Of a stretch of 64,000 nucleotides of DNA, positions 1 to 64,000 are shown one piece after another; position 1 is the first letter of the stretch; each line of letters starts with the position of its first letter. Position numbers and translations under genes: made by a program. The notes beneath the pieces were generated by a model, which saw only the letters and a list, made by a program, of their open reading frames with translations, did not search any database and was not told the origin of the DNA. Source of the DNA: Thermodesulfobacteriota bacterium (GTDB taxonomy: Bacteria; Desulfobacterota; BSN033; UBA1163); the NCBI GenBank assembly GCA_047519465.1, contig JAPVTA010000227.1:5687-69686 (forward strand). The letters are read 5' to 3'.

Positions 1-179
1 ATTCCAAATAAACTCCAAATGCCAAGTTCAAGTCACCAAGACGATTTCATCACAGGTTTCCATTTGGAATTTTGGGCGTTGGAGCCTATTTGGGATTTGT
101 TGCTTGGTGTTTGGTGCTTGGACTAACATGGGAAATGTTTTGTTGTTAATTTGGTAACGATTTAACTTCTGATAAATCA

Positions 180-971
180 ATGAAGCACCCAATTATCACT
201 CTCCTCACCGATTTTGGTACAAAAGACCATTATGTGGCTTCGATGAAGGGGGTGATTTTAAATATCAATCCTCAGTGTCTCCTTATCGATATTACACACC
301 AGGTGAATCCACAAGACATTGAGGAAGGAGCCTTCATACTGGCCAATGCTTACTCTTATTTCCCAAACGGGACGATCCATCTTTCTGTGGTGGACCCCGG
401 GGTAGGGGGAACCAGAAAGCCTATTCTTCTTGTGACTCAAAACTATTTTTTTGTGGGTCCTGACAATGGGCTCTTCACGCTCGCGGCACAAAGGGAGAAG
501 GTGAAACAGGTGGTGGTTCTCACCAAAAAGAAATATTTTCTTCAAAAAGTCAGCAGGACATTTCATGGAAGAGACGTTTTTGCTCCGGTGGCTGCCCATC
601 TCTCGCTCGGTATCAAGCCCAAGACTTTTGGACACGAAATTAGCTCCTTGAAAGAGCTTGGGTTTCAAAAGCCCGTTGTCAAAGAAGGGAGATTATTTGG
701 GGAGATTCTCCATATCGATGCCTTCGGCAACGTAATCAGCAATATTGACGAGAAGGGACTTTTTCGGTTTGTTCAAGATCGCCCCTTCGTCATCCGGGGG
801 GGGAGGAAATCTATCCATGGCCTTAGGGGAGGATATTGGGAAGGAAAAGAAGGGGAGCTAATTGCCCTTTTGGGGAGTGGTGGCTTGCTCGAAATCTCTG
901 CGAGAGAAGGGAATGCTCAAAAGATACTGAGGGCAAAAAGAGGAGATCCGCTTATAATAAGCACCGAATAA
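180..971 (+). CDS. S-adenosyl-L-methionine hydroxide adenosyltransferase family protein (DUF62; fluorinase/chlorinase-like fold)
   Basis: N-terminus 'ITLLTDFGTKDHYVASMKGVI' and C-terminal 'HIDAFGNVISNI' are characteristic of the DUF62/SAM hydrolase family; length 263 aa fits. Confidence 0.7.
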   Translation: MKHPIITLLTDFGTKDHYVASMKGVILNINPQCLLIDITHQVNPQDIEEGAFILANAYSYFPNGTIHLSVVDPGVGGTRKPILLVTQNYFFVGPDNGLFTLAAQREKVKQVVVLTKKKYFLQKVSRTFHGRDVFAPVAAHLSLGIKPKTFGHEISSLKELGFQKPVVKEGRLFGEILHIDAFGNVISNIDEKGLFRFVQDRPFVIRGGRKSIHGLRGGYWEGKEGELIALLGSGGLLEISAREGNAQKILRAKRGDPLIISTE

Positions 972-1017
972 CAGACCCTGTACCTAATATAATGTGTGAA
1001 AAATCCCTTTGCATTGA

Positions 1018-1090
1018 TTGTCATTCCGGGCTTGACCCGGAATCCAGGGAAGGACTGGATTCCTGCTTCCGCAGGAATGACCGCAACAAG
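1018..1090. repeat. Palindromic intergenic repeat, copy A (GTCATTCCGGGCTTGACCCGGAATCC ... GGAATGAC)
   Basis: Nested inverted repeats: inner ATTCCGGG/CCCGGAAT, outer GTCATTCC/GGAATGAC. A 26-bp core is nearly identical to the copy at 5978-6045. Confidence 0.55.
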
Positions 1091-1150
1091 AACAATTGAG
1101 GAATGAATGGGTGAGGGGTCTGAGAAAACAAGAGGGGGATAGGGTGCGCC

Positions 1151-2293
1151 ATGGTATCGAATAAGGCCCAGGAGATTCCTCCGTTCATTGTGATGGATGT
1201 TCTGGAGAAGGCTCAAGAACTGGAGAGAAATGGGGATCATATTATTCATCTGGAAGTGGGGGAGCCGGATTTCGATACTCCGGAATGTGTCAGTGAGGCT
1301 TGTTACCGTGCGATCTGCGAGGGAAAGACCCACTACACGCACAGCCTGGGCTTGGTCGAGTTGAGGGAGGCAATTGCAGAGGATTACTGGAAAGGATATC
1401 ACGTGAAGGTGTCGCCCGAACAAATCGTTGTGACCTCAGGGACCTCTCCGGCCATGCTCCTTCTTTTTTCTGCCCTGTTAGAACCCGGCGACGAGGTGAT
1501 CCTCTCCAACCCTTATTATCCATGTTATCCCAATATCATCCGGTTTGTTGACGGATCTCCGGTGTTCGTCGAGGTGCTGGAAGAAGAGGGCTTCCAGTAT
1601 CTTCCTGAGATGATCGAGGCAAAGATGAGCCCGAAGGTAAAAGGGATTATGATCAATTCACCCTCTAACCCCACTGGAAACGTGATGTCTGCAGGAAGGA
1701 TGAAAGAGATGGCTAAGTTTTCCCCCTTCATCATCTCCGACGAAATTTATCATGGGCTGGTGTATGAAGGAGAGGTTCATACGATTCTTGAATTCACGGA
1801 TCGCGCTTTTGTGATCAACGGGTTTTCAAAACTCTATGCCATGACTGGATGGAGACTGGGGTATGTCATTGCGCCGAAAGAATTCGTACGACCGATGCAA
1901 AAGATCCAACAGAATCTTTTCATCTCTGCCAGTTCCTTTGTCCAATGGGGCGCCTTGGCGGGTCTGAAGAAAGCTGGAGAAGATGTTCAAAGAATGAGAG
2001 ATACCTATGACCAGCGACGCCGTTTTTTGATTCCGAGGCTCAGGGAATTGGGATTTGGGATTACGGTCGAGCCTACCGGAGCTTTTTATACGTTGGCAAA
2101 TGCAAGCAGATTTTCTAACGATTCTTATCGACTCGCCTTTGACATTCTGAAAGAGGCAAAGGTCGGCGTGGCGCCCGGCATCGACTTCGGAACGAATGCA
2201 GAAGGATATATCCGATTTTCCTACGCCAATTCTCTGGAAAATATCAGAGAGGGAATGAACAGGCTGGAAAAATATCTGGAACGCTATAAGTAA
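1151..2293 (+). CDS. Pyridoxal-phosphate-dependent aminotransferase, class I/II (aspartate aminotransferase-like)
   Basis: 'HLEVGEPDFDTPE', 'SNPYYPCYP', 'NSPSNPTG' and 'FSKLYAMTGWRLGY' (PLP-lysine region) are typical of fold-type I aminotransferases; 380 aa. Confidence 0.8.
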   Translation: MVSNKAQEIPPFIVMDVLEKAQELERNGDHIIHLEVGEPDFDTPECVSEACYRAICEGKTHYTHSLGLVELREAIAEDYWKGYHVKVSPEQIVVTSGTSPAMLLLFSALLEPGDEVILSNPYYPCYPNIIRFVDGSPVFVEVLEEEGFQYLPEMIEAKMSPKVKGIMINSPSNPTGNVMSAGRMKEMAKFSPFIISDEIYHGLVYEGEVHTILEFTDRAFVINGFSKLYAMTGWRLGYVIAPKEFVRPMQKIQQNLFISASSFVQWGALAGLKKAGEDVQRMRDTYDQRRRFLIPRLRELGFGITVEPTGAFYTLANASRFSNDSYRLAFDILKEAKVGVAPGIDFGTNAEGYIRFSYANSLENIREGMNRLEKYLERYK

Positions 2294-2447
2294 TCAGGGA
2301 ACTATAGATGACGGTAAACCAGGCCAACCTCAAAACAGCTGCTGTGGCTTAAGGTCCACAAGGCCGCACCAGGGTGCATTTGAAGATGTAACTTAGGCCT
2401 TGACCCTCCATTTGCCAAATTTTGAAGTTACTCTTGTTGTAGGTTGC

Positions 2448-2760
2448 GACAGCGAGGCGTCATTGCCAACGAAGCCGTGCACCGCCCTGAACCAGAACGT
2501 TCGGGGCACCGCATGGTGTTCAGGGCGAAGTAAAGCCTTGTCCCGAGCGAAGCGGGGAACTCATGAAATTGCAGCGGGCTATGCCCTCGCAACGACGCCG
2601 TCGGATTGCGACGTCCCCCGCGTCAAGTGCGGGGCCTCGCAATGACGACTAATAAAAGGCATTTTATTTTCTTACAACTCCGTAGGGCGTGGTCCCCCTG
2701 CCTACCGGCAGGCAGGCGATCACGCCGGCCAGATGGTGCGTTCGGGGAACGCACCCTACA
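2448..2760. repeat. Composite structured repeat region between convergent genes (GCGTCATTGC...GCAATGACG and GTAGGGCG...CGCACCCTAC inverted repeats)
   Basis: Imperfect inverted repeats read directly in sequence. No convincing ORF; the 81-aa ORF here is Ala/Arg-rich low complexity. Confidence 0.3.
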
Positions 2761-2805
2761 GTATATGTAAAATTATTTATTGCGTTTGTATTAGGTTTCT
2801 TTACG

Positions 2806-3546
2806 CTATGCTCTGCGCAGCACTTCATGTGAGAGGTGATGCGCTTTGCGCAACGGTTCAGGAAAACGAAACCCCTTGCAGCTCTCGAGGACGAGTTGGA
2901 TACTCGTCAAGAGATCGATCCGATGACCCGGAGAAACAAACAGAGGTCTTACCTTCTCTCGTGTTCTAAGAACCGCCCCCACTTTCTTCCCTTCCCAGTG
3001 AATCCATTCAAAACTTCCTCTTGAGGGGCCCGGAGAGATAAATTCATCTAACAAAGGGGTCTTGGCGCAGCCAATTGACGGAATGTCGAGCCATAAACCT
3101 ATGTGTGAGGCAAGCCCTATTCCTCTGGGATGGGCAATGCCTTGACCATCGAAAATAATGACATCAGGCTTGAATTTTAGCTTCGGAAAGACTTTGATCA
3201 GAATCGGGCCTTCTCGAAAACTAAGAAGGCTGGAGATATAGGGATAAGGGATTTTGTCATGAGCCGTGGCCGTATCGAGGATTTCCATATCCGGGAACGA
3301 AAGGACGACCATCGCACCGAAGAGGAGATTCTCATTTCTTGAATAGGCAACATCTCCTCCTCCGATGGTTCTCACCCCCTTAGAAATGATGCCCTCTGAG
3401 TATGTCGAAGGGTCGCAACGACCGGAATTTCTGACGGGGCGAACTCTTGAAAATGTATTCTTTAAGATAATCCGTTCTTTCAAAGCCTCCTGAATCTGAA
3501 TGGCTTCCTCCACACTGACGTCCCAGGAATGGAGCGGTTTCATCAT
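2806..3546 (-). CDS. nfi: Endonuclease V (deoxyinosine 3' endonuclease)
   Basis: 'GGDVAY', 'FDGQGIAHPRGIGLASHIGL' and 'FRFPEPLRKAH' align to E. coli Nfi ('[21 protein letters not shown]', 'YRLPEPTRWAD'). Confidence 0.85.
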   Translation of the reverse strand: MMKPLHSWDVSVEEAIQIQEALKERIILKNTFSRVRPVRNSGRCDPSTYSEGIISKGVRTIGGGDVAYSRNENLLFGAMVVLSFPDMEILDTATAHDKIPYPYISSLLSFREGPILIKVFPKLKFKPDVIIFDGQGIAHPRGIGLASHIGLWLDIPSIGCAKTPLLDEFISPGPSRGSFEWIHWEGKKVGAVLRTREKVRPLFVSPGHRIDLLTSIQLVLESCKGFRFPEPLRKAHHLSHEVLRRA

Positions 3547-3597
3547 CCGATGAAAAATCCCCGCACCCCCCCTTGACTAAAGGGGAGTCAAGGGGGG

Positions 3598-5355
3598 TTA
3601 CGGTGAGATTTTTTCTTTTTGACCTTTATTGACCTTCAGGATGCAGAGGGTTCGAATCGCTTTTCCGTCTTCTCCAAAACCCTTGAGGCCAGAAACCCCT
3701 TGGAAATTCTTTACCTGTCGGAGTTCTTCTTGCATTTGCGAGGGGGAGGAGACTGACTTTGACTGAAGAATTTCCTTAATGAATTTAGCTCCATCATAAC
3801 TCATGGCTTCGAGGGTCTCTGGATCCCGCTGGAAGGTTTTTCGAAATTCCTCCACAAAACGAGCCACCCAAGGGGAGGCGCTCTTTTCAAAAAATGCATC
3901 CACAAAGATTGATCCTTCGGCTCCCTTCCCGCCAATTGAGATCAGGCCTTGGCCATTCCATGAATTGGTGCCGAGAAAAATGGCTTTTACATCATAGTAA
4001 GCCATTTGGGAAAGGATCATGCCCACGCGATCGTGACTGTCAGGAATAAAGATTCCGTCTACGGAGAGAAGGGATTTGAACTCATCCTCTTTTTTTCTTT
4101 TTACGTCAGGTTTTTGGACCGTTTTGATCTTAAAGAACCCTTTGATCTCCTGACTGAAATCCGTCTGACCCTCTTGATAGACGACAGATCCTAAAACCTT
4201 TCCGCCGTTCCGGGTGATCTCTTCGTTAAACAGGTTCTTGAAATAGAGTCCGTAGGGGGAGTTGGGATAAAAGACGGCGAAGGTGCCAAGCTCAATATCC
4301 TTTATGGCAAACGTAACAAGCGTCCGGATCTGCTCCGAAGGGCTGAGGGAGTTCCGGAAAACGAAATCTTCTTTATTAGAAGCGGTATCCTTTTGAGAGA
4401 AGGTGAGAAGAGGGATTTTTAGTTGCTGGGCTCTTCTCGCTGCCTGGTCAGCTTCGGCACTGAGAAGAGGACCGATGATGGCAATCACTTTTTCTTTGTT
4501 GACCAACTCTTCGACGGCCTTCTCCGCCTCTGCCGGGCTCCCTTTCGAATCGTGTATGGCCAAGGAGACTAAGGGGTAATCCGATTCTTTTATGGCCGAT
4601 TGGATCCCCTGGAGGGCTCTTTCTCCAAAGGGACTATAAATCCCGCTTAGGGGGAGAATGACCCCGACTGTAAACTTAGAACGAATGGAAGGAAGGATCA
4701 CATCCAAAAGCTCCTTGGCTTGGGTCATGTAGTCCGTGGCACGGTATTCTTTTTGTAATTCCGTCAAATATCTTTTTGCGATGAGATCGTTCCCTTGGCG
4801 CTTAGCCATTTGGGCCAATCTTAATTTGGCGTACCCTCCCGCGTAGGTTCCGCGGTAGAGCGACTCAATGGACTTCAATTCTTCCTCAGAATTCGAGCTG
4901 TCCATAATGGTTCTTACCTTTTTCCTCAATTCTTCGTTCGCCTGACCGGGAATGAGAAGCCCCTTCCCATACCAATGAAGAGCGGTGAGCCGATCCTTTA
5001 GCTCGAGATAGTTGTCTCCCAGCAGGGTGAAGACCTGCACCATCCTGGTGGGGGAAAGGAAAGTCGTGAAAAGCTCGTTCAGAATACGAATAGCATCTTG
5101 GGGCCTTTTGAGTCGGGTGTAACAGATCCCCATCCTGAATTTGGCCTCGTTGAAGAGAGGGCTTTGAGGAAAATCGGTGGTCACGCTCTTAAAACGCCAC
5201 AGTGCTTTTTCCGTTTCTCCTTTCGAGAGAAAAATCTCTCCCTCCCTGAAGAGAGCCGAGTCGTCGGGCGGGGGCTGGGCAATAACGGGACGTTGCAGGA
5301 AGAGCGAAAGAAGGGACAGGAGGATGAGCGTCCATTCTCCGAACCTATGGGTCAT
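3598..5355 (-). CDS. Secreted TPR-repeat protein fused to a type-I periplasmic binding domain (Leu/Ile/Val-binding-like; LpoA-like architecture)
   Basis: Signal peptide 'MTHRFGEWTLILLSLLSLFLQRPVIAQP'. TPR-like helices sit in the N-terminal half. The C-terminal half has a LivK/Peripla_BP_6-like pattern ('VGVILPLSGIYSPFGE', 'IAIIGPLLSAEA'). Start chosen at an internal Met to avoid overlap with hpt. Confidence 0.55.
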   Translation of the reverse strand: MTHRFGEWTLILLSLLSLFLQRPVIAQPPPDDSALFREGEIFLSKGETEKALWRFKSVTTDFPQSPLFNEAKFRMGICYTRLKRPQDAIRILNELFTTFLSPTRMVQVFTLLGDNYLELKDRLTALHWYGKGLLIPGQANEELRKKVRTIMDSSNSEEELKSIESLYRGTYAGGYAKLRLAQMAKRQGNDLIAKRYLTELQKEYRATDYMTQAKELLDVILPSIRSKFTVGVILPLSGIYSPFGERALQGIQSAIKESDYPLVSLAIHDSKGSPAEAEKAVEELVNKEKVIAIIGPLLSAEADQAARRAQQLKIPLLTFSQKDTASNKEDFVFRNSLSPSEQIRTLVTFAIKDIELGTFAVFYPNSPYGLYFKNLFNEEITRNGGKVLGSVVYQEGQTDFSQEIKGFFKIKTVQKPDVKRKKEDEFKSLLSVDGIFIPDSHDRVGMILSQMAYYDVKAIFLGTNSWNGQGLISIGGKGAEGSIFVDAFFEKSASPWVARFVEEFRKTFQRDPETLEAMSYDGAKFIKEILQSKSVSSPSQMQEELRQVKNFQGVSGLKGFGEDGKAIRTLCILKVNKGQKEKISP

Positions 5356-5890
5356 TGATGGTGCTGACATAATAGATTTCGGGTAAGTGGCGATAGTTTT
5401 CATTGAAATCGATCCCGTAACCGACGACGAAGACGTCATCTACCTCGACTCCCAGATAATCCGCTTCCATCCCAACTTCTCGACGCCCCTTCTTGTCTAA
5501 AAGGGCACATATCTTTACAGAAAGGGGGTTGGAGAGGATGAGCCGATCTTTCAAAAACTGGAGGGTATGACCGCTATCAATGATATCTTCGATGATTAGG
5601 ACATCCTTGCCTTCAACGGAGAGCTCAATATCTTTTGTGATCTCAATATTACCGGAAGTCTTCATTCCGGATCCATAACTGGCCAATCTAACAAAGTCAA
5701 TTTTGGCCGGGATCTTGAGGCGACGGACCAGGTCGGAAAGAAACATGAATGCCCCCTTTAGGATACAGACAAGCACCAATTCTTTCCCTTTATAATCGTC
5801 GGAGATTCGATCTGCCAGACCCTGAACAATGGAAGCGATCTGTTCCTGAGAGAGCAACGGATTAAGATGATATTTTCCCATGGGCTTCAC
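5345..5890 (-). CDS. hpt: Hypoxanthine-guanine phosphoribosyltransferase
   Basis: PRPP-binding motif 'VLIIEDIIDSGHTL' and 'LVLVCILKGAFMFLSDL'; 181 aa. Confidence 0.85.
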   Translation of the reverse strand: MKPMGKYHLNPLLSQEQIASIVQGLADRISDDYKGKELVLVCILKGAFMFLSDLVRRLKIPAKIDFVRLASYGSGMKTSGNIEITKDIELSVEGKDVLIIEDIIDSGHTLQFLKDRLILSNPLSVKICALLDKKGRREVGMEADYLGVEVDDVFVVGYGIDFNENYRHLPEIYYVSTINDP

Positions 5891-5977
5891 GCCTTGCTTA
5901 GAAAAACGCGCCCATCACGCCAGACTGCATATAAGTCCCTAGTGGAGTGATTGAGAAATTACTTTACGGAGACCGTC

Positions 5978-6045
5978 ATTCCGGACTTGATCCGGAATCC
6001 GGTCTTTGCAACATAGAGGAATGACAACCCTCATTATTATTATAA
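5978..6045. repeat. Palindromic intergenic repeat, copy B (GTCATTCCGGACTTGATCCGGAATCC ... GGAATGAC)
   Basis: Same family as 1018-1090: 24 of 26 core positions identical, with the same outer GTCATTCC/GGAATGAC inverted ends. Confidence 0.55.
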
Positions 6046-6119
6046 AGAAGTGTTTGATTCACCACAGTAGCCTTATGTCGAGAAGGGGGAGCGATCTTAA
6101 GGCCCGCCCTTCCAAAGGG

Positions 6120-6230
6120 GTTCACCCCGTTAGAAATCCCAGTCGCTGTGACTCTTCGACATCTTTCAGGGCCTTGAGCGCCGTTCAAGGCGTCGGAACC
6201 GAAGAGGACATCATTTCTAACGGGGTTCAC
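6120..6230. repeat. 18-bp perfect inverted repeat (GTTCACCCCGTTAGAAAT / ATTTCTAACGGGGTTCAC) flanking a 75-bp spacer; MITE- or structured-RNA-like
   Basis: Arms at 6120-6137 and 6213-6230 are exact reverse complements. The element lies between hpt and the MBL hydrolase gene. Confidence 0.5.
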
Positions 6231-6883
6231 AGCGCGTGTTCTAAGACCACCGTCTCCGGCCGCTGAGGAAGGGTCCCCTTGTCAAGAACGGCTTCATTAG
6301 CCTTAAGCTTCCTTGTGTTCGCTTTCCCCTTGAGAAAGTCTTCCACCGGTGCAATGGGAAATCCGCATTTCTCAGTCTTAAAGTGCATGGGGATGACGAC
6401 TTTAGGCTTTATCTGTTCGGCGACACGCGTCGCTTCTTTCGGGTCAATCGTGAAATACCCACCCACGGGGATCAGTAGAACGTCAACCACGCCGATCTCA
6501 GCTAATTCCTTGTCATTCAGGATATGGCCGAGGTCTCCGAGGTGACAAACCTGAATGTCATCCACCTTGAAGGTGAAGACGGTGTTGGGGCCTCGTTCAC
6601 TTCCCTTGGAAGGGTCGTGATAAGTTGCAATGCCTTTAATCGGAACTCCTTTTACTGTTTTGGGACCGCTTCCCTTAACAACCTGGGGCGTCCCGGGAAG
6701 ATCTTTGGTATAATTGTGATCGGCGTGATCATGGGTAATTAGGACGAAATCTGCCTGGTCTTTAATTTTTCCATAAGAAAGTTGGCCGCCGAAGGCCCCG
6801 GATTCGTAAGGATCGATAATGAATTTAGTGCCTTGATCGGATGTGATTAAAAAAGCCGCGTGTCCATACCATTTAATCTTCAT
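6227..6883 (-). CDS. Metallo-beta-lactamase-fold metal-dependent hydrolase (UPF0173-like)
   Basis: 'LITHDHADHN' (HxHxDH zinc motif) and 'MKIKWYGHAAFLI' N-terminus. Confidence 0.7.
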   Translation of the reverse strand: MKIKWYGHAAFLITSDQGTKFIIDPYESGAFGGQLSYGKIKDQADFVLITHDHADHNYTKDLPGTPQVVKGSGPKTVKGVPIKGIATYHDPSKGSERGPNTVFTFKVDDIQVCHLGDLGHILNDKELAEIGVVDVLLIPVGGYFTIDPKEATRVAEQIKPKVVIPMHFKTEKCGFPIAPVEDFLKGKANTRKLKANEAVLDKGTLPQRPETVVLEHAL

Positions 6884-6999
6884 GTTAAGCCTCCTACAAT
6901 ACTAAAGTATTCTTAGTATAATCGAAGGGAGAAAGAAGTCAACCCTTCAACTCCCCAGCAATTCTCAGCTCCAAATTCATAACTCATAACTTATTACTC

Positions 7000-7308
7000 T
7001 TAACTCTTTCTTCTTAACTTTTCCTCGACCGCCCTCCTTTTCCCTTTTAGAGTGCCCTTTTTATCTCTTCGGTCATCGATCTTTAAAGTGGTGAGGACCC
7101 GGAGGGCTCCCTTTTTAAAAGGCGTTTGGTGCATTTTGAAGGCGATTTTGAATAAGTCTTTGAGATCTCCCTCGATGTTTGTCCCCATTGATGAAAGCTC
7201 GTAACGAACTCTTTCCTTTTTCAGAACACGAATACAGTCTGCCACATAAGCACTGAGGCTCGTTTCACCCGTGCCAATGGGCACGACACTGATTTGTAAA
7301 ATTGCCAT
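7000..7308 (-). CDS. MTH1187/YkoF-family protein (DUF77, thiamine/ligand-binding ferredoxin-like fold)
   Basis: 'MAILQISVVPIGTGETSLSAYVADCI' matches the YkoF/MTH1187 family signature. Start set at the internal Met preceded by the ORF extension. Confidence 0.6.
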   Translation of the reverse strand: MAILQISVVPIGTGETSLSAYVADCIRVLKKERVRYELSSMGTNIEGDLKDLFKIAFKMHQTPFKKGALRVLTTLKIDDRRDKKGTLKGKRRAVEEKLRRKS

Positions 7309-7539
7309 AATTTTGCCCCTTTCGCGAAACTCAAAATTTCTGTCTCCGGCTGCCCTCGACAAGCAGGTCAATTTAATTTTTTTGAGCCCCTAATTAGCAT
7401 GTTTAAAAAACTATCATCAACTTAAGGTGTTGTCAACGGTATTGGCCGAGAGCTTCACAATAAAAATATTTTTATTTCGTACAGAATGAGGTATAATGAC
7501 CCCGAGGCAGCTATGAGACAGCCACAAGAGATTTCAGGG

Positions 7540-8241
7540 ATGATCGCCTTTTCTGCGGGACTTCTCTCCTTCGTTTCGCCTTGCGTCCTCCCCCTGGTTC
7601 CCTCTTATATCACCTACATCACGGGGGTTTCCTTCAAGGACCTTACGGATACCGAAGCCCGGTCGAGGCTGAGATGGGCTGCTCTTTTCCATTCCTTCTT
7701 CTTCATCATCGGATTTTCAACGATCTTTATCCTGATGGGCACCTCGGCCTCCTATCTCGGCCAATTATTTGCTCAGTATCAATACTGGATTATGAAAGGA
7801 GGGGGGGTACTGATCATCCTCCTGGGTATCCATTTTACAGGAATCATCAGTATTCCTTTTCTGCAGATTGAGAAAAGATTTGAGGTGAGGAGGAAGCCTT
7901 TGGGCTATGCAGGTTCCTTTCTCGTGGGAGTGGTTTTCGCAGCCGGGTGGACGCCCTGTATCGGACCGATCCTCTCGACGATCCTCATCTATGCGAGCAC
8001 GTCAAAAAGCGTGACGACGGGAGTTCTGCTGCTCACTTACTATTCGATAGGCCTGGGAATTCCATTTCTTCTCTCCTCCCTGGCATTCAATTCATTCCTC
8101 TCTGCCTTCGATAAAATAAAACGATACATGAGAGTCATCAGCGTTGCGAGCGGCCTTTTCCTGGTTGGCATCGGGATTCTCTTCCTGACCGATACGTTTA
8201 AAGAGATCAATTCCTACCTGAATGCGCTCACTAATCCCTAG
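7540..8241 (+). CDS. ccdA: Cytochrome c-type biogenesis / thiol-disulfide transmembrane protein CcdA (DsbD core)
   Basis: 'FSAGLLSFVSPCVLPLVPSYI' and second Cys motif 'AAGWTPCIGPIL'; multi-pass membrane protein. The ORF-track start at 7486 overlaps a TATAAT box (7491-7496), so the downstream Met with GGGA RBS was preferred. Confidence 0.75.
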   Translation: MIAFSAGLLSFVSPCVLPLVPSYITYITGVSFKDLTDTEARSRLRWAALFHSFFFIIGFSTIFILMGTSASYLGQLFAQYQYWIMKGGGVLIILLGIHFTGIISIPFLQIEKRFEVRRKPLGYAGSFLVGVVFAAGWTPCIGPILSTILIYASTSKSVTTGVLLLTYYSIGLGIPFLLSSLAFNSFLSAFDKIKRYMRVISVASGLFLVGIGILFLTDTFKEINSYLNALTNP

Positions 8242-8299
8242 TCAAACTAGAAATCCGAATATCGGGCGAAGCGTTCGTCTCGGACAAATCTGAAAAAAA

Positions 8300-8460
8300 A
8301 TTTGGTGGTTATCGGGATATCAGGTTATCAGGTAGTGGATATCAGGACATCCGGGCATCAGGGTTAAGAATTTTTTGTCTCCTGTCCTGCTCTCCTGATC
8401 CTTGGTATCCTGCATCCTGATTTCCTGGTACCCTGATGACCTCCACGTGCATTTCGGATT
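8300..8460. repeat. Long imperfect hairpin built from ATCAGG repeats (left arm) and CCTGAT repeats (right arm); probable bidirectional terminator between convergent ccdA and lptG
   Basis: Left arm 'GGATATCAGGTTATCAGGTAGTGGATATCAGGACATCCGGGCATCAGGG'. Right arm 'CCTGATCCTTGGTATCCTGCATCCTGATTTCCTGGTACCCTGATGACC'. Confidence 0.4.
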
Positions 8461-8470
8461 TTCCCGGATA

Positions 8471-9565
8471 TCATTGTCTAATGCTCAACAACGTTAGAAT
8501 TCCAGCCAGCCCAAAAAGGACCGTAGGGATCCAACAAGCAAGAAAAGGGGAGAGAACCCCCGATTTTCCGAAGGAAACAAAGACATAAAAAATGACGCCG
8601 TAGGCAAAGCCGATCATCACGCTGCTCCCTATACTCAAGGCTACCCCGCCGGACCGGCTGGTTTTCAACGCAAAGGGGATACCGATCAGGACCATGATCA
8701 GGTTTAAGAGAGGCGTAGAAAGCTTGGAATAAAGATCAACAAGATATCGGGTTGCATCGTAGCCTGAGGCTTGGATCTTCTGGATGTAGGTCCAGAGTTC
8801 TCCATAACTCATCTCTTCGGAGTTTCGGCCGATTCTTCGCAAGGACTCCCAGTCCTCCCCCAAATTGAATTCCGTTTTGTCAAAAGGAGTCACCTGGGTG
8901 GAGCCGTCCTCTCGAAACTCGCGTATGGTTCCGTCATAGAACCACCATCCGCCTTTCACCCATTTGACCTGGGGGGCATCAACGCGTTTGACACATCGAA
9001 AGTGGTCATCAAATTCATAAAGGGTGAAACCGCTCAGGACCTTGCTGTATGGGTCGAGCAGTTGGATGTTCAAGATGCGGTTCTCGCTGCGATACCATAT
9101 TTTATAATTCTTAAAAAAAATGGCCGGCTTTTCTTTTCGAACCCGAACATCCAGGAGATATCGGGTTTTTTGGTAGGTGACAGGAACGAGGTATTCGTTC
9201 CCCAGGAAGGAAAAGAAACTGATGATCAGAGCAATGATAAGTAATGGGAACGTAATCCGGTAAAGGCTGACGCCCCCTGCTTTCATGGCTGTGATCTCAC
9301 TATTTCGGGAGAAGCTGCTGAGAGTGAGAAGGGTCGCCAGTAGGATCGCGTAAGGAAGGGTCCATTGGAAAATGACCTCCGGGATCTTGTATAGGAGATA
9401 GACAAAGATCAAGTGGAATGGAGCGTTATACTGGCTGAAGAGGTTCATTTTTTGGAAAAACAGAACGACGACATAAATGAGGACCAGGCTGCTCAGACTC
9501 AAGCCAAATATCTTCAGAAACTCGCGGACGACATAGCGATGGAGTGTCCTATAATGATCAAACAT
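8471..9565 (-). CDS. lptG: LPS export ABC permease, YjgP/YjgQ family (LptG-like)
   Basis: Six-TM YjgP/YjgQ topology with a periplasmic beta-jellyroll insert. Second of two tandem paralogues; assignment of LptF vs LptG is by gene order only. Confidence 0.65.
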   Translation of the reverse strand: MFDHYRTLHRYVVREFLKIFGLSLSSLVLIYVVVLFFQKMNLFSQYNAPFHLIFVYLLYKIPEVIFQWTLPYAILLATLLTLSSFSRNSEITAMKAGGVSLYRITFPLLIIALIISFFSFLGNEYLVPVTYQKTRYLLDVRVRKEKPAIFFKNYKIWYRSENRILNIQLLDPYSKVLSGFTLYEFDDHFRCVKRVDAPQVKWVKGGWWFYDGTIREFREDGSTQVTPFDKTEFNLGEDWESLRRIGRNSEEMSYGELWTYIQKIQASGYDATRYLVDLYSKLSTPLLNLIMVLIGIPFALKTSRSGGVALSIGSSVMIGFAYGVIFYVFVSFGKSGVLSPFLACWIPTVLFGLAGILTLLSIRQ

Positions 9566-10739
9566 CGTTAGAAAACTTTCTCCATTTTTTCTGCAACAAA
9601 TCGAGCCCTTCGATCACCCAAACAGCCGGCCTGAAGGGCGACTCATTCGCCGCCTTGATCAGGAGGTAGATACCCAGCCCCCCGAATATAAACGTAGGGG
9701 ACCAACCTGCCAGGAGCGCGGGCACCGCCCTTCTGACAGCGAGCATTTCGAAGGCAATGAGGGAAATATAGTAAGCCAACAAGATGAGAATACTGAAAAC
9801 AAACCCATACGACCTTCCGGAACGCCGGGGTTGAATTCCCAGTGGTACTCCAATGAGACCGAAAACGATACAAGCAAAGGGAATGGCACGCCGTTTGTGG
9901 AGTTCCACCTCTTGAGTAGTAGTATCCTCCCCTTGCGCCTTCATCTTTTCTATCTTTTTCTTAATCTCATCGATCGACATCTCATGTTCCTTAAACTTCC
10001 TTTCAATGTCAGCGATGTTCTTCCCAAATTCGATTTTTAGATCGTAGGCGTCAAATTGCATCCATTGATACGCCTTTGTCCGGGGTTCAAACCGATGGAT
10101 ATTTCCGTTGAGCAGCTTCAATACCACTCCTTGGGACGAGGGATTAGTGATGAGAAAACCTTCTTGAGCAAAGATGGTATTGACGTTCTCCTTGTCTCTT
10201 TCATCGTAAATTAAAATGCCCTCCATTTTTTTCCCTTGAATGGGAACTTTGTCCACATAGACCACGAGGCCCTTGAAACTATCGTTGAAAATGCGCTCCT
10301 TGACTTCAACGTCCGGCTTAGATTGTGCGATAAACGAGAGCGTCGATACGAAGCCACGGTTGCCCCATGGGAGGCCATAAAAGACCAAAAAACTCGTAAT
10401 AAGATAGGCACTAACGGAAAAAATCGCGATCGGCATATAGAGTTGATAGAGACTTATTCCGGAAGCTTTGAAGGCAGTGACTTCGCTATCTCCTGACAGC
10501 CGGCCAAGGGTGAGGAGGATTCCGAGAAGGACGGCTGTGGGGATAGTGAAGGTGAGAAAAGAAGGCGAGATGAACAGGAGGAGCTTTAGGATGACCGTGA
10601 CATTTCCACCCCTATTGATAATCAATTCGATCAGCTTGAAGATCTTATCCATCAGGAGGATAATCGTGAAGGTCATCAGGCCTATGAAAAAAATGGGGAG
10701 AATTTCCTTCCAGACGTAAAGATAAAGGGTTTTTTTCAT
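9558..10739 (-). CDS. lptF: LPS export ABC permease, YjgP/YjgQ family (LptF-like)
   Basis: 'MKKTLYLYVWKEILPIFFIGLMTFTIILL' is a typical LptF/G N-terminus. Overlaps the downstream paralogue by 8 nt. Confidence 0.65.
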   Translation of the reverse strand: MKKTLYLYVWKEILPIFFIGLMTFTIILLMDKIFKLIELIINRGGNVTVILKLLLFISPSFLTFTIPTAVLLGILLTLGRLSGDSEVTAFKASGISLYQLYMPIAIFSVSAYLITSFLVFYGLPWGNRGFVSTLSFIAQSKPDVEVKERIFNDSFKGLVVYVDKVPIQGKKMEGILIYDERDKENVNTIFAQEGFLITNPSSQGVVLKLLNGNIHRFEPRTKAYQWMQFDAYDLKIEFGKNIADIERKFKEHEMSIDEIKKKIEKMKAQGEDTTTQEVELHKRRAIPFACIVFGLIGVPLGIQPRRSGRSYGFVFSILILLAYYISLIAFEMLAVRRAVPALLAGWSPTFIFGGLGIYLLIKAANESPFRPAVWVIEGLDLLQKKWRKFSNDV

Positions 10740-10885
10740 AGAAATTTTGTCACGCGGCACACTTGCTTGCTGGCAGAAAGGACGCGACCATGTTTTCATG
10801 TATTCTACGGGACGGATGGTAGGTTGTCAAGGAAGGTATTGAAAAGCTTGACAAATTATCGTGAATGGATTAGAAATGATTAGAT

Positions 10886-10946
<61 letters not shown>

Positions 10947-10962
<16 letters not shown>

Positions 10963-12071
10963 AACACATCAAGGGGTTGCGAACCGGCAGCCCCTTTCTC
11001 ATTTCCGGAACTGTCCAAAAAGTGTCCATCCCAGAAGGAAAGAAAGGCCGAACCGTCGCTTCGCGTCAGATTTGGAATGAATTTCGCGTACCGCTTAAAG
11101 AGCATCTCCGTCGAAGCGTGCCCCATCATCTGAGCCACCCAGTTCGGATTCTCACCCGATGAAAGCATGAGCGTTGCAAAAGTGTGACGGATCTGATACA
11201 TCGTCCGATCTCTCAGGCCGGCTTTCTTCAAGGTAGGGTACCACACCCTGTTTCTCAGGTTGTCGTTGTCCAAAGGTGTGGCGTTCTTTGTCACGAAGAC
11301 ATATTCTCCCAAAAAGAAGGTCTTTGCCTTTTGATCGAGAAGGACTTTTTTGACGGGAGGAAGCATGTCGATCTCCCGGTAGCTCGACTCGGTCTTGGGG
11401 CTTGATTCGATCCCGTGGACACGGCCTTCGCGGACGCTGATCTTTCCTAAGATGAGGTCGACGTTTTTCCACTTAAGGGCGATCAACTCGTTGGGTCTCA
11501 TTCCAGTTAGAAAAGCTGTGACAAAGTAGTTGAAAGAGTCGCGGTCAACCTTCCTGAGGAACCTCTTGACCTCGTCAAAACTGAGCGGGAAGATCTCCGG
11601 CTTGGGCTCCTTGAGCCTCTTGACGAACTGACAGGGGTTCTCCTTGATTTCCTTTCTCCGGTAGGCCGTTTTGAAGAGGGTTTTGAGAGGAACCATGATG
11701 TTGTTGATCCGTTTGGGGCTGAGATGGCCAAGGGTTGAAATAAAGCGCTCGATGTCTGCCTCCATGATCCTTGAGAGAACCATCTCGCCGAAGTAGGGAT
11801 TGAGGTAACTTCTGAAGATAGAGAGATCATCCCGCAGGCTAGAAGATTTCACACGAAGCTTTCTCTGTTTGAGCCACTCCTCGGCGTGATCCTTGAACCG
11901 GATCTTTCTTTCTTCGAAGATTCCGAGAAACTCGCCCTTGGCCTTCTTGACCTCAAGATCTTTCAAGACCAGAAAAGCAAGCTCCTTCGAGGGGCCGACC
12001 TTTTTTCGTCGCCTCTTTCCGTTGATCCGAAGATCGATAAACCAGTGTCTTCCGTGTTTGAAGATTCCCAT
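10947..12071 (-). CDS. int: Tyrosine site-specific integrase (phage integrase family)
   Basis: Catalytic region 'IRHTFATLMLSSGENPNWVAQMMGHASTEMLFKRYAKF' (HxxR ... Y); N-terminal arm-binding/SAM-like domain. The 3' end overlaps the tRNA/att core. Confidence 0.85.
11012..11030 (+). promoter_or_regulatory. 19-bp motif TGTCCAAAAAGTGTCCATC (candidate recombinase/Xis arm-type site), left copy
   Basis: 18 of 19 bases identical to 33547-33565 (TGTCCATAAAGTGTCCATC), in the same orientation, each just inside an island end. Confidence 0.35.
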
Positions 12072-12189
12072 CTTGGGCTCCTTTCAGCCCGGTGGACTGA
12101 AAGGACACCAGATAGATTCCACCCCGTATTCTCTTGTCAAAGAACAATGATTAAGAATACGGGTACCAGGAATCCATCTGAAAGTCAAG

Positions 12190-12414
12190 TTACAAATTGG
12201 CGGACGGCTTTCTACTTGGACGTCCTTCAAAGGAGAATCGCTTTAACCACGCTTCGATTGATGAGGGTCGAAAGCGAATGCAGCGACCCAGCTTTAGAAA
12301 TGGGATGCGCCGCTCGTGGACCCACTTTCTTATGGTCGATTTCTTGACTCCGATAAGATCGCTTAATCCAGGGACGTTGAGAAGTTTTTCTGCTGGTGAT
12401 GGTTCAGTTTTCAT
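12190..12414 (-). CDS. AlpA/excisionase-family HTH DNA-binding protein
   Basis: 74 aa with 'LIGVKKSTIRKWVHERRIPFLKLGRCIRF' (AlpA/Xis-type winged HTH), directly upstream of and co-directional with int. Confidence 0.7.
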   Translation of the reverse strand: MKTEPSPAEKLLNVPGLSDLIGVKKSTIRKWVHERRIPFLKLGRCIRFRPSSIEAWLKRFSFEGRPSRKPSANL

Positions 12415-12494
12415 CTTGACTCCCTCGGTTTCTTTGATTATGTAAGATCATACTCCTGGGGGATAATTTTTGGGAAGGAGAGTAGGAAGCTAGG

Positions 12495-13364
12495 ATGGCA
12501 AAAAACTATGGGGAGAAAATGGCTATTTCCGGTGGGCTTATTGTGACAGAAGAGAGGTCGGTGGAAACACTCTTATCTCTGGGAGAGGAAGCTTTCCTTA
12601 TTAGACTGACCATGTCTCCTTATCTCTTTGAGTTTGAGAAAGTCAAAGAAAGGGTGAAAGAGATCAGCGACGACTGGAAAAGGAGGATTGAATTAAAGAA
12701 ATCGAGGAAAAGTTCCTGGGAAAACGTCTTATACCTTGTTCATTTGTTTCCACGGTCATTGGATCTTCGTGAATTTGGCTGGCTCAAGGAGAAGTATTTC
12801 AACATTCTGATGAGAAGACAATGGGACAGTGAATTGGATAAATCTTACTGGGAGACTCTCGAAAAGGTAAGGAAAGATTTTACCCCTACTAAGCCCAAGA
12901 CTCCAGAGAAGAAACTGTTGATAGCAAGAAAGTTCGAATATTACCATAATGCGTGGGGGAGGGGAGAAATATCCAAGAGATCCAGAGAGCTTTTGGAACT
13001 TTATCATTCCTCTGGTACGGAAGAAGAGATTCTGAAGACTCAGTTTTTAAGGAAAATAAAGATTTCACGGGAAATTATGGAGCGGGAATTGGGGAGACTG
13101 GATAGGATATGTGGTGAAGAGATTAGAGATGAGCAGGATTACCTATTCCTGCCGATAATCATCCAAAATGAACTAAGTCTTATCGAAGATAAGAGTGAGA
13201 GGGAACAAGGCCAAAAATTCTGGATCAAGATATGGAAGCCGATATCCAAGAAAGCAGGCAAGCTTAAGCCAGCCTTCATTATGGAGGTGGTCAAGGAGAC
13301 AGGGCTGAGCGAGGAAACAATAAGAAAACTACTTAGAAAAGCAAAGAAAGAACCGATATACTGA
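12495..13364 (+). CDS. Hypothetical Lys/Glu-rich protein with C-terminal HTH-like segment (possible island regulator/replication initiator)
   Basis: No recognisable catalytic motif. C-terminus 'ETGLSEETIRKLLRKAKK' resembles a DNA-binding helix-turn-helix. Followed by an iteron-like/AT-rich region. Confidence 0.35.
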   Translation: MAKNYGEKMAISGGLIVTEERSVETLLSLGEEAFLIRLTMSPYLFEFEKVKERVKEISDDWKRRIELKKSRKSSWENVLYLVHLFPRSLDLREFGWLKEKYFNILMRRQWDSELDKSYWETLEKVRKDFTPTKPKTPEKKLLIARKFEYYHNAWGRGEISKRSRELLELYHSSGTEEEILKTQFLRKIKISREIMERELGRLDRICGEEIRDEQDYLFLPIIIQNELSLIEDKSEREQGQKFWIKIWKPISKKAGKLKPAFIMEVVKETGLSEETIRKLLRKAKKEPIY

Positions 13365-13962
13365 TCAAAACAATGGATGCGTTTGAGTGTTTCCTGTGAC
13401 TTTTGATCCTCGGATATTAGCCAAAACATGTAAAAGGGTCTTCTCCCGTTTCTTTTTCTCTCGGGTAAGTATGATGTTCATCTAATCATTTAATCAAATG
13501 TATGGAGAGGTGGTTGAAAAGATGGAAAATTGAAGAAAATGCATGGAGAAATGAGAAGATTTCCTTGATTCTTCTTATGGATGTATTCAAGATCATCATT
13601 AGAATCTTCTAAATCCTTTAAACAGAATGTCAAGGGTCCTTCTCTTCATAAAGACAAGGCTTCTTAAGGGCATGGTAAGACCCTTTAAAAGATATGGAAC
13701 CTTCAAAGGCCATTTGACAACCTTTCAAGAAGGGATTGAATGGTTTTCTTGACCCCCAAGACCATGTTTTTTCATCACCTTACTTTAAGAAGGTGAAGGT
13801 TACCTCAATACATGCTCCATATTAAGTCCACATGTGTACATGTAAACATCAATGAGTGGTGGAATAAGCAAAAGATTGTCCTCGGTGTTCTTTAGAGATA
13901 TGCCTAATCCCCCGTAAGCACAGCCTCAGGCAAAGGCTTAAGTAAAAGCAAGAGCTTAAACA

Positions 13963-14033
13963 AGCCCTTGAGAAGTCCTTGAAAAGCTCTTGAGAAATCC
14001 TTGAAAAGTCTTTGAGAAGCCCTTAAGAACCTT
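13963..14033. repeat. About six tandem 11-12-bp repeats (consensus CTTGARAAGYC)
   Basis: 'CCCTTGAGAAGT CCTTGAAAAGCT CTTGAGAAATC CTTGAAAAGTC TTTGAGAAGCC CTTAAGAACC' read directly. Lies inside a ~900-bp AT-rich non-coding region. Confidence 0.5.
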
Positions 14034-14109
14034 TTAAAGAGTATTTGTTATCGATTGAATCAAGAGAACTGATTAATCCTCATGACAATCCAAGCAATCT
14101 CCTCATAAA

Positions 14110-14138
14110 TCCACAATAAAATGTTACTTTATTGTGGA
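14110..14138. promoter_or_regulatory. Perfect 11-bp-stem palindrome TCCACAATAAA-ATGTTAC-TTTATTGTGGA
   Basis: Exact inverted repeat with a 7-nt loop, 160 bp upstream of the helicase gene. No clear T-tract, so it is more operator-like than terminator-like. Confidence 0.45.
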
Positions 14139-14299
14139 TTTGAGCTTGCTTTCTATTGATAGAAGCCTTCTCCACCATTTTGCCTAAGAAATGGGCAGAT
14201 TTAACTTTCTAAAATTAATCGAAAAATACAAAGGTAATTGTAAAAGAAGTGACACCGGTTTAGAATTTTATATCTCCTTTAACAAGAAAAAGGTAAAAA

Positions 14300-16465
14300 A
14301 TGTCCGTCATTCACGGTCTTCTCGAAAAGATTTCTTTCCGTAACGAAGAAAATGACTTTGTGGTGGCAAAACTTCGAGAAAAAGAGAAGAAGGATCTGAC
14401 CACCATTGTCGGTAATCTTTCCGGCATCAACCCCGGTGAATCCCTTAAACTGACAGGTCAATGGATACACAATAAGAGATTCGGTGAGCAATTCCAGGTC
14501 GAGAGCTTCGAAGTCACGGTACCGGCTACCCTCTATGGGATTCAGAAATATCTTGCCTCCGGATTGATTCAAGGCATTGGCCCGATCATGTCAGAGAGGA
14601 TTGTCGAAAAGTTCGGGCTTCATACCTTGCAGGTGATCGAAAAGAAACCTGAAAGGCTATCCGAGGTGGAAGGCATCGGTCCTAAACGGATCTCCATGAT
14701 CAGAAAAGCCTGGGTGGAGCAGAAAGAGATCAAAGAGATCATGATCTTTCTGCAGGGCCATGGAGTAGGCGCTGCCTATTCTGCCAAGATCTACAAACAA
14801 TACGGAGATCAGTCGATTGAAATGGTCAAAGAGAATCCTTATCGTTTAGCCAACGACATATACGGGATTGGTTTCGTCACTGCAGACAAGATCGCTCAGA
14901 ATCTTGGAATCGATCGCAATTCCCTGATCCGGGCCAAGGTAGGTCTCACCTATGTCCTGAATCGGCTGACCGAAGATGGCCATGTTTATTATCCCGAAAC
15001 TCGATTGATTCACAAGGCAAGGGAGATCCTCCATGTGGATGAAGAAATCATCCTCCTGACCGTAAAGGAGCTATGCAAAGAGAAGGAGCTCTTTCTGGAA
15101 GACCTCGATCTTGAGGGTGATCTCAGGGCCGCCTATCTTGCCCCCTTCTATGTGGCAGAGACGGGGGTGGCTCAGAGATTAATCCATCTGAAGGAATCTC
15201 CTTCAAGCATCCGGCCCATCCATCCGGAAAAGGCGATCGAATGGGTGCAGCAGAGGCTGAACATCAAACTTGCCGAAAGACAGGAAGAGGCAATTCTTCT
15301 GGCCGCCACTTCAAAGGTGTTGATTATCACTGGCGGCCCTGGAACCGGAAAGACAACGATCATCACAGCCATATTAAGAATCTTCCAGCAATTAAAGCTG
15401 AAGATCCTTCTCGCCGCTCCAACGGGAAGGGCAGCCAAGAGAATGAATGAGGCCACGGGCTGGGAGGCAAAGACCATTCATCGCCTCCTCGAATACTCTC
15501 CCCATAAGGGTGATTTCAAGAAAGACCAGGAAGATCCTCTTGAGGCGGATGTGGTCATCATCGATGAGGCCTCCATGGTCGACACCCTCTTAATGTACCA
15601 TCTCCTGAAAGCCATTCCTTCCCATGCCCACCTGATCCTGGTAGGAGACGTCGATCAACTCCCATCGGTCGGTCCTGGAAATGTCCTGAAGGATATCATC
15701 CGATCAGAAAAGTTTACCGTAGTGAGGCTCTCCGAGATCTTTCGCCAGGCCCAGGAGAGTATGATCGTAGTCAACGCACACAAAGTCAATAAAGGTGAGA
15801 TCCCCGTTCTAAAGGAGATTGACCAACCCGAAAAAACCGACTTTCAATTCATCCAGGAAGAAGATCCGGAGAAGATCCTTCAAAATATCCTGGACCTCTG
15901 CAGCGAGAAGATACCCAGGCAATTCAAGTTTCATCCATTCAGGGAGATCCAGGTCCTGACACCCATGCACAAGGGAACCATTGGTGTCGCCAATCTCAAC
16001 ATCGAGTTACAGAAGAGACTGAACCCCGGTCAGCCGGGCATCACCCACGGAGCCTGGAATTTCAGATCAGGGGATAAGGTGATGCAGATCGTTAACAATT
16101 ATGATAAGGATGTCTTTAACGGGGATATCGGAAGGATCTCAAAGATCGATCCGGAGGAGAGAGAGGTAGTCATCGAATTCGATGGGAGACTGGTCCCTTA
16201 TGACTATTCTGATCTCGATGAAGTTGTGCTGGCCTATGCCATATCCGTCCATAAATCCCAGGGGAGCGAGTACCCGGTCGTGATTCTTCCGGTGGTCACC
16301 CAGCACTATATGCTTCTCCAGAGAAACCTGATCTACACGGGAATCACCCGAGCAAAGAAACTGGTCGTCCTGATCGGAACGAAGAAGGCCCTGGCCATCG
16401 CCATCGGGAATAACAAACCCCAACGAAGGTACACGCTTCTCTCAGAGAGGCTGGCCGCGTCATGA
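14300..16465 (+). CDS. RecD2-like SF1B ATP-dependent DNA helicase (RecD/TraA family) with N-terminal HhH domain
   Basis: Walker A 'GGPGTGKTT', 'LLAAPTGRAAKRM', Walker B 'VVIIDEASMVD', 'LVGDVDQLPSVGPGNVL', C-terminal 'YAISVHKSQGSEYPVVILP' and HhH 'GIGPKRISMI'; 721 aa. Confidence 0.85.
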   Translation: MSVIHGLLEKISFRNEENDFVVAKLREKEKKDLTTIVGNLSGINPGESLKLTGQWIHNKRFGEQFQVESFEVTVPATLYGIQKYLASGLIQGIGPIMSERIVEKFGLHTLQVIEKKPERLSEVEGIGPKRISMIRKAWVEQKEIKEIMIFLQGHGVGAAYSAKIYKQYGDQSIEMVKENPYRLANDIYGIGFVTADKIAQNLGIDRNSLIRAKVGLTYVLNRLTEDGHVYYPETRLIHKAREILHVDEEIILLTVKELCKEKELFLEDLDLEGDLRAAYLAPFYVAETGVAQRLIHLKESPSSIRPIHPEKAIEWVQQRLNIKLAERQEEAILLAATSKVLIITGGPGTGKTTIITAILRIFQQLKLKILLAAPTGRAAKRMNEATGWEAKTIHRLLEYSPHKGDFKKDQEDPLEADVVIIDEASMVDTLLMYHLLKAIPSHAHLILVGDVDQLPSVGPGNVLKDIIRSEKFTVVRLSEIFRQAQESMIVVNAHKVNKGEIPVLKEIDQPEKTDFQFIQEEDPEKILQNILDLCSEKIPRQFKFHPFREIQVLTPMHKGTIGVANLNIELQKRLNPGQPGITHGAWNFRSGDKVMQIVNNYDKDVFNGDIGRISKIDPEEREVVIEFDGRLVPYDYSDLDEVVLAYAISVHKSQGSEYPVVILPVVTQHYMLLQRNLIYTGITRAKKLVVLIGTKKALAIAIGNNKPQRRYTLLSERLAAS

Positions 16466-17370
16466 CTGAGCTGAAGAACGAATTCTCCTGGTCGAAATCC
16501 AGGGATGAGCTGTTTAAGACCTGCCCCAGGCAGTACTGGTTTGCCTATTATGGCTACTGGAACGGATGGCTTGAGAACGCTCCAGAGAGAAGCCGGCAGA
16601 TCTATGTTCTGAAGAACCTCAAGAACAGGCATATGTGGGTGGGGGAAAGGGTCCATGAATGCATTCAAAGATCCCTTAATAATATCCGAAGAGGGATCAA
16701 GGTCCTTTCAGTAGATGAAATTGTGTCCATTACTCTCGACCAAATGAGAGCGGAGTTTCGTTCTTCAAAGTCGAAGAATTATTGGAAGAATCCCAAATCG
16801 TGTGCCTTGTTTGAGCATGAATATGAGGTGGAAGTGAGTGATGAGGAATGGAAAGAGGCTGTGAGTAATGTGGAGACCTGTCTAAAAAATTTCTACGCCT
16901 CGGATATTTATGATGGTTTAAAGTCCCATCGTAAGGAGGGGTGGCTTGAAGTGGAAGAATTCTCTTCCTTTTATCTGGATCATATAAAAATCAATTTAGT
17001 CATCGACTGCGCCATAAAAGAGGGCGAGGGTGTCTATATCTACGATTGGAAGACAGGAAAAAGCCTCTCAGAAGACCTCTCCATCCAATTAGGCTGTTAT
17101 GCCCTTTACGCTATGGAGAAATGGAATCTTTCTCCTGAATCGCTGAGCATTATTGAATATAACCTCTCCATTGATAAGTCCAACTGGTTTTCAGTGAGCC
17201 AGGAAGAAATGAAAGGCATCAAGGGTTACATCAACGGAAGCATCAAAGACATGCAGTCCCTTCTCATCGATGCCTCGAATAATCTCCCCATGGAAGAAGA
17301 CCGGTTCAGTAAGATAGAAGATGAACACATCATCTCCAGATGTAACTATAAAAAAGTCTGCAGAAAATAA
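16462..17370 (+). CDS. PD-(D/E)XK nuclease, Cas4/RecB-like family
   Basis: 'VIDCAIKEGEGVYIYDWKTGK' (D..E..hhDhK core) and 'QLGCYALY' (RecB-family QxxxY motif). Cysteines near both termini ('TCPRQYW', 'CNYKKVC'). Start overlaps the helicase stop (ATGA). Confidence 0.65.
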   Translation: MTELKNEFSWSKSRDELFKTCPRQYWFAYYGYWNGWLENAPERSRQIYVLKNLKNRHMWVGERVHECIQRSLNNIRRGIKVLSVDEIVSITLDQMRAEFRSSKSKNYWKNPKSCALFEHEYEVEVSDEEWKEAVSNVETCLKNFYASDIYDGLKSHRKEGWLEVEEFSSFYLDHIKINLVIDCAIKEGEGVYIYDWKTGKSLSEDLSIQLGCYALYAMEKWNLSPESLSIIEYNLSIDKSNWFSVSQEEMKGIKGYINGSIKDMQSLLIDASNNLPMEEDRFSKIEDEHIISRCNYKKVCRK

Positions 17371-17549
17371 AACCCAATAGTCCTATCTACGGACGAATTC
17401 TCCGCGAAAGAATCCAATCCGTCATGTTTAGAACATTTTTGGTCAATGCTTGACCAGCCAAATTTCTCTGCCGATAAAAAACCTTTTAAATCAAAAGGTT
17501 ATAAACAGCCCCTTCTGGCACAACAAATGCTTGGTATTGTCAACATGAT

Positions 17550-18329
17550 CTATTTCTGATATAGTGAGGCAAAATCCGGTGGGGGATTCAGATATTGAAA
17601 ACTTGTCGGATGAAACCTCACCCATTGATCCTTGAAGATCTGGGCTGCTTTGAATCCAGCCGAAATCATGGCCTCTAAAGGGAGAAGGGTCTTAAGGAAA
17701 GCCGCAAAGGCTATCTTCCTCAGGGCATGGGAATCCCGTATCCTTTCCCAGACCTGATGCTCCTCTTCGGTATCAGAAAGGAGGTAACCCAGAAGAGCCA
17801 GTTGGCTGGAACCCAGTCCATTCTTGGCGAGCCAGAGTATGACATCTTGATCTTTGATGGCCACTGAGAGGAGGTAGACACATTGCTGGAGAAGAGGGAG
17901 ATCCAGGCTATGGAGACGTCCAACCTCTCGAAGTCTATTTGAGAAACGGAAGGTGTAGAACTCTGGAGCACCGTGATGAAGTGCGTGTCCGGTCTCATGG
18001 TGTATTACGGCTTGGACGATTCTCCCATCGACTCCCATCAATCTTTCTTGACAGATGTGGATCCTTGGATAGCCCATCCATGCATCATGGGTAGCCAAAA
18101 AGTCTGTTTCTTCTCCCGTAACAATGCCGAGATTTTTCTTTTCTCTCTGATAGAAGTCCTGATATTTCTCCATCGTTTTCCAGATCGATACGGACAGATA
18201 AGGAGGAGAAGAAGGTGTTTCCTCTATTTCCAGAACCTCGTTCACCCACGTCCTGACCTGGGTCAAGAAGCCCTCGTCTACCTCCTCGTGGGGTACCATT
18301 TGAATTTGTGTGCCCATTCGACAACTCAT
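17550..18329 (-). CDS. Hypothetical protein with HExxH-type motif ('VIHHETGHALHHG'); putative metal-dependent hydrolase
   Basis: His-rich HExxH-like segment; no other recognisable family signature. Confidence 0.35.
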   Translation of the reverse strand: MSCRMGTQIQMVPHEEVDEGFLTQVRTWVNEVLEIEETPSSPPYLSVSIWKTMEKYQDFYQREKKNLGIVTGEETDFLATHDAWMGYPRIHICQERLMGVDGRIVQAVIHHETGHALHHGAPEFYTFRFSNRLREVGRLHSLDLPLLQQCVYLLSVAIKDQDVILWLAKNGLGSSQLALLGYLLSDTEEEHQVWERIRDSHALRKIAFAAFLKTLLPLEAMISAGFKAAQIFKDQWVRFHPTSFQYLNPPPDFASLYQK

Positions 18330-18400
18330 CTCCTTTTATCCAGTCGGGGCACTTAAAGCTCTAAAAACCCATCAGGAGCCAAGCTGGTTGCCAACATCAC

Positions 18401-19534
18401 TCAATTGATATCATGATGCGCTATCCAGCTGTCGGCTTCCCTGTTTGTCCCCTCAAGCCAGAACCTCTCGATGGTCTCCCTTACCTCTGCAAACCTGCTC
18501 AGGCTCTTAACCACCGAATGAAGCGAATCTTTTTTCCGTAAAGGCGCGGATTTTTGTTCAATCAGCTCCCGTATTTTTTCGACGGCGTGTAATCCAATGG
18601 ACAGTCCCAGCTCTCGGAAGGCGAGACGGTAACCAGCAGGGAGCTTCAAAGAATTTTCTTTCGAAAAGGAATTTAAACCGATCAGGGAAGACTCCGATAA
18701 CGTCTCCAGCAGGCCGGTTTGTTCAAGATTTCCGCTGACAATCAATTGAGCCACCCTGCAGGCATCAAACAAAAGACCGCCGATACCGAGAGGGTCATCT
18801 GTGGCCCAGATGATTCCTTGGCAAATATTGGCCATGTCGAGAATCTCTGCACGGAGATCGTTCCCCATTGATTTTTTCGGGTCTTTTGCTGCAGTCGCCC
18901 GAAGTTCGTTGTAAGTAACAAATCCGTCGATGGGGTCATGTTGCCCCATGGACACCACGAGAGGACGGGAAAGGTCTATACTCATTTTCCAATACATACG
19001 CTTCGGACCACCGTAGGACGAAGCATAGATAAAGCTGGCATGGGCAGTTTTTGCAAGCTCTATCGCCCACGTATTGTACTTTAAATCGCCGGTGACGCCA
19101 CCTACACGGTTAAGAGCATGCATCCACTTTGTCAAATAATGGTAGTACTGCCCATCCCGATCCCACTCCAAACGTTCATCAAAAGGATCGCTGGGTCCAC
19201 GTTCTTGCAATTGCTTGCCTATCCTCAACCCCCCTTTGGTGGGATGTAGCCTGCCGTCCTCCTCATCGAGGCCGCTGATCCAGCCGGTCCGTGAGTCGTC
19301 TTTGCGGTGGTGGCCGAGTGTGTCGTGAACTTGATCAACGAGCTTCAGTGCCAGATCCTTGAATTCTTCGTCCCCGGTCTCCTGATAAAGGCCGAGAAAG
19401 TTGCAGACTGCGAATGCGTCGGTCCATAGGTAGCGCCGGGGTGCAGCGCTTGCTGGTGAGAGTCCGGTTTGTTTGGCAAATCGCTTCATGATTTCCCGGA
19501 CAGTGGGCTGAGATTCATTTTGTTTTACTGGCAT
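18401..19534 (-). CDS. Hypothetical protein (unknown function), probably co-transcribed with the HExxH protein
   Basis: Codon-consistent long ORF; GGAGG RBS precedes Met at 19534. No motif confidently recognised. Confidence 0.35.
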   Translation of the reverse strand: MPVKQNESQPTVREIMKRFAKQTGLSPASAAPRRYLWTDAFAVCNFLGLYQETGDEEFKDLALKLVDQVHDTLGHHRKDDSRTGWISGLDEEDGRLHPTKGGLRIGKQLQERGPSDPFDERLEWDRDGQYYHYLTKWMHALNRVGGVTGDLKYNTWAIELAKTAHASFIYASSYGGPKRMYWKMSIDLSRPLVVSMGQHDPIDGFVTYNELRATAAKDPKKSMGNDLRAEILDMANICQGIIWATDDPLGIGGLLFDACRVAQLIVSGNLEQTGLLETLSESSLIGLNSFSKENSLKLPAGYRLAFRELGLSIGLHAVEKIRELIEQKSAPLRKKDSLHSVVKSLSRFAEVRETIERFWLEGTNREADSWIAHHDIN

Positions 19535-20378
19535 AACGCTGGTGTACCTCCAAGCCTGTTGCCATAACGCAGTGAAGGTTGTAGTGCGGCACTCCGAGCC
19601 CCCGCGCAACCTCCCTAAAGCTTATCCCCAGGCAGGGACCACATCCCCGCTGAGGATTTAGAAGAAGCACCTGTTATTGTTCCGGGTCAAGTCGCCAAGC
19701 ATCATTATTAACCCATAACTACTTCAAAAAAAGGGAAGAATCAAGGAGAGAAATAGGGGATAAGGTGTTTTCTGATTTAAGCAAGCAGCGAAGGAAGCAG
19801 GGTTGATGCTTAGGGACAGTTACATCGTGGTTACACCGCCTCTAAAAGTAAAGGAAGGTCAACCATTTAAAGAGGCGCAGGGGATATCTAGTCCCTTGTA
19901 CTGCGCCAGACGACCCTCCGCTAACCTCTTCCTTCTTATAATCCAGAATCGAACAATTTTGAGAAGCATGCTTGCTAACAATTAACAATGAGCTTAAGAC
20001 TTCTGCTCTTTCGTCCCTTTTGATATGTCCTACATATCGTAACCTTCAAAGAGGTGCGTACAGTGGCAAGATATTGAGCCCTGCCCACTATTTCAGAGGC
20101 GCCCTTCCCAACGATTTACCTCGATGATTCGGAGTCTCAGATTCTATCCCCTGATTCCTTCTATGCTCACCCGGATTACCCGATGGATTCCTATGTGAAC
20201 TGATCTTTGGTGGATAAGGGGTTGGTTTGTCTGCAGGAAGGGGCAAAAAAACCTTTTTATCGACAAGTGAGTATGGATATCCTGTCTTGTGTCATACTAA
20301 TCCCGCTCCGAAATCTCTTTGTCCCGGTCCCCACAGGATGTCCTGAGAAAGCACCTAATATCTTGCGATTTCTTCTTC

Positions 20379-20474
20379 TTGACATACAACTCCCTTGTTT
20401 CTATAGTCGATCCATCCTGAAGCGGCTTCTTATCAGTTTTTTTCCTTGACATACAACGGGGGGGTTCCTATACT
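20379..20474 (+). promoter_or_regulatory. Two tandem near-consensus sigma70 promoters (TTGACA-17 bp-TATAGT and TTGACA-17 bp-TATACT)
   Basis: -35 at 20379-20384 with -10 at 20402-20407; -35 at 20446-20451 with -10 at 20469-20474. The second spacer contains a G7 run. They lie upstream of the lipoprotein gene. Confidence 0.5.
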
Positions 20475-20517
20475 AAAAACGCAATTAGTGACAAATTTTT
20501 TTAAGGAAGGGGATAAT

Positions 20518-21075
20518 ATGAAATTAAGGGTATCCTTTATTGTCGCATTTTTAATCGCCTGCCCCATCCTTCTCACATCTTGCGCGTCGGGGACGGCGTA
20601 TCAAAAGGCCGATGCGCCCGCAACGAAGGCGGTGATATACGTATACCGCCCATCGCGTTTGCTCGGCGCTGCCCTGTCATATTCGCTGTGGGATGTCACG
20701 AATGCGATCGTGACGAAGAAAGTCTCCATCGTACCCAACGATGCCTTCGGCTATAACCCGGCAAAAGATACGCGCATCGACCAATTCAGAGAAGGCATGA
20801 AGTACAGCAAAAAGCTCGCGCGGCTAGTCAACGGGAGTTATTACGCCTATACCGTAGACCCGGGTACCTACTACTTCATTGTGGAGAATACTTCTGGCAT
20901 CGGCAAAGGATGGGGGGTCACCGATGCGGTCACCAAAGTCGAGGCGGAGGCCGGCAAGCGGTATTTTTTCTACTCCTGGGTTGGAGGCGGCGGTCGGGCT
21001 TATATGGAGACCAGGACTGTGGAGAAGGGTGAAAAGGAGATAACCGGGTGCAAACTAGTAGTCGAAGAGAAATAA
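20518..21075 (+). CDS. Lipoprotein of unknown function
   Basis: 'MKLRVSFIVAFLIACPILLTSCASG' is a signal peptide plus lipobox (LLTSC). RBS GGAAGGGGA precedes the start. Confidence 0.55.
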   Translation: MKLRVSFIVAFLIACPILLTSCASGTAYQKADAPATKAVIYVYRPSRLLGAALSYSLWDVTNAIVTKKVSIVPNDAFGYNPAKDTRIDQFREGMKYSKKLARLVNGSYYAYTVDPGTYYFIVENTSGIGKGWGVTDAVTKVEAEAGKRYFFYSWVGGGGRAYMETRTVEKGEKEITGCKLVVEEK

Positions 21076-21764
21076 CCCGGAAACATCAAATAAATTCTTA
21101 TCCCTACGGTAATTGAATTCCTGAGGTCCTGGCGACCTTCGGCCCTGCTTCTTTTGGAACTTAGATTGTTCTTATCTGCTGTATCTCCGTCTGTTTCCCA
21201 ATTACGGAAAAGGTGTTGGTATAGATATCATTTATTGAATTGGGATGCACATTCGCACCAGTAATCGTCGACACCCAGAGTCACTCCAGGCTAACGATTT
21301 GTAGGTAACATTCTTTTCACTCACCGTTTTTTCAGACCCCCGTGTTACTTAACTGGGGGCTTGATTACTTCCTGAAACACTCAAAATCGAAGTTTGCCAT
21401 AGGATTGAAGATTACAATCAGATATCTTCAGTTGGGGTAATGTGCAGATAGTAGCAAGCCATATATGAATTTAAAAATTCGGGGTCCACCCCCAACATAT
21501 TGCGTCTCCTTAAAGCCCTGCGCTGGATTGTTGGCACTTGAGGCTCCCCAAATCCCTACCCAAAATTCCCCTTGACAATCCTCTCATTTTGAACTATTTT
21601 CTAGCCATCGTTTCCCTACAGTTCCTATTTGACCCAACAGCCTAACCTCTAATCTTCTGGAGGGTGTCATGTTAAGGATTCCCAGAAGATGCCAATGCGA
21701 TGATTCCAAGGGAGATTTGTTTTTTCCTGGAGCACTTCTCGTTTTTATGCCTAAGGAGAGGAAG

Positions 21765-22430
21765 ATGAAGAGACTTTTTTTCATGGTAGCGATCCTTTTA
21801 AGTTTTGTGATGATCAATACTACTGCTGAGGCACAGGGTATTTCTAAAGTCCTTCTCATTCCGCGGGAAGGTGAATCGAGTAACCTGGACGTTATGCTTA
21901 AGAAAGAAGTAGGGGTCATGACCGACTTGCTGCAGAAGGCAGGCTTCAAAGTAGTGGTGGCAAATGTTTCCGGTCAACCCATGGAAGGAATCATGAGAAC
22001 GCTTAAGCCCGATTTGAAGTTATCCGAGGTGAAGGTAGATGACTATGTGGGGGTTATACTACCATGCATGGCTGTCGGTCTGTTGCCTGGCCCACCGGTA
22101 TCCCCTGTCGCTGTTTCCATCGTTAAGCAAGCTGTAGAGAGAGGAAAACCAGTGGCGGCTCCGCTTGGTTCCGTTTACATCTTAGCTGAAGCCGGGGCTT
22201 TAAAGGGCAGGCGTTATGCCTTTGCGGATGATCCGCTTATTGAACTTCCCGGTATTAGGAAGAAGGATTTGAGATTTGAAGGAGCCATCTATAGCGGCTT
22301 GGGTGTTGTCCGGGATGGAAGAATCATCACTTCGGGAGTTTGCCCTGCGACGGAAGGATGGTTGGGAAGGCCGGATTGCACTCCTGAACTCACCAGGGCA
22401 TTTATCGCGGAGCTTGGCCGAAAAAAGTGA
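21765..22430 (+). CDS. Secreted DJ-1/PfpI-like (class I glutamine amidotransferase-like fold) protein
   Basis: Signal peptide 'MKRLFFMVAILLSFVMINTTAEAQG'; 'VGVILPCMAVGL' nucleophile-elbow-like segment. Weak assignment. Confidence 0.35.
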   Translation: MKRLFFMVAILLSFVMINTTAEAQGISKVLLIPREGESSNLDVMLKKEVGVMTDLLQKAGFKVVVANVSGQPMEGIMRTLKPDLKLSEVKVDDYVGVILPCMAVGLLPGPPVSPVAVSIVKQAVERGKPVAAPLGSVYILAEAGALKGRRYAFADDPLIELPGIRKKDLRFEGAIYSGLGVVRDGRIITSGVCPATEGWLGRPDCTPELTRAFIAELGRKK

Positions 22431-22491
22431 GAATCAAGAGCATCCAATCCAAACCAAGATTTTTTGAGACAATTATGTCCTCGTTCCCTTT

Positions 22492-24783
22492 ATGGAACAT
22501 TCAGGAGACGATCACATGACCCCAGAGGAATTTAAACGCAAGCTCACCGCCATTCTGAGTGCAGATGTCAAAGGTTACAGCCACCTCATGGGGGAAGATG
22601 AGGAAACCACTCTCCGGACGCTGAATGCCTACAGGGAGGTGATGGGGAGCCTCATCCAGCAACACCGGGGTCGAGTCGTCGACACTGCAGGAGATAGCGT
22701 ATTGGCGGAGTTTGCCAGCGTGGTGGATGCGGTTCAGTGCGCCGTGGAGATTCAGCAGGTGCTGAGGGCGAAGAACGCCGTGGTGCCTGAGAGCCGCAGG
22801 ATGGAGTTTCGGATCGGGATCAATCTTGGAGATGTGATTGAGGAGGGAGATACGATTTACGGAGATGGAGTGAACATTGCGGCCCGACTCGAAGGCTTGG
22901 CGGAGGCAGGCGGGATCTGCATCTCCGAGACTGCCTATCAACAGATTGAGAACAAGCTACCCCTCCGGTATGACTACCTTGGTGAGCACGAGGTGAAGAA
23001 CATTGCCAAGCCGGTGCGCGTTTACCGTGCGCGAATAGAGCCGGAGGCTGCTCCTTCCAAATTGGGTAAGGAGAAAAAGCCTGTCGGGAAACCGTTATCC
23101 AGGGCTGTGTTGGGTATAATAGCCATCGTTGTGATAGCCGGGGCAGTAATCCTTTATCAGTTTGTCCTCCGTTCCTCTCCATCTAAGACTGAGGTAGCCT
23201 CCAAGGAGAAGATGGCTTTCCCTTTGCCCGACAAACCCTCCATTGCCGTGCTTCCATTTGTAAACATGAGCGACGATGCCAAGCAGGAATATTTCAGCGA
23301 CGGAATTACTGAGGACCTGATAACGGACCTCTCCAAGGTCTCCGGTGTCGTGGTGATTGCTCGCAACTCGACCTTCACTTACAAGGGAAAGCCCGTAAAG
23401 GTCAAGCAGGTTGCTGAAGAGCTCGGCGTCCGTTACGTTCTCGAAGGGAGTGTACGCAGGGCCGGTGATGAAGTTCGCATCAATGCCCAGCTCGTCGATG
23501 CTCTGACCGGTCATCACCTATGGGCAGAACGATATGACGGCAAAATAGATAAGATTTTTTCCTTGCAGGATCAAATCACCAAGAAGATTGTTTCTGCCCT
23601 ATCGGTGAAGCTGATCGGGAGTGAAAAGGAACTGGTCGTCCAAAAGGGAACGAATAATGCGGCGGCTTACGATGAATTTCTGGGAGGATGGGGACACTAT
23701 CTCCGGTTCACCCCGGAGGATTTCTCGAAGGCAGTAATTTCCTTTAAAAAGGCCATCGAGCTGGACCCAAACTATGGGCGGGCTCATGCCGCTCTGGCTT
23801 TGGTTTACTGGACCGGTAGTACACAACCCGCATTGCTTCGGGGACTGGAGATCGTTTTCGAGGAGGCTCGTTTGCGGTCCCGTGAATACTTGCAGAAGGC
23901 TATGAAGCAGCCTACATCCATTGCTTACAATGTTTCCTCGCAGATGTATCTTTACGGCCGTCAGCATAAAGAGGCGATTTCCGAACTGGAACGGGCCCTC
24001 TCCATGGATCCCAATGATCTTTCCTGCATTCAATCCATGGGTTTGACCTTGAGCATGGCCGGCAGGCCGAAGGAGGCGATTGAATATATCAATAGAGGAA
24101 TGCGGTTAGACCCACAAAACCCTTCCAGATATTTAGCTCTACTCGGGATGGCCCATTTTTGCATGGGGGAATTACAGGAGGCTGCGAGTTTGAGCGAAAA
24201 GGCATTGCGACTGAATCCGGAAAATGTGGGAATGGGAGTCCAAGTTGCGGCATTCTACGGGCTTATGGGTCGTGACCAGGAAGCCCGTGAGACGCTTGCA
24301 AATGTCAGAAAAAAGTTGCGAATTTTTCCCCTGGATGTTCAAATGTGGAGCTATTACTTCAGGGACCGCGCAGTTGCAGATCGGTATGCGAAGGGCCTTC
24401 TCAAGGCAGGGGTGTCGGGCCAACCATCCGGATATTTACCCGCGTTCAAAGGAAACCAGCTTACCGGAGAAGAAATCAGGACTCTACTCTTCGGTTCGAC
24501 AATCACCGGAATTCGTTTTATTAGGGGTATCAATGGTACGCGGTGGTGGATTGATTGGAAAAAAAATGGAGAATGCATTTGGCATGGGGTAATTACTTCT
24601 GATTCTGATCGTGGAAACAGCCGGATTGAAGGCGATATGATCTGCACTCAGTATCAAAAGAACTGGTGGGGACTCGAAGGTTGTGCGACTGTTTTCAGAA
24701 ATCCCTCAGGCACGCCCGAAACTAAAGACGAGTATTTCTTTGCGCATGACATCGGATTTCAGACATTCTCGCCGGTGCACTGA
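22492..24783 (+). CDS. Class III adenylate/guanylate cyclase domain protein with transmembrane segment and C-terminal TPR repeats
   Basis: Cyclase homology domain 'LTAILSADVKGYSHLM ... GDSVLAEF ... RIGINLGDVIEEGDTIYGDGVNIAARLE'. TM helix 'VLGIIAIVVIAGAVILY'. TPR-like repeats in the C-terminal half. Confidence 0.8.
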   Translation: MEHSGDDHMTPEEFKRKLTAILSADVKGYSHLMGEDEETTLRTLNAYREVMGSLIQQHRGRVVDTAGDSVLAEFASVVDAVQCAVEIQQVLRAKNAVVPESRRMEFRIGINLGDVIEEGDTIYGDGVNIAARLEGLAEAGGICISETAYQQIENKLPLRYDYLGEHEVKNIAKPVRVYRARIEPEAAPSKLGKEKKPVGKPLSRAVLGIIAIVVIAGAVILYQFVLRSSPSKTEVASKEKMAFPLPDKPSIAVLPFVNMSDDAKQEYFSDGITEDLITDLSKVSGVVVIARNSTFTYKGKPVKVKQVAEELGVRYVLEGSVRRAGDEVRINAQLVDALTGHHLWAERYDGKIDKIFSLQDQITKKIVSALSVKLIGSEKELVVQKGTNNAAAYDEFLGGWGHYLRFTPEDFSKAVISFKKAIELDPNYGRAHAALALVYWTGSTQPALLRGLEIVFEEARLRSREYLQKAMKQPTSIAYNVSSQMYLYGRQHKEAISELERALSMDPNDLSCIQSMGLTLSMAGRPKEAIEYINRGMRLDPQNPSRYLALLGMAHFCMGELQEAASLSEKALRLNPENVGMGVQVAAFYGLMGRDQEARETLANVRKKLRIFPLDVQMWSYYFRDRAVADRYAKGLLKAGVSGQPSGYLPAFKGNQLTGEEIRTLLFGSTITGIRFIRGINGTRWWIDWKKNGECIWHGVITSDSDRGNSRIEGDMICTQYQKNWWGLEGCATVFRNPSGTPETKDEYFFAHDIGFQTFSPVH

Positions 24784-25424
24784 ATATATTAATAACCCGA
24801 ACATGGCTTATCTGGTTTGTTTCTCGGCTCCCTGATCAAGGCAGGATTGTGGTTCAGGTAATTTGGTAGAAGGTGGGTATATCTGGTGTAAATCTTCTGT
24901 TTTTAAACCGCCAAAAAAGGTTGGATTTGATTTTCATATATCTATGCGGCCTGATGATTTCTATCGGAAATCTTCGACTCTTTAAGCATGCCTTGATTGA
25001 AGAGTAGTAGGTGGAAGCGTTAGCCGAGAGGCGAGCCGGAACTCCCTTTTTTCGGAAGGCTCAATATCTGCTATACACCTTGCCTTTTTCAAAACCAGAA
25101 AAGCTATGATTTGAAGATCGAATAGAAACATTTCGGGGATATTTTGAGTAAGTTTGTATTGGCAAGCTATCAGGCCGTCAGAGGCCATGAAGATTAGATC
25201 AATTTGGTCTCCATAACTTTTCCCATACCTATTTTGGCGTCAGGGATGAGAAATGGAATCCGGGTTCTCCCTGAGGCTGTGGATTTTAAATTTCGGTTCG
25301 AAATTGTACATCCCTACTATAAATCAATAAGTTTTTCCCTTAAACTTCTTCAACGTGGATCTCATAAATTCACACCGAGCAGGCTCGCGAGCCGAAAGAA
25401 AATTTTCACAATTAAAAATTTTTC

Positions 25425-25461
25425 TTGACAAATTAGTTTACTTTTGGTAAACGAAGTTTAC
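25425..25461 (+). promoter_or_regulatory. Putative promoter (-35 TTGACA) overlapping palindromic operator GTTTAC-N5-GTAAAC plus a third GTTTAC half-site
   Basis: Read directly upstream of the XRE-cupin regulator start at 25467. Confidence 0.35.
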
Positions 25462-25466
25462 ACATC

Positions 25467-26021
25467 ATGGATGAGCTAAGAATCGGTAGAAAAATACGTC
25501 AGATTCGGCTTCAAAATAAGCTCACGCTCCTCGAGATTGCTCAAAAGACAGGTTTCACCAAAGGTTATCTTTCCTTGATTGAGCAGGGAAAGAAATCTCC
25601 CCCTATTGCCACACTGAGCAAAATTGCCAAGGCCATTCTTGTGGATATGGGGGCCTTTTTTGAACAGAAAAAGCCAGAAGATAGTATCCTAATAGTGAGG
25701 AAAGGGAAGAGGGAGGTTGTTGTCAGGGACGGGTCCATCTTTGGATACCAGTATGAGTCCATCGCTCCCACGAAAATGCGTAAGAAAATGGAACCTTTTA
25801 TCATTACCCTCCCATCTAAAAGCAAAGAGGAGAATCGATTTGATCATGAGGGAGAAGAGCTCTTTTATGTATTGGAGGGCAGGATTAATTTCTTCTACGG
25901 AGGTAAGAAATACTTTTTAGCGGAGGGAGATTGCATTTACTTCGATTCCAGTATTCCTCATCGGGGCGAGGGGGTTGGGAAAAAACCTGCAAGAGCTTTG
26001 GTCGTCATTTATACACCTTGA
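25467..26021 (+). CDS. XRE-family HTH transcriptional regulator with C-terminal cupin domain
   Basis: 'IRLQNKLTLLEIAQKTGFTKGYLSLIEQGKKSP' is an XRE HTH; C-terminal 'HEGEELFYVLEGRINFFYGGKKYFLAEGDCIYFDSSIPH' is a cupin. Confidence 0.75.
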   Translation: MDELRIGRKIRQIRLQNKLTLLEIAQKTGFTKGYLSLIEQGKKSPPIATLSKIAKAILVDMGAFFEQKKPEDSILIVRKGKREVVVRDGSIFGYQYESIAPTKMRKKMEPFIITLPSKSKEENRFDHEGEELFYVLEGRINFFYGGKKYFLAEGDCIYFDSSIPHRGEGVGKKPARALVVIYTP

Positions 26022-26073
26022 GAGACCTGTGTACGGAAATGGGAGAATCAACTTTAAAAAAGGAGGTGCAGTC

Positions 26074-27294
26074 ATGAAGAAAAAGGAGGTTGGATTTATT
26101 TTAGGGGTATGCGGGATAGGACTCATGTTGGTAGGGTTCATTTGCGGAGGGCCGGTCATGGCCCAAGATACCATCAAGATTGGAGCAGTGCTACCTCTCA
26201 GCAAAGCCGCCTTTGCTCAGGCTGGAGAGGAGCAGAGGCGGGGATTGCTAATGGCATTGGAGGAGATTAATCAGACAGGAGGCGTTCTGGGGAAAAAGTT
26301 GGAAGTGATTATCGAAGATGACACTGGAGAGCCCTCTGTCGGTATTGCCGCCGCAGAGAAACTCCTTACCCGGGATAAGGTTGTGGCGTTGATTGGAGGC
26401 TATTCCAGCACCATTACGTTCGCACAGCTCAACGCGATTCAACGGCTGGAGCCCTTCGTCGCATGGGTAGGGGCTTCCTCGACCAAGGTGGAGCACGAGT
26501 TCGGACCAAAGCGATGGTTTTTTCACTATCATCCATGGGATTATCATCGTCAATCGACCATCCGGGATTTTCTGCTCACAATTTCACCGAGGCCCAAGAC
26601 TGTTGCCGTAGCCTATGAGGACGGGATCTATGGTACGACTAGCCGTGACTATGTAGTGAAATATTTAAAGGAGAAGGGGTTCGAGATTGTCTTCGACGAA
26701 CGTTTCAAGAGCGGTTCCTCCGATTTTACGCCAATGCTCACCAAGATTAAGAAGGCCAATCCAGATGTCTTCTATTGGGTAGCTTATGCTGGCGATACCA
26801 CCCTGATCATGAAACAGGCAAAGGAGATTGATTTAAACCTCAAACTCTTTCTTTCGGTAGCAATCAATTTCCCGCAATACAAAGAATCCCTTGGGGCAAC
26901 TGGAGACTTTGTGGCGGGTGTTGATGTGTGGATTCCGGGTATGAAACTTCCGGAGACGATTAAGTGGATGGAGAAGTTCAAGAAGGCCTACCCAGGACGG
27001 ACCCCTGAGTATTGGGCCCCTCTTGCCTATACCAATTTGATGACCGTCGTGGATGCCATCAAGAGGGCAGGGTCGACAGAGAAGGGAAAACTAATCGCCG
27101 CAATGGAGAAAACCGACTATAACTCACCTTTGGGAAGAATGACCTTCAAAAAGAGCGAGGAAGGTGGGCTGCATCAGGCTATTGATGAACAGATCATTAC
27201 CCAATGGCAGGCGGGAGTTTCACAAGTGGTATATCCTGCCAATAAAGCGACTGGTAAATTGATCTATCCAACACCGAACTGGAAAAATCGCTAG
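26074..27294 (+). CDS. ABC transporter periplasmic substrate-binding protein (LivK/Peripla_BP_6 family)
   Basis: Signal peptide 'MKKKEVGFILGVCGIGLMLVGFICGGPVMA', 'IKIGAVLPLSKAAFAQAG' and 'VALIGGYSSTI'. Confidence 0.8.
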   Translation: MKKKEVGFILGVCGIGLMLVGFICGGPVMAQDTIKIGAVLPLSKAAFAQAGEEQRRGLLMALEEINQTGGVLGKKLEVIIEDDTGEPSVGIAAAEKLLTRDKVVALIGGYSSTITFAQLNAIQRLEPFVAWVGASSTKVEHEFGPKRWFFHYHPWDYHRQSTIRDFLLTISPRPKTVAVAYEDGIYGTTSRDYVVKYLKEKGFEIVFDERFKSGSSDFTPMLTKIKKANPDVFYWVAYAGDTTLIMKQAKEIDLNLKLFLSVAINFPQYKESLGATGDFVAGVDVWIPGMKLPETIKWMEKFKKAYPGRTPEYWAPLAYTNLMTVVDAIKRAGSTEKGKLIAAMEKTDYNSPLGRMTFKKSEEGGLHQAIDEQIITQWQAGVSQVVYPANKATGKLIYPTPNWKNR

Positions 27295-27384
27295 AAGGTT
27301 GCGCTCGTTGAATAAATTCTAACTCTACCTGATTCCCCCAACTGTTAGGGAGAATAACGGGTTAGGAACGGAAAAGAGTCTATT

Positions 27385-28263
27385 ATGGACTGGGCTAGTT
27401 TCTTTCAGAGCCTTGCGAATGGAATTCTGATCGCCGGACTTTATGCGGCAGTAACTTTGGGTTTAACACTTGTCCTTGGAGTTATGGGAATTGTCAATTT
27501 TGCCCATGGTGAACTGGTCATGCTGGGGGCCTATAGCACCTTTTGGTTATTTACCCTATTGCGAATTGATCCAATGCTGTCGATCGCCATGAGTGGCCTG
27601 ATCCTGTTCATCATTGGACTCCCGATCTACCGTTTCACCATCCGACCGATCCTGAAGGATCCTCCGCTCAATCAACTCCTCCTCACCCTTGGCATCTCCA
27701 TCTTTCTTCAGAACTTAGCAATGATCCTCTGGAAGACGGATTCGAGGTCAGTTATCACCTCCTATTCTGGTACGTCACTCCACCTCGAGATGGTTAACAT
27801 AGGGTTGACACGTTTGATCACTTTCTTGATTGCTGTGGTGTTAACGGTCTTCCTTGTCTTCTTTCTCTACAAGGCAAGGCCAGGAAGGGCGATGCGAGCG
27901 GTCAGTGAGAACAATACTGCTTCTTGGCTGATCGGCATTAATGTTCAAAAGACCTATCTTTTGGCTTTTGGGGTGGCCTCAGGTCTGGCGGGGGCCTCTG
28001 GTGCCCTGGTTAGTACTATCATGTATACTTTCCCAATGGTGGGTTTCAAATTAAGTCTGAAGGCCTTCTGTATCCTGATCCTTGGGGGATTAGGTAATAT
28101 TCCGGGCGCTTTATTTGGAAGCCTGATACTAGGGTTGACCGAATCTTTTGTTGGGACCTATGTTCCAGAAGGATCAGGATGGGCTGAAGGGATCTCTTTT
28201 ATGCTTATTATGATTATTCTCGTTATTAAACCTACTGGTCTGGCTGGAACTCGGCGGGAGTAG
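27385..28263 (+). CDS. Branched-chain-amino-acid-type ABC transporter permease (LivH-like)
   Basis: Multi-TM protein with a LivH-like pattern ('NFAHGELVMLGAY'). Confidence 0.8.
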   Translation: MDWASFFQSLANGILIAGLYAAVTLGLTLVLGVMGIVNFAHGELVMLGAYSTFWLFTLLRIDPMLSIAMSGLILFIIGLPIYRFTIRPILKDPPLNQLLLTLGISIFLQNLAMILWKTDSRSVITSYSGTSLHLEMVNIGLTRLITFLIAVVLTVFLVFFLYKARPGRAMRAVSENNTASWLIGINVQKTYLLAFGVASGLAGASGALVSTIMYTFPMVGFKLSLKAFCILILGGLGNIPGALFGSLILGLTESFVGTYVPEGSGWAEGISFMLIMIILVIKPTGLAGTRRE

Positions 28264-28268
28264 AAGGG

Positions 28269-29213
28269 ATGAACCGTCCATTCTCTTGGAAGACAGTTAT
28301 TCTTCTGATAGCCCTGGCCATTTTTCTGATCTTCTATCCCAAGCTGGTTGATTCCTATTTTCTCCACCTCACTGTAGCAGCCATCTTGGCGATGATTATG
28401 GCAAGCAGTTGGGATATTCTAGCAAGGACAGGACAGGTCTCGGTAGGTCAGGCCGGGCTTTTTGGGATAGGCGCTTATACAGCTGCCCTTCTGTACCAAT
28501 GGGTTCACATTCCCCCAGTGCTAGGGATGCTAGCTGGGGCAATCCTGGCTATGATCGTTGCTGTTTTCCTTGGATATCTTACCTTACGTCTCCGTGGGAT
28601 CTACTTCGCCATTACGACCATTGCGTTTGCCGAAGCCTTATCTGTGATCTGGCTAATGACCCCAGGGGTTACAGGAGGAGCGATGGGCGTTTCCACTCCT
28701 CCTCTTTTTAATGGCAATCGGGAGCACGCCTACTATCTCATTTTGCTTATCCTTGCTCTTGTTATTTTTACAGTCTGGTTGATTGAATCATCGAGGCTTA
28801 ATTTTGCTTTTACGGCGATTCGTGAGAATGAAGAGGTAGCCAATGTTATGGGCATCAATCCGACCCGGTATAAAGTTCTGGCCTTCATAATCAGCGCTTT
28901 TTTTACGGGATTTGCCGGAGGATTTTACAGTCACTATAACACCTACATCATTCCATACGAGGTATTTGGCCTGGGAATTTCTATCGCCTGTCTCGTCATA
29001 CCGATCTTTGGAGGTCTCTATACCATTGCTGGACCAATCATCGGTACAATCTTGATCAAGGCGATCGAAGAATATTTGAGGGTTACCTTTTCTTATGGAC
29101 ATCAAATTGCTTACGGTCTGATTCTGGTGGTGGTCGTATTATTTATGCCAGAAGGGGTGCTCGGACTTTGGAAGAAAAGGATTCTTCCGTTCTTTGGCCG
29201 TGTCCGGCAATAA
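28269..29213 (+). CDS. Branched-chain-amino-acid-type ABC transporter permease (LivM-like)
   Basis: Multi-TM protein with 'GQVSVGQAGLFGIGAYTAALL', typical of LivM. Confidence 0.8.
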   Translation: MNRPFSWKTVILLIALAIFLIFYPKLVDSYFLHLTVAAILAMIMASSWDILARTGQVSVGQAGLFGIGAYTAALLYQWVHIPPVLGMLAGAILAMIVAVFLGYLTLRLRGIYFAITTIAFAEALSVIWLMTPGVTGGAMGVSTPPLFNGNREHAYYLILLILALVIFTVWLIESSRLNFAFTAIRENEEVANVMGINPTRYKVLAFIISAFFTGFAGGFYSHYNTYIIPYEVFGLGISIACLVIPIFGGLYTIAGPIIGTILIKAIEEYLRVTFSYGHQIAYGLILVVVVLFMPEGVLGLWKKRILPFFGRVRQ

Positions 29214-29262
29214 CGGAAATAAGAGGAACTTTGTTGCTATTGAGAGGGAACGTTCGCGGACA

Positions 29263-30021
29263 ATGGAGAACATATCTTTACTTCAGGTAAAAAAGCTCAC
29301 CAAACATTTTGGTGGCCTTGCTGCAGTTCAGAATGTCAGTTTTGAGATTCGTCGTGGAGAGATTGTGAGCCTGATTGGCCCTAATGGTGCGGGCAAGACA
29401 ACAATCTTCAATCTTATCTCAGGGGTCTATGCCCCGGATTCGGGAGAAATTCTGCTCGACAATGAAAACCTTTTAGGCCGAAGGCCCTTTGAGGTCTGCC
29501 AGAAGGGAATCGGGCGAACTTTCCAAATTATGCAGCCCTTTCTACACATGACAGTTCTCGAAAATGTTATGACCAGTGGCTTATTCGGGAGAGTGCCGAA
29601 GATCTCTATGAGTCAAACAGAAGAGGAGAGCATAGAACTCTGCCTACTCGTGGGGTTGGGTGATAAACGAAAGGCCCTCCCAAGGAATCTTACCGTGGCA
29701 GACCAGAAGAGAATCGAAATTGCTCGGGCCCTTGCCGTCAAACCTAAACTCCTTTTGCTCGATGAAGTAATGTCCGGGCTTACTCCCATCGAAACTGGTG
29801 AGGCAATTAAGTTGGTTCGTCGACTGAGAGAAATTGGGACAACGATCTTTTTGATCGAACATGTGATGAAGGTCGTTATGGACATTTCGGATCGGGTCAT
29901 TGTCCTTCATCATGGAGAAAAGATTTCAGAGGGAACGTCTACAGAAGTGGTAAATGATCCAAAAGTAATCGAAGCCTATTTGGGAGAGCATGTAGATGAG
30001 TCAGGGGAGGCATCGTGCTAG
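29263..30021 (+). CDS. ABC transporter ATP-binding protein (LivG-like)
   Basis: Walker A 'GPNGAGKTT', signature 'LTVADQKRIEIARAL', Walker B 'LLLLDEVMSG'. Confidence 0.8.
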   Translation: MENISLLQVKKLTKHFGGLAAVQNVSFEIRRGEIVSLIGPNGAGKTTIFNLISGVYAPDSGEILLDNENLLGRRPFEVCQKGIGRTFQIMQPFLHMTVLENVMTSGLFGRVPKISMSQTEEESIELCLLVGLGDKRKALPRNLTVADQKRIEIARALAVKPKLLLLDEVMSGLTPIETGEAIKLVRRLREIGTTIFLIEHVMKVVMDISDRVIVLHHGEKISEGTSTEVVNDPKVIEAYLGEHVDESGEASC

Positions 30022-30722
30022 TTTTAGTAGAGATTGATGTCTATTATGGGAACATTCAAGCCCTATGGCAAGTGAGCCTAAGTGTAAAAGAGGGAGAAAT
30101 GATCGGGATTGTCGGATCGAATGGCGCCGGAAAATCGACGATCCTTCGAACAATCTCAGGGCTGATTACCCCCAAGAGAGGGAGTATTGAGTTCGACTCA
30201 AAACGGATTGACTCTCTTAGCCCCGACGAGATTGTCCGTCTTGGAATCTCCATGGTCCCTGAAGGGAGAGAGCTTTTCCCGAGAATGAGCGTCCTTGAAA
30301 ACCTTGAACTGGGGGCGGCTTATATCAATAGGGCCTACACTCAAACAAAGGAGTCTTTAGAGTGGGTCCATTCTCTTTTCCCTATTCTTCAGGAAAGATC
30401 GAAGCAACTTGCAGGAACCCTTAGTGGCGGGGAGCAACAGATGGTTGCTATTGGAAGGGCCCTGATGTCTCGACCTAAGATTCTTATGCTCGATGAACCA
30501 TCTTTAGGATTAGCCCCCCTTATGGTCACCGAAGTGTTTAAAACAACCGCCAAAGTCAGTCATGAGGGAGTAACGATCCTTTTGGTCGAGCAAAATGTAA
30601 GGCAGAGTCTAAAGATGGCACACCGTGCATATGTCCTTGAGAATGGTCGAGTCGTTATGGAAGGGATGGGAAGGGACCTGATGATCAATAAGCATGTGAA
30701 GGAAGCCTACTTAGGACTATAA
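30015..30722 (+). CDS. ABC transporter ATP-binding protein (LivF-like)
   Basis: 'GSNGAGKST', 'LSGGEQQMVAIGRAL' and 'ILMLDEPS'. Confidence 0.8.
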   Translation: MLVLVEIDVYYGNIQALWQVSLSVKEGEMIGIVGSNGAGKSTILRTISGLITPKRGSIEFDSKRIDSLSPDEIVRLGISMVPEGRELFPRMSVLENLELGAAYINRAYTQTKESLEWVHSLFPILQERSKQLAGTLSGGEQQMVAIGRALMSRPKILMLDEPSLGLAPLMVTEVFKTTAKVSHEGVTILLVEQNVRQSLKMAHRAYVLENGRVVMEGMGRDLMINKHVKEAYLGL

Positions 30723-30750
30723 TTCTTTTTATCTTTTGAGGAGGTTTGCA

Positions 30751-32019
30751 ATGGAGAAGACCAGTCGGATTTCGGGATTTCATAAAATGGGCTTGGATGA
30801 GAGGCTGAAGATCGTTCAAGCCTTCTCTGACTTAAAAGAAGAAGATCTCAAGATCTTGACGAAAGAGGGGGCTCTCAATTTTGAGACAGCCAACCGCATG
30901 ATTGAGAATGTAATCGGAACCATCCAGCTCCCGATCGGAATTGCCACAAATTTTCTAATCAACGGGAAGGAATACCTCATCCCAATGGCCATCGAGGAAC
31001 CTTCTGTTGTCGCTGCAGCAAGCAATGCTGCCAGATTCGCAAGAAGTGGTGGAGGATTTTTTGTGACGAATACTGGTCCTGTTATGATAGCACAGATTCA
31101 GTTGGTCCACATCCCCAGTGCCCATGCCACACGGATCGCCCTTTTTGAAAGGAAAGAGGAAATCTTGGAGGTGGCAAATGCTCAGGATCCAATGCTGGTC
31201 AACGTTGGAGGAGGTGCAAAAGATGTTGAGATCAGGGTCCTCGATACACCTCTTGGTGAAATGGTGATCATCCACCTAATCGTCGATACCCGGGATGCCA
31301 TGGGCGCCAATGCAGTCAACACCATGGCCGAGGCATTAGCTCCCTTCATTGAGGAATGGACAGGAGGAAGGGTCTATTTAAGAATCCTTTCCAACCTTGC
31401 GGATAGAAGGCTAGTCAGAGCTAGGACAAAGGTAACAAAAGAGGCTTTGGGTGGGGAGGATGCCGTTGACGGCATCGTTTATGCGCAGAGTTTTGCCGAG
31501 GCTGATCCGTACCGTGCAGCAACTCATAATAAAGGCATCATGAATGGAGTTATTGCGATTGTCATTGCTACTGGAAATGATACCCGCGCTATCGAGGCAG
31601 GAGCTCATACGTATGCCGCAAGGTCAGGTCAATATAGCCCACTGACGACCTGGGAGAAAGATGCTGATGGAAATCTTGTAGGAACCCTAGAACTTCCCAT
31701 GGCTGTGGGACTGGTCGGTGGGGCAACGAAGGTGAATCCAGTCTCACAAGTAGCAGTTAGGATACTCGGTGTGAAATCAGCTATAGAATTAGGAGAGATC
31801 GTTGGCGCAGTAGGACTGGCTCAAAACCTAGCAGCCCTAAGAGTTTTGGCTACTGAGGGGGTTCAAAGGGGGCATATGTCACTTCATGCTAAAAACATCG
31901 CTGCGATGGCCGGTGCAACAGGGACGCTCATTGATGAAGTGGCCAAAAGGCTAGTCGAAGAGAAAAAGGTCAGGGTGGATCGGGCCAAAGAGATTTTAAA
32001 AGAATCGAAGAAAGGTTAA
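30751..32019 (+). CDS. mvaA: Hydroxymethylglutaryl-CoA reductase, class II (NAD(P)-dependent; degradative MvaA-like)
   Basis: 'ENVIGTIQLPIGIATNFLINGKEYLIPMAIEEPSVVAA' and 'DTRDAMGAN' are class II HMGR signatures; ~423 aa. Confidence 0.8.
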   Translation: MEKTSRISGFHKMGLDERLKIVQAFSDLKEEDLKILTKEGALNFETANRMIENVIGTIQLPIGIATNFLINGKEYLIPMAIEEPSVVAAASNAARFARSGGGFFVTNTGPVMIAQIQLVHIPSAHATRIALFERKEEILEVANAQDPMLVNVGGGAKDVEIRVLDTPLGEMVIIHLIVDTRDAMGANAVNTMAEALAPFIEEWTGGRVYLRILSNLADRRLVRARTKVTKEALGGEDAVDGIVYAQSFAEADPYRAATHNKGIMNGVIAIVIATGNDTRAIEAGAHTYAARSGQYSPLTTWEKDADGNLVGTLELPMAVGLVGGATKVNPVSQVAVRILGVKSAIELGEIVGAVGLAQNLAALRVLATEGVQRGHMSLHAKNIAAMAGATGTLIDEVAKRLVEEKKVRVDRAKEILKESKKG

Positions 32020-32026
32020 GAAACAA

Positions 32027-32941
32027 ATGGACCTTCCCAAATCAGTCACTATCGTTGAAGTTGGCCCGCGTGACGGACTTCAAAACGAGGCCAATTTCGT
32101 GCCAACTGAGCATAAGATTGAGTTAATCAATCGTTTATCAGAAACTGGACTAAGACGCATTGAAATTACATCCTTTGTTCATCCCAAAGCGATCCCTCAG
32201 CTTCAGGATTCGGAGGAGATAGTAAAAAGAATTGAACGGAAACCCGGTATTATTTACTCTACCCTTGTTCCGAACGAGAAGGGTTTACAAAGAGCTTTAG
32301 CTGCTGAAGTTGAAGAGATTGCTCTCTTCGTTTCTGCGTCGGAGACGCACAATCAAAAAAATGTAAAAATGTCCATCAGCGACTCACTGAAAGGATTTCG
32401 AAATATCGCTGAAAAGGCACTTACTCACGGAATCCGGATGAGAGGATACGTCGTGACAGCTTTCGGGTGTCCTTATGAGGGGAGGATAAATCCTGAAAAG
32501 GTAGAGTCCATTGTAGATGAATATAGGACTTTAGGTGTTCATGAAATTGCATTAGGGGATACAACTGGAATGGCTAATCCCGTTCAGGTGAGTCGAATGG
32601 TGAGCAGAATTCTTCGGCGATTGGATGGAAAGACTAGCCTTGCCCTTCATTTTCATGATACTCGCGGTGCTGCCCTGGCAAATATTTTGTCAGCTCTCCA
32701 AGAGGGAGTTGTGATTTTTGATGGCTCCATCGGAGGTTTGGGTGGATGCCCTTATGCTCCAGGGGCCTCTGGGAATGTTGCAACAGAGGATCTGGTGAAC
32801 ATGTTAGAAGAAATGGGAATCGAAACAGGTATTGATCTCAACAGATTGATCGGTTGTGCTAGGTACGCCAGAACAATCATCCAAAAAGACCTTCCAAGTC
32901 ATCTCCTCAGCTCAGGAACAATTTGCTGGGAAGGGACTTAA
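32027..32941 (+). CDS. mvaB: Hydroxymethylglutaryl-CoA lyase
   Basis: 'VTIVEVGPRDGLQNE' is the N-terminal HMGL motif; later 'HFHDTRG' and 'GGLGGCPYA' are present. Confidence 0.8.
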   Translation: MDLPKSVTIVEVGPRDGLQNEANFVPTEHKIELINRLSETGLRRIEITSFVHPKAIPQLQDSEEIVKRIERKPGIIYSTLVPNEKGLQRALAAEVEEIALFVSASETHNQKNVKMSISDSLKGFRNIAEKALTHGIRMRGYVVTAFGCPYEGRINPEKVESIVDEYRTLGVHEIALGDTTGMANPVQVSRMVSRILRRLDGKTSLALHFHDTRGAALANILSALQEGVVIFDGSIGGLGGCPYAPGASGNVATEDLVNMLEEMGIETGIDLNRLIGCARYARTIIQKDLPSHLLSSGTICWEGT

Positions 32942-33546
32942 ATTTCCTTTCTTTCAGATTGTGGTCCTCCCTGTATTTAAGTTTTTCATTGTCACTAAAA
33001 AAGAAAGGGAATTTTTCTATCAGGGATTGACAATCCACAAGCGAGTGAAAGCGAAAACCGGAGGGGAAGAGGAGAAATCTATAGACTGCGAATTACGATA
33101 TCGAAGGAGTTTCGATATCTGCTATAAACACTCCTTTTTCGATACCTCAGGAAAGTTACGGTTGGGTATTCATATATTCAATGTAGACTAGATGAAAGAA
33201 AGCCGAAAATTTGCTTACTCTGGAAGCATCAGGCATGCTTTCGCTCTGATAATCCTAAACTGCTGAGCCTTGGAATATCTGAACATTGGTAGAGTATGCA
33301 TCAAAGTCTAATTTTCATTTTCCCTTTGTCCGAGGAATTTTCTTATGCATTACACTTAAACCGTTTCTTGAAGGATTCATTGATCAGGTTGGTTATAGAT
33401 CCAAAAAAGATCTGCTGGTCGCAAGAGGGAGTTTGGTCAGAAAGCTATTTATTCAAGTATAAGTGTACACGGTGCCTTAAGGACTGAATCAAAGAGTTGA
33501 TTCATGATTGATTTTCAGGGAAAGGAAGATTGGGGGATCTACCTGG

Positions 33547-33565
33547 TGTCCATAAAGTGTCCATC
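33547..33565 (+). promoter_or_regulatory. 19-bp motif TGTCCATAAAGTGTCCATC, right copy (pair with 11012-11030)
   Basis: See left copy; this one lies ~145 bp inside attR. Confidence 0.35.
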
Positions 33566-33707
33566 GGGCAGTAAAATTGGTATCTTTTGGTCACAAGTGA
33601 GTCACTTTTTTAAATCAATTGTTAAGGGGTTGTTTAATTGTGAAATCGACAGATTACCTTTGATTTTTGAGGCTTAGGCTCAGATTTCATGGAAGATCAG
33701 AGGAGCA

Positions 33708-33752
33708 CTCATAACCCGAAGGTCGCTAGTTCAAATCTAGCCCCCGCTACCA
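33708..33752 (+). repeat. attR: 45-bp direct repeat of the tRNA-fMet 3' half, from the anticodon loop to CCA
   Basis: Identical to 10918-10962. The next ~20 bp (A-CA-TCAAGGGGTTGCG) also resemble the sequence following the genuine tRNA. Confidence 0.8.
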
Positions 33753-33773
33753 AGCATTTCAAGGGGTTGCGCA

Positions 33774-34280
33774 TTATGCGTAACCCTTTTTTTTGGAACT
33801 GCTACTGCTTTTGCTACTGCCATTTTTTGCCACCTCCCTGGTCCGGGCAGGTAACGCCCCAGCAAGGAGGCTCGCCTGCTTCCGCAGAAACTCCTGGTCG
33901 TCCCCGAAAAGGTGACCGTAAACATCCAGAGTAAAAGCCACGGAAGAATGCCCCATTTGAAACTGGCTGCCCCAGACCGTGCGCCGCACAGACAACTGTC
34001 TTGTCGCGGGTTGAAAATCGGGCCACTGCAAGCCCCACAATTCACCGGCCCGTACCCCGGTCATGATCGCCGTCCGAAAAGCCGTCTGATAATGCTTCTC
34101 CGTATTGTCGACCAATTGACTTAATTCGGCCGGCGTTAGAATATCAATCTCATGGTGACGGTTCCTGGGCCGCTGCAATTCCGCAGCCGGATCTGTCTTG
34201 AGATAACCCCATCGCGTTGCCACCCGGAACATCATCTTGAGAAGTGCAATCTGGTTGATAGCCGTCTCGGGCGCGGCCAC
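33774..34280 (-). pseudogene. Integrase remnant (tyrosine recombinase C-terminal fragment with internal deletion)
   Basis: Contains 'AFRTAIMTGVRAGELWGLQWPDF' (start of the catalytic domain) joined almost directly to 'MGHSSVAFTLDVYGHLFG' (the terminal Tyr region). The HxxR-containing middle is missing. It occupies the same position relative to attR as int does to attL. Confidence 0.55.
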
Positions 34281-34472
34281 CTGCCTCGTCCGCTCCGAAG
34301 CGAACTCGACAAGCTCCGGGGTCGTAATATCGCTTAAAGGCTTGTTGCCGAATTTAGTCTCCAGAAAGCACCTGATGATGTTCTTGTAGCGGCTCTTTCA
34401 ACGAAAAACGCGGAGTGCTTTTCACTTGACAAATTTTTTTAAATTTAGTAATAGAAGAATGAGCGTTCATTC

Positions 34473-35114
34473 ATGAAACCACAGCTGGAAGAGCGAAAGG
34501 TTGAAACAGCGATTAGGGATGAGTCCCTTGTGAGAAAAAAAAGGGAGGAGATCATCCTAGCTGCCAGTAAAGTATTTACAGAAAAGGGATTCCATCAAGC
34601 GACGATCAGGGATATTTCCAAAGCTTCGGGTCTGGGTCCAGGGACAATCTACAATTATGTTGAGAAGAAAGAGGATATCCTATATCTCATTTATAATAAA
34701 CTGACGACGATGCTTACCAAAAGCCTCATGGAGACCATTGAAAATAATAATGATCCTTTAGAGCAATTGAGAGAAGCCTTAAAAAAAACAATTGAAATTG
34801 TATGGGATAATCAAGATTTGATCCTTTTAATGTATCAAGAGACAGCAGCCTTGGACAAAGAATCCATGTGCACTGTTCTTAGTCGAGAAAGCGATTATGT
34901 CACTCTAATGGAGAAGATCCTTGAGAAGGGGAGGAAAAAGGGGGTTATTCGAAACAAGAATACCCGAATTGCCGCTGATATAATCGTTTATCTTCTAGCA
35001 TTTGTTCCCTTGAGGAGATGGAATCTTAAAAAGAGATTCAATGAGAAGCAGATTAAATCTGGACTCGTCGACTTTATTCTAAAGGCTCTATGTATTCGTC
35101 CAAGAAAAAAGTAA
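34473..35114 (+). CDS. TetR/AcrR-family transcriptional regulator
   Basis: 'EEIILAASKVFTEKGFHQATIRDISKASGLGPGTIYNYVEKKEDILY' is a TetR HTH. Confidence 0.8.
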   Translation: MKPQLEERKVETAIRDESLVRKKREEIILAASKVFTEKGFHQATIRDISKASGLGPGTIYNYVEKKEDILYLIYNKLTTMLTKSLMETIENNNDPLEQLREALKKTIEIVWDNQDLILLMYQETAALDKESMCTVLSRESDYVTLMEKILEKGRKKGVIRNKNTRIAADIIVYLLAFVPLRRWNLKKRFNEKQIKSGLVDFILKALCIRPRKK

Positions 35115-35178
35115 GTCATTTTCCCACTGTTAAATTCTTATATTTCAAGAAATTGATCCTATTCATCAAGAGGATTAG

Positions 35179-36138
35179 GTGATGGTGGAGAATGAAATCC
35201 TGTTGAAGATGTTCTACTTAATGGTAGAGATTAGACGTGTTGAGGAACGCCTCCTCGATATTTTTGCTAAAGGAAAGATTCCTGGATTCATCCACGTGAG
35301 CATTGGCCAAGAGGCGATTCCGGTGGGGGTCTGTTCTTGCCTGAGGGAGGTTGATTATGTTTCAACCACCCACAGAGGACATGGACAGGCTTTGGCTAAG
35401 GGAATCGATCTAAAAAGGTTTATGGCAGAGATCTATGGCCGCCGAGATGGTTATTGCAAAGGAAAAGCGGGGTCTATGCATATTGCGTGCAAAGAGGTTG
35501 GCATCATCGGTTCAAACGGAATTGTTGGTGGTGGCATTCCGATTTCGTTGGGGACTGCGTTTGCGTCGATGTATAAGAACGAGGATAGGGTGACGGTCTG
35601 TTTCTTTGGAGATGGTGCAACAAATCAAGGAACTTTTCATGAATCCCTTAATTTAGCTGCCCTTTGGAATCTTCCAATAGTCTTCTGTTGTGAAAATAAC
35701 GGTTGGGCGGAATTTACTCCGCAGAAGGTCCACATGAAGATTGCAGATATTAGCAAGAGGGCCGAATCATACGGGATATTTGGCGCAATGGTGGATGGAG
35801 ATGACGTCATAAAAGTTCGAGAGGAAGCGCAGAAGGCTATTAACCAGGCTCGCAAGGGCAAAGGACCAACTTTGTTGGAATGTAAGACGCACCGCTGGTT
35901 CGGTCATTTCGCAGGAGATGCACAGAAATATCGATCTCCAAAGGAAATCGAAGAGGCACGACAATTCGATCCGATCCTTAAATTTCAGAAGTTTCTCTTT
36001 GACTCGAAATACCTTAATCCAAGAGGTGTTAAGGAGATTGAGGAACGGATCAAATCAGAGATCGATGAAGCTGTTGCTTTTGCTGAGAACAGCCCTATTC
36101 CAGGTTCTGAAATACTCTTAGAAGATGTCTATACATAG
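35179..36138 (+). CDS. 2-oxoacid (pyruvate/acetoin-type) dehydrogenase E1 component, alpha subunit (TPP-dependent)
   Basis: TPP-binding 'GDGATNQGTFHESLNLAALWNLPIVFCCENNGWA'. Confidence 0.8.
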   Translation: MMVENEILLKMFYLMVEIRRVEERLLDIFAKGKIPGFIHVSIGQEAIPVGVCSCLREVDYVSTTHRGHGQALAKGIDLKRFMAEIYGRRDGYCKGKAGSMHIACKEVGIIGSNGIVGGGIPISLGTAFASMYKNEDRVTVCFFGDGATNQGTFHESLNLAALWNLPIVFCCENNGWAEFTPQKVHMKIADISKRAESYGIFGAMVDGDDVIKVREEAQKAINQARKGKGPTLLECKTHRWFGHFAGDAQKYRSPKEIEEARQFDPILKFQKFLFDSKYLNPRGVKEIEERIKSEIDEAVAFAENSPIPGSEILLEDVYT

Positions 36139-36159
36139 GTTTCGAAAAGGAATTTAACA

Positions 36160-37131
36160 ATGAAAGAAATCCGATACATCAGGGCGATTACGGAGGCTCT
36201 GAGGGAGGAGATGGCAAGGGATGAGTCGGTCTTCATTATTGGCGAAGATGTGGGAGCGCCGGGCGGGTCTTTCAGCGCCACACGGGGACTATTAGAGGAA
36301 TTCGGCAGAGGACGAGTGAAGGATACGCCCATCAGTGAGTCGGCGATCGTTGGGCTTGCATCAGGGGCTGCAGCTCAGGGGCTTAGACCAGTTGTTGAGA
36401 TCATGTTCATGGATTTCTTAACGGTTTGTATGGATCAAATTGCGAATCAACTGGCCAAGATGAAGTATATGTTCGGAGGACAGTATCGGTTGCCAGTAGT
36501 CATTCGCACCCCTTGCGGAGGCGGCCTTAATGCAGGCCCTCAGCATTCTCAATGTCTCGAATCATGGTTCTGCCATATTCCAGGTTTAAAAGTCGTGATG
36601 CCCGCAACGCCCTATGATGTGAAGGGTTTGCTCAAGGCGGCAATAAGAGATGATAATCCTATCCTCTTTGTCGAAAATAAAGCCCTCTATGGGTCGACAG
36701 GGGAAGTGCCAGAGGAAGAATACGTTGTAGCGATAGGAAAGGCCGATGTGAAAAAGGAAGGTCGACATGTGAGTGTCATTGCTGTCTCTCGCATGGTCCC
36801 CCAATCTTTGGAAGCAGCACAGATTCTATTAAAGGAAGGGATTGATATAGAGGTCATTGATTTAAGGACAGTTAGTCCTTTAGACAAAGAAACTATATTT
36901 AGGTCAGTTGAGAAAACGTCGAAATTGGTGATTGCCCATGAAGCGGTGAAAGCATTTGGTATTGGGGCGGAGATCGCCGCGATGGTTTGTGAGGAAATGA
37001 TCGATTGTCTGGATGGACCCATCATCAGAGTAGGAGCCCCTTATACTCCAATTCCGTACAATCTGGAAGGAGCCTATCTCCCCAATTCGGGGGACGTGAT
37101 AACAGCTGTCAGGAAGGTACTCGAATACTGA
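36160..37131 (+). CDS. 2-oxoacid dehydrogenase E1 component, beta subunit
   Basis: 'ITEALREEMARDESVFIIGEDVG' with a transketolase-like pyrimidine-binding domain and C-terminal domain. Confidence 0.8.
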   Translation: MKEIRYIRAITEALREEMARDESVFIIGEDVGAPGGSFSATRGLLEEFGRGRVKDTPISESAIVGLASGAAAQGLRPVVEIMFMDFLTVCMDQIANQLAKMKYMFGGQYRLPVVIRTPCGGGLNAGPQHSQCLESWFCHIPGLKVVMPATPYDVKGLLKAAIRDDNPILFVENKALYGSTGEVPEEEYVVAIGKADVKKEGRHVSVIAVSRMVPQSLEAAQILLKEGIDIEVIDLRTVSPLDKETIFRSVEKTSKLVIAHEAVKAFGIGAEIAAMVCEEMIDCLDGPIIRVGAPYTPIPYNLEGAYLPNSGDVITAVRKVLEY

Positions 37132-37145
37132 AATCAGGAGTGAAG

Positions 37146-38195
37146 ATGAAGGCAGCGGTTTGGCACGGAAAGGGGGACATCAGGATCTTAGATGTTCCTG
37201 AACCTGCTGTAGACAAGGATCAAGTGAGGATTAGAGTTCGGTGGTGCGGCATCTGTGGCTCCGATGTTCATGAATACCGGGAAGGGCCGATGCTCATCTC
37301 CAAAAAACCTCATCCACTTACAGGAAAGAGCGGTCCTGTTATTTTGGGTCATGAATTCTCAGGTGATGTGGTCGAGGTTGGAAGGGAAGTGAAGAGGATT
37401 GGGGTTGGAGATAGAGTGACCATCAACTGCCTTATCTATTGTGGGACATGTGTCTATTGTAGACGCGGAGAGTATAACATGTGTCTAAGGCTTGCTACGG
37501 TTGGCCTTGCTTGGGATGGAGCCTTTTCTGAAACAGTGGTTGTTCCAGAGTATACGGTTCTCAAGATTCCCAATGAAGTCACTTATGAGATGGCAACATT
37601 TGCAGAACCTTTAGCCGTGGCTGTGCGGGCAGTGAGGAGGGCAAGATTAAAGTTTGGAGATACTGTAGGAGTAGTTGGTGCGGGGCCAATTGGACTTCTT
37701 GTGCTTCAAGCTGCTAAGGCAGCGGGCGCAAGTAAGGTCTTTGCGATCGAACCCATCGAGCGCCGAAGAAAACTGGCTCAACAATTAGGTGCGAATGAAG
37801 TTTTTGACCCGACGCAAGGTGACATAGGGAAAGAAATCGCAGAAAGGACAGAAGGGCTGAGGGCTGATATTGCATTTGAATGTGTGGGGAATCAAAGCGC
37901 CTTTGATACAGCAATTCGCATTACAGGTCGAAGAGCGATGATTGTTATGGTAGGGATGGCAATCAAACCTTTGGAGGTTCCGTTTTTGAGACTATGGGGC
38001 CATGAGAAGGAGATCACCACATGTACTGGATATGTTGACGAATATCCAACAGCCCTTGCTTTATTGGCAGACCGGAGGGTTATGGTCGAACCCATGATTA
38101 CTGGGAAGATCAAGTTGTCCGAATTGGTGGGAAAAGGGATACAGGAAATGATCCAACATCCTGAAAATCATGTGAAGATTCTTGTAGCACCGTAA
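37146..38195 (+). CDS. Zinc-dependent alcohol dehydrogenase (MDR family; butanediol/sorbitol dehydrogenase-like)
   Basis: 'CGICGSDVHEY', the structural-zinc motif 'CLIYCGTCVYCRRGEYNMC', and NAD fold 'VGVVGAGPIG'. Confidence 0.8.
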   Translation: MKAAVWHGKGDIRILDVPEPAVDKDQVRIRVRWCGICGSDVHEYREGPMLISKKPHPLTGKSGPVILGHEFSGDVVEVGREVKRIGVGDRVTINCLIYCGTCVYCRRGEYNMCLRLATVGLAWDGAFSETVVVPEYTVLKIPNEVTYEMATFAEPLAVAVRAVRRARLKFGDTVGVVGAGPIGLLVLQAAKAAGASKVFAIEPIERRRKLAQQLGANEVFDPTQGDIGKEIAERTEGLRADIAFECVGNQSAFDTAIRITGRRAMIVMVGMAIKPLEVPFLRLWGHEKEITTCTGYVDEYPTALALLADRRVMVEPMITGKIKLSELVGKGIQEMIQHPENHVKILVAP

Positions 38196-38210
38196 TGACG
38201 GGAGGGTAAA

Positions 38211-38981
38211 TTGAGTAGATTTTCGATCTTTGACCTTACAGGGAAGGTGGCCGTCGTTACAGGAGGATACCACGGCATCGGCAGGGCCCTCGCTGAAGGA
38301 CTTGCAGAGGCTGGAGCAGATATCGTCATCTGTGCGAGAAATTATGATCGATGTGTCAAGACTTGTGATGAAATTAAGAATATGGGAGTGAAAACCCTCC
38401 CTATCAAATGCGATATCCGGAAGGTCGATGAAGTAAAAAATCTTGTGGAACAAACCATTCAGAGAATGGGAAAGATAAACATACTAATAAATAATGCTGG
38501 TGTGGGAGGTAGTGAAAAGCCCATTATTGATATGTTGGATGAGGAATGGGATGACGTCATCAATATCGATCTGAAAGGAGCTTTCATCTGCTCGAGGGCG
38601 GTCGTGAAGGAGATGATCAAGCAAGGAGGAGGAAAGATTATCAATGTCGCCTCTATCATGGCATTCATCACAACCGCTAATATGTCGGCTTACTGTGCCA
38701 GTAAAGGTGGAATGGTCCAGCTGACAAAAGTGATGGCCCTGGAGTTTATCAAATATAACATTCAGGTAAATGCTCTATGTCCAGGCTATTTCCTTACTCC
38801 AATGAACCGCAGATTATTCGAATCGGAAACGGGAAAGAGGATCATTCAGAAGAATATTCCGATGGGAAGGATTGGGAAGTGCGAAGAACTGAGAGGCACG
38901 GCCATCTACCTTGCTTCCTCGGCTACCGATTTTATGACAGGGGCCTGCATTATCGTTGATGGAGGCCAAATCCTCTGGTAA
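38211..38981 (+). CDS. Short-chain dehydrogenase/reductase (SDR) family oxidoreductase
   Basis: 'GKVAVVTGGYHGIGRA' and 'YCASKGGMVQLTK' (YxxxK). Confidence 0.8.
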   Translation: MSRFSIFDLTGKVAVVTGGYHGIGRALAEGLAEAGADIVICARNYDRCVKTCDEIKNMGVKTLPIKCDIRKVDEVKNLVEQTIQRMGKINILINNAGVGGSEKPIIDMLDEEWDDVINIDLKGAFICSRAVVKEMIKQGGGKIINVASIMAFITTANMSAYCASKGGMVQLTKVMALEFIKYNIQVNALCPGYFLTPMNRRLFESETGKRIIQKNIPMGRIGKCEELRGTAIYLASSATDFMTGACIIVDGGQILW

Positions 38982-38995
38982 GGAAAATACATGAG

Positions 38996-39793
38996 ATGAG
39001 AGGGGGAGAAAGATTGAATTTGAACACGATTGTTCTGGAAAAAAAGGGAGAGATCGCACACCTTATCTTAAATCGCCCTGAGGTCTTCAATGCTATCAAC
39101 GAGCAGATGATCAACGATCTCAGGAAGGCCATTGAAACTTTCGGTGGAGATGAATCAATCCGAGTGGTCATCATAACAGGGGCCGGGAAGGCTTTTCAGG
39201 CAGGTGCAGATATCACAGAACTTAGCGGTATGAATCCCATCAAGATACTCGGCTGGAACCAGGGTATTGTCGAGAATTTTAATGCCCTTGAGAAGATTAG
39301 GCAGCCCGTCATTGCGGCGATCAACGGCTTCGCCCTTGGGGGGGGCTTGGAACTGGCTTTAGCTTGCACTTTGAGAGTTGCCTCAGAGAAAGCGAGAATG
39401 GGGTTTCCGGAGGTAAAGATTGGCATCATCCCGGGGGCAGGAGGAACCCAAAGGCTTCCCCGTCTGGTAGGGAAGGGAATTGCGGCGGAGATGATCTTGA
39501 CGGGAGAGATGATCGATGCCCAGACTGCTTATCGGATAGGTCTGGTCAATGAAGTCGTCCCCCATGAGGAACTGATAAAGGCCGCAGAGGAGTTGGCCCG
39601 TAAGATTATAGCCAACGGCCCTATAGCAGTTTCCATGGCCAAGGATGCCATTGAGGTCGGAGAGGAACTACCTCTTGATGCGGCGATCCAGTACGCTCAG
39701 AAAAATTGCATCACCTGTTTTGCCACAGAAGACATGAAGGAGGGAACCCGGGCCTTCGTTGAGAAACGACCTCCACGGTTTAGAGGAAGGTGA
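38996..39793 (+). CDS. Enoyl-CoA hydratase/isomerase (crotonase family)
   Basis: 'VVIITGAGKAFQAGADI' and 'AAINGFALGGGLELALACTLRVAS'. Confidence 0.8.
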   Translation: MRGGERLNLNTIVLEKKGEIAHLILNRPEVFNAINEQMINDLRKAIETFGGDESIRVVIITGAGKAFQAGADITELSGMNPIKILGWNQGIVENFNALEKIRQPVIAAINGFALGGGLELALACTLRVASEKARMGFPEVKIGIIPGAGGTQRLPRLVGKGIAAEMILTGEMIDAQTAYRIGLVNEVVPHEELIKAAEELARKIIANGPIAVSMAKDAIEVGEELPLDAAIQYAQKNCITCFATEDMKEGTRAFVEKRPPRFRGR

Positions 39794-40974
39794 TCATGGC
39801 AATCCAAATCTTAATGCCCAAAATTGGCCTCACGATGTCAGAAGGAAAAATTGTGGAGTGGATGAAGAAGGAAGGAGAATGGGTGGAAAAAGGGGAGGTT
39901 CTCTTCGTCTTCGAAACAGAAAAGGTTACCTTCGAGGTCGAAGCTCCCCAGTCTGGGTTTCTCGCTAAGATCCTTGTCCAAGTGGATGAGATTGTTCCCA
40001 TAGGGGCAGTGGTGGGTCTGCTTGCTGAAAAAGAGGGAGAAGAAGTAAAGATTACTACGGAGGGCCCTAAAGCTCTTCTTGAAAAGAGAACAGAGATGAC
40101 TGGTGAAATCACAAAACCCTCTCTCGAAAAAATTAGAACAACTCCATTGGCCAGAAAAATGGCCAAAGAAAGTGGACTGGATCTAAAAAAGCTTTGCGGA
40201 TCTGGGCTCGGAGGGAGGATTAGGAGAATAGATATAGAAAGGGCTATTCAAATGAAGGGCTCTGAGCCGGCAAAGAAAGTTGAAGCTGGGAAGCTGGTGA
40301 AGCTAACGGGTATGAGAAGGATCATCGCCCAGAAGATGTTGACCAGCAAAATAGAAACGGCTCAGACTTATATGTCCAACACAATCGATGCCACCGGAAT
40401 TTTGAAGGCTAGGGAGAAATTTCTTCCTGTCATAGAGAAAAAGACAGGGGCTCGCCTCACGATTACCGATCTTCTCATGAAGATTACGGTTTCGGCCATT
40501 TCCCTTCATCCCGTTATCAATACCCGATGGTCAGAGGAAGGAATCCTCTGGTTCGAGGCCATCCACATGGGGATGGCCATGGCCCTTGAGGAAGGTCTCG
40601 TCGTCCCCGTCATTTGGGACATAGAAAACAAATCCCTTTCCGATATTGTCCGGGTGAGAACGGAACTTGTGGAGAAGGGGAGGAAGGGGCTGTTAACCCC
40701 AGATGATATGAAGGGAAGCACCTTCACCCTTTCCTCATTGGGGATGTTCGGTATCGAGGAGTTTACTGCCATCATCAATCAGCCGGAAAGTGCCATTCTG
40801 GCTGTCGGGGCAATTTTAGATAAACCGGTTGCACGAAATCAGGAAGTCGTGATACGGCCGATGATGAATCTGACTTTAAGCTATGATCATCGGGTGATCG
40901 ATGGAGCGAAGGCCGCTCAGTTCATGAAAACTGTCAAAGAGATAATGGAAGATCCCATCTTAATTATTGCATGA
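39790..40974 (+). CDS. Dihydrolipoamide acyltransferase (E2 component), lipoyl domain plus catalytic domain
   Basis: Lipoyl-lysine context 'FVFETEKVTFEVEAP' and catalytic 'LSYDHRVIDGAKAAQF'. Confidence 0.8.
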   Translation: MIMAIQILMPKIGLTMSEGKIVEWMKKEGEWVEKGEVLFVFETEKVTFEVEAPQSGFLAKILVQVDEIVPIGAVVGLLAEKEGEEVKITTEGPKALLEKRTEMTGEITKPSLEKIRTTPLARKMAKESGLDLKKLCGSGLGGRIRRIDIERAIQMKGSEPAKKVEAGKLVKLTGMRRIIAQKMLTSKIETAQTYMSNTIDATGILKAREKFLPVIEKKTGARLTITDLLMKITVSAISLHPVINTRWSEEGILWFEAIHMGMAMALEEGLVVPVIWDIENKSLSDIVRVRTELVEKGRKGLLTPDDMKGSTFTLSSLGMFGIEEFTAIINQPESAILAVGAILDKPVARNQEVVIRPMMNLTLSYDHRVIDGAKAAQFMKTVKEIMEDPILIIA

Positions 40975-42362
40975 AGGAAAAAAGACGGATGAAAGAACGG
41001 GTCATCGTGATCGGCGGGGGAGTTGCTGGATACCCGGCAGCACTTCGAGCGGCCCGGTTAGGAGCGGATGTTACTCTTGTTGAGAAAGAGAAACTCGGAG
41101 GTGTTTGCCTTAATAAGGGATGCATCCCCACAAAGGTCTATCTCAGGACGACAGCGCTCTTTAAGGAAATGAAAAGGGCTTCACTTTTCGGAGTGAGCTC
41201 AGAGAAGGTGAGCATCGATTTCAATTCCTTATTAGCCAGGAAGAAGGCACTTGTCAATCGGCTGACCGAGGGTGTGGTTAGCCTTCTAAAAAGCAAGAGA
41301 GTGCAAACCGTCAACGGGACAGGCGAATTTGCGGATTCAAAAAATATGAAAATCCTGGAAACAGGAAATATCCTCTCCGGTGACAAATTTATTTTGGCAA
41401 CAGGTTCCGCTCCGGCCGAGCTTTTAATCCCTGGTTGTGAGAAGGTTCCCCTTCTAACGAGTGATGATCTTCTCGCTTTGGAATCCATCCCCAAGAGCCT
41501 GTTGATCATAGGAGGAGGATACATCGGTGTCGAACTGGGTCAATTTTTCCACCGGATGGGGGTGGAAGTCTCCATTGTGGAGATCCTTGATAGGATCATT
41601 CCCACAGAGGACGAAGAAATCAGCCGGGCATTGAAAGGTTTTCTTGAGAAGGAAGGGATCAGAATATTCGTTCAATCAAGAGTGGAGAAAATTGAGAAAG
41701 ATGGGGAATACAAAAAAGTGGCCTTTTCAACGCCCGAGGGGCAGAAGTCGATGAACGTCTACGAGGTTGCCCAGACCGTGGGCAGAAAGCCTTTTTTTTC
41801 TGGAATGGGAATCGAGAAGATCGGGCTGAAAGCCGAGAAGGGCGGGATCATTGTGAACGAGAGAATGGAAACGAATATTCCTCATATATTTGCAGCAGGG
41901 GACGTAATAGGGAAGATCATGCTTGCTCATGCAGCCATGGCTGAAGGGGAGTGTGCAGCTCGAAATGCCCTTGGATACCCATCTTCAATCTCCAAGGCTG
42001 TGCCGAGGTGCATCTACACATCACCCGAGGTAGCTGCTGCGGGTCTTACGGAAAAGGAGGCCTTTGAAAAAGAAGAGGTGCAGATCAGCCGTTTGCCCTT
42101 TCACGTCGTTGGCAAAGCGGCGCTCATGGAAGAACCGGAAGGGATGATAAAGATTGTATCAGGGAAGAAATACGGAGAGATTTTGGGCGTTCATATTATC
42201 GGTTCTCATGCGACGGAACTTATCTCAGAGGCGGTCTTGGCTATTGAGATGGAGGCCACCGTTGAAGAATTAGCCAACATCATTCACCCCCACCCCACCC
42301 TCTCCGAAGGGTTAGGGGAGGCTGCCAGGGTACTAACTGGAGGTGCCATCCATCTACCATGA
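40971..42362 (+). CDS. lpdA: Dihydrolipoyl dehydrogenase (E3 component)
   Basis: 'VIVIGGGVAGYPAA', redox disulfide 'GGVCLNKGCIPTK', and C-terminal 'HPHPTLSEGL'. Confidence 0.85.
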   Translation: MKEKRRMKERVIVIGGGVAGYPAALRAARLGADVTLVEKEKLGGVCLNKGCIPTKVYLRTTALFKEMKRASLFGVSSEKVSIDFNSLLARKKALVNRLTEGVVSLLKSKRVQTVNGTGEFADSKNMKILETGNILSGDKFILATGSAPAELLIPGCEKVPLLTSDDLLALESIPKSLLIIGGGYIGVELGQFFHRMGVEVSIVEILDRIIPTEDEEISRALKGFLEKEGIRIFVQSRVEKIEKDGEYKKVAFSTPEGQKSMNVYEVAQTVGRKPFFSGMGIEKIGLKAEKGGIIVNERMETNIPHIFAAGDVIGKIMLAHAAMAEGECAARNALGYPSSISKAVPRCIYTSPEVAAAGLTEKEAFEKEEVQISRLPFHVVGKAALMEEPEGMIKIVSGKKYGEILGVHIIGSHATELISEAVLAIEMEATVEELANIIHPHPTLSEGLGEAARVLTGGAIHLP

Positions 42363-42381
42363 GATGCAAGGAGGATTACCT

Positions 42382-43560
42382 ATGGATTTCGGATATACAG
42401 TGGAGGAGGAGAAGTTCAGGGAAAAGCTCTGCAAGTTCTTGGACAGGGAACTAACCGAAGAGATCGCAAGGCAGAACTGGGAAGACAAAGGTGTGGGGCC
42501 TGAGGGCCGCGAGTTTAGCCGTAAGCTGTGGGAAAACGGATTTTTGGGAATGAGTTGGCCAAAGGAATACGGCGGGCAAGGCTTACCCGGAACATACGAT
42601 TTCATTCTCCTCGATGAGTTGGGCAAACGATGGGGTGCTCACGTTCCTCTCGATGTGGGCTACACCATGGTGGGACGGACGATCCTGCATCATGGCAACG
42701 AGGAGATGAAGAGAGAGTTCCTACCAAGGATCGTCAGGGGTGAGATTGAGTTTAGCCTGGGCTATACGGAACCAGATGCGGGTTCTGATCTGGCGTCGAT
42801 GCGAATGGAGGCCGTGGAGGAGGGGGACGATTACGTTATAAACGGACAGAAAACCTTCAATACGGAGTCCCATTATGCCGAATATCACTGGCTGGCCGCA
42901 AGGACAGATCCCAGCCCGAAAATCCCCAAGTACAGGGGGATTAGCCTGTTCCTTGTAGATCAGAACAGTCCCGGGATCACGATCGACCCTTTGTGGACGA
43001 TGTCTGGAGAGAGGACGAACGAGGTTTTTTACGATCATGTCAGGGTTCCGAAAAAGAGAATAGTGGGGGAGAAGAACAAAGGGTTTTATTACATGATGGA
43101 GGCTTTGGATTATGAGCGGAACCATGTTTTTGTCCCCTCCCGCCTTCATCCGATCCTAAACGAGATGATCGAATATGTAAAAGAGACAACATTTGATGGC
43201 AAGCCTTTGTCCGAGGATTCTGTCGTTCGAGATAAGTTAGCCCAGGCTGCCATTGAGCTGGAGGTGGCCCAGGTGCTTGCTGATCGTTCAAGATGGCTGG
43301 AAAGCAATGAACTTCCTATGACTTATGAGCCAGAGGTCATCAAGATCGTAACCTCCGAGTTAGAACAGCGGTTGGTAAATATTGGAATGGGAATCTTGGG
43401 GCTTTACGGCCAGTTGGAGGAAGGGTCAAAATGGGTGCCCCTTCGGGGGAGGGTCGAATGGCATTTTCTTCACTCCTTTATGACAACGATAGGTGCTGGG
43501 ACGAGTGAGATCGGAAGGAATATCATTGCCCAGAGGGGATTAGGGTTGCCTCGAAGTTAG
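42382..43560 (+). CDS. Acyl-CoA dehydrogenase
   Basis: ACAD three-domain pattern with 'GYTEPDAGSDLASM' and a C-terminal 'GGxG' region. RBS AAGGAGG precedes Met at 42382. Confidence 0.8.
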   Translation: MDFGYTVEEEKFREKLCKFLDRELTEEIARQNWEDKGVGPEGREFSRKLWENGFLGMSWPKEYGGQGLPGTYDFILLDELGKRWGAHVPLDVGYTMVGRTILHHGNEEMKREFLPRIVRGEIEFSLGYTEPDAGSDLASMRMEAVEEGDDYVINGQKTFNTESHYAEYHWLAARTDPSPKIPKYRGISLFLVDQNSPGITIDPLWTMSGERTNEVFYDHVRVPKKRIVGEKNKGFYYMMEALDYERNHVFVPSRLHPILNEMIEYVKETTFDGKPLSEDSVVRDKLAQAAIELEVAQVLADRSRWLESNELPMTYEPEVIKIVTSELEQRLVNIGMGILGLYGQLEEGSKWVPLRGRVEWHFLHSFMTTIGAGTSEIGRNIIAQRGLGLPRS

Positions 43561-43580
43561 GCTGGTCTGCAAGGGGGATC

Positions 43581-44717
43581 ATGGACTTTAATCTCAGCGA
43601 AGAGCAGAAATTACTTAAGCAGTCTATACGAGATTTTCTAACGAAGGAGTGTCCAAGCACCTTTGTTAGGGAGATGGAAGAAGATGAGAAAGGTTATACC
43701 CAGGAGATGTGGCACAAGATGGCAGATTTGGGATGGATGGGATTACCCTTCCCTGAGAAGTATGGTGGCCATGGGGGAAATTTTCTGGATGTGGTCATCA
43801 TGATGGAAGAGATGGGGAGAGTTTGTCTCCCAGGCCCCTTTTTCTCTACCGTGGTCTTGGGAGGCTTTGCGCTTTTGGAGGCAGGCAATGAATTCCGAGC
43901 GGAGGAACTCTTGCCGAAGATCGCAAGGGGAGAGATGATTCTTACACTTGCCCTCTATGAACCGGCGATGACCAAGTATGATCCTTGTCTGATCACGGCG
44001 AAGGCTTTGCCAGAAGGGAACGATTATCTTCTCGAAGGCACCAAACTTTTTGTGCCTGATGCTCACGTTGCTAACCACATAATTTGTGTTACTACCAAAA
44101 ATGAGGATGCAGAATTGAAGAAAGGGATAACGCTCTTCCTTTGCGATGCTAAGGCTCCGAAAATTAAATTTACACAATTGAAAACAATAGCAGGGGATAA
44201 ACAATATGAAGTCGTTTTTAATAGGGTGAGGGTCGCAGAAAAGAATGTGTTAGGTAAAGTTGATGAAGGATGGCCCGTCCTGGAAAAAGTCCTTCAAAAG
44301 GCGGCTGTGGCCAAATGTGCTGAAATGGTTGGCGGTGCTCAACAGGTCCTCGACATGGCCCTCAGTTACACCAAAAAGAGGGTTCAGTTCAATAGATTGA
44401 TCGGGAGTTTTCAGGCAGTACAGCATCACTTTGCCAACATGTTAATAGATTTGGAAGGGGCCAAGTGGATTACTTATAAGACAGCGTGGAAACTAAACAA
44501 AGACATCCCTTGTAGAAAGGAAGTAGCAATAGCTAAAGCATGGGTGAGCGAAGCTTATAAACACATTATTTCTTTGGGGCATCAGATTTTTGGGGGCGTG
44601 GGTTACATCGTAGACCACGATATGACATTATATTCCAGACGAGCAAAAGCGGCTGAGATCGCCTTCGGTGACGCGGGCTTTCACAGGAAGATTGTTGCCC
44701 AGGAGATCGGTCTTTAG
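43581..44717 (+). CDS. Acyl-CoA dehydrogenase (second paralogue)
   Basis: 'WMGLPFPEKYGGHGG' and C-terminal 'IFGGVGYIVDHDMTLYSRRAK'. Confidence 0.75.
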   Translation: MDFNLSEEQKLLKQSIRDFLTKECPSTFVREMEEDEKGYTQEMWHKMADLGWMGLPFPEKYGGHGGNFLDVVIMMEEMGRVCLPGPFFSTVVLGGFALLEAGNEFRAEELLPKIARGEMILTLALYEPAMTKYDPCLITAKALPEGNDYLLEGTKLFVPDAHVANHIICVTTKNEDAELKKGITLFLCDAKAPKIKFTQLKTIAGDKQYEVVFNRVRVAEKNVLGKVDEGWPVLEKVLQKAAVAKCAEMVGGAQQVLDMALSYTKKRVQFNRLIGSFQAVQHHFANMLIDLEGAKWITYKTAWKLNKDIPCRKEVAIAKAWVSEAYKHIISLGHQIFGGVGYIVDHDMTLYSRRAKAAEIAFGDAGFHRKIVAQEIGL

Positions 44718-44735
44718 CGAAAGGAGGAAGTCGAG

Positions 44736-45251
44736 TTGGATGGAAAGGATTCAAAAGAAGAGATATTGAATTCCGTTGAAAAAATGGCAACAGAGTATGA
44801 GCAGACTTATAGGGGCTGTGCACGCAGCTCTCTCGCCGCTCTACAAAAACAGTTTTCCTTTGGAAACGACGAAACCCTAAAGGCATCTACGCCTCTGGCT
44901 GCCGGTATTGCATTTAAAGGGGAAGTCTGTGGGGGCCTGCTTGGAGGAATGATGGCTTTAGGGATCTTAACCGCAAGTCAAGACCTGGGTGATCCAAAGG
45001 CCATGGGAAAGGCAATGGCTACGGGGTATAAGCTGTATAATCGATTTGTCAAAGAAATGGGAACGGCTAATTGCTTTAAGATCCAAGAAATGAAATTGGG
45101 AAGACATTTCAATCTGGCCGACCCAAAAGAATATGAAGATTTCCAAAAGGCGGGGGGATACGTTCAATGCTCGAGGGTTGTAGGTCAAGCTGCAAGGTTG
45201 GCAGCTGAAATCATATTGGAATTGACGGAAAAAGAGACAAGAAAAGTATGA
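44736..45251 (+). CDS. C_GCAxxG_C_C-family protein (putative redox-active)
   Basis: 'YRGCARSSLAAL ... EVCGGLLGG ... NCF ... QCS' cysteine pattern as in the C_GCAxxG_C_C family. Confidence 0.5.
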   Translation: MDGKDSKEEILNSVEKMATEYEQTYRGCARSSLAALQKQFSFGNDETLKASTPLAAGIAFKGEVCGGLLGGMMALGILTASQDLGDPKAMGKAMATGYKLYNRFVKEMGTANCFKIQEMKLGRHFNLADPKEYEDFQKAGGYVQCSRVVGQAARLAAEIILELTEKETRKV

Positions 45252-45302
45252 GGGCCTGAGTATTTCCAGTTAAGAAAACTTTCTAGAAAAAAGGAGGAGC
45301 CG

Positions 45303-46664
45303 ATGAAAGAGACGGTTGCCGAATCCCTGGGGAAATTTGTTCAATCCCTCTCCTATGACAGATTACCAAAAGAGATCATCGAGAAAGCCAAGACTTGCAT
45401 GATCAATGGGATCGGGATTGGAATTTCCTGCTATGATATCGAATTTGCAAAGATCGCCCGGGAGACGATCAAGGAGGAGGAATCGGGAATGGCTAAGGCC
45501 AGATCTGCCACGGTTTTCTGTGACGGGTCGAGGGTTTCGGTAATGGGTGCAGCATTTGCGAATGCAAGCCTTTTCCATGGAAGGGCCCAAGAAGATACTT
45601 TGGGGAGTTCCCATACCGGGACAGTAATTACCCCTGCAACCTTAGCCATTGCCGAGAGACAAGGGAACTCGGGGAAGGAAGTGATCGAAGCCATTGTAGC
45701 AGGATATGAGGTCGTCGGTGCCTTCGATCGAGAGGTCTCTGCCTACACGACACCGAGAGGATTCAGGGCCAGCCCGGTTTTTGGAATTTTCGGGAGCGCT
45801 TCTGCGTCAAGCAGGCTATTGAAACTCTCTGAGGAGGAGACGATCCATGCGGTCGGCTTTGCGGCTGCCTTTGCAAGCGGAACGCTGGAATGCTTTGCCG
45901 CTGGGACAATGGAGTGGCGATTTGAAGTGGGAGTGGCTTCAAGAGAGGGAATTCTCGCTAGTCTTATTGCGAAGAACGGTGGAAAGGCAGCTCCGACAGC
46001 TATTGAAGGAAAGACCGGGTTTCTAAACGCCTTTGCCAATGGTACGGACATGGCTGATAGAATCCTAGTCCACCTTGGTCAGAAATGGGAGATTATGAAT
46101 GCGGGTTTTAAACCTTACCCAGTATGCGCTTTTAATCAAACACCGGTAATTGCCATGCTCGATCTCATGAAGGAACATAAGATCGACCCCGACAGGATTG
46201 ACCGGGTTCGAATCCAAGTAAACCCCTATGAGTATGCCTATGCGGGAATGAACTACCGGGGGCCTTTCAGCACGATAGGAGCCACGTTGATGTCCACCCC
46301 CTTCTGTCTTGCGGTGGCCTGTGTTGACAGAGAAGTGACATTGAAGGGAATTACTCAATTCACTCATCCTAAAATACTCGAATTGATTGAACGGATTGAA
46401 CATCTTCCAGATGAAAAGATCCCTCGGTTTTCCTGTATCGTTGAGGTGGAGATGAAGGGTGGGGAAAGGTTCGGCAAAGAGATGATCGTCCCGCCGGATT
46501 ACTACAATTTTGACATGGGGCAGGATATAGAGTTGATCAAGCGTGTAACGTCGGAAACCGGAGTCGATCAGTCCAAGGTTGATCGCATGATAGAACTGAT
46601 AAGGAATTTTGAAAAAGAGAAGAACGTTAAGAAATTGGTGGAAGTTCTGGCTCATTGCCCTTGA
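45303..46664 (+). CDS. MmgE/PrpD-family protein (2-methylcitrate dehydratase-like)
   Basis: ~450 aa with N-terminal 'LGKFVQSLSYDRLPKEIIEKAKTCMINGIGIG', typical of MmgE/PrpD. Confidence 0.65.
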   Translation: MKETVAESLGKFVQSLSYDRLPKEIIEKAKTCMINGIGIGISCYDIEFAKIARETIKEEESGMAKARSATVFCDGSRVSVMGAAFANASLFHGRAQEDTLGSSHTGTVITPATLAIAERQGNSGKEVIEAIVAGYEVVGAFDREVSAYTTPRGFRASPVFGIFGSASASSRLLKLSEEETIHAVGFAAAFASGTLECFAAGTMEWRFEVGVASREGILASLIAKNGGKAAPTAIEGKTGFLNAFANGTDMADRILVHLGQKWEIMNAGFKPYPVCAFNQTPVIAMLDLMKEHKIDPDRIDRVRIQVNPYEYAYAGMNYRGPFSTIGATLMSTPFCLAVACVDREVTLKGITQFTHPKILELIERIEHLPDEKIPRFSCIVEVEMKGGERFGKEMIVPPDYYNFDMGQDIELIKRVTSETGVDQSKVDRMIELIRNFEKEKNVKKLVEVLAHCP

Positions 46665-46790
46665 TGTCTTTACTCAGGGGAATATGTAAGAGGATTGCCT
46701 TTTCCTCAGGTTATTTTCATCTGGAGTTCAACGGCGCTACCGGCCGCAGGCGGACAGAGCGGGTCTTTCTGAAAGCGCTCCTTTCAAAGG

Positions 46791-47651
46791 GTGGGTAATA
46801 AGACCTCAAAAAAAGATGATATGTCATCTAAAACTCCTGTAAGCGGCGCAACTGTTCTAAGATTCGAAGATGTCACCCTGAACTTCGGCAAGATAACTGC
46901 CTTAAATCATGTAAGCTTTGAAATCAGGGAGGGCGAGATTCTCGCAATCATAGGGCCTAATGGGGCCGGTAAGACTTGCGCCCTGAATTGCATCAGTGGT
47001 CTTTATAAGCCTGAACACGGGGCAATCTATTTCAGCGGAGAGAAGATTTCAAAATCTGCACCTCACAAAGTGAGTAAGAAGGGAATCGCCAGGACTTTTC
47101 AGAATATCGCCCTCTATTCAGGAATGACGGTGGTAGATAACGTAATGTCCGGGAGGCACATCGTCTCCAAAGCCGGTCCTATCGCCTGTGCCTTTTACTT
47201 TGGCAAGGCTCTTCGAGAAGAAACCAGGGAGCGCCGTGAGGTGGAATATCTCATCGATTTTCTCGAGCTGGGGAGATGGAGAAAGGAGAAAGTGGGATCC
47301 CTGCCCTACGGCCTGCAGAAAAGGGTCGACCTTGCCAGGGCTCTTGCGATGGAGCCAAGGTTGCTCCTCCTGGACGAACCCATGGCTGGGATGAATGTTG
47401 AAGAGAAAGGGGACATCGTCCGGTTCATCCTTGATGTACACAGAGGACAGGGTCCTGTTTACTCCGAAAGTAAGATTTTGAGGGAAGGGGTAAAAAGCAT
47501 CGTCATGATCGAACATGATATGGGGATCATCATGGATATCGCCGACCGAGTGATCGTCCTCGACTTTGGGAGCAAGATTGCCGAAGGTCCCCCTAACGAT
47601 ATTAAGAGAGATCAGAGAGTGAGGGATGCCTATCTGGGTAAAGGGATATAA
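46791..47651 (+). CDS. ABC transporter ATP-binding protein (LivG-like; orphan position)
   Basis: 'GPNGAGKTC', 'LPYGLQKRVDLARAL' and 'LLLLDEPMAGM'. Confidence 0.8.
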   Translation: MGNKTSKKDDMSSKTPVSGATVLRFEDVTLNFGKITALNHVSFEIREGEILAIIGPNGAGKTCALNCISGLYKPEHGAIYFSGEKISKSAPHKVSKKGIARTFQNIALYSGMTVVDNVMSGRHIVSKAGPIACAFYFGKALREETRERREVEYLIDFLELGRWRKEKVGSLPYGLQKRVDLARALAMEPRLLLLDEPMAGMNVEEKGDIVRFILDVHRGQGPVYSESKILREGVKSIVMIEHDMGIIMDIADRVIVLDFGSKIAEGPPNDIKRDQRVRDAYLGKGI

Positions 47652-47671
47652 AGGGTAACATAGGTCCTCTC

Positions 47672-49462
47672 ATGTCGGGTAAGACTTGGCCCAAGATATT
47701 GCAGGATTGGTACCGTCAGCATGGCAGCAGCAGGGTGGCGATGCGGAACAAGGAATTTGGTGTTTGGAGGGAGTATACATGGAAAGAGTATTATGAGATG
47801 GTGAGACATCTGGGGTCAGGCCTGATGAAATTGGGTCTTCAACCATCGGACAAGGTCATGGTCATTGGATACAATGGACCCTATGCCTATTGGGCAATCC
47901 TCGGTGTAATGGCAAACCGGGGCGTTGTCACCATGCTTTCACCCGATGCCCCGCCCGCCGAGATGAAGAAGTTCTTGAATCATTCGGATTCGAGATTTGT
48001 CATTGTTGAGGATCAAGAGCAGGTGGAGAAGCTTCTTCACCTGAAGGGAGAACTCCCAAAATTAGAGAAGATTATCTATTGGAATTCCAAAGGGCTTTTG
48101 GACTGCCACCGACAGGATTTGTTCAGTTATCAGCAAGTCATCCAAAGGGGGAAGGAGTTTGAGGAAGACCATCTCGGATTGTTTGAGGAGTTCATCGAAG
48201 CATCCACCGAAGATGATATTGCGCTCTTAATCTATACATCCGGGACAGGAGCCTCGGCAAAGGGAGTATTGCTGACGCATCAAGCCGGGATCAGCAGTGC
48301 ACAGAAATGCATCGAGGCAGGATCCCTGGAGGAAAATTTCCAAATCTTCAGTCATATGCCGCTCGCGTGGTTTCCTGCCTTCATTCTGGAAATGGGAGTC
48401 CATTTGATGGGTGGAATGACCGTCAATTTTGCTGAGGGGCCCGACACCGTCTTAAATGACATACGGGAGATCGGTCCTCATTTCGTCATATTTACGCCTC
48501 GACAGTGGGAGGGGCTCATGAAGAGAGTACGCGTCAGGGTGAGCGATGCCGGTCTTTTGAAGCGCCTCTGTTACCGAATCTTTTTGCCCGTCGGTTACAT
48601 GATTTGTAACAGGCAGGGGGAGGTCGGGCTGGTTTGGAAGTTTTTTTATCTTTTCGCTTTCTTTCTTCTCTTTAGACCTTTGAAGAACAAGTTGGGACTC
48701 CTTCATCTGAAACTTTCCTTAACGGGGGGAGGACCGATCAGTACAGAAAGCTTCAGATTCTTGAATGCCTTAGGTTTAAATTTGAGACAAACCTACGGCA
48801 TGATGGAGATGAACCCTATCACCTGGCAGGCCGATGGAGACTTTCAGTTGGGAAGCGTTGGAAAACCGGTTCGTGGATCGGAGGTGATCTTATCGGGGCA
48901 AGGAGAGATTTTGGCCAAAGGCGACCATATGTTTCGAGGCTATTATAAAGATCCAGGGGGAACAGAGACGATCGCCAAGGAGGGTTGGATTCATACAGGA
49001 GATGCGGGGAAGATCGATCCGGATGGTCATCTCATCTATGAGGGCCGTTTATCGGACATGATCCAGACGGACCAGGGGGAAAAATTTTCCCCTGAACCGA
49101 TTGAGGGAAGGTTGAGGTACAACGACTTTATCAAAGATGCCTTGATCTTGCGGAAGGGTAGGGTGATCGCCCTCATCCAGATCGATTTCGAGACCGTAGG
49201 CAAGTGGGCAGAGGAGAACGATATTCCTTATATCACCTTCTCTGACCTGTCGCAGAAGCATCAGGTCTATAATCTGATCGGGAAGGCTATTCGTGAGGTA
49301 AACCGGACACTTCCTGAGGAGATGAAGATTGAGAAGTACTTCATCGTTGATAAAGAGTTCAGCGCGGAAGATTTGGAGCTCACTCATTCCGGGAAGTTGA
49401 GGAGAGGCTTCACCATCGAAAGGTATAGGTACCTTTGGGAAGAAAACACTTCTGACGGGTGA
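47672..49462 (+). CDS. AMP-dependent synthetase/ligase (long-chain acyl-CoA synthetase-like)
   Basis: 'LIYTSGTGASAKGVLLTH' (AMP-binding P-loop), 'TYGMMEMNP' and 'GWIHTGDAG'. Confidence 0.7.
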   Translation: MSGKTWPKILQDWYRQHGSSRVAMRNKEFGVWREYTWKEYYEMVRHLGSGLMKLGLQPSDKVMVIGYNGPYAYWAILGVMANRGVVTMLSPDAPPAEMKKFLNHSDSRFVIVEDQEQVEKLLHLKGELPKLEKIIYWNSKGLLDCHRQDLFSYQQVIQRGKEFEEDHLGLFEEFIEASTEDDIALLIYTSGTGASAKGVLLTHQAGISSAQKCIEAGSLEENFQIFSHMPLAWFPAFILEMGVHLMGGMTVNFAEGPDTVLNDIREIGPHFVIFTPRQWEGLMKRVRVRVSDAGLLKRLCYRIFLPVGYMICNRQGEVGLVWKFFYLFAFFLLFRPLKNKLGLLHLKLSLTGGGPISTESFRFLNALGLNLRQTYGMMEMNPITWQADGDFQLGSVGKPVRGSEVILSGQGEILAKGDHMFRGYYKDPGGTETIAKEGWIHTGDAGKIDPDGHLIYEGRLSDMIQTDQGEKFSPEPIEGRLRYNDFIKDALILRKGRVIALIQIDFETVGKWAEENDIPYITFSDLSQKHQVYNLIGKAIREVNRTLPEEMKIEKYFIVDKEFSAEDLELTHSGKLRRGFTIERYRYLWEENTSDG

Positions 49463-49599
49463 GGGAACTTGTCCTGTCCCATATAGCTACGTCGTGCAGC
49501 CCTTTGGGAGCGCAAAAGAGGGGGATGAGAGGGTCCACTACAACAGATCGAATACGGCTGCATCCTTTCGTCCTGTTCGGCAGGGTTTAAGAGGTCAAG

Positions 49600-50484
49600 A
49601 TGGGAACATTGTTCCATCTGGTTGCAAATGGCTTGGCAGTGGGTGGGGTTTACGCAGTCGTGGCCTTGGGTTTTGCGCTCATTTTCAAGGCAACAAAAGT
49701 GTTTAACTTTGCGGTGGGGGAGTTTATCTGCATCGGGGCCTTCATGGTTTGGAGCCTCATCGTTCAATTTCATCTTCCTTTTGGCGTAAGTGTCCTGATC
49801 GGCATTGCCGGCGCAGGCTTACTAGGATTGCTGTGCGAGCGCCTATTCGTGCGGCCCATGATCGGACAGCCCATCTTGTCCATTATCATCATGACACTGG
49901 CATTGTCGTTCTTTCTAAATGGGGTGGCCATCTTGGTGTGGGGCTCTGTCCCTGCGAGCTACCCAACCTATCTGCCGGGGGGGTCCTTAAAAATGGCCGG
50001 GGCAGCTATTGGAATCGATATTCTGTTCTGTTTTGCGGCCACTCTCGTCATCGGATGTGCTATCGCGCTCTATTTTGAGAAAGCGAAGGGGAGCATTCCG
50101 ATGAGGGCAGCGGCCGAGGATCACCAGGCCGCTCAAGCTGCTGGAATTAGGGTGAGCAAAATCTCAACCTTGGTTTGGACTGTGTCCGGCATCGTGTGTG
50201 GGGTGGGAGGCTTGTTTTTGGGAACCATCCGAGGGGTGGATATGTACCTTCCGGAATTCGGTCTGAAAGTTGTTCCGGCTGTTCTGATCGGAGGATTGGA
50301 ATCAATTCCCGGAGCCATCGCAGGAGGTCTGATCATAGGGGTTTTGGAAAAGATAGGGAGCGGATATATGAATCCGATTGTTGGCGGCGGAATCGAAACT
50401 GCTATCGCATACATTGTGATGATCATATTTTTGACCTTCAGGCCCTATGGCCTTTTTGGGCTGAGAAAGATAGAAAGATTATAA
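49600..50484 (+). CDS. ABC transporter permease (LivH-like)
   Basis: Multi-TM protein with 'NFAVGEFICIGAF'. Confidence 0.8.
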   Translation: MGTLFHLVANGLAVGGVYAVVALGFALIFKATKVFNFAVGEFICIGAFMVWSLIVQFHLPFGVSVLIGIAGAGLLGLLCERLFVRPMIGQPILSIIIMTLALSFFLNGVAILVWGSVPASYPTYLPGGSLKMAGAAIGIDILFCFAATLVIGCAIALYFEKAKGSIPMRAAAEDHQAAQAAGIRVSKISTLVWTVSGIVCGVGGLFLGTIRGVDMYLPEFGLKVVPAVLIGGLESIPGAIAGGLIIGVLEKIGSGYMNPIVGGGIETAIAYIVMIIFLTFRPYGLFGLRKIERL

Positions 50485-50527
50485 AATGCTTCCCTGCGGT
50501 GTTTACAATCGTAATTATCGTGAAGAT

Positions 50528-51532
50528 ATGGCGATCATACGCACTCGCTTCCACTGGAGTCTACTCATCGCAGCGATGGTCCTGCTCGCTGCCGCCCCCC
50601 TTTTTGGGACTTATTATTGGCTCACCTTGGTCATTTTTATATGCATTTTTATTATCAATACCCTTGGGCTCAATATCCTCCTTGGATATGCAGGCCAGAT
50701 CTCACTCGGACAATCCGCCTTTATGGGAGTGGGGGCCTACGTTTCTGCCCTTCTGACCGCAAAGGCGGGCATACCTTTCCTAGCTTCTCTCCCGCTCTCG
50801 GGGATCCTCAGCGGGGCAGTAGGGTTGATCTTCGGATTTCCCTCTGTCAGGGTAAAGGGATTCTACCTTGCCCTGGTAACCTTGGGGGCTCAATTCATTC
50901 TGGTTTACGTCATTGAGCATCTGGACATGACGGGTGGAACGAACGGAATGGTCTGCCCATTCGCTTCCATCGGGCCAGTCGTCTTCGATACCCCTTCCAA
51001 GATCTACTGGCTCACCGTAGCCGTTACTGTCATCATGATATTCTTAGCCAACAATCTGACGAGGACCAGAGTTGGAAGGGCATTGATTGCTGTAAGGGAT
51101 AATGATATTGCTGCGGAAGTACTGGGAGTCAACGTTTCCCATTATAAACTGCTTGCCTTCTTCATAGGCTGCTTCTATGCAGGAATCTCCGGATCCCTTT
51201 GGGCGCATTTTTTGACATCCATCCATCCTGACCAGTTCCCCCTGTCAAACTCTATCCTCTATCTGGGGGCAGTCATCATAGGGGGCATCGGGACTTTGTT
51301 CGGCGCCATCATGGGAGCAATCGTCATGAGAGGATTGGATGAAATCTTGCGTATTGCAATACCCGCACTGGCCGAAATCTTCCCTGCCTGGGGAGCGAAC
51401 ATTGCTCCTGCCTTGGGTCCGATGGTCTATGGGCTGGTAATCATTATCTTTCTGATTTTTGAACCAAGAGGACTCGTTCATGCATGGCAGCGACTTAAAT
51501 TATCCATACAGCTGTGGCCATTTCCATATTGA
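50528..51532 (+). CDS. ABC transporter permease (LivM-like)
   Basis: Multi-TM protein with 'GQISLGQSAFMGVGAYVSALL'. Confidence 0.8.
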   Translation: MAIIRTRFHWSLLIAAMVLLAAAPLFGTYYWLTLVIFICIFIINTLGLNILLGYAGQISLGQSAFMGVGAYVSALLTAKAGIPFLASLPLSGILSGAVGLIFGFPSVRVKGFYLALVTLGAQFILVYVIEHLDMTGGTNGMVCPFASIGPVVFDTPSKIYWLTVAVTVIMIFLANNLTRTRVGRALIAVRDNDIAAEVLGVNVSHYKLLAFFIGCFYAGISGSLWAHFLTSIHPDQFPLSNSILYLGAVIIGGIGTLFGAIMGAIVMRGLDEILRIAIPALAEIFPAWGANIAPALGPMVYGLVIIIFLIFEPRGLVHAWQRLKLSIQLWPFPY

Positions 51533-51622
51533 AAGGGGGGATGTGCCATGCGCCTTAATTATGATCCGGAAGGGGAACGATTCATTTGATTGGAAAAATC
51601 TCGGAGAAAGGAGCGAAAAGAG

Positions 51623-52909
51623 ATGAAGAGATCAAATTTCTTTCTGCTAATCGTCTTAGGGAGCATCGGAGGGTTGGCATTGGTCGTCTTAGGGAATGGC
51701 TTTTCCACCGCGGCACCCACTGATGAGGCGCACTGGGTGAAGATCGGGAACTCCCATGGGATGACGGGGGCTGTTTCTGTAGCCCACACGGCTTATATGG
51801 AGGCAATGATTTCCTATTTTAAGGATCTGAATGAAAGGGGAGGGATCGAGTTTACCAATCCCAAAACAGGAAAGGCGGAGAAAGCCAAGATCGATCATAT
51901 CTGGGCGGATGACGGCTATGTTGTCAGCAAGATCGTTGCGAACTACACAAGGATGAAGGGCGATGGCATCGTCTTCTTCATTAACGGAAGCGTTGGTGGC
52001 ACATTAGCATGCCTCGAGATGTCAAAGAGGGATAAGATCGCCCAGCTCCATGCGGGGAATATCAAGGCATTGATGTATCCAAAGCACAAGTGGGTCATTA
52101 CGCCAAGCGCCGCCTATACCGACAGTTTCGGTGCGGGAATCAACTGGATTGTGAAGGAGTGGGCCCCCAAGAATCTGCCGGCGGGGGGAAAACTCAAGTT
52201 AGGGATCATCACTTCTGATACAGCCTTCGGCAAAGCATTGCTCGAACCCAGCACGGAAGCTTATATGAAAGAGAACGGCGTAGAATATTTGGGGATGCTC
52301 TTTGCCGGGGTGGGGGATATTGACATGACCCCTCAGTTGAAAACGATGGTAGACAAAGGGGCAAACTGGATCGCCTGCAATCACACGGCTCCATTTGCGT
52401 CAAACCTGGCGAAATCCATCGGTCGCCTTGGGCTGCATGGTAAGATTCATCTCTTTCTCAACCAGGCCTGTTTTGACGATGTCTTTATCCAGCAGGCTGG
52501 GGAGTATGCGGAGGGGACAGTTGGCATCGGTTTTACAGGCCACATCCTCGATCCGAACGCCTTCAATGACAAAATGCGCGCGGTCATCAAACATTACTAT
52601 CCCAATACAAACGTCTTCTACCAGCACGGCCTTGGCATCGTCTATGCCAGATGTGTGGAAGCAGGAATCGCCACCGCCTTGAGAAAGTTCGGATATCCAC
52701 TCACCGGAGAGAACGTCGCGGATGCTTTTTCCAGCGCGGATGGGAAAGGGATCTGGAAGTCGCCCGGGGGATTGATCCCAGGGGATTTTGATGTGACCAG
52801 CAATCCAGAAGATGCAACGATGCTCCATGATGCAGCCCTTCTCGTCGCCGAGAAAGGAAGATTGAAAGTGATTAAATACGTCCATTGCCCGGGGTTGTCT
52901 TACAAATGA
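51623..52909 (+). CDS. ABC transporter substrate-binding protein (Peripla_BP_6-like)
   Basis: Signal peptide 'MKRSNFFLLIVLGSIGGLALVVLG'. The SBP-like body is a divergent member of the family. Confidence 0.65.
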   Translation: MKRSNFFLLIVLGSIGGLALVVLGNGFSTAAPTDEAHWVKIGNSHGMTGAVSVAHTAYMEAMISYFKDLNERGGIEFTNPKTGKAEKAKIDHIWADDGYVVSKIVANYTRMKGDGIVFFINGSVGGTLACLEMSKRDKIAQLHAGNIKALMYPKHKWVITPSAAYTDSFGAGINWIVKEWAPKNLPAGGKLKLGIITSDTAFGKALLEPSTEAYMKENGVEYLGMLFAGVGDIDMTPQLKTMVDKGANWIACNHTAPFASNLAKSIGRLGLHGKIHLFLNQACFDDVFIQQAGEYAEGTVGIGFTGHILDPNAFNDKMRAVIKHYYPNTNVFYQHGLGIVYARCVEAGIATALRKFGYPLTGENVADAFSSADGKGIWKSPGGLIPGDFDVTSNPEDATMLHDAALLVAEKGRLKVIKYVHCPGLSYK

Positions 52910-52971
52910 TCAGCTGGCCCAGGGTTGTGGCAAAAGAATCTGAGGCTGTGCAGCGATCATGAGAGGGGAGG

Positions 52972-53763
52972 ATGCTAAGCGTCAACAACATCGAGGTCAT
53001 CTACAGTAATGTGGTCCTTGTCTTAAGAGGAGTTTCACTGGAAGTCAAGGAGAAGAGCATCACCGCCCTTCTTGGTGCCAATGGGGCAGGGAAGTCCACG
53101 ACCCTCAAGGCTATTTCCGGGTTACTTCATACAGAGCTGGGCAGGGTCAGCAAAGGGCACATCTTGTTTAACGGGAAGAGAATCGAGAGGTTTGGTCCGG
53201 AGGATATTGCTGAGTCGGGAATTGTTCAAGTGATGGAGAGGCGAAGGGTGTTTGAGCATCTCACGGTCGAGGAAAATCTGATCGTTGGGGCTTCCCCTGT
53301 GAAGGGCAAGCATGACCTTAAGAAGGATATCGACGGCGCGTACACTTTTTTCCCAAGGCTCAAATACCTTCGGAGCCAAACGAGCGGTTACTTATCCGGC
53401 GGCGAACAGCAAATGTTGGTGATCGGCCGAGCCATCATGGCCCATCCCCAAGTACTTCTCCTTGACGAACCCTCACTCGGCCTCAGTCCTTTAATAACCA
53501 AGGAAATTTTCAGAGTGGTGAAAAGCATTAACCTTGAGGAAGGCACATCGATTCTATTAGTGGAGCAGAATGCATTGGCTGGGTTCTCTGTCGCAGATTA
53601 TGGCTACATAATGGAAAATGGCCGGATTGTGCTGAACGGGCCACCGGATTCATTGAGGAATAATGAGGAAGTGCGGGAGTTCTACCTGGGATATAGCAAG
53701 GCAGGCGAGCGGATGAGTTACCGGGATATGAAACATAGGAAGCGAATTCTTTGGAAGGGTTAG
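52972..53763 (+). CDS. ABC transporter ATP-binding protein (LivF-like)
   Basis: 'GANGAGKSTT', 'LSGGEQQMLVIGRAI' and 'LLLDEPSLG'. Confidence 0.8.
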   Translation: MLSVNNIEVIYSNVVLVLRGVSLEVKEKSITALLGANGAGKSTTLKAISGLLHTELGRVSKGHILFNGKRIERFGPEDIAESGIVQVMERRRVFEHLTVEENLIVGASPVKGKHDLKKDIDGAYTFFPRLKYLRSQTSGYLSGGEQQMLVIGRAIMAHPQVLLLDEPSLGLSPLITKEIFRVVKSINLEEGTSILLVEQNALAGFSVADYGYIMENGRIVLNGPPDSLRNNEEVREFYLGYSKAGERMSYRDMKHRKRILWKG

Positions 53764-53791
53764 AAAGGATGGGTTTAAGGAGGATGACGAG

Positions 53792-55324
53792 ATGAATTGG
53801 AGTTATGTACTTGAGAGGAATGTGGAGAGGTTTCCAGATAAAGAAGCCCTCATCTGCGGAGAAAGGAGACTTACTTACAGGATGGTTCAAAAGCGAGTTG
53901 ATGGCCTGGCAAAAGGGCTTCAAGGGCTGGGGATTAAAAAAGGCGACGTGGTGGCGATTCTGCTTTACAATTGCTCGGAGTATATCGAAATTACTTTTGC
54001 CGTCAACAAACTCGGGGGCACATGGCTTCCCCTGAATTATCGGCTGGCCGGTGCTGAGATGAGCTATATTCTCAACCATTCTGAAGCCAAATTACTCATT
54101 TCTGAAATGGAATTTTCGCCCATCATTGAGGGGATCCGGAAAGATATCCCCGGAGTGAGGAAATTTATCGGAGTCGGGAAAGAAGTCCCTCAAGGGTGGA
54201 TGAGTTATGATGCCGTTGTGAAAGAGAACGAGGGCGCTACAGTCCCCCATGCCCTTGTGGACCTGGATGACCTGCAGAGGCTTATGTATACGTCAGGAAC
54301 AACAGCCCATCCGAAAGGGGTAATGATTACATACGGCAACCTTTATTGGAAGAATATCGGGCATATTTTGATGTTCGATTTAAAACCAGAGGACAAGACC
54401 CTGGTTGCTGGTCCTTTGTACCATGTGGGGGGTATGGACCTGCCTGCCACGGGAACGCTCTATGCGGGAGGAAGCCTGGTCATCCTGAAGAGATTCGAAC
54501 CGGTCCTCGTGCTGGAGACAATTCAAACGGAGAAGATTACGAATACATGGTTCGCTCCGGCCATGGTCAATATCCTCTTTCAGGAGCCAACCTTTGACCA
54601 ATATGATGTCCGTTCCCTTCGGTTCATTATTGATGGGGGAGAGAAGATGCCTTTGCCACTGATCAATAAGATCAAAGAAAAATTTCCATCGACCTGGTTT
54701 GCCGATGCCTACGGGCTAACCGAGACGGTCTCGGGGGACACCTTTCTCTCTTGGGACAAGGTACTGGAAAAGATAGGGTCTGTGGGCAAACCGGTTGTGC
54801 AACTTCGTGTTCGGACGGTTGACGAACAAGGGAAAGATGTTGCTCCCGGCCAATTAGGCGAGATCGTTCTTCGGGGCCCCAAGGTTTTCAAAGGATATTG
54901 GAAGAATCCAGAAGCCACTGCAGAGGCGCTGAAGAATGGATGGTTCCATACCGGAGATATTGGGAAGCTTGACGAGGAAGGGTATCTTTACATTGAGGAC
55001 CGAAAGAAGGACATCATCATCAGCGGGGGCGAGAATATTGCATCCCTGGAAGTCGAGCGGGTGATCTACCAAATGCCGCAAGTCCTGGAGACGGCTGTGG
55101 TTGGCATCCCCCATCCCAAATGGCTGGAGGTTCCCAAAGCTTATGTCGTGCTGAAGAAAGGAGAGAGCCTCTCCGGTGAGGAGATCATCGCTCACTGTTC
55201 AACGAAGTTGGCAAAGTTTAAGGTCCCCAAGGAGATAGAGTTTACCGATAGTCTTCCTCGGAACCCTTCTGGGAAGGTTTTAAAAAGAGAACTTCGGGAC
55301 AGGCATAAAACAGGAAGGAAATAG
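53792..55324 (+). CDS. AMP-dependent acyl-CoA synthetase/ligase
   Basis: 'LMYTSGTTAHPKGVMITY', 'YGLTET' and 'GWFHTGDIGKLDEEGYLYIEDRKKD'. Confidence 0.8.
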   Translation: MNWSYVLERNVERFPDKEALICGERRLTYRMVQKRVDGLAKGLQGLGIKKGDVVAILLYNCSEYIEITFAVNKLGGTWLPLNYRLAGAEMSYILNHSEAKLLISEMEFSPIIEGIRKDIPGVRKFIGVGKEVPQGWMSYDAVVKENEGATVPHALVDLDDLQRLMYTSGTTAHPKGVMITYGNLYWKNIGHILMFDLKPEDKTLVAGPLYHVGGMDLPATGTLYAGGSLVILKRFEPVLVLETIQTEKITNTWFAPAMVNILFQEPTFDQYDVRSLRFIIDGGEKMPLPLINKIKEKFPSTWFADAYGLTETVSGDTFLSWDKVLEKIGSVGKPVVQLRVRTVDEQGKDVAPGQLGEIVLRGPKVFKGYWKNPEATAEALKNGWFHTGDIGKLDEEGYLYIEDRKKDIIISGGENIASLEVERVIYQMPQVLETAVVGIPHPKWLEVPKAYVVLKKGESLSGEEIIAHCSTKLAKFKVPKEIEFTDSLPRNPSGKVLKRELRDRHKTGRK

Positions 55325-55450
55325 GGTGGCAGGTATCAATTCGAATGATCAGGGTGCTTTATATAGCTGTGCAATAGGAATGTAAAAAGAGTCGGTCCTA
55401 AAGAACTATAAGAGAGGCTTCGCCGTAAGACACAGAATGGAGGTGGTTAT

Positions 55451-57388
55451 ATGGAATTTAAAAAGATGTTCGAGCCGGGAGAGATTGGGACGATGAAAGT
55501 GAAAAATAGAATTGCCCTTGCACCCATGGTCCGTAATTGGGCTACTGATGATGGGCTTGTTACTGACCGTCTCCTAAATAACTATGCAGCGATTGCGGCA
55601 GGAGGTGTGGGCATGATCATGCTTGAGGCCTGCTACGTTCAAGCCATTGGGAGAGGATTTCTTAACCAACTGGGGATTTACGATGACAAATGTGTCAAAG
55701 GATTAAAGAGCCTAGCTGATGTTGCGCACCGACATGGAGCGAAGCTCGGCGCACAAATATTTCACGCAGGGCGACAGACTGTTCCGGCGTTTTGCGGCGG
55801 ACAACCGGTGGCTCCATCTCCGAAACCATGTGGATTAATGAAGTTTATCGATCCGGGATATACCCCACGGGAACTGAGCACCGAGGAAGTGGGGAACCTA
55901 GCTAAGGCCTTTGCTGAAGGAGCTCGCCGGAATAAGGAAGCAGGTTTCGATTTTGTGGAGTTACACGGAGCCCATGGGTACATCATCAACCAATTCCTGT
56001 CCCCTTATACGAATCAACGCACGGATAAGTATGGTGGTGATTTTGCCGGCCGCATGCGTTTTGTTTTGGAAGTACTGGATAGGGTCCGTTCCAAGGTTGG
56101 TCGAGACTTTCCCGTCACGATACGGCTCAATGGAGACGATTTTATAGAAGGGGGCATGAGCATTGAATATACGCTGAAGGTTGTAAAGGACCTGGATAAG
56201 GCTGGAATCGATGGTTTCCATATCACCGGAGAGATATATGAATCTTTTCCTAAGGGGAAGATGATTTCCCCCATGTCCATCCAGCCTGCTCCTTTGGTGG
56301 GACTCGCAGCGGCAGTTAAACGGGTGACTTCAAAACCTGTCATTGCAGTGGCCAAGATCTACCGGCCCCAGCTCATCGAAGATGTGTTGGTCAAGAATCA
56401 AGCAGATTTCGTTGCCCTGGGCCGCTCTCTCCTATCGGATCCTGAACTGCCGAATAAAGTAATGAATGGGCGGATGGATGAAATCAACTACTGTATAACC
56501 TGTCAAGGATGTCAGGAGCGCCTTTTCTCTCAAACTGATGTCCAGTGCACAGTGAATCCGTGGTGCGGCCGTGAAAAGGAACTCGATATGAAGCTTGCTC
56601 CCAAAAGGAAGAGAGTGATCGTCGTGGGTGGGGGTCCGGCTGGGATGCAGGCTGCTTGGGTGGCAGCTAAGAGAGGACATGATGTGAGCCTCTACGAGAA
56701 GAACTATCATTTGGGAGGCCTGATGGAATTGGTTGTCATACCTCCCACCCGGGATGATTGGAATGTATTCTCTCGTTACCAAATGAGACAGGTGATCGAA
56801 AGCGGGGTAAACGTTAGGATCGGAAAAAATGTTACTAAGGAAATGATCCGCAGGGAGAAACCGGATGTGCTTGTTGTTGCAGCGGGTTCGTCTCCGGGCA
56901 GGCCGAACATACCCGGGTCAGATAATGTCAATGTCGTCGAGGCTCGAGATGTACTTCGGGGAAAGTCTAAATACAAAGGTCCGGTCATTGTGGTCGGAGG
57001 GGGATTGGTAGGGTGTGGGGTGGCCGAGTGGTTAGCGGAAAAAGGCGAGAAGATAAAGATTGTTGAAATGCGTGAGGATATTGCTCCAGATATGTTCTTG
57101 AATGAAAAAACGACAATGCTTGAGAGGTGGAAGAAACTCGATATTGAGATATTTACGAAGAAAAAGGTCACCTCCATTATGCTCAAAGGAGTGGTAGTAG
57201 AAGAAGATGGAAAAACCGAGGAGATCGTCGGCGAGACAGTTGTACTCGCTATAGGGGCACTGGCAAACCAGGAACTCATCGATCTCAAAGGTGAAGTACC
57301 CGAATTCTACGTGATCGGAGATTGTGCCGAGCCTCGGAAAATCATTAACGCAGTATATGAAGGGACAAGTGCAGGCTGCCAAATCTGA
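55451..57388 (+). CDS. NADH:flavin oxidoreductase (Old Yellow Enzyme family) fused to FAD/NAD(P)-binding domain; 2,4-dienoyl-CoA reductase-like
   Basis: OYE TIM-barrel N-terminus ('VKNRIALAPM', 'HGAHGYIINQFLSP'), 4Fe-4S Cys cluster 'CITCQGCQERLFSQTDVQCTVNPWC', and Rossmann 'VIVVGGGPAGMQAA'. Confidence 0.8.
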   Translation: MEFKKMFEPGEIGTMKVKNRIALAPMVRNWATDDGLVTDRLLNNYAAIAAGGVGMIMLEACYVQAIGRGFLNQLGIYDDKCVKGLKSLADVAHRHGAKLGAQIFHAGRQTVPAFCGGQPVAPSPKPCGLMKFIDPGYTPRELSTEEVGNLAKAFAEGARRNKEAGFDFVELHGAHGYIINQFLSPYTNQRTDKYGGDFAGRMRFVLEVLDRVRSKVGRDFPVTIRLNGDDFIEGGMSIEYTLKVVKDLDKAGIDGFHITGEIYESFPKGKMISPMSIQPAPLVGLAAAVKRVTSKPVIAVAKIYRPQLIEDVLVKNQADFVALGRSLLSDPELPNKVMNGRMDEINYCITCQGCQERLFSQTDVQCTVNPWCGREKELDMKLAPKRKRVIVVGGGPAGMQAAWVAAKRGHDVSLYEKNYHLGGLMELVVIPPTRDDWNVFSRYQMRQVIESGVNVRIGKNVTKEMIRREKPDVLVVAAGSSPGRPNIPGSDNVNVVEARDVLRGKSKYKGPVIVVGGGLVGCGVAEWLAEKGEKIKIVEMREDIAPDMFLNEKTTMLERWKKLDIEIFTKKKVTSIMLKGVVVEEDGKTEEIVGETVVLAIGALANQELIDLKGEVPEFYVIGDCAEPRKIINAVYEGTSAGCQI

Positions 57389-57526
57389 GGAAGTGAGCTA
57401 GAAGATTCATATATGATTTCGCTACTTGCTAGATGAAAAAATTGATCATTTTCGCCGGCTGGGAAAATAAAGGTTTAAAGAGAGAATCTCTGGAGAGGAG
57501 CAAGGCAAAAGTTCACGCTAAATGAA

Positions 57527-58252
57527 ATGGATAAAAGGTACGACACGCTTCTTCAGGTCATAGATCTGGAAGTGAGTTATCATAAGAGGCAGGTTATATT
57601 CGGGATCTCCTTCTTTTTGGAACAGGGAGAGGTTGTTGCCCTGGTGGGCCCGAATGGAGCAGGAAAAACAACCACCTTGAATACCATCCAAGGGCTCCTC
57701 CATCCTCAAAGGGGGAAGGTCTATTTTGATGGGAAGGATATCAGTCACAGGAAGGCTTCGGAGAATGTGAAGGATGGGGTTTCTCTCGTCCCCCAGGGGG
57801 GGAGGGTTTTCCCTGACCTTTCGGTTTTTGAGAATCTTCAGCTTGGGGGGTATCTTGTGGATCCATCGACTATGGATCGACAGGTTGAGTATGTTTACGA
57901 TCTCTTCCCAATCCTGAGGGGAAGAAGGTTCCAGAGGGCCAATTCCTTGAGCGGAGGTGAGCGCCAGATGTTAGCCATCGGAAGGGCCCTGATGCTTACT
58001 CCAAAACTCTTGCTCCTTGACGAACCCTCAGCAGGCCTGGCGCCGCTCTTAGTTAGAGAACTGATGAAGACAGTCTTGGAGATTAGACAGAGGATGGACA
58101 CAAGCGTTCTGATCGTTGAACAAAATGTCCGGGAAGCCTTCTCCGTTGCGCAGAAGGCCTATGTTTTGAGGGTGGGGAAGATCGTCCTCGAAGATCATCA
58201 TCCCGTTGCGCTCCTGGAGGATGAGAGATTGAGGAAAAGCTATCTCAGTTGA
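57527..58252 (+). CDS. ABC transporter ATP-binding protein (LivF-like)
   Basis: 'GPNGAGKTTT', 'LSGGERQMLAIGRAL' and 'LLLLDEPSAG'. Confidence 0.8.
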   Translation: MDKRYDTLLQVIDLEVSYHKRQVIFGISFFLEQGEVVALVGPNGAGKTTTLNTIQGLLHPQRGKVYFDGKDISHRKASENVKDGVSLVPQGGRVFPDLSVFENLQLGGYLVDPSTMDRQVEYVYDLFPILRGRRFQRANSLSGGERQMLAIGRALMLTPKLLLLDEPSAGLAPLLVRELMKTVLEIRQRMDTSVLIVEQNVREAFSVAQKAYVLRVGKIVLEDHHPVALLEDERLRKSYLS

Positions 58253-58372
58253 CGGGTGATTGAATCTTTTTTGGTCGGCCGAATCCGAAGAGGCAGGAGG
58301 TGATGAATAGAATTCGAGCAGGTCATCGAGCATCTATCAATTTCGGGCCAAGCCCGATGAAAGGAGGGAAAA

Positions 58373-59488
58373 ATGAAGCCGAACGTCAGGGTTGAAATTC
58401 TTCTGGTCCTTTTATCCATCTTTTGTTTCAATCTTTCCTATGGTGCAGAGGTTTACAAATTAGGCACGGTGGCCTGCCTCACCGGTGCCATTCCACAGCA
58501 CGGCGAATACACGCTCAGAGGGTTTGAATTAGCGTTGGAAGATATTGAAAAGAGCGGAATGATCAAAGACGGAAAGATCACGGTGGTTGCGGAGGATGGA
58601 CAAAATGTGCCAAGAGTAGCACTGGCGGCACTGACAAAATTGATCAATATCGACAAGGTTCAATATTTCGAGACGGTTGGATCGAGCGTGGTTCTTGCCC
58701 TTGCTCCGGTTGCCGCGGAGAACAAGGTCATTTTGATGAATACGGCTGCCACCCATCCCAAGATTAGAGAGGTCGGCAAACCCTACGTCTTCAGCCTCAT
58801 CCCGGGGACTGCTTCTGAAAGCAAAGCAGCGGCTCAGTTTGCTTATGCAGATCTCAAGACGAGGAATGCCTCTATTCTTTATGTGAACAACGAGTATGGA
58901 CATGGAGCAAGGGATATCTTCGAAGGGGTTTTTACCGACCTAGGCGGAAAGGTTGTGGGCAAGGAGATATACGATCTTGGGGCAACGGACTATCGAACGC
59001 AATTAACAAAGATTCGGGCACAGAATCCAGATATGATCTATTTCGGAGGCCATGCCAACGAGTGTGGCCGGGCCATCAAGCAGGGAAAGGAATTGGGTAT
59101 CAAAGCTTCATGGATCGGGACGGTGGCGACCAATGCACCGGAGACGGTAAAGATTGCAGGAGAAGCAGCAGAGGGCCTCTATGCCGTGGCCTTCCCCTAT
59201 GATCCCGTCGGCGGAACACCAAAAATGAAAGAGTTCGGGCAGCGATTTAAGACAAAGCATGGGGTAATCCCAACCATCTATTCTGCAAATTCGTATATCG
59301 CTGCGTTGCTCTTTGCTAGGGCGATTGAGAGGGGAGCGAAGACCGGACCGGAGATCTCCAAATTCCTGCTGACCATCAAGGATTGGGATACCATTATTGG
59401 GAGGATCAGCATCGATAAAGATGGCATGGTCGATCTGCCGTGCAGGTTCCTTGTCGTCAAAGGGGGTAATTTCATATCCCATAGATGA
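58373..59488 (+). CDS. ABC transporter substrate-binding protein (LivK/Peripla_BP_6 family)
   Basis: Signal peptide 'MKPNVRVEILLVLLSIFCFNLSYGA', 'YKLGTVACLTGAIPQHGE' and 'VQYFETVGSSV'. Confidence 0.75.
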   Translation: MKPNVRVEILLVLLSIFCFNLSYGAEVYKLGTVACLTGAIPQHGEYTLRGFELALEDIEKSGMIKDGKITVVAEDGQNVPRVALAALTKLINIDKVQYFETVGSSVVLALAPVAAENKVILMNTAATHPKIREVGKPYVFSLIPGTASESKAAAQFAYADLKTRNASILYVNNEYGHGARDIFEGVFTDLGGKVVGKEIYDLGATDYRTQLTKIRAQNPDMIYFGGHANECGRAIKQGKELGIKASWIGTVATNAPETVKIAGEAAEGLYAVAFPYDPVGGTPKMKEFGQRFKTKHGVIPTIYSANSYIAALLFARAIERGAKTGPEISKFLLTIKDWDTIIGRISIDKDGMVDLPCRFLVVKGGNFISHR

Positions 59489-59547
59489 AAGGCTGGTTTC
59501 GAGAGGTGGGATATCGGCGTAAAGGATAATTGGGAAGGAGCCCTCTC

Positions 59548-60417
59548 ATGCTATTCCTGCAATTGCTTTCAAATGGTATTATTGCAGGGAGTGTTTACGC
59601 CCTTCTCGGGTTGGGATTCGGGATTATTTATTCCACCACTCGAACCTTCCATTTTGCACACGGTGCGATTTACAGCATCGCCGGTTACCTCTCTTTCCAT
59701 TTCAATGTCCTCTGGCATCTCCCACTGAACCTGTCTGTCGGCCTTTCCATTCTTGCGGCTGTTATTTTGGGGATTGGGATTGAGGGGTTAGTCTACAGAC
59801 CCTTGCGGGGGGTGGGCGCCTCACCGATGGAGACTCTTTTGAGTTCTCTCGGTTTATTCATCCTGTTCCAAAACCTAATCATCATTCTGTGGCGAAGTGA
59901 TCCGAGAGTCTTGCCTATCAATGATGCAATCCGTAAGAGTGTTACCTTCGGGAACATCTGGATCACCTATCTGCAGTTGATCATTATTGGAACCAGCTTC
60001 CTTCTGTTGGGGCTCTTGCTGGCGTTCATCAAGAGGACGAAAGTCGGGAACGCCATCCGGGCACTCGAGAGTGACGCGGAGATGACGGAGATCGTTGGGA
60101 TCGACCCGGAGCGCATCCGTTTTTTGGCCTACGGCGTGGGATCCGGTCTTGCCGGCGTTTCTTCCATTTTAGCCACTGCAGATGTCGGGATTGATCCTAA
60201 TTCCGGCATCATGGCCCTGCTCATCGCGGTGATCGCGGTTATTGTCGGGGGGATTGGAAACTACTGGGGAACGGCTCTAGCCGGGATGCTTCTGGGTATT
60301 GCAGAAAACATAGGGATATGGAAGATCCCCTCGGAATGGAAATCTTCCATCGCATTTGCAATCTTGGTCATATTCATGCTGTTAAGGCCCACAGGCCTAT
60401 TCGCTAAAAAGACATAG
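59548..60417 (+). CDS. ABC transporter permease (LivH-like)
   Basis: Multi-TM protein with 'HFAHGAIYSIAGY'. Confidence 0.8.
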   Translation: MLFLQLLSNGIIAGSVYALLGLGFGIIYSTTRTFHFAHGAIYSIAGYLSFHFNVLWHLPLNLSVGLSILAAVILGIGIEGLVYRPLRGVGASPMETLLSSLGLFILFQNLIIILWRSDPRVLPINDAIRKSVTFGNIWITYLQLIIIGTSFLLLGLLLAFIKRTKVGNAIRALESDAEMTEIVGIDPERIRFLAYGVGSGLAGVSSILATADVGIDPNSGIMALLIAVIAVIVGGIGNYWGTALAGMLLGIAENIGIWKIPSEWKSSIAFAILVIFMLLRPTGLFAKKT

Positions 60418-60427
60418 GATCTCGTCA

Positions 60428-61300
60428 ATGGACTACATCTTCTACGTTCTCATCATGGTAGAGATTTATATCATTCTAGCGGTGTCATTGAATCTGCTTG
60501 TGGGCTATACGGGGCTTATCTCCATTGCCCATGCAGGGTTCATGGCCATCGGCGCTTATACGACAACGATCCTCCTTCTCCGATACGGTGTAAACTTTTT
60601 CATAACGATTCCTCTGGGGGTTGGCATTGCGGGGATAGTTAGTGGGCTTCTGGCCCTTCCTTCTCTGCGGGTGAAGGGAGAACATTATATCATTGCGTCT
60701 TTTGGACTTCAGATCATCCTTTATACGGTCCTTCTCAACTGGGTCTCGGTCACCAATGGCCCCTTTGGATTCTCAGGCATTCCGAAACCCAAACTCTTTG
60801 GTTATGTCTTTTTAAAATATGGCTCTTATCTAATTTTGACAGGCCTCGTTGCCCTCCTTTGCGTGTTTGTGGTTTGGCGAATCACCCGGTCTCGATTCGG
60901 TCTGATCCTCAAGTCGATCCGGGAGGATGAGATCGCGGCTTTGTCTTTGGGGAAGGATGTGAATCACTTTAAGGTCGTTGTCTTCACTGTGGGATCCTCC
61001 ATAGCAGCCGTTGCGGGAAGCCTTTACGCCTCGTTGATCAGCTTCATTGATCCATTCTGCTTTACCGTCCATGATTCCATCTTCATGCTCGCAGTGGTGA
61101 TCATCGGGGGAACGGGCAACATCTTTGGTTCGATGCTGGGGGCTTTCATCCTCATTAGTCTGCCGGAGTTCCTCAAGTTCTTGCAGGTATCGGAGGCGAT
61201 TGCAGCACCTTTGCGGCAGATGATCTACGGCGGTTTATTAGTCTTCTTCATGCGTTTCAGACCACAGGGGATCCTGCCCGAATACAGAAAAGGACCGTAG
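60428..61300 (+). CDS. ABC transporter permease (LivM-like)
   Basis: Multi-TM protein with 'GLISIAHAGFMAIGAYTTTIL'. Confidence 0.8.
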   Translation: MDYIFYVLIMVEIYIILAVSLNLLVGYTGLISIAHAGFMAIGAYTTTILLLRYGVNFFITIPLGVGIAGIVSGLLALPSLRVKGEHYIIASFGLQIILYTVLLNWVSVTNGPFGFSGIPKPKLFGYVFLKYGSYLILTGLVALLCVFVVWRITRSRFGLILKSIREDEIAALSLGKDVNHFKVVVFTVGSSIAAVAGSLYASLISFIDPFCFTVHDSIFMLAVVIIGGTGNIFGSMLGAFILISLPEFLKFLQVSEAIAAPLRQMIYGGLLVFFMRFRPQGILPEYRKGP

Positions 61301-61303
61301 GGA

Positions 61304-62068
61304 ATGGATAAAACTCGCTACTTTCAAGTTGCGGAGTTGAATAAGAGTTTCGGGGGGCTGACTGCCGTAAGAAATCTTTCTTTCGAAATCGAGAGCGGGA
61401 AGATTACCAGCCTGATCGGACCCAATGGTGCCGGGAAAACGACCACATTTAATCTGATATCGGGTTTCTTACAGCCAGATGGAGGGCGAATCTTCTTTAA
61501 GGATCGCGAGATCACAGGATTATCTCCCAATCAGGTTATCAAATTGGGGATTGCAAGGACCTTCCAGGATCTGAGGCTTTTCAACAAATTGTCCGTTTTC
61601 GAAAACGTGCTGTTAGGGTTCCAGGACCGTAAAGGTGAGAAACTTATCCATGCCATCTTTGGTGGAAGTGGATCAGGGGAGGAAGACAAGAAAGACAGAG
61701 AGAGCACTTTTCGCCTCCTCCGGTTAGTGGGAATCGATTCGAAGGCCAAAGAGCAAGCGGAGAATCTCTCCTATGGAGAGCAGAAGCTATTGACCATCGC
61801 GAGACTGCTGGCAACCGATGCGGAGCTCCTCATGCTCGATGAACCCTTTTCCGGAATTCCATTGGGAACGGCCGATAGGGTAATGATTTTTATTAGGGAC
61901 CTGGTAAGGCAGGGGAAGACCATCTTCATCATTGAACATAATATGGAAGCGGTCATGGGGATATCGGACCGCGTCATCGTCTTGAACTTCGGGGAGCTAA
62001 TCGCTTCAGGAACCCCTGAGCAGATCCAAGAGAACCAGGAGGTGATCAGGGTTTATTTGGGGATATAG
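61304..62068 (+). CDS. ABC transporter ATP-binding protein (LivG-like)
   Basis: 'GPNGAGKTTT', 'LSYGEQKLLTIARLL' and 'LLMLDEPFSG'. Confidence 0.8.
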   Translation: MDKTRYFQVAELNKSFGGLTAVRNLSFEIESGKITSLIGPNGAGKTTTFNLISGFLQPDGGRIFFKDREITGLSPNQVIKLGIARTFQDLRLFNKLSVFENVLLGFQDRKGEKLIHAIFGGSGSGEEDKKDRESTFRLLRLVGIDSKAKEQAENLSYGEQKLLTIARLLATDAELLMLDEPFSGIPLGTADRVMIFIRDLVRQGKTIFIIEHNMEAVMGISDRVIVLNFGELIASGTPEQIQENQEVIRVYLGI

Positions 62069-62230
62069 GAGAAGAAGGGGCCAAAGTTGCTCTTCGACTA
62101 TAAAAATGGTATGTTTCAAAAAAGCGATTTGTGCTAAGGGGCAGCGCAAGAGTCTCTACATTACAAAAGGTTCATGACATCTGTTTCGGAATTTTCATTC
62201 TGGTCCTGCGAAAGAGAAAAGGAGAAAGCC

Positions 62231-62603
62231 GTGCTTTCCCAAATCAAAAAAATCCTTGATGCGACAGATCTGAGTGAAAACTCGTCTTATGCCTTCTCAT
62301 ACGCTATTGATTTGGCGCAAAGTCCCGAGATGCGAAGATTGTGATCCTCCCCATGTCATCGAGCCGTTCCTGGTTTTGTGGAACATCGTTCTCGTCCCAA
62401 CAGGGCATGCTGTCGAGGAGATCTTGAATACAGCAGATAGGGAAAAGTGCGATATTATTGTCCTCGGAACTTACAGAAAAGGATTTTTGGCCCACACCTT
62501 TCTAGGGAGTATTGCGAGTTTGGTACTCTACCGGACCCGAAAACCGGTTCTTATCATACCCTTGCCATCCAAAAGAACTTCCGTTGAACCGGATGGAATT
62601 TGA
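62231..62603 (+). pseudogene. Universal stress protein (UspA family) disrupted by two closely spaced frameshifts
   Basis: GTG start with RBS AAAGGAGAAAG. Frame A gives 'VLSQIKKILDATDLSENSSYAFSYAIDLAQ' then a stop. A second frame gives 'SRDAKIVIL'. A third frame continues 'HVIEPF...TGHAVEEILNTADREKCDIIVLGTYRKGFLAHTFLGSIASLVL'. An extra 'CC' in 'CTCCCCATG' is one shift point. Confidence 0.5.
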
Positions 62604-62742
62604 AAGATCTATTTCGCTTTTTCAGGAGGCAAGGAAATTTTTTATTTGAGTTTTGATATATTTGATATTTTATATTATATAATATCATACTTGAGGTTCA
62701 ATTTCTTGATGGACGCCCTGGGTCAGCCTCAGGCTGAAGATT

Positions 62743-63399
62743 ATGGTGATATTAGGAACCCCCCTGGAAAAACAGTCCTTGCAAAAAATGGTTCGTGACC
62801 TCCTCCGCCAGGCATTATTGGAAGGGGAGATCAAACCTGGGGAAAAGATAAACATCCGTAAGCTGGCCGAAAAGCTCATGGTCAGCGCGATGCCTATACG
62901 AGAGGCACTCCGGGAACTCGAGGCAGAGGGTTTGATTTCTTTCCATTCCAATAAGCGTATCACAGCCAATCGGCTTTCCACGGGAGAACTTAACGATATT
63001 TATTCAATCCGAATTCCGTTGGAAAAGATTGCTTTGATGAGATGTTTTGACTTAGCGGATAAAGAGAGCTTAAAACACTTGGAAAAATTACACCAAGAAA
63101 TGACAAGACCTCATCTTATTGGAAAGGAATGGTTTAATCTTAACCGGGCATTTCATATGAAACTTCATGAGATGTCGGGGTCTCCACGTCTTTTTCAAAT
63201 CCTTCAAGCCCTATGGAACAGCACAGGGCCATACCTGAGAATCTTTTCTGACAATAAGAAAGCGGTAGCCCGTGCCAACCGAGAGCATGCATTAATACTC
63301 CAGACCCTGAGAAGAGGTGATCGGAACCGGGCAAAAGAAATCTTGGAAAAACATTTGCGGAATGGATTGAAGATAATGGAGGCAAGCCTGGAGGATTAG
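62743..63399 (+). CDS. GntR-family transcriptional regulator (FadR/FCD C-terminal domain)
   Basis: HTH 'INIRKLAEKLMVSAMPIREALRELEAEGLI' followed by an all-helical FCD-like domain. Confidence 0.8.
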   Translation: MVILGTPLEKQSLQKMVRDLLRQALLEGEIKPGEKINIRKLAEKLMVSAMPIREALRELEAEGLISFHSNKRITANRLSTGELNDIYSIRIPLEKIALMRCFDLADKESLKHLEKLHQEMTRPHLIGKEWFNLNRAFHMKLHEMSGSPRLFQILQALWNSTGPYLRIFSDNKKAVARANREHALILQTLRRGDRNRAKEILEKHLRNGLKIMEASLED

Positions 63400-63561
63400 G
63401 CCATATTTATGAGAGAAGAGGGGAGGTGAGGAACACGATTTAACTTTAGGAGGTTGGACAGGAGCTTTGCCGAGCAAGGGTTACCTTATCCCATTGGCGA
63501 TTGTCTCGAAAGTTGGTCACAAATGAAGCAATTTAAGTTGGTTGAAGGGAGGTAATTTACC

Positions 63562-64000
63562 ATGAAAGCAGAAGAATATGAAAGAACGGCAAAGGGAGCT
63601 TACGAAAAATACATTAATAAGAAGGTCCCCCCAAAGGATCGGCCGATCTATGAAGGTCCGCTGGGCGACACACCCATGGCCTTTGAGTATCCAGTCCTCG
63701 ATTGGGATAAGTATGCTTATCACAAGGGGTGTCAAACTCAGGCCGTTGATTGGGACGAGAACGTGAACTACGAGAGGATGAGAAATTACCGCCTTGGCCG
63801 TACCCGAGACCAATTAAAAGCATACGGAGTAGGGGCTATCCTCTCGCTGAATGAGTGGAATACACGTTATATCAGTGGAACATGGACCCCTCACTGGACG
63901 ACTCCTTCGTCCGGTTTGAGGTATTGCCTATTCGCAGGAAATGCCAAGGGTCCGATTATTTACGAAAATGCTGAGATTGGCTATCACACTCGACAGATGT
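63562..64000 (+). CDS. 5' part of an M24-family metallopeptidase / creatinase-N-domain protein (ectoine-hydrolase or Xaa-Pro-peptidase-like); truncated by the window end
   Basis: RBS GGGAGG precedes ATG at 63562. 'ERMRNYRLGRTRDQLKAYGVGAILSLNEWNTRYISG' resembles the creatinase-N region of M24 enzymes. Not in the ORF track because no stop codon falls inside the window. Confidence 0.4.
   Translation, partial: MKAEEYERTAKGAYEKYINKKVPPKDRPIYEGPLGDTPMAFEYPVLDWDKYAYHKGCQTQAVDWDENVNYERMRNYRLGRTRDQLKAYGVGAILSLNEWNTRYISGTWTPHWTTPSSGLRYCLFAGNAKGPIIYENAEIGYHTRQM

Follow-up and report, generated by a model that had tools for sequence, protein, structure and literature searches.

A repeat-rich non-coding spacer in the backbone of tRNA-integrated genomic islands of Thermodesulfobacteriota-like genomes and its possible role as a control region

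The Island and Its Relatives

The DNA analyzed here, a 64-kb stretch referred to as the window, comes from a Thermodesulfobacteriota bacterium known only from metagenomes and contains a genomic island inserted at a tRNA-Met (CAT) gene (10886–10962, plus strand), which was detected by both ARAGORN and Rfam. The last 46 nt of this gene (10917–10962) form the left copy of an att repeat, whose right copy, the same 46 nt of the tRNA-Met 3′ half, was located by alignment at 33707–33752 on the plus strand, 22.8 kb away. An earlier interpretation made from the DNA letters and their open reading frames (hereafter, the sequence-only reading) had proposed a tRNA-integrated island with these limits and an int/alpA core, and it is borne out on both counts. 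Its claim that the island has no structural or packaging genes also holds, since none lies between the att copies. The cargo consists of metabolic and regulatory genes, and no packaging or interference module (terS, capsid-remodelling genes) was found among the island ORFs with Pfam and PHROGs. Similarly, profile searches of the island ORFs detected neither a primase nor a Rep domain, domain searches of the ORFs revealed no relaxase or T4SS genes, and neither ParA/ParM NTPase nor centromere-binding protein domains were detected in the island ORFs.

Loci (islands) with relatives are designated here as L001, L004, L006, and so on, and the 289-aa protein of the window as X. The synteny of int (minus strand), alpA (minus strand), and X (plus strand) recurs in approximately 12 islands, which occupy tRNA-Met, tRNA-Arg, and tRNA-Leu sites and carry unrelated cargo; L047 is an identical copy of the window's island. 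The host lineage of these islands consists of Thermodesulfobacteriota-like metagenomic genomes. Islands of the X family are often decayed; for example, a frameshift interrupts X in L004, and L010 has lost int and alpA together with the 5′ end of X.

Integrase, AlpA, and Protein X

The backbone begins with a tyrosine integrase gene (10947–12071, minus strand; Pfam Phage_integrase and Phage_int_SAM_3), copies of which are 85–90% identical in L006, L008, L009, and L010, and a gene for a 74-aa AlpA/Xis-type HTH_17 protein (12190–12414, minus strand; Pfam HTH_17, 2e-12; PHROG excisionase/regulator). Between alpA and X lies a highly conserved divergent promoter region (12415–12494), which in an alignment of six islands has a mean column identity of 77% and long invariant runs. 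A rightward promoter-like element, TTGACT-17-TATGTA, was recognized by reading the sequence and a leftward one, TTCCCA-18-TATGAT, by a promoter scan; their −10 elements lie back to back beneath a short inverted repeat, TGATT-N6-(G/A)ATCA, and the region terminates in GGAGAG, the ribosome-binding site for X. The region is a putative operator. No copy of the array repeat unit described below was found in 12415–12494, and there is no half-iteron at the X promoter.

X itself (12495–13364, plus strand) is an orphan protein, and the Lys/Glu-rich ORF of the sequence-only reading is indeed present, with 36 K, 40 E, and 24 R residues (38% charged). Its AlphaFold2 (AF2) model (pLDDT 78) is all-helical, with 15 helices, the helix-turn-helix (HTH) being located at the extreme C terminus (helices 257–269 and 273–285), and the protein carries an invariant disordered linker, F-TP-x-KP-KTPEKK. 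Sigma70_r4 is matched weakly by 15 of the 24 members of the X family, every match being below the Pfam thresholds. The C-terminal HTH claimed before is thus supported, and X probably binds DNA through it. Homologs are rare, and none of them is named: a search of 5.8 billion proteins gave 27, and one of 1.84 billion representatives gave 30. In addition, X could not be assigned to a family in Pfam, PHROG, NCBIfam, or PADLOC, sequence and profile searches against the PDB found nothing, and fold searches gave no match. No relatives were present among 185,579 GTDB species representatives, only three short loci were found in JGI metagenome contigs, X had no protein match among plasmids or in 50,697 phages, and neither X nor the conserved DNA block A described below is present in IMG/VR.

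The Spacer and Its Tandem Array

X is followed by a spacer of 935 bp (13365–14299) with a GC content of 0.359, compared with 0.478 for the window, and no ORF longer than 47 aa lies within it, in agreement with the non-coding AT-rich DNA noted previously. It contains a tandem array at 13951–14046 (TRF, repeat search, and shuffles), which consists of six to seven exactly phased 11-bp units (AAGYCCTTGAR), or three 22-bp units. TRF delimited the array at 13962–14029 with a period of 11, 6.2 copies, 73% matches, and no indels, and scored it higher at periods of 22 (2.9 copies, 85%, score 89) and 33 (score 93), and the repeat search identified seven in-register copies across 13951–14046, each exactly 11 bp apart. 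It is the top-scoring tandem array of the 64-kb window, where the runner-up scores 50, and when the spacer was shuffled 500 times with its dinucleotides preserved, the highest score was 66, so that 73 was never reached. The iteron-like tandem repeats that had been placed at 13963–14033 are therefore confirmed as exactly phased and beyond chance. Each 11-bp unit is itself a small palindrome (CTT-N3-AAG), and the array is single, two flanking iteron sets not being present.

Palindromic sites of the CCTT-N(1-4)-AAGG type (CCTTTAAAAG, CCTTCAAAGG, CTTTCAAGAAGG, and CTTTAAGAAGG) are dispersed upstream of the array at 13682–13793. The spacer contains nine such sites, where 935 bp carry 0.87 on average; nine is the maximum of the whole window, and the sites are enriched in L004, L006, L007, and L009 as well; outside the spacer, counts of the repeat unit and of the palindrome half-site in the window are at chance. 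Between the array and a large palindrome, the alignment delineates a tract with repeated AATCC motifs (14047–14106) of approximately 32–33% GC; GC falls to 25–30% at 14190–14280, against 48% for the genome, and no repeated AT-rich 13-mers were seen. Block B (13797–13880, minus strand; nhmmer and promoter scan) is shared with L004 and contains a predicted leftward sigma-70-like promoter, TTTACA-16-TAATAT, running from 13846 to 13819, whose L004 counterpart is TTTACA-17-TAATAT (9271–9243).

No match to the spacer DNA was found among the 72,556 plasmids. Tandem arrays with other units and periods (12–13/24, 17/34, and 12 bp) recur in the spacers of the relatives. The spacer with its repeats belongs to the conserved backbone and is not noise. 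These relatives support the view that the spacer is a functional cis-acting region.

Palindrome IR1 and the Conserved Block A

The perfect palindrome reported before at 14110–14138 is larger than the 11-bp stem attributed to it. As defined by the repeat search and the six-island alignment, this palindrome, IR1 (14107–14141), has perfect 14-nt arms (14107–14120 and 14128–14141) separated by a 7-nt loop. Its conservation is limited to the inner arms, which form the core AATCCACAA-N15-YTGTGGA with a spacing fixed in all six islands, and each half holds ATCCACA, corresponding to seven of the nine positions of a DnaA box. IR1 is part of block A, a 115-bp conserved non-coding block (14085–14199) identified by six-island comparison, whose identity in the six islands is 77–87%, versus 65–83% for the DNA of the X gene. 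Block A also contains a small palindrome, TTCTATTGATAGAA (14151–14164), an invariant CACCATTTTGC, and a weak hairpin (14179–14199), and its conservation stops sharply past GGCAG. The DnaA-box-like sequences comprise two inverted copies of AAATCCACA and one of TTCTCCACC (14168–14176; TTATCCACC in L009), each with two mismatches; they are kept in the relatives, and such matches are common (222 in 64 kb); TTATCCACA is matched four times with at most two mismatches between 14074 and 14176.

The persistence of the repeats in homologous islands, on which the sequence-only reading depended, was seen in part: arrays with other units recur and block A is found in six islands, but block A is missing from the X-relative loci L001, L005, L011, L014, and L048. 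The relatives without it (L001, L011, and L014) indicate that X and the spacer are separable. A search of GTDB genomes with the palindrome pattern returned 32 chance matches, none of which was accompanied by the remainder of block A.

It might be argued that the spacer is DNA in decay, or that its product is a non-coding RNA or a small protein, with the repeats being functionless slippage products. The higher-order periods of 22 and 33 bp do show growth by duplication, and the family's islands are frequently decayed; however, block A is conserved as much as coding DNA, and tblastn found no remnant of the relatives' neighboring genes in the spacer. A pseudogene was rejected because the relatives' small genes after X and the Prim-Pol and 575-aa proteins of L051 had no credible match there. 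Block A folds better than shuffled sequences (z about −3.3), but its low folding z-score is due to the DNA palindrome only: Rfam 15 matched only the tRNA and nothing in the spacer at gathering and E-value thresholds, with no credible sub-threshold match, and RNAalifold found no compensatory change in any of the 27 predicted pairs (covariation term +1.1), on which grounds a structured RNA was rejected. Likewise, a 32-aa minus-strand ORF (14080–14178) overlaps block A and looked conserved in three islands, but it is stopped after three codons in L004 and frameshifted in L010, and was discarded. We consider this whole group of explanations very unlikely.

Two other candidates were rejected. Inspection of block A revealed neither a sigma-54 promoter nor an intrinsic terminator, the 'terminators' reported by the scan lacking T runs. 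As for a rolling-circle nick site, TTGATA, which can be likened to the nick core of pC194 and phiX174, is only a 6-mer, is not kept in L006, and is not accompanied by an HUH protein.

Genes for a relaxase, a T4SS, or packaging do not accompany int and alpA in the island, so that any transfer would depend on a cis-acting site recognized by machinery supplied in trans. Block A could be such a helper-recognized site, either an oriT mimic nicked by a relaxase from a co-resident conjugative element or a pac/cos-like site for the terminase of a helper phage, which would allow an island without mobilization or packaging genes to be mobilized. In L004, block A is 82–87% identical although the integrase is 21% and X approximately 50% identical, which fits constraint by an external conserved machine, and an oriT is typically built from an inverted repeat with conserved single-copy sequence after it, but a known nic consensus was not recognized by eye. 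The searches of plasmids (spacer and X), phages (X), and IMG/VR (X and block A), all of which came back empty, also speak against this explanation, and the tandem arrays would be left unexplained by it. On balance, a transfer site appears unlikely.

RecD2 and the Outward Promoter

The next gene encodes RecD2 (14300–16465, plus strand; TIGR01448; Pfam OB_YrrC, HHH_RecD2, SH3_13, and UvrD_C_2), followed by a Cas4-like PD-(D/E)XK nuclease (16462–17370, plus strand; PADLOC Aga_Cas4-like_Nuc). RecD2 scores 948 bits against TIGR01448, compared with an equivalog cut-off of 500, has the OB, HHH, and SH3 accessory domains, and falls far below the TraA/TraI cut-offs. Judging from these profiles, the helicase is a canonical RecD2 equivalog rather than a replicative helicase of the DnaB, P4-alpha, or SaPI-Rep type. 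With regard to defense, PADLOC returned only generic RecD and Cas4-like matches for the pair and no named system. Both genes are absent from the relatives except L047; downstream of block A, L009 and L010 have no recD2, and L004 retains just the final 28 codons of the gene. A helicase had been predicted as the next gene, and it is present; the replicative role assigned to it was not upheld, because a gene that is not conserved across the relatives would be cargo or accessory rather than a conserved replicative helicase.

The promoter scan also detected an outward promoter-like element, TTGTAA-17-TAGAAT (14238–14266, plus strand), which reads into the cargo (recD2). An ortholog, TTGTAA-16-TAGAAT, is located at 9863–9890 in L004, and the element is not kept in L009 and L010. 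Block A sits 40–150 bp upstream of this promoter, which is conserved between the window and L004.

Control Region or Replication Origin

The explanation we prefer, with a probability of a little under 40% for the whole, takes the 12.4–14.3 kb region as the conserved backbone shared by a small family of genomic islands that integrate at tRNA genes and had not been described before. In this view, X controls the switch formed by alpA and int, and the spacer is a control region to which proteins bind, with a promoter at its end that reads outward into the cargo. X would be a DNA-binding regulator with a helical body and a sigma-70-region-4-like C-terminal HTH, transcribed divergently from the alpA-int operon from promoters that overlap back to back, and it may set or sense the excision switch, like the divergent alpA/luxR pair of PIME1. 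The phased 11/22-bp repeats and the CCTT-N-AAGG palindromes could align their sites along a single face of the helix, where proteins might bind cooperatively or wrap the DNA. The fixed-spacing inverted repeat of block A would bind a dimeric factor, which, being conserved across islands, is probably host- or helper-encoded, and the outward promoter at the end of the spacer would drive whatever cargo follows, in this case recD2 and the nuclease. The anatomy, its departure from randomness, its conservation, the synteny, and the absence of coding capacity and of RNA covariation are shown; we infer DNA binding by X, the pairing of proteins with sites, and an output through transcription and not through replication. 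Several observations count in favor of this reading, namely the synteny in islands with unrelated cargo, the nearly invariant alpA-X region with its overlapping divergent promoter-like hexamers, the weak but repeated Sigma70_r4 matches, the regulator-like position of the distant relative described below, the location of block A upstream of the promoter shared with L004, the PIME1 precedent, the lack of an initiator-like fold or family for X, and the chance-level counts of the repeat unit and palindrome half-site at the X promoter and elsewhere in the window. The retention of block A in decayed islands (82–87% identity in L004 and L010) agrees with a role of this site in cargo expression.

Some features sit uneasily with a control region. 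A 0.9-kb spacer that combines six to seven phased direct repeats, a conserved inverted repeat, and AT-rich DNA is far more elaborate than most bacterial control regions and looks like a classic origin. The palindrome center lies approximately 115 bp upstream of the −35 hexamer, which is far for a simple activator or repressor, and the outward promoter is kept in the window and L004 only. Models in which X acts on the spacer are weakened by the X relatives without block A.

A control region appears at least as likely as a replication origin, and an iteron origin like that of SGI1 comes close behind. In that case, which we regard as possible but doubtful, the spacer would be the iteron-type oriV of the excised island, as in SGI1 and PIMEs, with three 22-bp (six to seven 11-bp) iterons, a 60-bp unwinding tract of 32–33% GC, and the inverted ATCCACA motifs and TTCTCCACC as DnaA boxes; the initiator would be X as a new kind, the host DnaA, or that of a helper element. 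The layout of int, xis, a further gene, direct repeats, DnaA-box-like sites, and AT-rich DNA equals that of the SGI1 rep-oriV and PIME repA-oriV, but the array begins 590 bp past X, not immediately downstream, and the X promoter has no half-iteron. The array is exactly in helical phase, far past chance, and its units vary between islands with block A constant, which is the pattern of element-specific iterons beside host-factor sites; however, the recognition helix of X is nearly invariant while the arrays differ, and this lack of co-variation counts against an origin. The four TTATCCACA matches (14074–14176), the third box of which is TTATCCACC in L009, could be DnaA sites, although two-mismatch matches are frequent throughout the window. 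Block A is conserved more than the proteins that the island encodes, a difference to be expected if a conserved host protein recognizes the site, yet it is still present in islands that are decayed and immobile. In addition, the backbone has neither a primase nor a replicative helicase, RecD2 being a repair-type SF1B helicase that is not conserved.

The sequence-only reading went further and took X for a novel initiator. In its strongest form, X would found a new all-helical initiator family that binds the 11/22-bp repeats and fires a minimal theta origin with DnaA on the ATCCACA sites of block A, which we consider improbable. X has no tie in sequence or fold to any initiator, and a distant relative, P0041 (hhalign probability 97%, E 5.5e-11; locus L051), adjoins a separate Prim-Pol module. 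P0041 is divergent from an operon of a 575-aa primase-like protein, Prim-Pol/PriCT_1, alpA, and int, and the locus has its own iteron-like repeats (9-bp inverted repeat sets). A real replication module with its own repeats at this locus indicates that X is probably not the initiator there; since replication has dedicated genes, X would hold the position of a regulator.

If the control-region reading is true, int, alpA, X, and block A form the recognizable backbone of cargo-swapping islands in Thermodesulfobacteriota-like genomes, and an orphan HTH protein and conserved DNA sites become a testable pair. If the spacer is instead an origin, the family would represent an integrative element of very small size that replicates itself by means of an initiator of unfamiliar fold, from a phylum little studied for mobile-element replication; were X the new initiator, an excised island without its own primase or replicative helicase would persist as a plasmid, making it a minimal replicative island of an uncultured anaerobe lineage. 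Under either reading, the practical gain is modest and limited to a narrow lineage.

Comparison with Known Systems

Iteron plasmid origins, such as those of pSC101, P1, F, and R6K, combine DnaA boxes, an AT-rich tract, and at least three direct repeats at approximately 22 bp. The window's spacer resembles them in having DnaA-box-like sites, an AT-rich tract, and at least three repeats at approximately 22-bp spacing, and differs from them in that the window has no winged-helix Rep, no inverted half-iterons at the X promoter, and no partition/copy-control locus. In the parC centromere of plasmid R1, 11-bp iterons are bound by ParR, and the arrays wrap the small DNA-binding protein and overlap the promoter region. 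The likeness here lies in the arrays of 11-bp direct repeats, whereas no ParM/ParA or ribbon-helix-helix ParR gene is found nearby.

PICIs, including SaPIs, share with the window's island an int and alpA pair, site-specific integration, and repeats near a putative melting region (PMC6092414). However, PICI origins contain two iteron sets flanking an AT-rich region beside pri-rep, and PICIs are equipped with genes for packaging or interference or with cos sites (PMC6092414). The suggestion that the island is a satellite of this kind fails in this comparison of gene content, since the integrase and att sites are present but the pri-rep, two-set ori, and packaging or interference module are not.

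PIME1 is similar in that it represents islands of approximately 22 kb with int and with large cargo and defense regions; it has two divergently oriented regulators, AlpA and an HTH protein of the LuxR family, and does not excise unless both are present (bioRxiv 10.64898/2026.01.12.698999). PIMEs carry a proven repA-oriV replicon, and both PIMEs and mobilizable islands carry oriT mimics (bioRxiv 10.64898/2026.01.12.698999). The repA, traJ/traI genes, iteron oriV, and IncP-like oriT of PIMEs set them apart, none of these genes being present in the window's island; moreover, X is not a Pfam LuxR/GerE protein, and PIMEs are restricted to Pseudomonadota (bioRxiv 10.64898/2026.01.12.698999).

The rep-oriV of SGI1 has been proven experimentally; directly after rep come four 17-bp iterons and a DnaA box, flanked by AT-rich DNA (PMC7433901). 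SGI1 differs in that its Rep is a RepA_C initiator with oriV within approximately 255 bp, while X matches no initiator family or fold, and the window's repeats are of 11/22 bp and start 590 bp past X. The layout proposed earlier (int, xis, initiator, iterons, helicase) thus stands in part: the helicase is not conserved and X is not a recognizable initiator, but the order up to the repeats and AT-rich DNA matches SGI1 and PIMEs. The likeness to SGI1 extends to both levels, that of a mobilizable, tRNA/trmE-type integrated, cargo-rich island without its own transfer machinery (PMC7433901), and that of a gene beside int/xis followed by non-coding direct repeats, a DnaA-box-like site, and AT-rich DNA.

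Island boundaries and gene content

The tRNA-Met gene at 10886-10962 has a second copy of its 46-nt 3' end at 33707-33752, and these att repeat copies bound a 22.8-kb island. Its left end carries a tyrosine integrase gene (10947-12071, minus strand), an HTH_17/AlpA-type gene (alpA; 12190-12414, minus strand) and, divergent to both, the gene of a 289-aa protein designated X (12495-13364, plus strand). The first gene past the 935-bp spacer downstream of X (13365-14299) is a canonical recD2, whose product scores 948 bits against TIGR01448 (cut-off 500), has the accessory OB, HHH and SH3 domains and has an at least 90% identical counterpart labelled Thermodesulfobacteriota. It overlaps a Cas4-like PD-(D/E)XK nuclease gene by 4 nt, and the two (14300-17370) look like an operon. 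PADLOC returned only generic matches for this pair (typeIV_RecD, PDC-S68 and Aga_Cas4-like_Nuc), which is a candidate repair module or defence system.

Other cargo comprises two proteins of unknown function, a DUF2846 protein, a DJ-1 family protein, a cyclase-TPR protein and, all co-directional at 25467-32941, a Cupin/HTH regulator, a complete Liv-type branched-chain amino-acid ABC transporter, HMG-CoA reductase and HMG-CoA lyase, which resemble a catabolic or mevalonate-related module that could be transferred. The island genes include no primase, Rep, relaxase, partition, capsid or terminase gene. The right att copy is directly followed by a degenerate integrase fragment on the minus strand (33774-34280; 167 aa) that is 28% identical to the island integrase over 97 aa, and the sequence just past each of the two att copies is alike (TCAAGGGGTTGCG); the segment 33707-34280 appears to be what is left of another island that had entered this tRNA-Met site in tandem.

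An orphan protein with a conserved neighbourhood

Protein X is rich in Lys and Glu, as the sequence-only reading of this DNA had stated (36 K, 40 E and 24 R; 38% charged), and its family is very small, with 27 homologues at E <= 1e-3 among 5.8 billion proteins and 30 among 1.84 billion cluster representatives. None of these homologues bears a name, ten distant members were scanned and showed no Pfam domain, X itself belongs to no family in Pfam, PHROG, NCBIfam or PADLOC, and sequence and profile searches against solved structures found no relative. An AlphaFold2 model built from a 24-sequence alignment (pLDDT 78, pTM 0.47) is wholly helical, with 15 helices, and ends at its C terminus in a helix-turn-helix, which that reading had also placed there, so that DNA binding by X is plausible. 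The further proposal that X is an initiator found no such backing, as no kinship to any initiator, DnaA or primase was detectable in the family, sequence and profile searches. The most conserved stretch of X is a linker, F-TP-x-KP-KTPEKK (residues 129-141; 12879-12917), in which several residues are invariant; it is predicted to be disordered (pLDDT <50), and a conserved linear motif of this kind points to the docking of a partner protein there. In public annotations X begins with the second ATG (12519, 281 aa); the first ATG (12495) has a conserved GGAGAG at a suitable distance upstream and is kept in two relatives (L006 and L050).

About a dozen distinct loci encoding X relatives were recovered. 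In all those reaching far enough upstream, an integrase lies on the strand opposite X, and the order is integrase, usually an HTH_17 gene, then X pointing away. Integration sites include tRNA-Met (L010), tRNA-Arg (L004 and L011) and tRNA-Leu (L005 and L014), and the downstream cargo varies: MFS and TRAP transporters (L001), acyl-CoA metabolism genes (L004), a SNF2 helicase (L005), a MNT/HepT toxin-antitoxin pair (L010), an IS element (L014) or a group II intron (L048). The reverse transcriptase of this intron (RVT_1 and GIIM; L048 1514-2761) begins 170 bp downstream of the X homologue, where other islands have their repeat-rich spacer. Outside the window, the only locus with RecD2 is L047, whose sequence is identical and comes from another assembly; L004 retains the last 28 recD2 codons (82% identical) and the nuclease start at 9911-10030 behind the same promoter, a remnant that marks an internal deletion. 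With so limited a distribution, recD2 was tied to the spacer within a single sub-lineage but is dispensable and lies outside the family core; the helicase that the sequence-only reading assigned to a replication module is cargo or accessory, and no conserved replicative helicase.

Architecture of the spacer

The spacer is AT-rich (35.9% GC versus 47.8% in the window) and has no internal ORF longer than 47 aa. TRF detects one array (13962-14029; 6.2 copies at period 11, no indels) with higher scores at periods 22 and 33, and a repeat search finds seven units spaced exactly 11 bp (13951-14046). This is the top tandem repeat of the 64-kb window, and its score was matched by none of 500 dinucleotide-preserving spacer shuffles. 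The repeats, palindrome and AT-rich non-coding DNA described earlier are thus real; the palindrome is indeed perfect, with arms of 14 nt (14107-14120 and 14128-14141, 7-nt loop) instead of the 11 bp at 14110-14138 first given. The repeat unit is an expanded form of a palindromic CCTT-N-AAGG motif, which occurs nine times in the spacer (0.87 expected per 935 bp) and is also enriched in L004, L006, L007 and L009; no enrichment was seen in L001, L005, L010 or L011. Tandem arrays also recur in relatives' spacers, with units and periods other than those of the window, namely 12-13/24 bp in L004 (AAGCCCTTTAAGC; about 4-5 copies at 12-13 bp, 3.1 at 24 bp), 17/34 bp in L006, 12 bp in L009 and L014 (three copies each) and a weak 11 bp in L001 (five copies).

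Alignment of the spacers reveals a conserved segment with sharp limits (block A; 14085-14199), shared with L004, L006, L007, L009 and L010 and ending after GGCAG. It contains a palindrome core at invariant spacing (AATCCACAA-N15-YTGTGGA, with conservation confined to the inner arms), a second small palindrome (TTCTATTGATAGAA), an invariant run (CACCATTTTGC) and a weak hairpin. Between islands, block A is 77-87% identical versus 65-83% for X gene DNA; L004 and the window share 82% in block A, 65.5% in X DNA (about 50% in protein) and 21% in the integrase. Several family members have decayed, and L004, where a frameshift splits X (7654-8672), and L010, where a deletion took alpA, most of int and the 5' end of X (107-1103), keep block A at 82-87% identity. 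RNAalifold found no compensatory pair in block A, Rfam gave no match to it or the spacer, and a 32-aa minus-strand ORF over it is broken in two islands; block A was accordingly rejected as an RNA or a gene, and behaves as a DNA site for proteins. That the spacer as a whole represents an RNA or mere decay is very improbable, and a transfer site read by a helper is only slightly less so. L001, L011 and L014 carry an intact X gene but have neither block A nor the CCTT-N-AAGG motifs behind it, so X and the spacer are separable modules.

A possible regulatory region or replication origin

The 80-bp alpA-X intergenic region is near-invariant across six islands. A promoter scan gives a leftward promoter-like site, TTCCCA-18-TATGAT, reading by eye a rightward one, TTGACT-17-TATGTA, and the -10 elements abut beneath a short inverted repeat, an arrangement from which we infer a divergent switch. 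Further promoter-like sites lie at orthologous positions in the window and L004, with TTGTAA-16/17-TAGAAT 40 bp past block A and directed into the cargo, and TTTACA-16/17-TAATAT directed leftward (about 13846-13819) from block B, a spacer segment common to these two islands (13797-13880); neither was found in L009 or L010.

A distant X relative, P0041 of L051/L052, is a remote homologue (hhalign probability 97%, E 5.5e-11, 246 aligned columns). There the minus strand encodes an integrase, AlpA, a Prim-Pol/PriCT_1 protein and a 575-aa protein (weakly matching a PHROG 'DNA primase' and, faintly, a P-loop), followed by the divergent X relative. Inverted sets of 9-bp repeats between the Prim-Pol and 575-aa genes (AGGGGTTAC three times, 46 bp, GTAACCCCT three times; L051 2848-2949) are a candidate origin of that element. 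Recognisable replication genes and an iteron-like site are thus present in this island itself, and P0041 holds the position of the divergent regulator of a replication/excision operon. This arrangement is the chief ground for ranking a regulator above an initiator in the case of X, with the reservation that the two proteins are only remotely related and could differ in function. We give the regulatory reading of X and the spacer a probability of about 0.38.

That the spacer is a replication origin is somewhat unlikely. Its layout agrees with that of the oriV loci defined by experiment in SGI1 (PMC7433901) and PIME (bioRxiv 10.64898/2026.01.12.698999), both of which have iterons, a DnaA box and AT-rich DNA after a gene adjacent to int/xis. 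In favour, too, variable arrays here adjoin a constant block. Each half of the palindrome (AAATCCACA) resembles a DnaA box, as does TTCTCCACC (TTATCCACC in L009), with four sites of this type inside 103 bp, but 2-mismatch matches are frequent (222 in 64 kb versus 183 expected). However, the island has no initiator, primase or replicative helicase, the array starts 590 bp past X, the X promoter contains no repeat unit, the HTH recognition helix is nearly constant while the arrays vary, and block A persists in islands with broken mobility genes. A scan for the palindrome pattern also hit Lagierella genomes (L021, L034 and L036) in regions packed with TGTGGATAA boxes, probably oriC; these were rejected as block A relatives, being chance matches, which indicate that the island half-site is DnaA-box-like.

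Comparison with known systems

The layout had been likened to that of phage-inducible chromosomal islands and other replicative integrative elements; the island is not a PICI, for it lacks the pri-rep gene, the two-set origin and the packaging and interference genes of those elements (PMC6092414). By gene content it is no relative of PIME or SGI1 either. It most resembles mobilisable islands with an int/alpA core, the X gene taking the place of the divergent luxR regulator of PIME1, and is best filed with a family of islands that integrate at tRNA genes and combine an orphan backbone protein with a conserved cis region of unusual elaboration.

Follow-up and report, generated by a model that had tools for sequence, protein, structure and literature searches.

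The recD2 gene and the Cas4-family nuclease gene analysed here are a genuine operon, co-transcribed and translationally coupled, and their pairing is an innovation, at the level of the operon, that is confined to a single small clade of uncultured Thermodesulfobacteriota. We lean, by a little, towards the view that the two products make up a lineage-specific two-subunit machine, a 5'-3' helicase plus a single-stranded DNA (ssDNA) nuclease, that processes DNA ends or flaps. On this repair reading, the pair is probably not a dedicated anti-phage system, nor is the helicase the replication helicase of the island in which it lies. Overall, it resembles a DNA-repair operon located next to a hot spot of mobile elements more than it does a new anti-phage system.

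A recD2-nuclease operon with its own leader and promoter

The features that bear on the pair in the window (the whole 64-kb stretch of DNA that was analysed) are listed in Table 1. The 721-aa and 302-aa ORFs were found exactly where the preliminary description had placed them and, as it claimed, they overlap, the recD2 stop and the nuclease start sharing an ATGA at 16462-16465. This 4-nt overlap was kept in every linked locus examined, as read from called gene coordinates (L001, L002, L005, L007, L217-L222 and L224) or from mechanical ORF lists (L009 and L011). Alignments showed that the leader and promoter are also conserved among relatives, and an Rfam search over the whole window detected the tRNA alone, with no match of the operon leader to a known RNA family. 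Including its own promoter region, the conserved block spans 3.26 kb (14108-17364) and is a self-contained unit.

Table 1. Features of the tRNA-Met insertion and of the recD2-nuclease operon (window coordinates, except for the RecD2 motifs, which are given by residue).
Feature	Position	Strand	Sequence or evidence
tRNA-Met gene plus ~20 nt, left att direct repeat copy	10886-10981 (tRNA 10886-10962; repeat core 10918-10981)	+	ARAGORN, Rfam, alignments
Tyrosine integrase gene overlapping the tRNA 3' end	10947-12071	-	Phage_integrase and SAM-like N-terminal domains (Pfam)
AlpA-like HTH_17 regulator/excisionase candidate	12190-12414	-	PF12728, E 2e-12
p289, 289-aa protein travelling with the integrase module	12495-13364	+	
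~6-7 tandem 11-nt repeats, earlier called 'ori-like' region	13962-14038	none	AAGCCCTTGAG
Conserved non-coding operon leader	14108-14299	+	Homology to relatives starts at ~14108 despite unrelated contexts
Leader palindrome	14110-14146		AATCCACA-N17-TGTGGATT
Second inverted repeat in leader	14179-14199		
Sigma-70-like promoter in leader	14238-14266		TTGTAA-17-TAGAAT; promoter and hairpin scan
recD2, full-length SF1B 5'-3' DNA helicase RecD2, 721 aa	14300-16465	+	TIGR01448, Pfam, PDB match
RecD2 motif I	residues 345-352		GGPGTGKT
RecD2 motif Ia	residues 372-379		AAPTGRAA
RecD2 motif II	residues 420-426		IIDEASM
RecD2 motif III	residues 448-460		VGDVDQLPSVGPG
RecD2 motif IV	residues 481-483		FRQ
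RecD2 motif V	residues 650-657		VHKSQGSE
RecD2 motif VI	residues 679-686		YTGITRAK
Stand-alone Cas4-family (PF12705) PD-(D/E)XK nuclease gene, ACE-like, 302 aa	16462-17370	+	Pfam, PADLOC, AF2/fold
Right att repeat copy (tRNA-Met 3' half plus ~20 nt)	33708-33771	+	Repeat searches

The helicase matched the TIGR01448 equivalog with 948 bits (cutoff 500) over model positions 1-713, and its Pfam domains were OB_YrrC (PF23139), HHH_RecD2 (PF14490), AAA_19/AAA_30 (PF13245/PF13604), SH3_13 (PF18335) and UvrD_C_2 (PF13538). Every SF1B RecD motif that had been ascribed to it (I, Ia and II-VI) was located, and its top PDB match was Deinococcus radiodurans RecD2 (3e1s, E 6e-76). Judged by its sequence, it is a standard RecD2 at equivalog level and not a divergent defence helicase; going by family membership only, its activity would be an ATP-dependent 5'-3' unwinding of DNA. 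It has in common with D. radiodurans RecD2 and Bacillus subtilis YrrC the OB-HHH-helicase-SH3-C-terminal architecture, all SF1B motifs and a full-length match. To our knowledge, characterised RecD2 proteins are described as working alone, whereas the recD2 of the window is translationally coupled to a nuclease gene, an arrangement found in one clade.

The nuclease matched PF12705 with 45.8 bits (gathering cutoff 22, E 1e-11) and, over its full length, the PADLOC model Aga_Cas4-like_Nuc (E 2e-23). Its motifs are GERVHE (H65), VID182, IYD195-W-K197, Q209xxxY213, C21 and C294-x5-C300, and H65, D182, D195, K197, Q209 and Y213 were invariant in 40 relatives (31-89% identity). Concerning the RecB/Cas4 hallmarks previously attributed to this protein, the catalytic core and the QxxxY motif were confirmed and the terminal cysteines only in part. 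Three of the four canonical Cas4 iron-sulfur positions are cysteines (C21, C294 and C300), and the C-x2-C cysteine, conserved in at least 90% of the family, is Ile291 in the window protein, which leaves the four-cysteine 4Fe-4S pattern of the Cas4 family (N-terminal C plus C-x2-C-x5-C) incomplete. This position is Ser, Ile or Thr across nearly the whole Thermodesulfobacteriota clade. We considered that loss of the fourth cysteine might coincide with the gain of RecD2 as a neighbour and rejected this, the loss being general in the wider clade in linked and unlinked genes alike. The AF2 model of the nuclease (pLDDT 94) gave ACE1 (9iab/9iac) as the best Foldseek match, with TM scores of 0.58-0.65, followed by Dna2, the AdnAB nuclease domains, RecE, Cas4 and AddAB. 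The predicted fold is that of the Cas4/RecB nucleases, and ACE1, an Argonaute-associated nuclease, is the nearest protein in both sequence and fold.

The tRNA-Met insertion

In the window, the operon lies inside a 22.8-kb insertion bounded by tRNA-Met. The right att copy is identical to 10918-10981 at 61 of 64 nt and is followed by a hairpin and a T8 tract at the right end of the insertion, and exact, 3-mismatch and short-word BLAST searches of the stretch from the integrase module to recD2 revealed no further att copy. The pair had been described as sitting between an integrase/AlpA module and attR. The integrase, the AlpA gene and the repeat are all real; the repeat, though, lies ~16.3 kb downstream of the nuclease gene. 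A scan of metagenomes with the 3' part of the tRNA alone yielded 120 loci (the exact 'empty-site' pattern had no matches), and in three contigs among them (L122, L191 and L201) homologues of 33772-34211 directly adjoin tRNA-Met, so that the whole 22.8 kb is absent from these relatives. All the marks of a tRNA-integrated island were thus found: a tyrosine integrase at a tRNA gene, a direct repeat of the tRNA 3' end marking the opposite border, and relatives in which the site is empty. Integrase homologues (25-85% identity) stand behind the same tRNA-Met in about 25 of the 120 loci, and L141 carries a p289 homologue in the same position (76% at the amino acid and 82% at the nucleotide level) together with the p289-to-block junction seen in the window.

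The other cargo of the insertion serves metabolism or regulation (a Liv ABC transporter, HMG-CoA reductase and a cyclase-TPR protein). The setting that had been called usual for defence cargo therefore holds for the location of the pair, by an integrase/AlpA module in a tRNA-Met-bounded insertion, and not for what accompanies it. Of two further neighbours of unknown family, p259 had in Pfam, NCBIfam, PADLOC and PHROGs only a marginal match, to a methyltransferase model (E 0.004), and p402 had no match in Pfam, NCBIfam or PHROGs.

That the operon directly follows the int-AlpA-p289-repeat module on its downstream side, in the window as well as in L141, would suit a function in island maintenance, with RecD2 and the nuclease serving element replication, excision processing or transfer from the 11-nt repeats, and full-length RecD2-like proteins are indeed encoded by phages (phrog_4412, E 3e-174). 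We regard this explanation as very improbable, however, since a conserved leader and promoter belong to the operon itself and most relatives carry it without integrase, p289 or repeats. Moreover, the repeat stretch lies outside the conserved RecD2 block and is not conserved in relatives carrying the operon, and p289 matched nothing in Pfam, NCBIfam, PADLOC or PHROGs, replication-protein families included. The earlier alternative of a helicase serving island replication thus gained no support.

Distribution and linkage of the pair

Stand-alone genes of the nuclease family are widespread and occur in at least 10 phyla. Loci of this family were collected with a 14-sequence alignment (A6) in place of a 40-sequence one (A5) that was too diverse. 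Among GTDB species representatives, RecD2 adjoins the nuclease in five loci, all of at least 79% identity, and is absent from 51 of the 56 loci with enough upstream sequence, 24 further loci being undetermined. The linked genes form a single young Thermodesulfobacteriota clade with nested losses (L013, L014, L006 and L075), and both this restriction and these losses show that the coupling is not obligatory. Hence, with five linked and 51 unlinked GTDB loci, linkage does not extend over the range of the rarer component, as it would in a generic two-gene system, and the nuclease family shows no conserved association with RecD2, an outcome that the preliminary description had itself named as counting against its defence reading. 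No helicase partner was found for the nuclease family outside the linked clade. Clustering of neighbouring ORFs disclosed no partner conserved across phyla, the commonest neighbour family being confined to 13 lineage-restricted loci (an example sequence resembled, by eye, a metallo-beta-lactamase-type hydrolase). From viral contigs the family was almost absent, and none of the eight distant nuclease relatives found there had RecD2 beside it.

This distribution raises the question of an incidental adjacency, in which a Cas4-like repair nuclease landed behind recD2, the two proteins act independently and the overlap reflects compact packing. The scarcity of RecD2 at the informative GTDB loci, the repeated loss of linkage within the linked clade and the lack of a partner conserved across phyla all point that way, as does L223, where a candidate frameshift in the nuclease gene stands beside an intact recD2. 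We consider such an adjacency possible but doubtful, because gene order and overlap have been retained through all relocations of the block (at least six contexts), the genes moving as one unit with one promoter region, and because dN and dS are similar between the genes, both of which are under strong purifying selection (dN/dS ~0.08-0.15). In addition, a 5'-3' helicase that would make ssDNA and a nuclease that would cut only ssDNA are obviously complementary in their biochemistry.

As a separate observation, one assembly (GCA_040960625.1) appeared to contain two pairs (L001 and L224); this was not relied on because sister assemblies of its series number more than 10,000 contigs and could represent entire metagenomes instead of single-genome bins.

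Neighbourhoods and inheritance of the block

The preliminary description took the pair to be in a mobile and not a housekeeping context, which is not what its closest relatives display. In these (RecD2 91-93% identical), the order is M23 peptidase-SecA-ArgJ-pair-...-Tex with no integrase, and the SecA-ArgJ-pair-Tex context was seen on one 2.2-Mb contig and on more than 20 others. The argJ-tex location, devoid of mobile genes, is the commonest one among these relatives. Most close relatives carry the unit in the chromosome, where it occupies either this location or the position immediately behind tRNA-Met. In L127 and L223 the block is directly behind tRNA-Met without an integrase, and in L007 it is just outside the att repeat of another island. 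The junction with p289 repeated in L141 speaks for a pair that moves with the integrase, these three loci and the argJ-tex location in most relatives against it. Altogether, copies at least 83% identical in DNA occupy at least six different neighbourhoods. That of L224 is flanked by TniA/TniB-like transposition genes, HTH_17 genes and MqsA/SocA-type toxin-antitoxin genes, and that of L009 by a type II-like methyltransferase and a HerA-like ATPase. Between L002 and L007, the divergence of the pair equals that of the flanking AFOR and TPR genes, which indicates vertical co-inheritance. Between the window and L007, in contrast, the block (dS 0.5-0.8) is less diverged than the adjacent LptG gene, whose dS is saturated, a hint of lateral exchange. 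Changes of neighbourhood are thus unusually frequent for the block, which in some copies adjoins genes of mobile or defence-like type, and it may have an accessory role.

Is the pair a defence system?

The claim that the pair fits no named defence system was upheld by PADLOC, in which no named system has component models for both proteins (Gabija, Hachiman, Nhi, Mokosh, type IV CRISPR RecD and PDC candidates). The helicase gave only generic matches (typeIV_RecD, and PDC-S68 and PDC-M16A in part) and the nuclease only Aga_Cas4-like_Nuc and Cas4. No defence genes were found among the window neighbours. The 64-kb window contains no CRISPR array and the neighbours are not cas genes, which does not correspond to a CRISPR-associated Cas4. 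Next to the nuclease gene no Piwi/pAgo domain was detected, the neighbours being RecD2 and two short proteins without a Pfam match at E<=0.01. The nuclease is a separate protein of 302 aa and no AddA-, AddB-, RecB- or RecC-like gene adjoins it, so that the arrangement is not the fused-nuclease one of AddAB, RecBCD or AdnAB.

A two-gene module for defence against phages or plasmids (or for counter-defence), in which a mobile cassette carried as island cargo would unwind and degrade invading linear DNA, is nevertheless suggested by several observations: the att-bounded insertion with its integrase/AlpA module and the junction shared with L141, the many neighbourhoods of near-identical copies, the genes flanking the L224 and L009 copies, a block younger than the flanking LptG, and a nuclease whose nearest characterised relatives (ACE1) act in pAgo immunity. 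We believe that this is unlikely. The helicase scores as a RecD2 at equivalog level, the closest relatives most often carry the pair in a core context, the remaining window cargo is metabolic, and of about eight contexts only one places known defence genes next to the pair; the view of the pair as anti-phage cargo is accordingly poorly supported. Furthermore, the nuclease family is mostly stand-alone in ordinary contexts across phyla, 92 of 115 ACE2 proteins come from genomes without pAgo, selection on the pair is strongly purifying with no arms-race signature, and no PADLOC system matched. Likewise, we think it improbable that the block is a self-contained, laterally exchanged cassette that hops among integration hot spots of related genomes (tRNA-Met, the argJ-tex islet and Tn-like elements) and acts as an undescribed two-gene system against invading linear DNA or as a counter-defence or recombination module of mobile elements; in mechanism, such a cassette would be a bacterial 'split Dna2'.

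Proposed function and comparison with known systems

In the repair reading that we favour, RecD2 would load on a 5' single-stranded tail and unwind the duplex by 5'-3' translocation, and the co-produced nuclease would take up the strand thus freed, threading it through an iron-stapled channel, and cut it. The two would form a machine resembling a split Dna2, or RecD plus the RecB nuclease, and serve in end resection, 5'-flap removal or fork processing during repair and replication. The ssDNA-nuclease role is proposed on the basis of the confident AF2 model, which matches the ssDNA-threading nucleases ACE1, Dna2 and AdnAB. If the proteins truly cooperate, RecD2 and a stand-alone Cas4-family enzyme would constitute a minimal two-subunit 5'-3' helicase-nuclease, a bacterial counterpart of the Dna2 arrangement. 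This could explain DNA end or flap processing in some lineages and would assign a function to one branch of the 'solo Cas4-like' (ACE2-like) proteins, a very large and uncharacterised family. The case also calls for caution in the search for defence systems, as a helicase-nuclease pair in an integrase-flanked island mimicked defence cargo; the comparative context is that of a core-type operon beside an integration hot spot, occasionally swept in.

A literature search yielded no description of a RecD2-Cas4 pair. The ACE1 and ACE2 nucleases (9iab, 9iac; PMC12094033) provide the best sequence and fold match, with the same D-DxK site and iron-staple layout, and ACE1 is an ssDNA endonuclease that is unable to unwind dsDNA and needs unwound DNA (PMC12094033). 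The window nuclease differs from ACE1 in sequence (~16% identity in the structural alignment) and in lacking one of the four cluster cysteines, and from the ACE1/ACE2 (APACE) arrangement in that its partner is a helicase with no adjacent pAgo. Dna2 (5eax), whose nuclease domain is the next-best fold match, similarly has a Cas4/RecB-like iron-sulfur nuclease and an SF1B 5'-3' helicase that work on the same strand of ssDNA. However, Dna2 is a single polypeptide with the nuclease at the N-terminus, whereas in the window pair helicase and nuclease are separate proteins, the helicase is of RecD2 type and its gene comes first; the likeness would be one of logic, with no sign of common descent as a unit. 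RecBCD, AddAB and AdnAB also join SF1 motors to RecB-family nuclease domains; RecD2 has RecD as its nearest paralogue, and the fold matches include the nuclease domains of AdnAB and AddAB. In contrast to the window pair, these complexes have large multi-domain subunits, fused nucleases, an SF1A 3'-5' motor and a Chi-recognition module. Lastly, fusions or operons of UvrD and Cas4-like proteins and COG1205-Cas4-like pairs were partly judged to serve repair and not defence (Hudaiberdiev et al. 2017, PMC5704561). They resemble the window pair in that a pfam12705 Cas4-like nuclease is tied to a helicase by fusion or operon, but that helicase is an SF1A UvrD or an SF2 YprA-like protein, and RecD does not appear in the text of that paper.

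Identity of the two proteins

The preliminary description had proposed recD2 and the adjoining nuclease gene as a candidate defence or DNA-processing system and had credited the 721-aa ORF with every SF1B RecD motif. The latter is confirmed here, since GGPGTGKT (345-352), AAPTGRAA, IIDEASM, VGDVDQLPSVGPG, FRQ, VHKSQGSE and YTGITRAK were all located, and the RecD2 equivalog model TIGR01448 scored 948 bits against a cutoff of 500. Pfam recovered the full RecD2 domain set, and the best solved relative was Deinococcus RecD2 (PDB 3e1s, E 6e-76).

Features of the window around the recD2-nuclease pair
Feature	Position	Strand	Remark
tRNA-Met	10886-10962		upstream of the pair
Tyrosine integrase	10947-12071	-	
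AlpA-like HTH_17 gene	12190-12414	-	
Palindrome TCCACA-N17-TGTGGA	14110-14146		leader, upstream of the recD2 promoter
Second inverted repeat (TTTGCC..GGGCAGA)	14179-14199		leader, upstream of the recD2 promoter
Promoter-like TTGTAA-17-TAGAAT	14238-14266		leader
recD2 helicase, 721 aa	14300-16465	+	ORF and motif location
Cas4-family nuclease, 302 aa	16462-17370	+	ORF, PF12705 match
259-aa protein	17550-18329	-	just downstream of the nuclease
402-aa protein	18401-19609	-	downstream of the nuclease
Metabolic and regulatory cargo of the insertion	20446-32941		DUF2846 to HMG-CoA reductase
Right att repeat	33708-33771		copy of the tRNA-Met 3' half

The second protein had been taken for a PD-(D/E)XK nuclease with QxxxY and the terminal cysteines. 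The first part stands (H65, D182, D195-W-K197, Q209xxxY213), but only C21, C294 and C300 are present and Ile291 occupies the place of the fourth canonical cysteine, the one defining Cas4 feature that is missing. Both proteins belong to known families. In nearly the whole Thermodesulfobacteriota branch of the nuclease family (relatives' loci L001-L031) the C-x2-C cysteine is replaced by Ser, Ile or Thr, being kept only by L006 and L021, while all catalytic residues are retained. A 40-sequence alignment (31-89% identity) displayed an invariant catalytic core and the cysteine pattern C-x(~270)-C-x2-C-x5-C. When the representatives of 50%-identity clusters were searched exhaustively, 2113 clusters matched at E<=1e-3 and 325 did so at E<=1e-30; nearly all are stand-alone proteins of about 300 aa.

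The AlphaFold model of the nuclease was confident (pLDDT 94, pTM 0.91). By both sequence profile and fold, the nearest solved structures were those of the Argonaute-associated Cas4-family protein ACE1 (9iab, 9iac), followed by the Dna2 and AdnAB nuclease domains and then by RecE, Cas4 and AddAB; the top PADLOC match was the full-length 'Aga_Cas4-like_Nuc' model. ACE1, a 4Fe-4S endonuclease of ssDNA, passes the single strand through a narrow channel and is unable to open duplex DNA, and Argonaute is missing from the genomes of most ACE2 proteins (PMC12094033). In the window scanned, the nuclease gene was accompanied by neither Argonaute nor cas genes nor a CRISPR array.

Coupling of the genes and conservation of the block

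As the preliminary description had noted, the recD2 TGA stop and the nuclease ATG start share an ATGA, at 16462-16465. This 4-nt overlap and the gene order were kept in every linked locus for which gene or ORF coordinates were read, and purifying selection on the two genes is strong (dN/dS roughly 0.08-0.15). The DNA similarity of the window to every relative was limited to a block (14108-17364) made of the two genes and a 190-nt leader. In the latter, the palindrome arms AATCCACA / TGTGGA(A/T)T are conserved around a variable spacer of about 17 nt, and the pattern of palindrome plus second inverted repeat is kept in relatives from unrelated genomic contexts. This pattern, which matches no Rfam family, looks like a candidate protein-binding operator.

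Judged from its sequence, the block represents one operon: the leader is conserved, the stop and start codons overlap, and both the helicase and the active site of the nuclease are intact. As expected from their families, RecD2 would move 5'-3' along ssDNA and unwind the duplex, the nuclease would cut only single strands fed to its active site, and the two proteins produced together could trim or resect 5' strands or flaps. Dna2 resects or trims 5' strands and flaps in one polypeptide, instead of the two proteins found here, and RecD and the RecB nuclease carry out such resection inside RecBCD. We consider a role of the pair in repair or replication somewhat probable.

The pairing is none of RecBCD, AddAB and AdnAB, and PADLOC matched no system to it, in agreement with the earlier judgement that no named system corresponds. 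Cas4-like nucleases paired with UvrD or YprA-like helicases have already been described (PMC5704561), but the helicase here is RecD2, for which we found no report as a Cas4-like partner in the literature searched. The families are known, and their combination is restricted to one clade.

This restriction became apparent when one genome of each GTDB species was scanned, which yielded 516 nuclease relatives. The preliminary description had made its proposal depend on a conserved linkage of nuclease and helicase, and such linkage does not hold: among the best 80 of the 516 loci, a RecD-like gene adjoined the nuclease in five, in all of which the nuclease shares 79% identity or more with the query, and was absent from 51 whose upstream sequence extends over 2.3 kb or more, the other 24 being too short for scoring. 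These 80 loci belonged to Thermodesulfobacteriota, Planctomycetota, Clostridia, Acidobacteriota, Verrucomicrobiota, Lentisphaerota, SAR324 and others, and no other neighbour of the nuclease was conserved across phyla. In the nuclease tree the RecD2-linked genes formed one crown clade, within which the unlinked L013, L014, L006 and L075 were nested. Incidental adjacency of the two genes is a reading to be weighed with these counts on one side and the maintained overlap on the other, and we regard it as unlikely. Two loci showed further peculiarities: L013, which has no recD2, repeats part of the 5' region of the nuclease immediately after the gene (7249-7443), and the L223 nuclease (10163-11018) changes frame at about residue 145, either as a pseudogene or by a long-read indel error.

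Neighbourhoods of the block in relatives

In the closest relatives, whose RecD2 is 87-93% identical, the gene order is FabH-TldD-M23 peptidase-SecA-ArgJ-block-small unknown genes-Tex-TatAB, a housekeeping neighbourhood that was seen in the 2.2-Mb contig of L217 and in over 20 others. The AFOR and TPR-HisKA genes downstream of the block are common to loci L002 and L007. Between these loci the synonymous divergence of the pair (0.76 and 1.10) falls within the span set by the two downstream genes (0.51 and 1.12), as vertical co-inheritance would predict.

Other observations are compatible with an accessory role. Block copies at least 83% identical in DNA occupied at least six neighbourhoods that do not follow the block phylogeny, and between the window and L007 the block dS was 0.55-0.79 while that of the adjoining LptG was saturated. 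An IS481 transposase separates argJ from the block in L217. In L224 (1-18166; also L225) two HTH_17 genes, a Mu/TniA-like transposase, TniB and a protein of 168 aa come before the block, and HTH_25, SatD, DUF3307 and an MqsA/SocA_Panacea-type protein come after it. The nuclease most similar to that of the window (92% identity) is the one of L009. Downstream of the block this relative has a type II-like N6-adenine methyltransferase, a HerA-like ATPase and an unknown protein of 458 aa (8063-12172), and 3 kb upstream of recD2 it has a second, different PF12705 nuclease (299 aa, 219-1118); the cluster is defence-like. However, these mobile or defence-like associations are sporadic and not systematic, and participation of the pair in defence or counter-defence seems quite improbable to us. 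The assembly accession of L224 also contains the more divergent pair of L001, but it may represent a metagenome and not one genome.

The tRNA-Met hot spot

The pair had been placed between an integrase/AlpA module and attR, in the usual context of anti-phage cargo. Although the integrase and the AlpA-like gene are real, the only second copy of the tRNA 3' half in the window is the right att repeat, away from the nuclease, and none lies beside it. In 120 metagenome contigs (L089-L208) with an identical tRNA-Met 3' part, the upstream LptF-LptG was conserved and the downstream side hypervariable, with a tyrosine integrase (25-85% identical to that of the window) directly after the tRNA in about 25 of them; this tRNA-Met is a strong integration hot spot. 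In L122, L191 and L201 it was fused straight to homologues of window 33772-34211, and therefore the 22.8 kb between the repeats is an insertion relative to these contigs. Its cargo comprises the RecD2 block, two unknown genes, DUF2846, DJ-1/PfpI, an adenylate/guanylate cyclase fused to TPR repeats, an HTH-cupin regulator, a five-gene branched-chain amino-acid-type (Liv) ABC transporter and HMG-CoA reductase. The cargo from DUF2846 onwards is metabolic or regulatory, and none of the genes listed is a defence gene, contrary to the context that had been assumed.

A small recurrent module (10947-14038; also L141, L170, L171 and L204) consists of the integrase, the AlpA-like gene, a 289-aa protein and six to seven 11-nt tandem repeats (AAGCCCTTGAG). 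L141 has the same junction of this module with the block start, its 289-aa gene being 82% identical in nucleotides and its integrase and AlpA genes lost, and in L137 a homologue of the 402-aa gene (72% in nucleotides) stands instead near this tRNA-Met, at a distance of about 0.8 kb. The region therefore forms a layered mosaic. The 289-aa protein had no match in Pfam, NCBIfam, PADLOC or PHROGs, and no credible family match was obtained for the 259-aa protein in these four or for the 402-aa protein in Pfam, NCBIfam or PHROGs.

In L223, which shares the left flank DsbD-LptF-LptG-tRNA-Met with the window, and in L127, the block follows the tRNA directly and without an integrase. In L007 and L008 a 6-kb island separates the tRNA-Met from its att repeat (1250-7380 in L007), and the block lies just outside that repeat; none of the six ORFs of this island (89-476 aa) had a precomputed Pfam match, the three largest had no PADLOC match and no integrase was called. 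The block may have come in as cargo of the integrase element, or it may already have stood next to the tRNA and been enclosed later. That the pair serves island maintenance appears very improbable.

A sigma-54-type promoter motif, TGGCAC-N5-ATGCT, lies at 17516-17531 and is conserved, with about 80 nt beyond it, in the relatives' loci L010 and L011. A 271-aa plus-strand ORF stands just downstream of this stretch in L011. In the window no convincing plus-strand gene follows the motif, the conserved stretch entering the 3' end of a minus-strand ORF, and it may be a remnant travelling with the block.

Follow-up and report, generated by a model that had tools for sequence, protein, structure and literature searches.

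The question raised by this locus is whether two adjacent genes, one for a 402-aa protein and the other for a protein with an HExxH motif, which lie head-on to a nuclease-helicase pair, form a module of their own, as was suggested in an earlier note, where a defence or anti-defence system or a toxin/immunity-type pair was considered. The stretch of DNA analysed, called the window below, is 64,000 nucleotides long and comes from a metagenome-assembled genome (MAG) of a Thermodesulfobacteriota bacterium. In our reading the locus probably consists of two unrelated, separately distributed enzyme genes, which are neighbours only in one shallow clade and have both been damaged at their 3' ends.

Both open reading frames are on the minus strand and in the same direction, as originally described, and occupy positions 17550-18329 (259 aa) and 18401-19609 (402 aa when read from a TTG). 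They can be regarded as real genes because their homologues number thousands in one case and hundreds in the other, and because pairwise dN/dS values lie between 0.14 and 0.32, all pairs being under purifying selection and the window copies showing no increase. The length of 402 aa holds only for the TTG at 19609, whereas the ATG at 19534, which is used by the homologues and which the earlier note gave as the end coordinate, results in a protein of 377 aa; this gene is referred to below as the barrel gene, after the fold of its product. The 72-bp spacer reported between the two genes needs to be corrected, since the ORF-to-ORF distance is 71 nt and consists mostly of coding sequence, being an artefact of an in-frame TGA; the true intergenic distance is 23 nt and this short stretch contains AAGGAG. 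The head-on arrangement with the nuclease gene was confirmed, this gene ending 179 nt from the stop of the 259-aa ORF, and so was the HExxH-like site of the downstream gene, encoded as VIHHETGHALHHG (Table 1).

The upstream region described as about 900 bp of non-coding DNA does exist (911 nt, 19535-20445), although it holds two short ORFs of 60 and 80 aa, and it has neither an Rfam match, even at E<=1, nor similarity to the neighbouring genes of related loci. Its part proximal to the barrel gene, the 231-nt leader, is conserved at 85-88% identity among some 17 related loci, and this similarity breaks off sharply at 19765. A riboswitch or other structured leader, whether in these 231 nt or in the whole gap, was rejected on the same Rfam result and on the finding that 0 of 55 predicted pairs were compensatory, the sequences being too similar for this covariation test to be informative.

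Table 1. Features of the two-gene locus and its surroundings (positions counted from the first nucleotide of the window).
Feature	Position	Strand	Remarks
(alpha/alpha)6-barrel gene, full reading frame	18356-19534	-	From the homologue ATG to the ancestral C-terminus, with one in-frame TGA inside
Premature TGA of the barrel gene	18401-18403	-	Trp378, TGG to TGA; last 15 codons (final barrel helix) lost
Ancestral TAA stop of the barrel gene	18353-18355	-	In frame after VMLATSLAPDGFLEL
Upstream leader/promoter region of the barrel gene, 231 nt	19535-19765	-	Common to close relatives
Family-homologous part of the HExxH gene, residues 1-236 of ~283	17622-18329	-	tblastn, blastn
VIHHETGHALHHG, candidate metal-binding HExxHxxxH helix	17970-18008	-	Residue conservation; model helix 102-119
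Non-homologous 23-codon tail and stop of the HExxH gene	17550-17621	-	Replaces 47 conserved C-terminal residues (two helices)
236-nt filler, variable slot between HExxH gene and nuclease gene	17385-17620		Overlaps the 23-codon tail
PD-(D/E)XK (Cas4-like) nuclease gene, convergent	16462-17370	+	PF12705, PADLOC
RecD2 helicase gene	14300-16465	+	TIGR01448; shares synteny with the HExxH gene among close relatives
tRNA-fMet, 10886-10962 (+), and abutting tyrosine integrase, 10947-12071 (-)	10886-12071		Formal island, left junction
46-bp exact direct repeat of the tRNA-fMet 3' half	33708-33753	+	Formal right junction
Degenerate integrase remnant	33984-34382	-	Beside the 46-bp repeat

Homologues of the barrel protein are typically 393 aa long, start at an ATG equivalent to the one at 19534 and have the C-terminus xVMLATSLAPDGFLEL. 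In the window, the frame is interrupted at codon 378, directly after HHDIN, by the TGA, which is followed by 15 in-frame codons (VMLATSLAPDGFLEL), matching exactly the conserved C-terminus of the family, and then by the TAA. The codons read GATATCAAT TGA GTGATG, and at the position of the TGA seven close relatives have TGG and the eighth (L005) has AGG, encoding Arg. Because relatives read TGG, long ORFs in the window end most often in TGA (18/44) and the sequence downstream forms no unusual hairpin (z -0.49), the interruption appears to be a single G-to-A nonsense change, i.e. a TGG-to-TGA transition. Selenocysteine insertion, readthrough and an alternative genetic code were ruled out by the same plain downstream fold and TGA usage and by the variability of this codon position in the family (W/K/G/E/R and others). 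What is lost is the final helix (374-391), in which V379, M380, L381, A382 and L385 are each at least 90% conserved among 65 family members.

The HExxH gene is damaged in a different way. Its homologues are 277-284 aa long and the window copy matches them for residues 1-236 only, with 88% identity over this part in tblastn with the homologue P0122, after which 23 unrelated residues stand in place of 47 conserved ones, W242, F266, Q267 and E271 being absent from the window copy alone among 120 homologues. Nucleotide similarity (blastn) to loci L003, L004, L093, L097, L105 and L115 ends at the same point, 17621/17622. The missing 47 residues were found nowhere in the 64-kb window by tblastn, which also excludes a displaced 3' end beside the integrase, where the 147-nt gap turned out to be the tRNA-fMet gene. 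Nor is the 17621 breakpoint an att site of the tRNA integrase, the alignment of the tRNA/att region with 17380-17700 scoring 16 against a mean of 16.5 for shuffled sequences; alignment of 13365-14320 with the tRNA/att region was likewise no better than shuffles.

The truncation falls at the edge of a slot of variable content, bounded on one side by the HExxH gene and on the other by the nuclease and RecD2 genes. L097, L105 and L121 each have a RecD2 copy, 85-89% identical to that of the window, that converges on the HExxH gene, and in these three loci the slot is occupied by 1.8-3.7 kb of other genes, compared with only 236 nt in the window. The genes in L105 are Usp, a GmrSD_N protein, two other ORFs and the Cas4-like nuclease (88% identical to that of the window), together with a second, displaced copy of the HExxH 3' end, while L097 has a REase-ARP nuclease and an HTH protein and lacks the Cas4-like nuclease. 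The 236-nt filler shows no similarity to any of the three and has a 34-nt motif (17553-17585) in common with L101; within it, at 17476-17500, a weak minus-strand hairpin leads into a T-run. Turnover of this slot would have removed the last 47 codons, and the truncation is best explained as collateral damage from that process; a variable slot with restriction-like cargo in relatives would thus explain both the loss of the HExxH 3' end and the earlier impression of a defence locus.

Taken together, these lesions suggest that both gene copies were most likely inactivated or crippled recently, although the truncated proteins might keep activity. Long-term pseudogene decay was rejected because the window copies show no rise in dN/dS, and for the same reason the lesions have to be either recent or artefactual. 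The only other assembly found, JAPVSZ010000124.1 (L088, GCA_047519545.1), is 100% identical to the window over 10916-21327 (10.4 kb) and carries the same lesions. Since the source is a MAG and L088 may not be independent of it, errors of sequencing or assembly could account for the TGA and for the 17621 junction.

With regard to the pairing itself, the two genes are mostly found apart. Among 83 barrel loci an HExxH gene lies downstream in only two, the closest relatives L003 and L004, and among HExxH loci with room upstream a barrel gene is present in 13/24 of those at 80% identity or more and in 0/28 of those at 55-70%, leaving 11 of the 24 close-relative loci without it. Where the genes are adjacent in this set of 13, the gaps are 26, 66 or 335 nt. 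These counts (2/83, 0/28 and 13/24) do not show the adjacency across homologues that marks a toxin/antitoxin or toxin/immunity pair. The clade in which the pairing occurs consists of Thermodesulfobacteriota-like ("Deltaproteobacteria") anaerobes, and within it the tight 23-nt spacing with a ribosome-binding site, together with the 13/24 pairing, allows for co-transcription and some functional link. The neighbours of the HExxH gene vary, with a radical SAM gene in 11 loci, a methyltransferase gene and a gene for a 491-aa protein in eight and a TadA-like gene in eight, as well as a cupin gene; around the barrel gene each neighbour cluster is confined to 6 of 82 loci at most, giving no clue to function. 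The observations that had been named in advance as capable of overturning the earlier proposal apply only by half, the HExxH motif being conserved among homologues but conserved synteny beyond close relatives being absent for both genes.

It could be argued that the two genes form an intact, working operon, e.g., of a glycosidase or epimerase and a metallohydrolase acting on one glycoconjugate, with the lesions being MAG sequencing or assembly errors or simply tolerated. This would agree with the AAGGAG placed before the second gene at a true spacing of 23 nt, with the recurrence of this gene order and of short gaps (26-66 nt) in L003, L004, L093-095, L105 and L115, with the unraised dN/dS and with the metagenomic origin of the sequence. 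We nevertheless consider it unlikely, as the pairing is missing from 81/83 barrel loci and from 28/28 of the more distant HExxH loci, 11/24 close relatives are unpaired and some gaps reach 335 nt, the segments lost are highly conserved in both families, and the 236 nt beyond the 17621 junction correspond to nothing in relatives, while the HExxH 3' end is nowhere in the window. Much less probable still, to the point of being hardly tenable, is a defence, anti-defence or toxin/immunity module with the HExxH protein as effector and the 402-aa protein as partner. The genes do adjoin a Cas4-like nuclease (PF12705, E 1e-11; PADLOC Aga_Cas4-like_Nuc, E 2e-23) and a RecD-type helicase, both matching PADLOC models, and the slot in relatives does hold the restriction-like GmrSD_N and REase-ARP proteins. 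The helicase, however, is an equivalog-level RecD2 (TIGR01448, 948 bits against a cutoff of 500), its gene being overlapped by 4 nt at its end by the nuclease gene, and the supposed partner is an enzyme fold with a conserved pocket. In PADLOC-DB 2.0 the barrel protein had no match and the HExxH protein only a chance-level one to MTase_III (E 0.0043, 13.9 bits over 55 residues), and PHROGs gave none for either. Neither family was found in IMG/VR contigs or among GenBank phages, which together with PHROGs also speaks against a phage-encoded anti-defence function, and PLSDB plasmids contain no member of the HExxH family. With a pairing that is not conserved and both families standing alone in varied metabolic contexts, the proposal of a defence, anti-defence or toxin-immunity module was abandoned.

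Another possibility is that both genes are accessory cargo of an island integrated at tRNA-fMet, moved horizontally and adaptive rather than housekeeping. An integrase next to a tRNA gene, with the tRNA 3' end repeated at the far junction, as is usual for tRNA-integrated islands, is indeed present: the integrase abuts tRNA-fMet, and the 46-bp direct repeat of the tRNA 3' half (10918-10963 and 33708-33753) delimits a formal island of 22.8 kb, with a degenerate second integrase beside its far copy. Identities of 58-67% between barrel proteins of different bacterial phyla and archaea imply horizontal transfer of that family, and the genomic context differs among close relatives. The placement of the genes inside an island beside a candidate defence pair, as first described, therefore stands in the formal sense only, since RecD2 and the gene pair are syntenic at 85-93% identity in relatives lacking the integrase module. 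One of these is L097, a locus that extends past the RecD2 start and does not share the module because its similarity ends 25 nt upstream of RecD2. The G+C content of the pair (0.45-0.50) equals the window average, while the 12-15 kb region is AT-rich; the rest of the island encodes ordinary metabolism (a Liv-type ABC transporter, HMG-CoA reductase and lyase) and neither family occurs on mobilisable plasmids or phages, all of which makes this explanation improbable. A tRNA-Met gene near the pair in L093 was dismissed as a link to tRNA-fMet, as it is a different, elongator tRNA. The reading of two separately distributed and damaged enzyme genes is therefore the one we retain, and the two families are described below in these terms.

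No motif could at first be placed in the 402-aa protein, but it has the twelve-helix (alpha/alpha)6-barrel fold of the six-hairpin glycosidase-like superfamily. Neither protein of the window matches a family model in Pfam, NCBIfam or PHROGs, and with the barrel protein no Pfam or NCBIfam model reaches its threshold. Single members of its family have sub-threshold Pfam matches, to GlcNAc_2-epim (AGE, PF07221) in 12/65, with a best E of 4e-4, to GH127 in 12/65, to GH76 (PF03663) in 2/65, with a best E of 0.002, and to GH88 in 2/65, and the families matching more than one member are almost all from one clan; by the gathering score of the GH76 model the window protein itself is no match. A PDB profile match to AGE is weak (E 0.2), and the hairpin that it aligns is a different one (query 26-69 with chain 295-338). 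Invariant polar residues of the family, among which are H70, H132 and H373, are concentrated in short motifs (RYLWTD, EWDRDGQYxHY, HDPLDG, DPLGIGG, RLAFRELG and HxDIN), which lie at the N-termini of every second helix. In six-hairpin enzymes the catalytic funnel lies at the N-termini of the inner helices, so the motif-bearing helices are presumably the inner ones, with the funnel at this end. No signal peptide or hydrophobic N-terminus was found in the sequence. As no member of either family has been characterised, the chemistry of both proteins is deduced from fold and motif, which in this case suggest that the barrel protein may bind and transform a sugar or glycoside, the reaction being either hydrolysis or epimerisation/isomerisation.

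More than 8000 barrel homologues are present in a database clustered at 90%, all named "hypothetical protein", and exhaustive HMMER searching gave 1855 clusters at 50% identity with E<=1e-3, of which 498 have E<=1e-30. Relatives are encoded in at least 589 pattern-confirmed stretches, with one genome per species considered. The hosts among the matches listed include Desulfobacterales, Syntrophales, Nitrospirota/Thermodesulfovibrionia, Spirochaetota, Methanotrichaceae, Methanosarcinales and Bathyarchaeota, the identities across phyla and domains among these matches being the 58-67% given above. Distant relatives of 300 aa (hhalign probability 99.9) were also seen on three Rhizobium megaplasmids, where they sit directly after a PCMT/erythromycin-esterase-like fusion gene.

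The HExxH family is smaller, with 487 homologues in a database of 5.8 billion proteins, all again called hypothetical. Over 120 homologues, E112, H115 and H119 are invariant and H111 and G120 are present in 119, while upstream of the motif C93 is found in 120, H81 in 119 and H91 in 116. The motif lies in a predicted helix (102-119) and is conserved family-wide, as is typical of the active-site helix of zincins, and the protein is predicted to be soluble, with an N-terminal alpha/beta domain resembling the zincin fold followed by a helical bundle. The metallohydrolase guess made originally is thus plausible, with the qualification that the H-E-x-x-H-x3-H spacing and the extra Cys/His residues fit no canonical zincin subclass; from the invariant HExxHxxxH and these Cys/His residues, a metal-dependent hydrolase is a reasonable reading, in which Glu112 would activate a metal-bound water.

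These results mostly remove a false lead, as the pair should no longer be treated as a candidate defence or toxin system, and in a corrected annotation one gene should be marked as interrupted by a nonsense codon and the other as truncated at its 3' end. As a system the locus holds little interest; its modest value lies in drawing attention to an (alpha/alpha)6-barrel family that lacks annotation, which is large (the 1855 clusters above), has a confident enzyme-like fold and no curated model, occurs at about 60% identity in sulfate reducers, syntrophs, Nitrospirota and Methanothrix-type archaea, and is therefore a reasonable target for curation and biochemical screening. A bolder reading, which is conceivable though doubtful, would see here two never-characterised enzyme families without a Pfam or NCBIfam model: a widespread cytoplasmic barrel exchanged between anaerobic bacteria and archaea, methanogenic or other, with a novel conserved pocket and possibly new carbohydrate or non-carbohydrate chemistry, and a small HExxHxxxH+Cys metallohydrolase with an atypical metal site, which where adjacent would share one substrate and form the conserved "anchor" flank of a slot collecting restriction-like genes. 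Both families are, in any case, uncurated members of known fold superfamilies.

Compared with known systems, the surroundings of the locus resemble tRNA-integrated islands with tandem accretion in having an intact tRNA-fMet, an abutting tyrosine integrase, a 46-bp repeat and a degenerate second integrase, and differ from them in that the genes are syntenic in relatives without the integrase module and the cargo is mostly ordinary metabolism. The nearest counterparts of the HExxH protein are zincin-like HExxH metallohydrolases, i.e. YbeY (UPF0054; PDB 1xm5, 1oz9 and 7y7o), the unassigned hydrolase 3cmn, on which nothing relevant was found in the literature, and gluzincin domains (M1, M9, M48 and thermolysin), with which it has in common an alpha/beta sheet followed by a helix with His-Glu-x-x-His. 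It does not belong to YbeY, as it has no Pfam or NCBIfam match to that family and the YbeY motif is H-x3-H-x5-H, in contrast with H-E-x-x-H-x3-H. The metal site of the peptide deformylase type is made up of a Cys and HExxH, and the invariant Cys on a strand upstream of the invariant HExxH helix is similar to it, a likeness that we take as a lead only. For the barrel protein, the closest known enzymes are the GH76 alpha-1,6-mannanases (PF03663; PDB 4mu9, 4v1r and 4d4a) and the AGE/cellobiose 2-epimerase family (PF07221; PDB 5zig, 4z4j and 3vw5), each at only 8-13% identity, a range into which GH15 glucoamylase and the GH88, GH105 and GH8 enzymes also fall; GH76 and AGE score nearly equally and neither is preferable. 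The GH76 active site is marked by an adjacent catalytic Asp-Asp pair and that of AGE by a catalytic His pair. Many GH76 enzymes are secreted, whereas the barrel protein is cytoplasmic and without a signal peptide, and it differs from both GH76 and AGE in that helices 2 and 3 are separated by a long, conserved insertion (GWISGL...HPTxGGLRIGK).

The interval between the gene for the HExxH zinc-hydrolase-like protein and the RecD2 helicase or Cas4-like nuclease genes is a variable slot, and in relatives it is occupied by restriction-like genes, namely GmrSD_N in L105 and REase-ARP in L097, two of the loci compared from other contigs or genomes. In L105 a second, displaced copy of the HExxH gene's 3' end is also retained (7752-8010). 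A 34-nt motif, CCCCCACCGGATTTTGCCTCACTATATCAGAAA, lies in the window 35 nt from the breakpoint at which homology to the HExxH family ends, and occurs again in a related contig (L101, 4443-4476), 3.4 kb downstream of the HExxH gene, with no further occurrence found among 171 loci. The RecD2 and downstream PD-(D/E)XK nuclease genes overlap by 4 nt (ATGA) in the window, though this "pair" is not fixed either, because the nuclease gene is present in L105 but missing from L097.

Coordinates of the slot and of neighbouring features
Feature	Locus	Position (strand)	Remarks
Variable slot	window	17385-17620	HExxH gene to RecD2 (or nuclease)
Variable slot	L105	6850-10400
Variable slot	L097	2630-5330
Variable slot	L121	646-2434
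34-nt motif	window	17553-17585 (-)
RecD2-nuclease genes	window	14300-17370
Non-coding stretch	window	13365-14299	AT-rich, 935 nt; between 289-aa unknown ORF of integrase module and RecD2
11-nt repeats	window	13962-14038
93-nt element	window	14106-14198	non-coding
Barrel gene upstream region	window	19535-19765	231 nt
tRNA-fMet 3' fragment	window	33708-33753	followed by degenerate integrase
Degenerate integrase	window	33984-34382 (-)

The AT-rich gap upstream of RecD2 contains 11-nt units (AAGCCCTTGAG / AAGTCCTTGAA), arranged head-to-tail in six to seven copies, which look like iterons or protein-binding repeats, and a 93-nt element with an internal palindrome, TCCACAATAAAATGTTACTTTATTGTGGA. This element is 80% identical to positions 19570-19662 of L001, an unrelated contig from another metagenome, and could represent a short mobile or regulatory sequence.

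At the right-hand repeat, the degenerate integrase shares 29% identity with residues 84-214 of the intact integrase, and its position after the tRNA-fMet 3' fragment indicates tandem accretion of islands at tRNA-fMet. How the 64-kb window is joined over its repeats (10.9 and 33.7 kb) hinges on the assembly's resolution of the 46-bp tRNA repeat; a short, publicly available contig from this genome (L088, JAPVSZ010000124.1) has its ends at window positions 10916 and 21327, breaking 2 nt ahead of the start of this repeat.

The region 5' of the gene for the (alpha/alpha)6-barrel protein is 85-88% conserved across approximately 17 loci, has a sharp distal edge and contains a -35-like hexamer, TTGACC; neither covariation nor an Rfam match was found within it. 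Distant homologues of the barrel protein (300 aa) are encoded on Rhizobium megaplasmids (L169-L171, e.g., L170 1928-4840), where they lie 3-16 nt downstream of a gene whose 664-aa product fuses protein-L-isoaspartate O-methyltransferase to an erythromycin-esterase-like domain, and one fragment at these loci is named "glycoside hydrolase family 76 protein" by PGAP.
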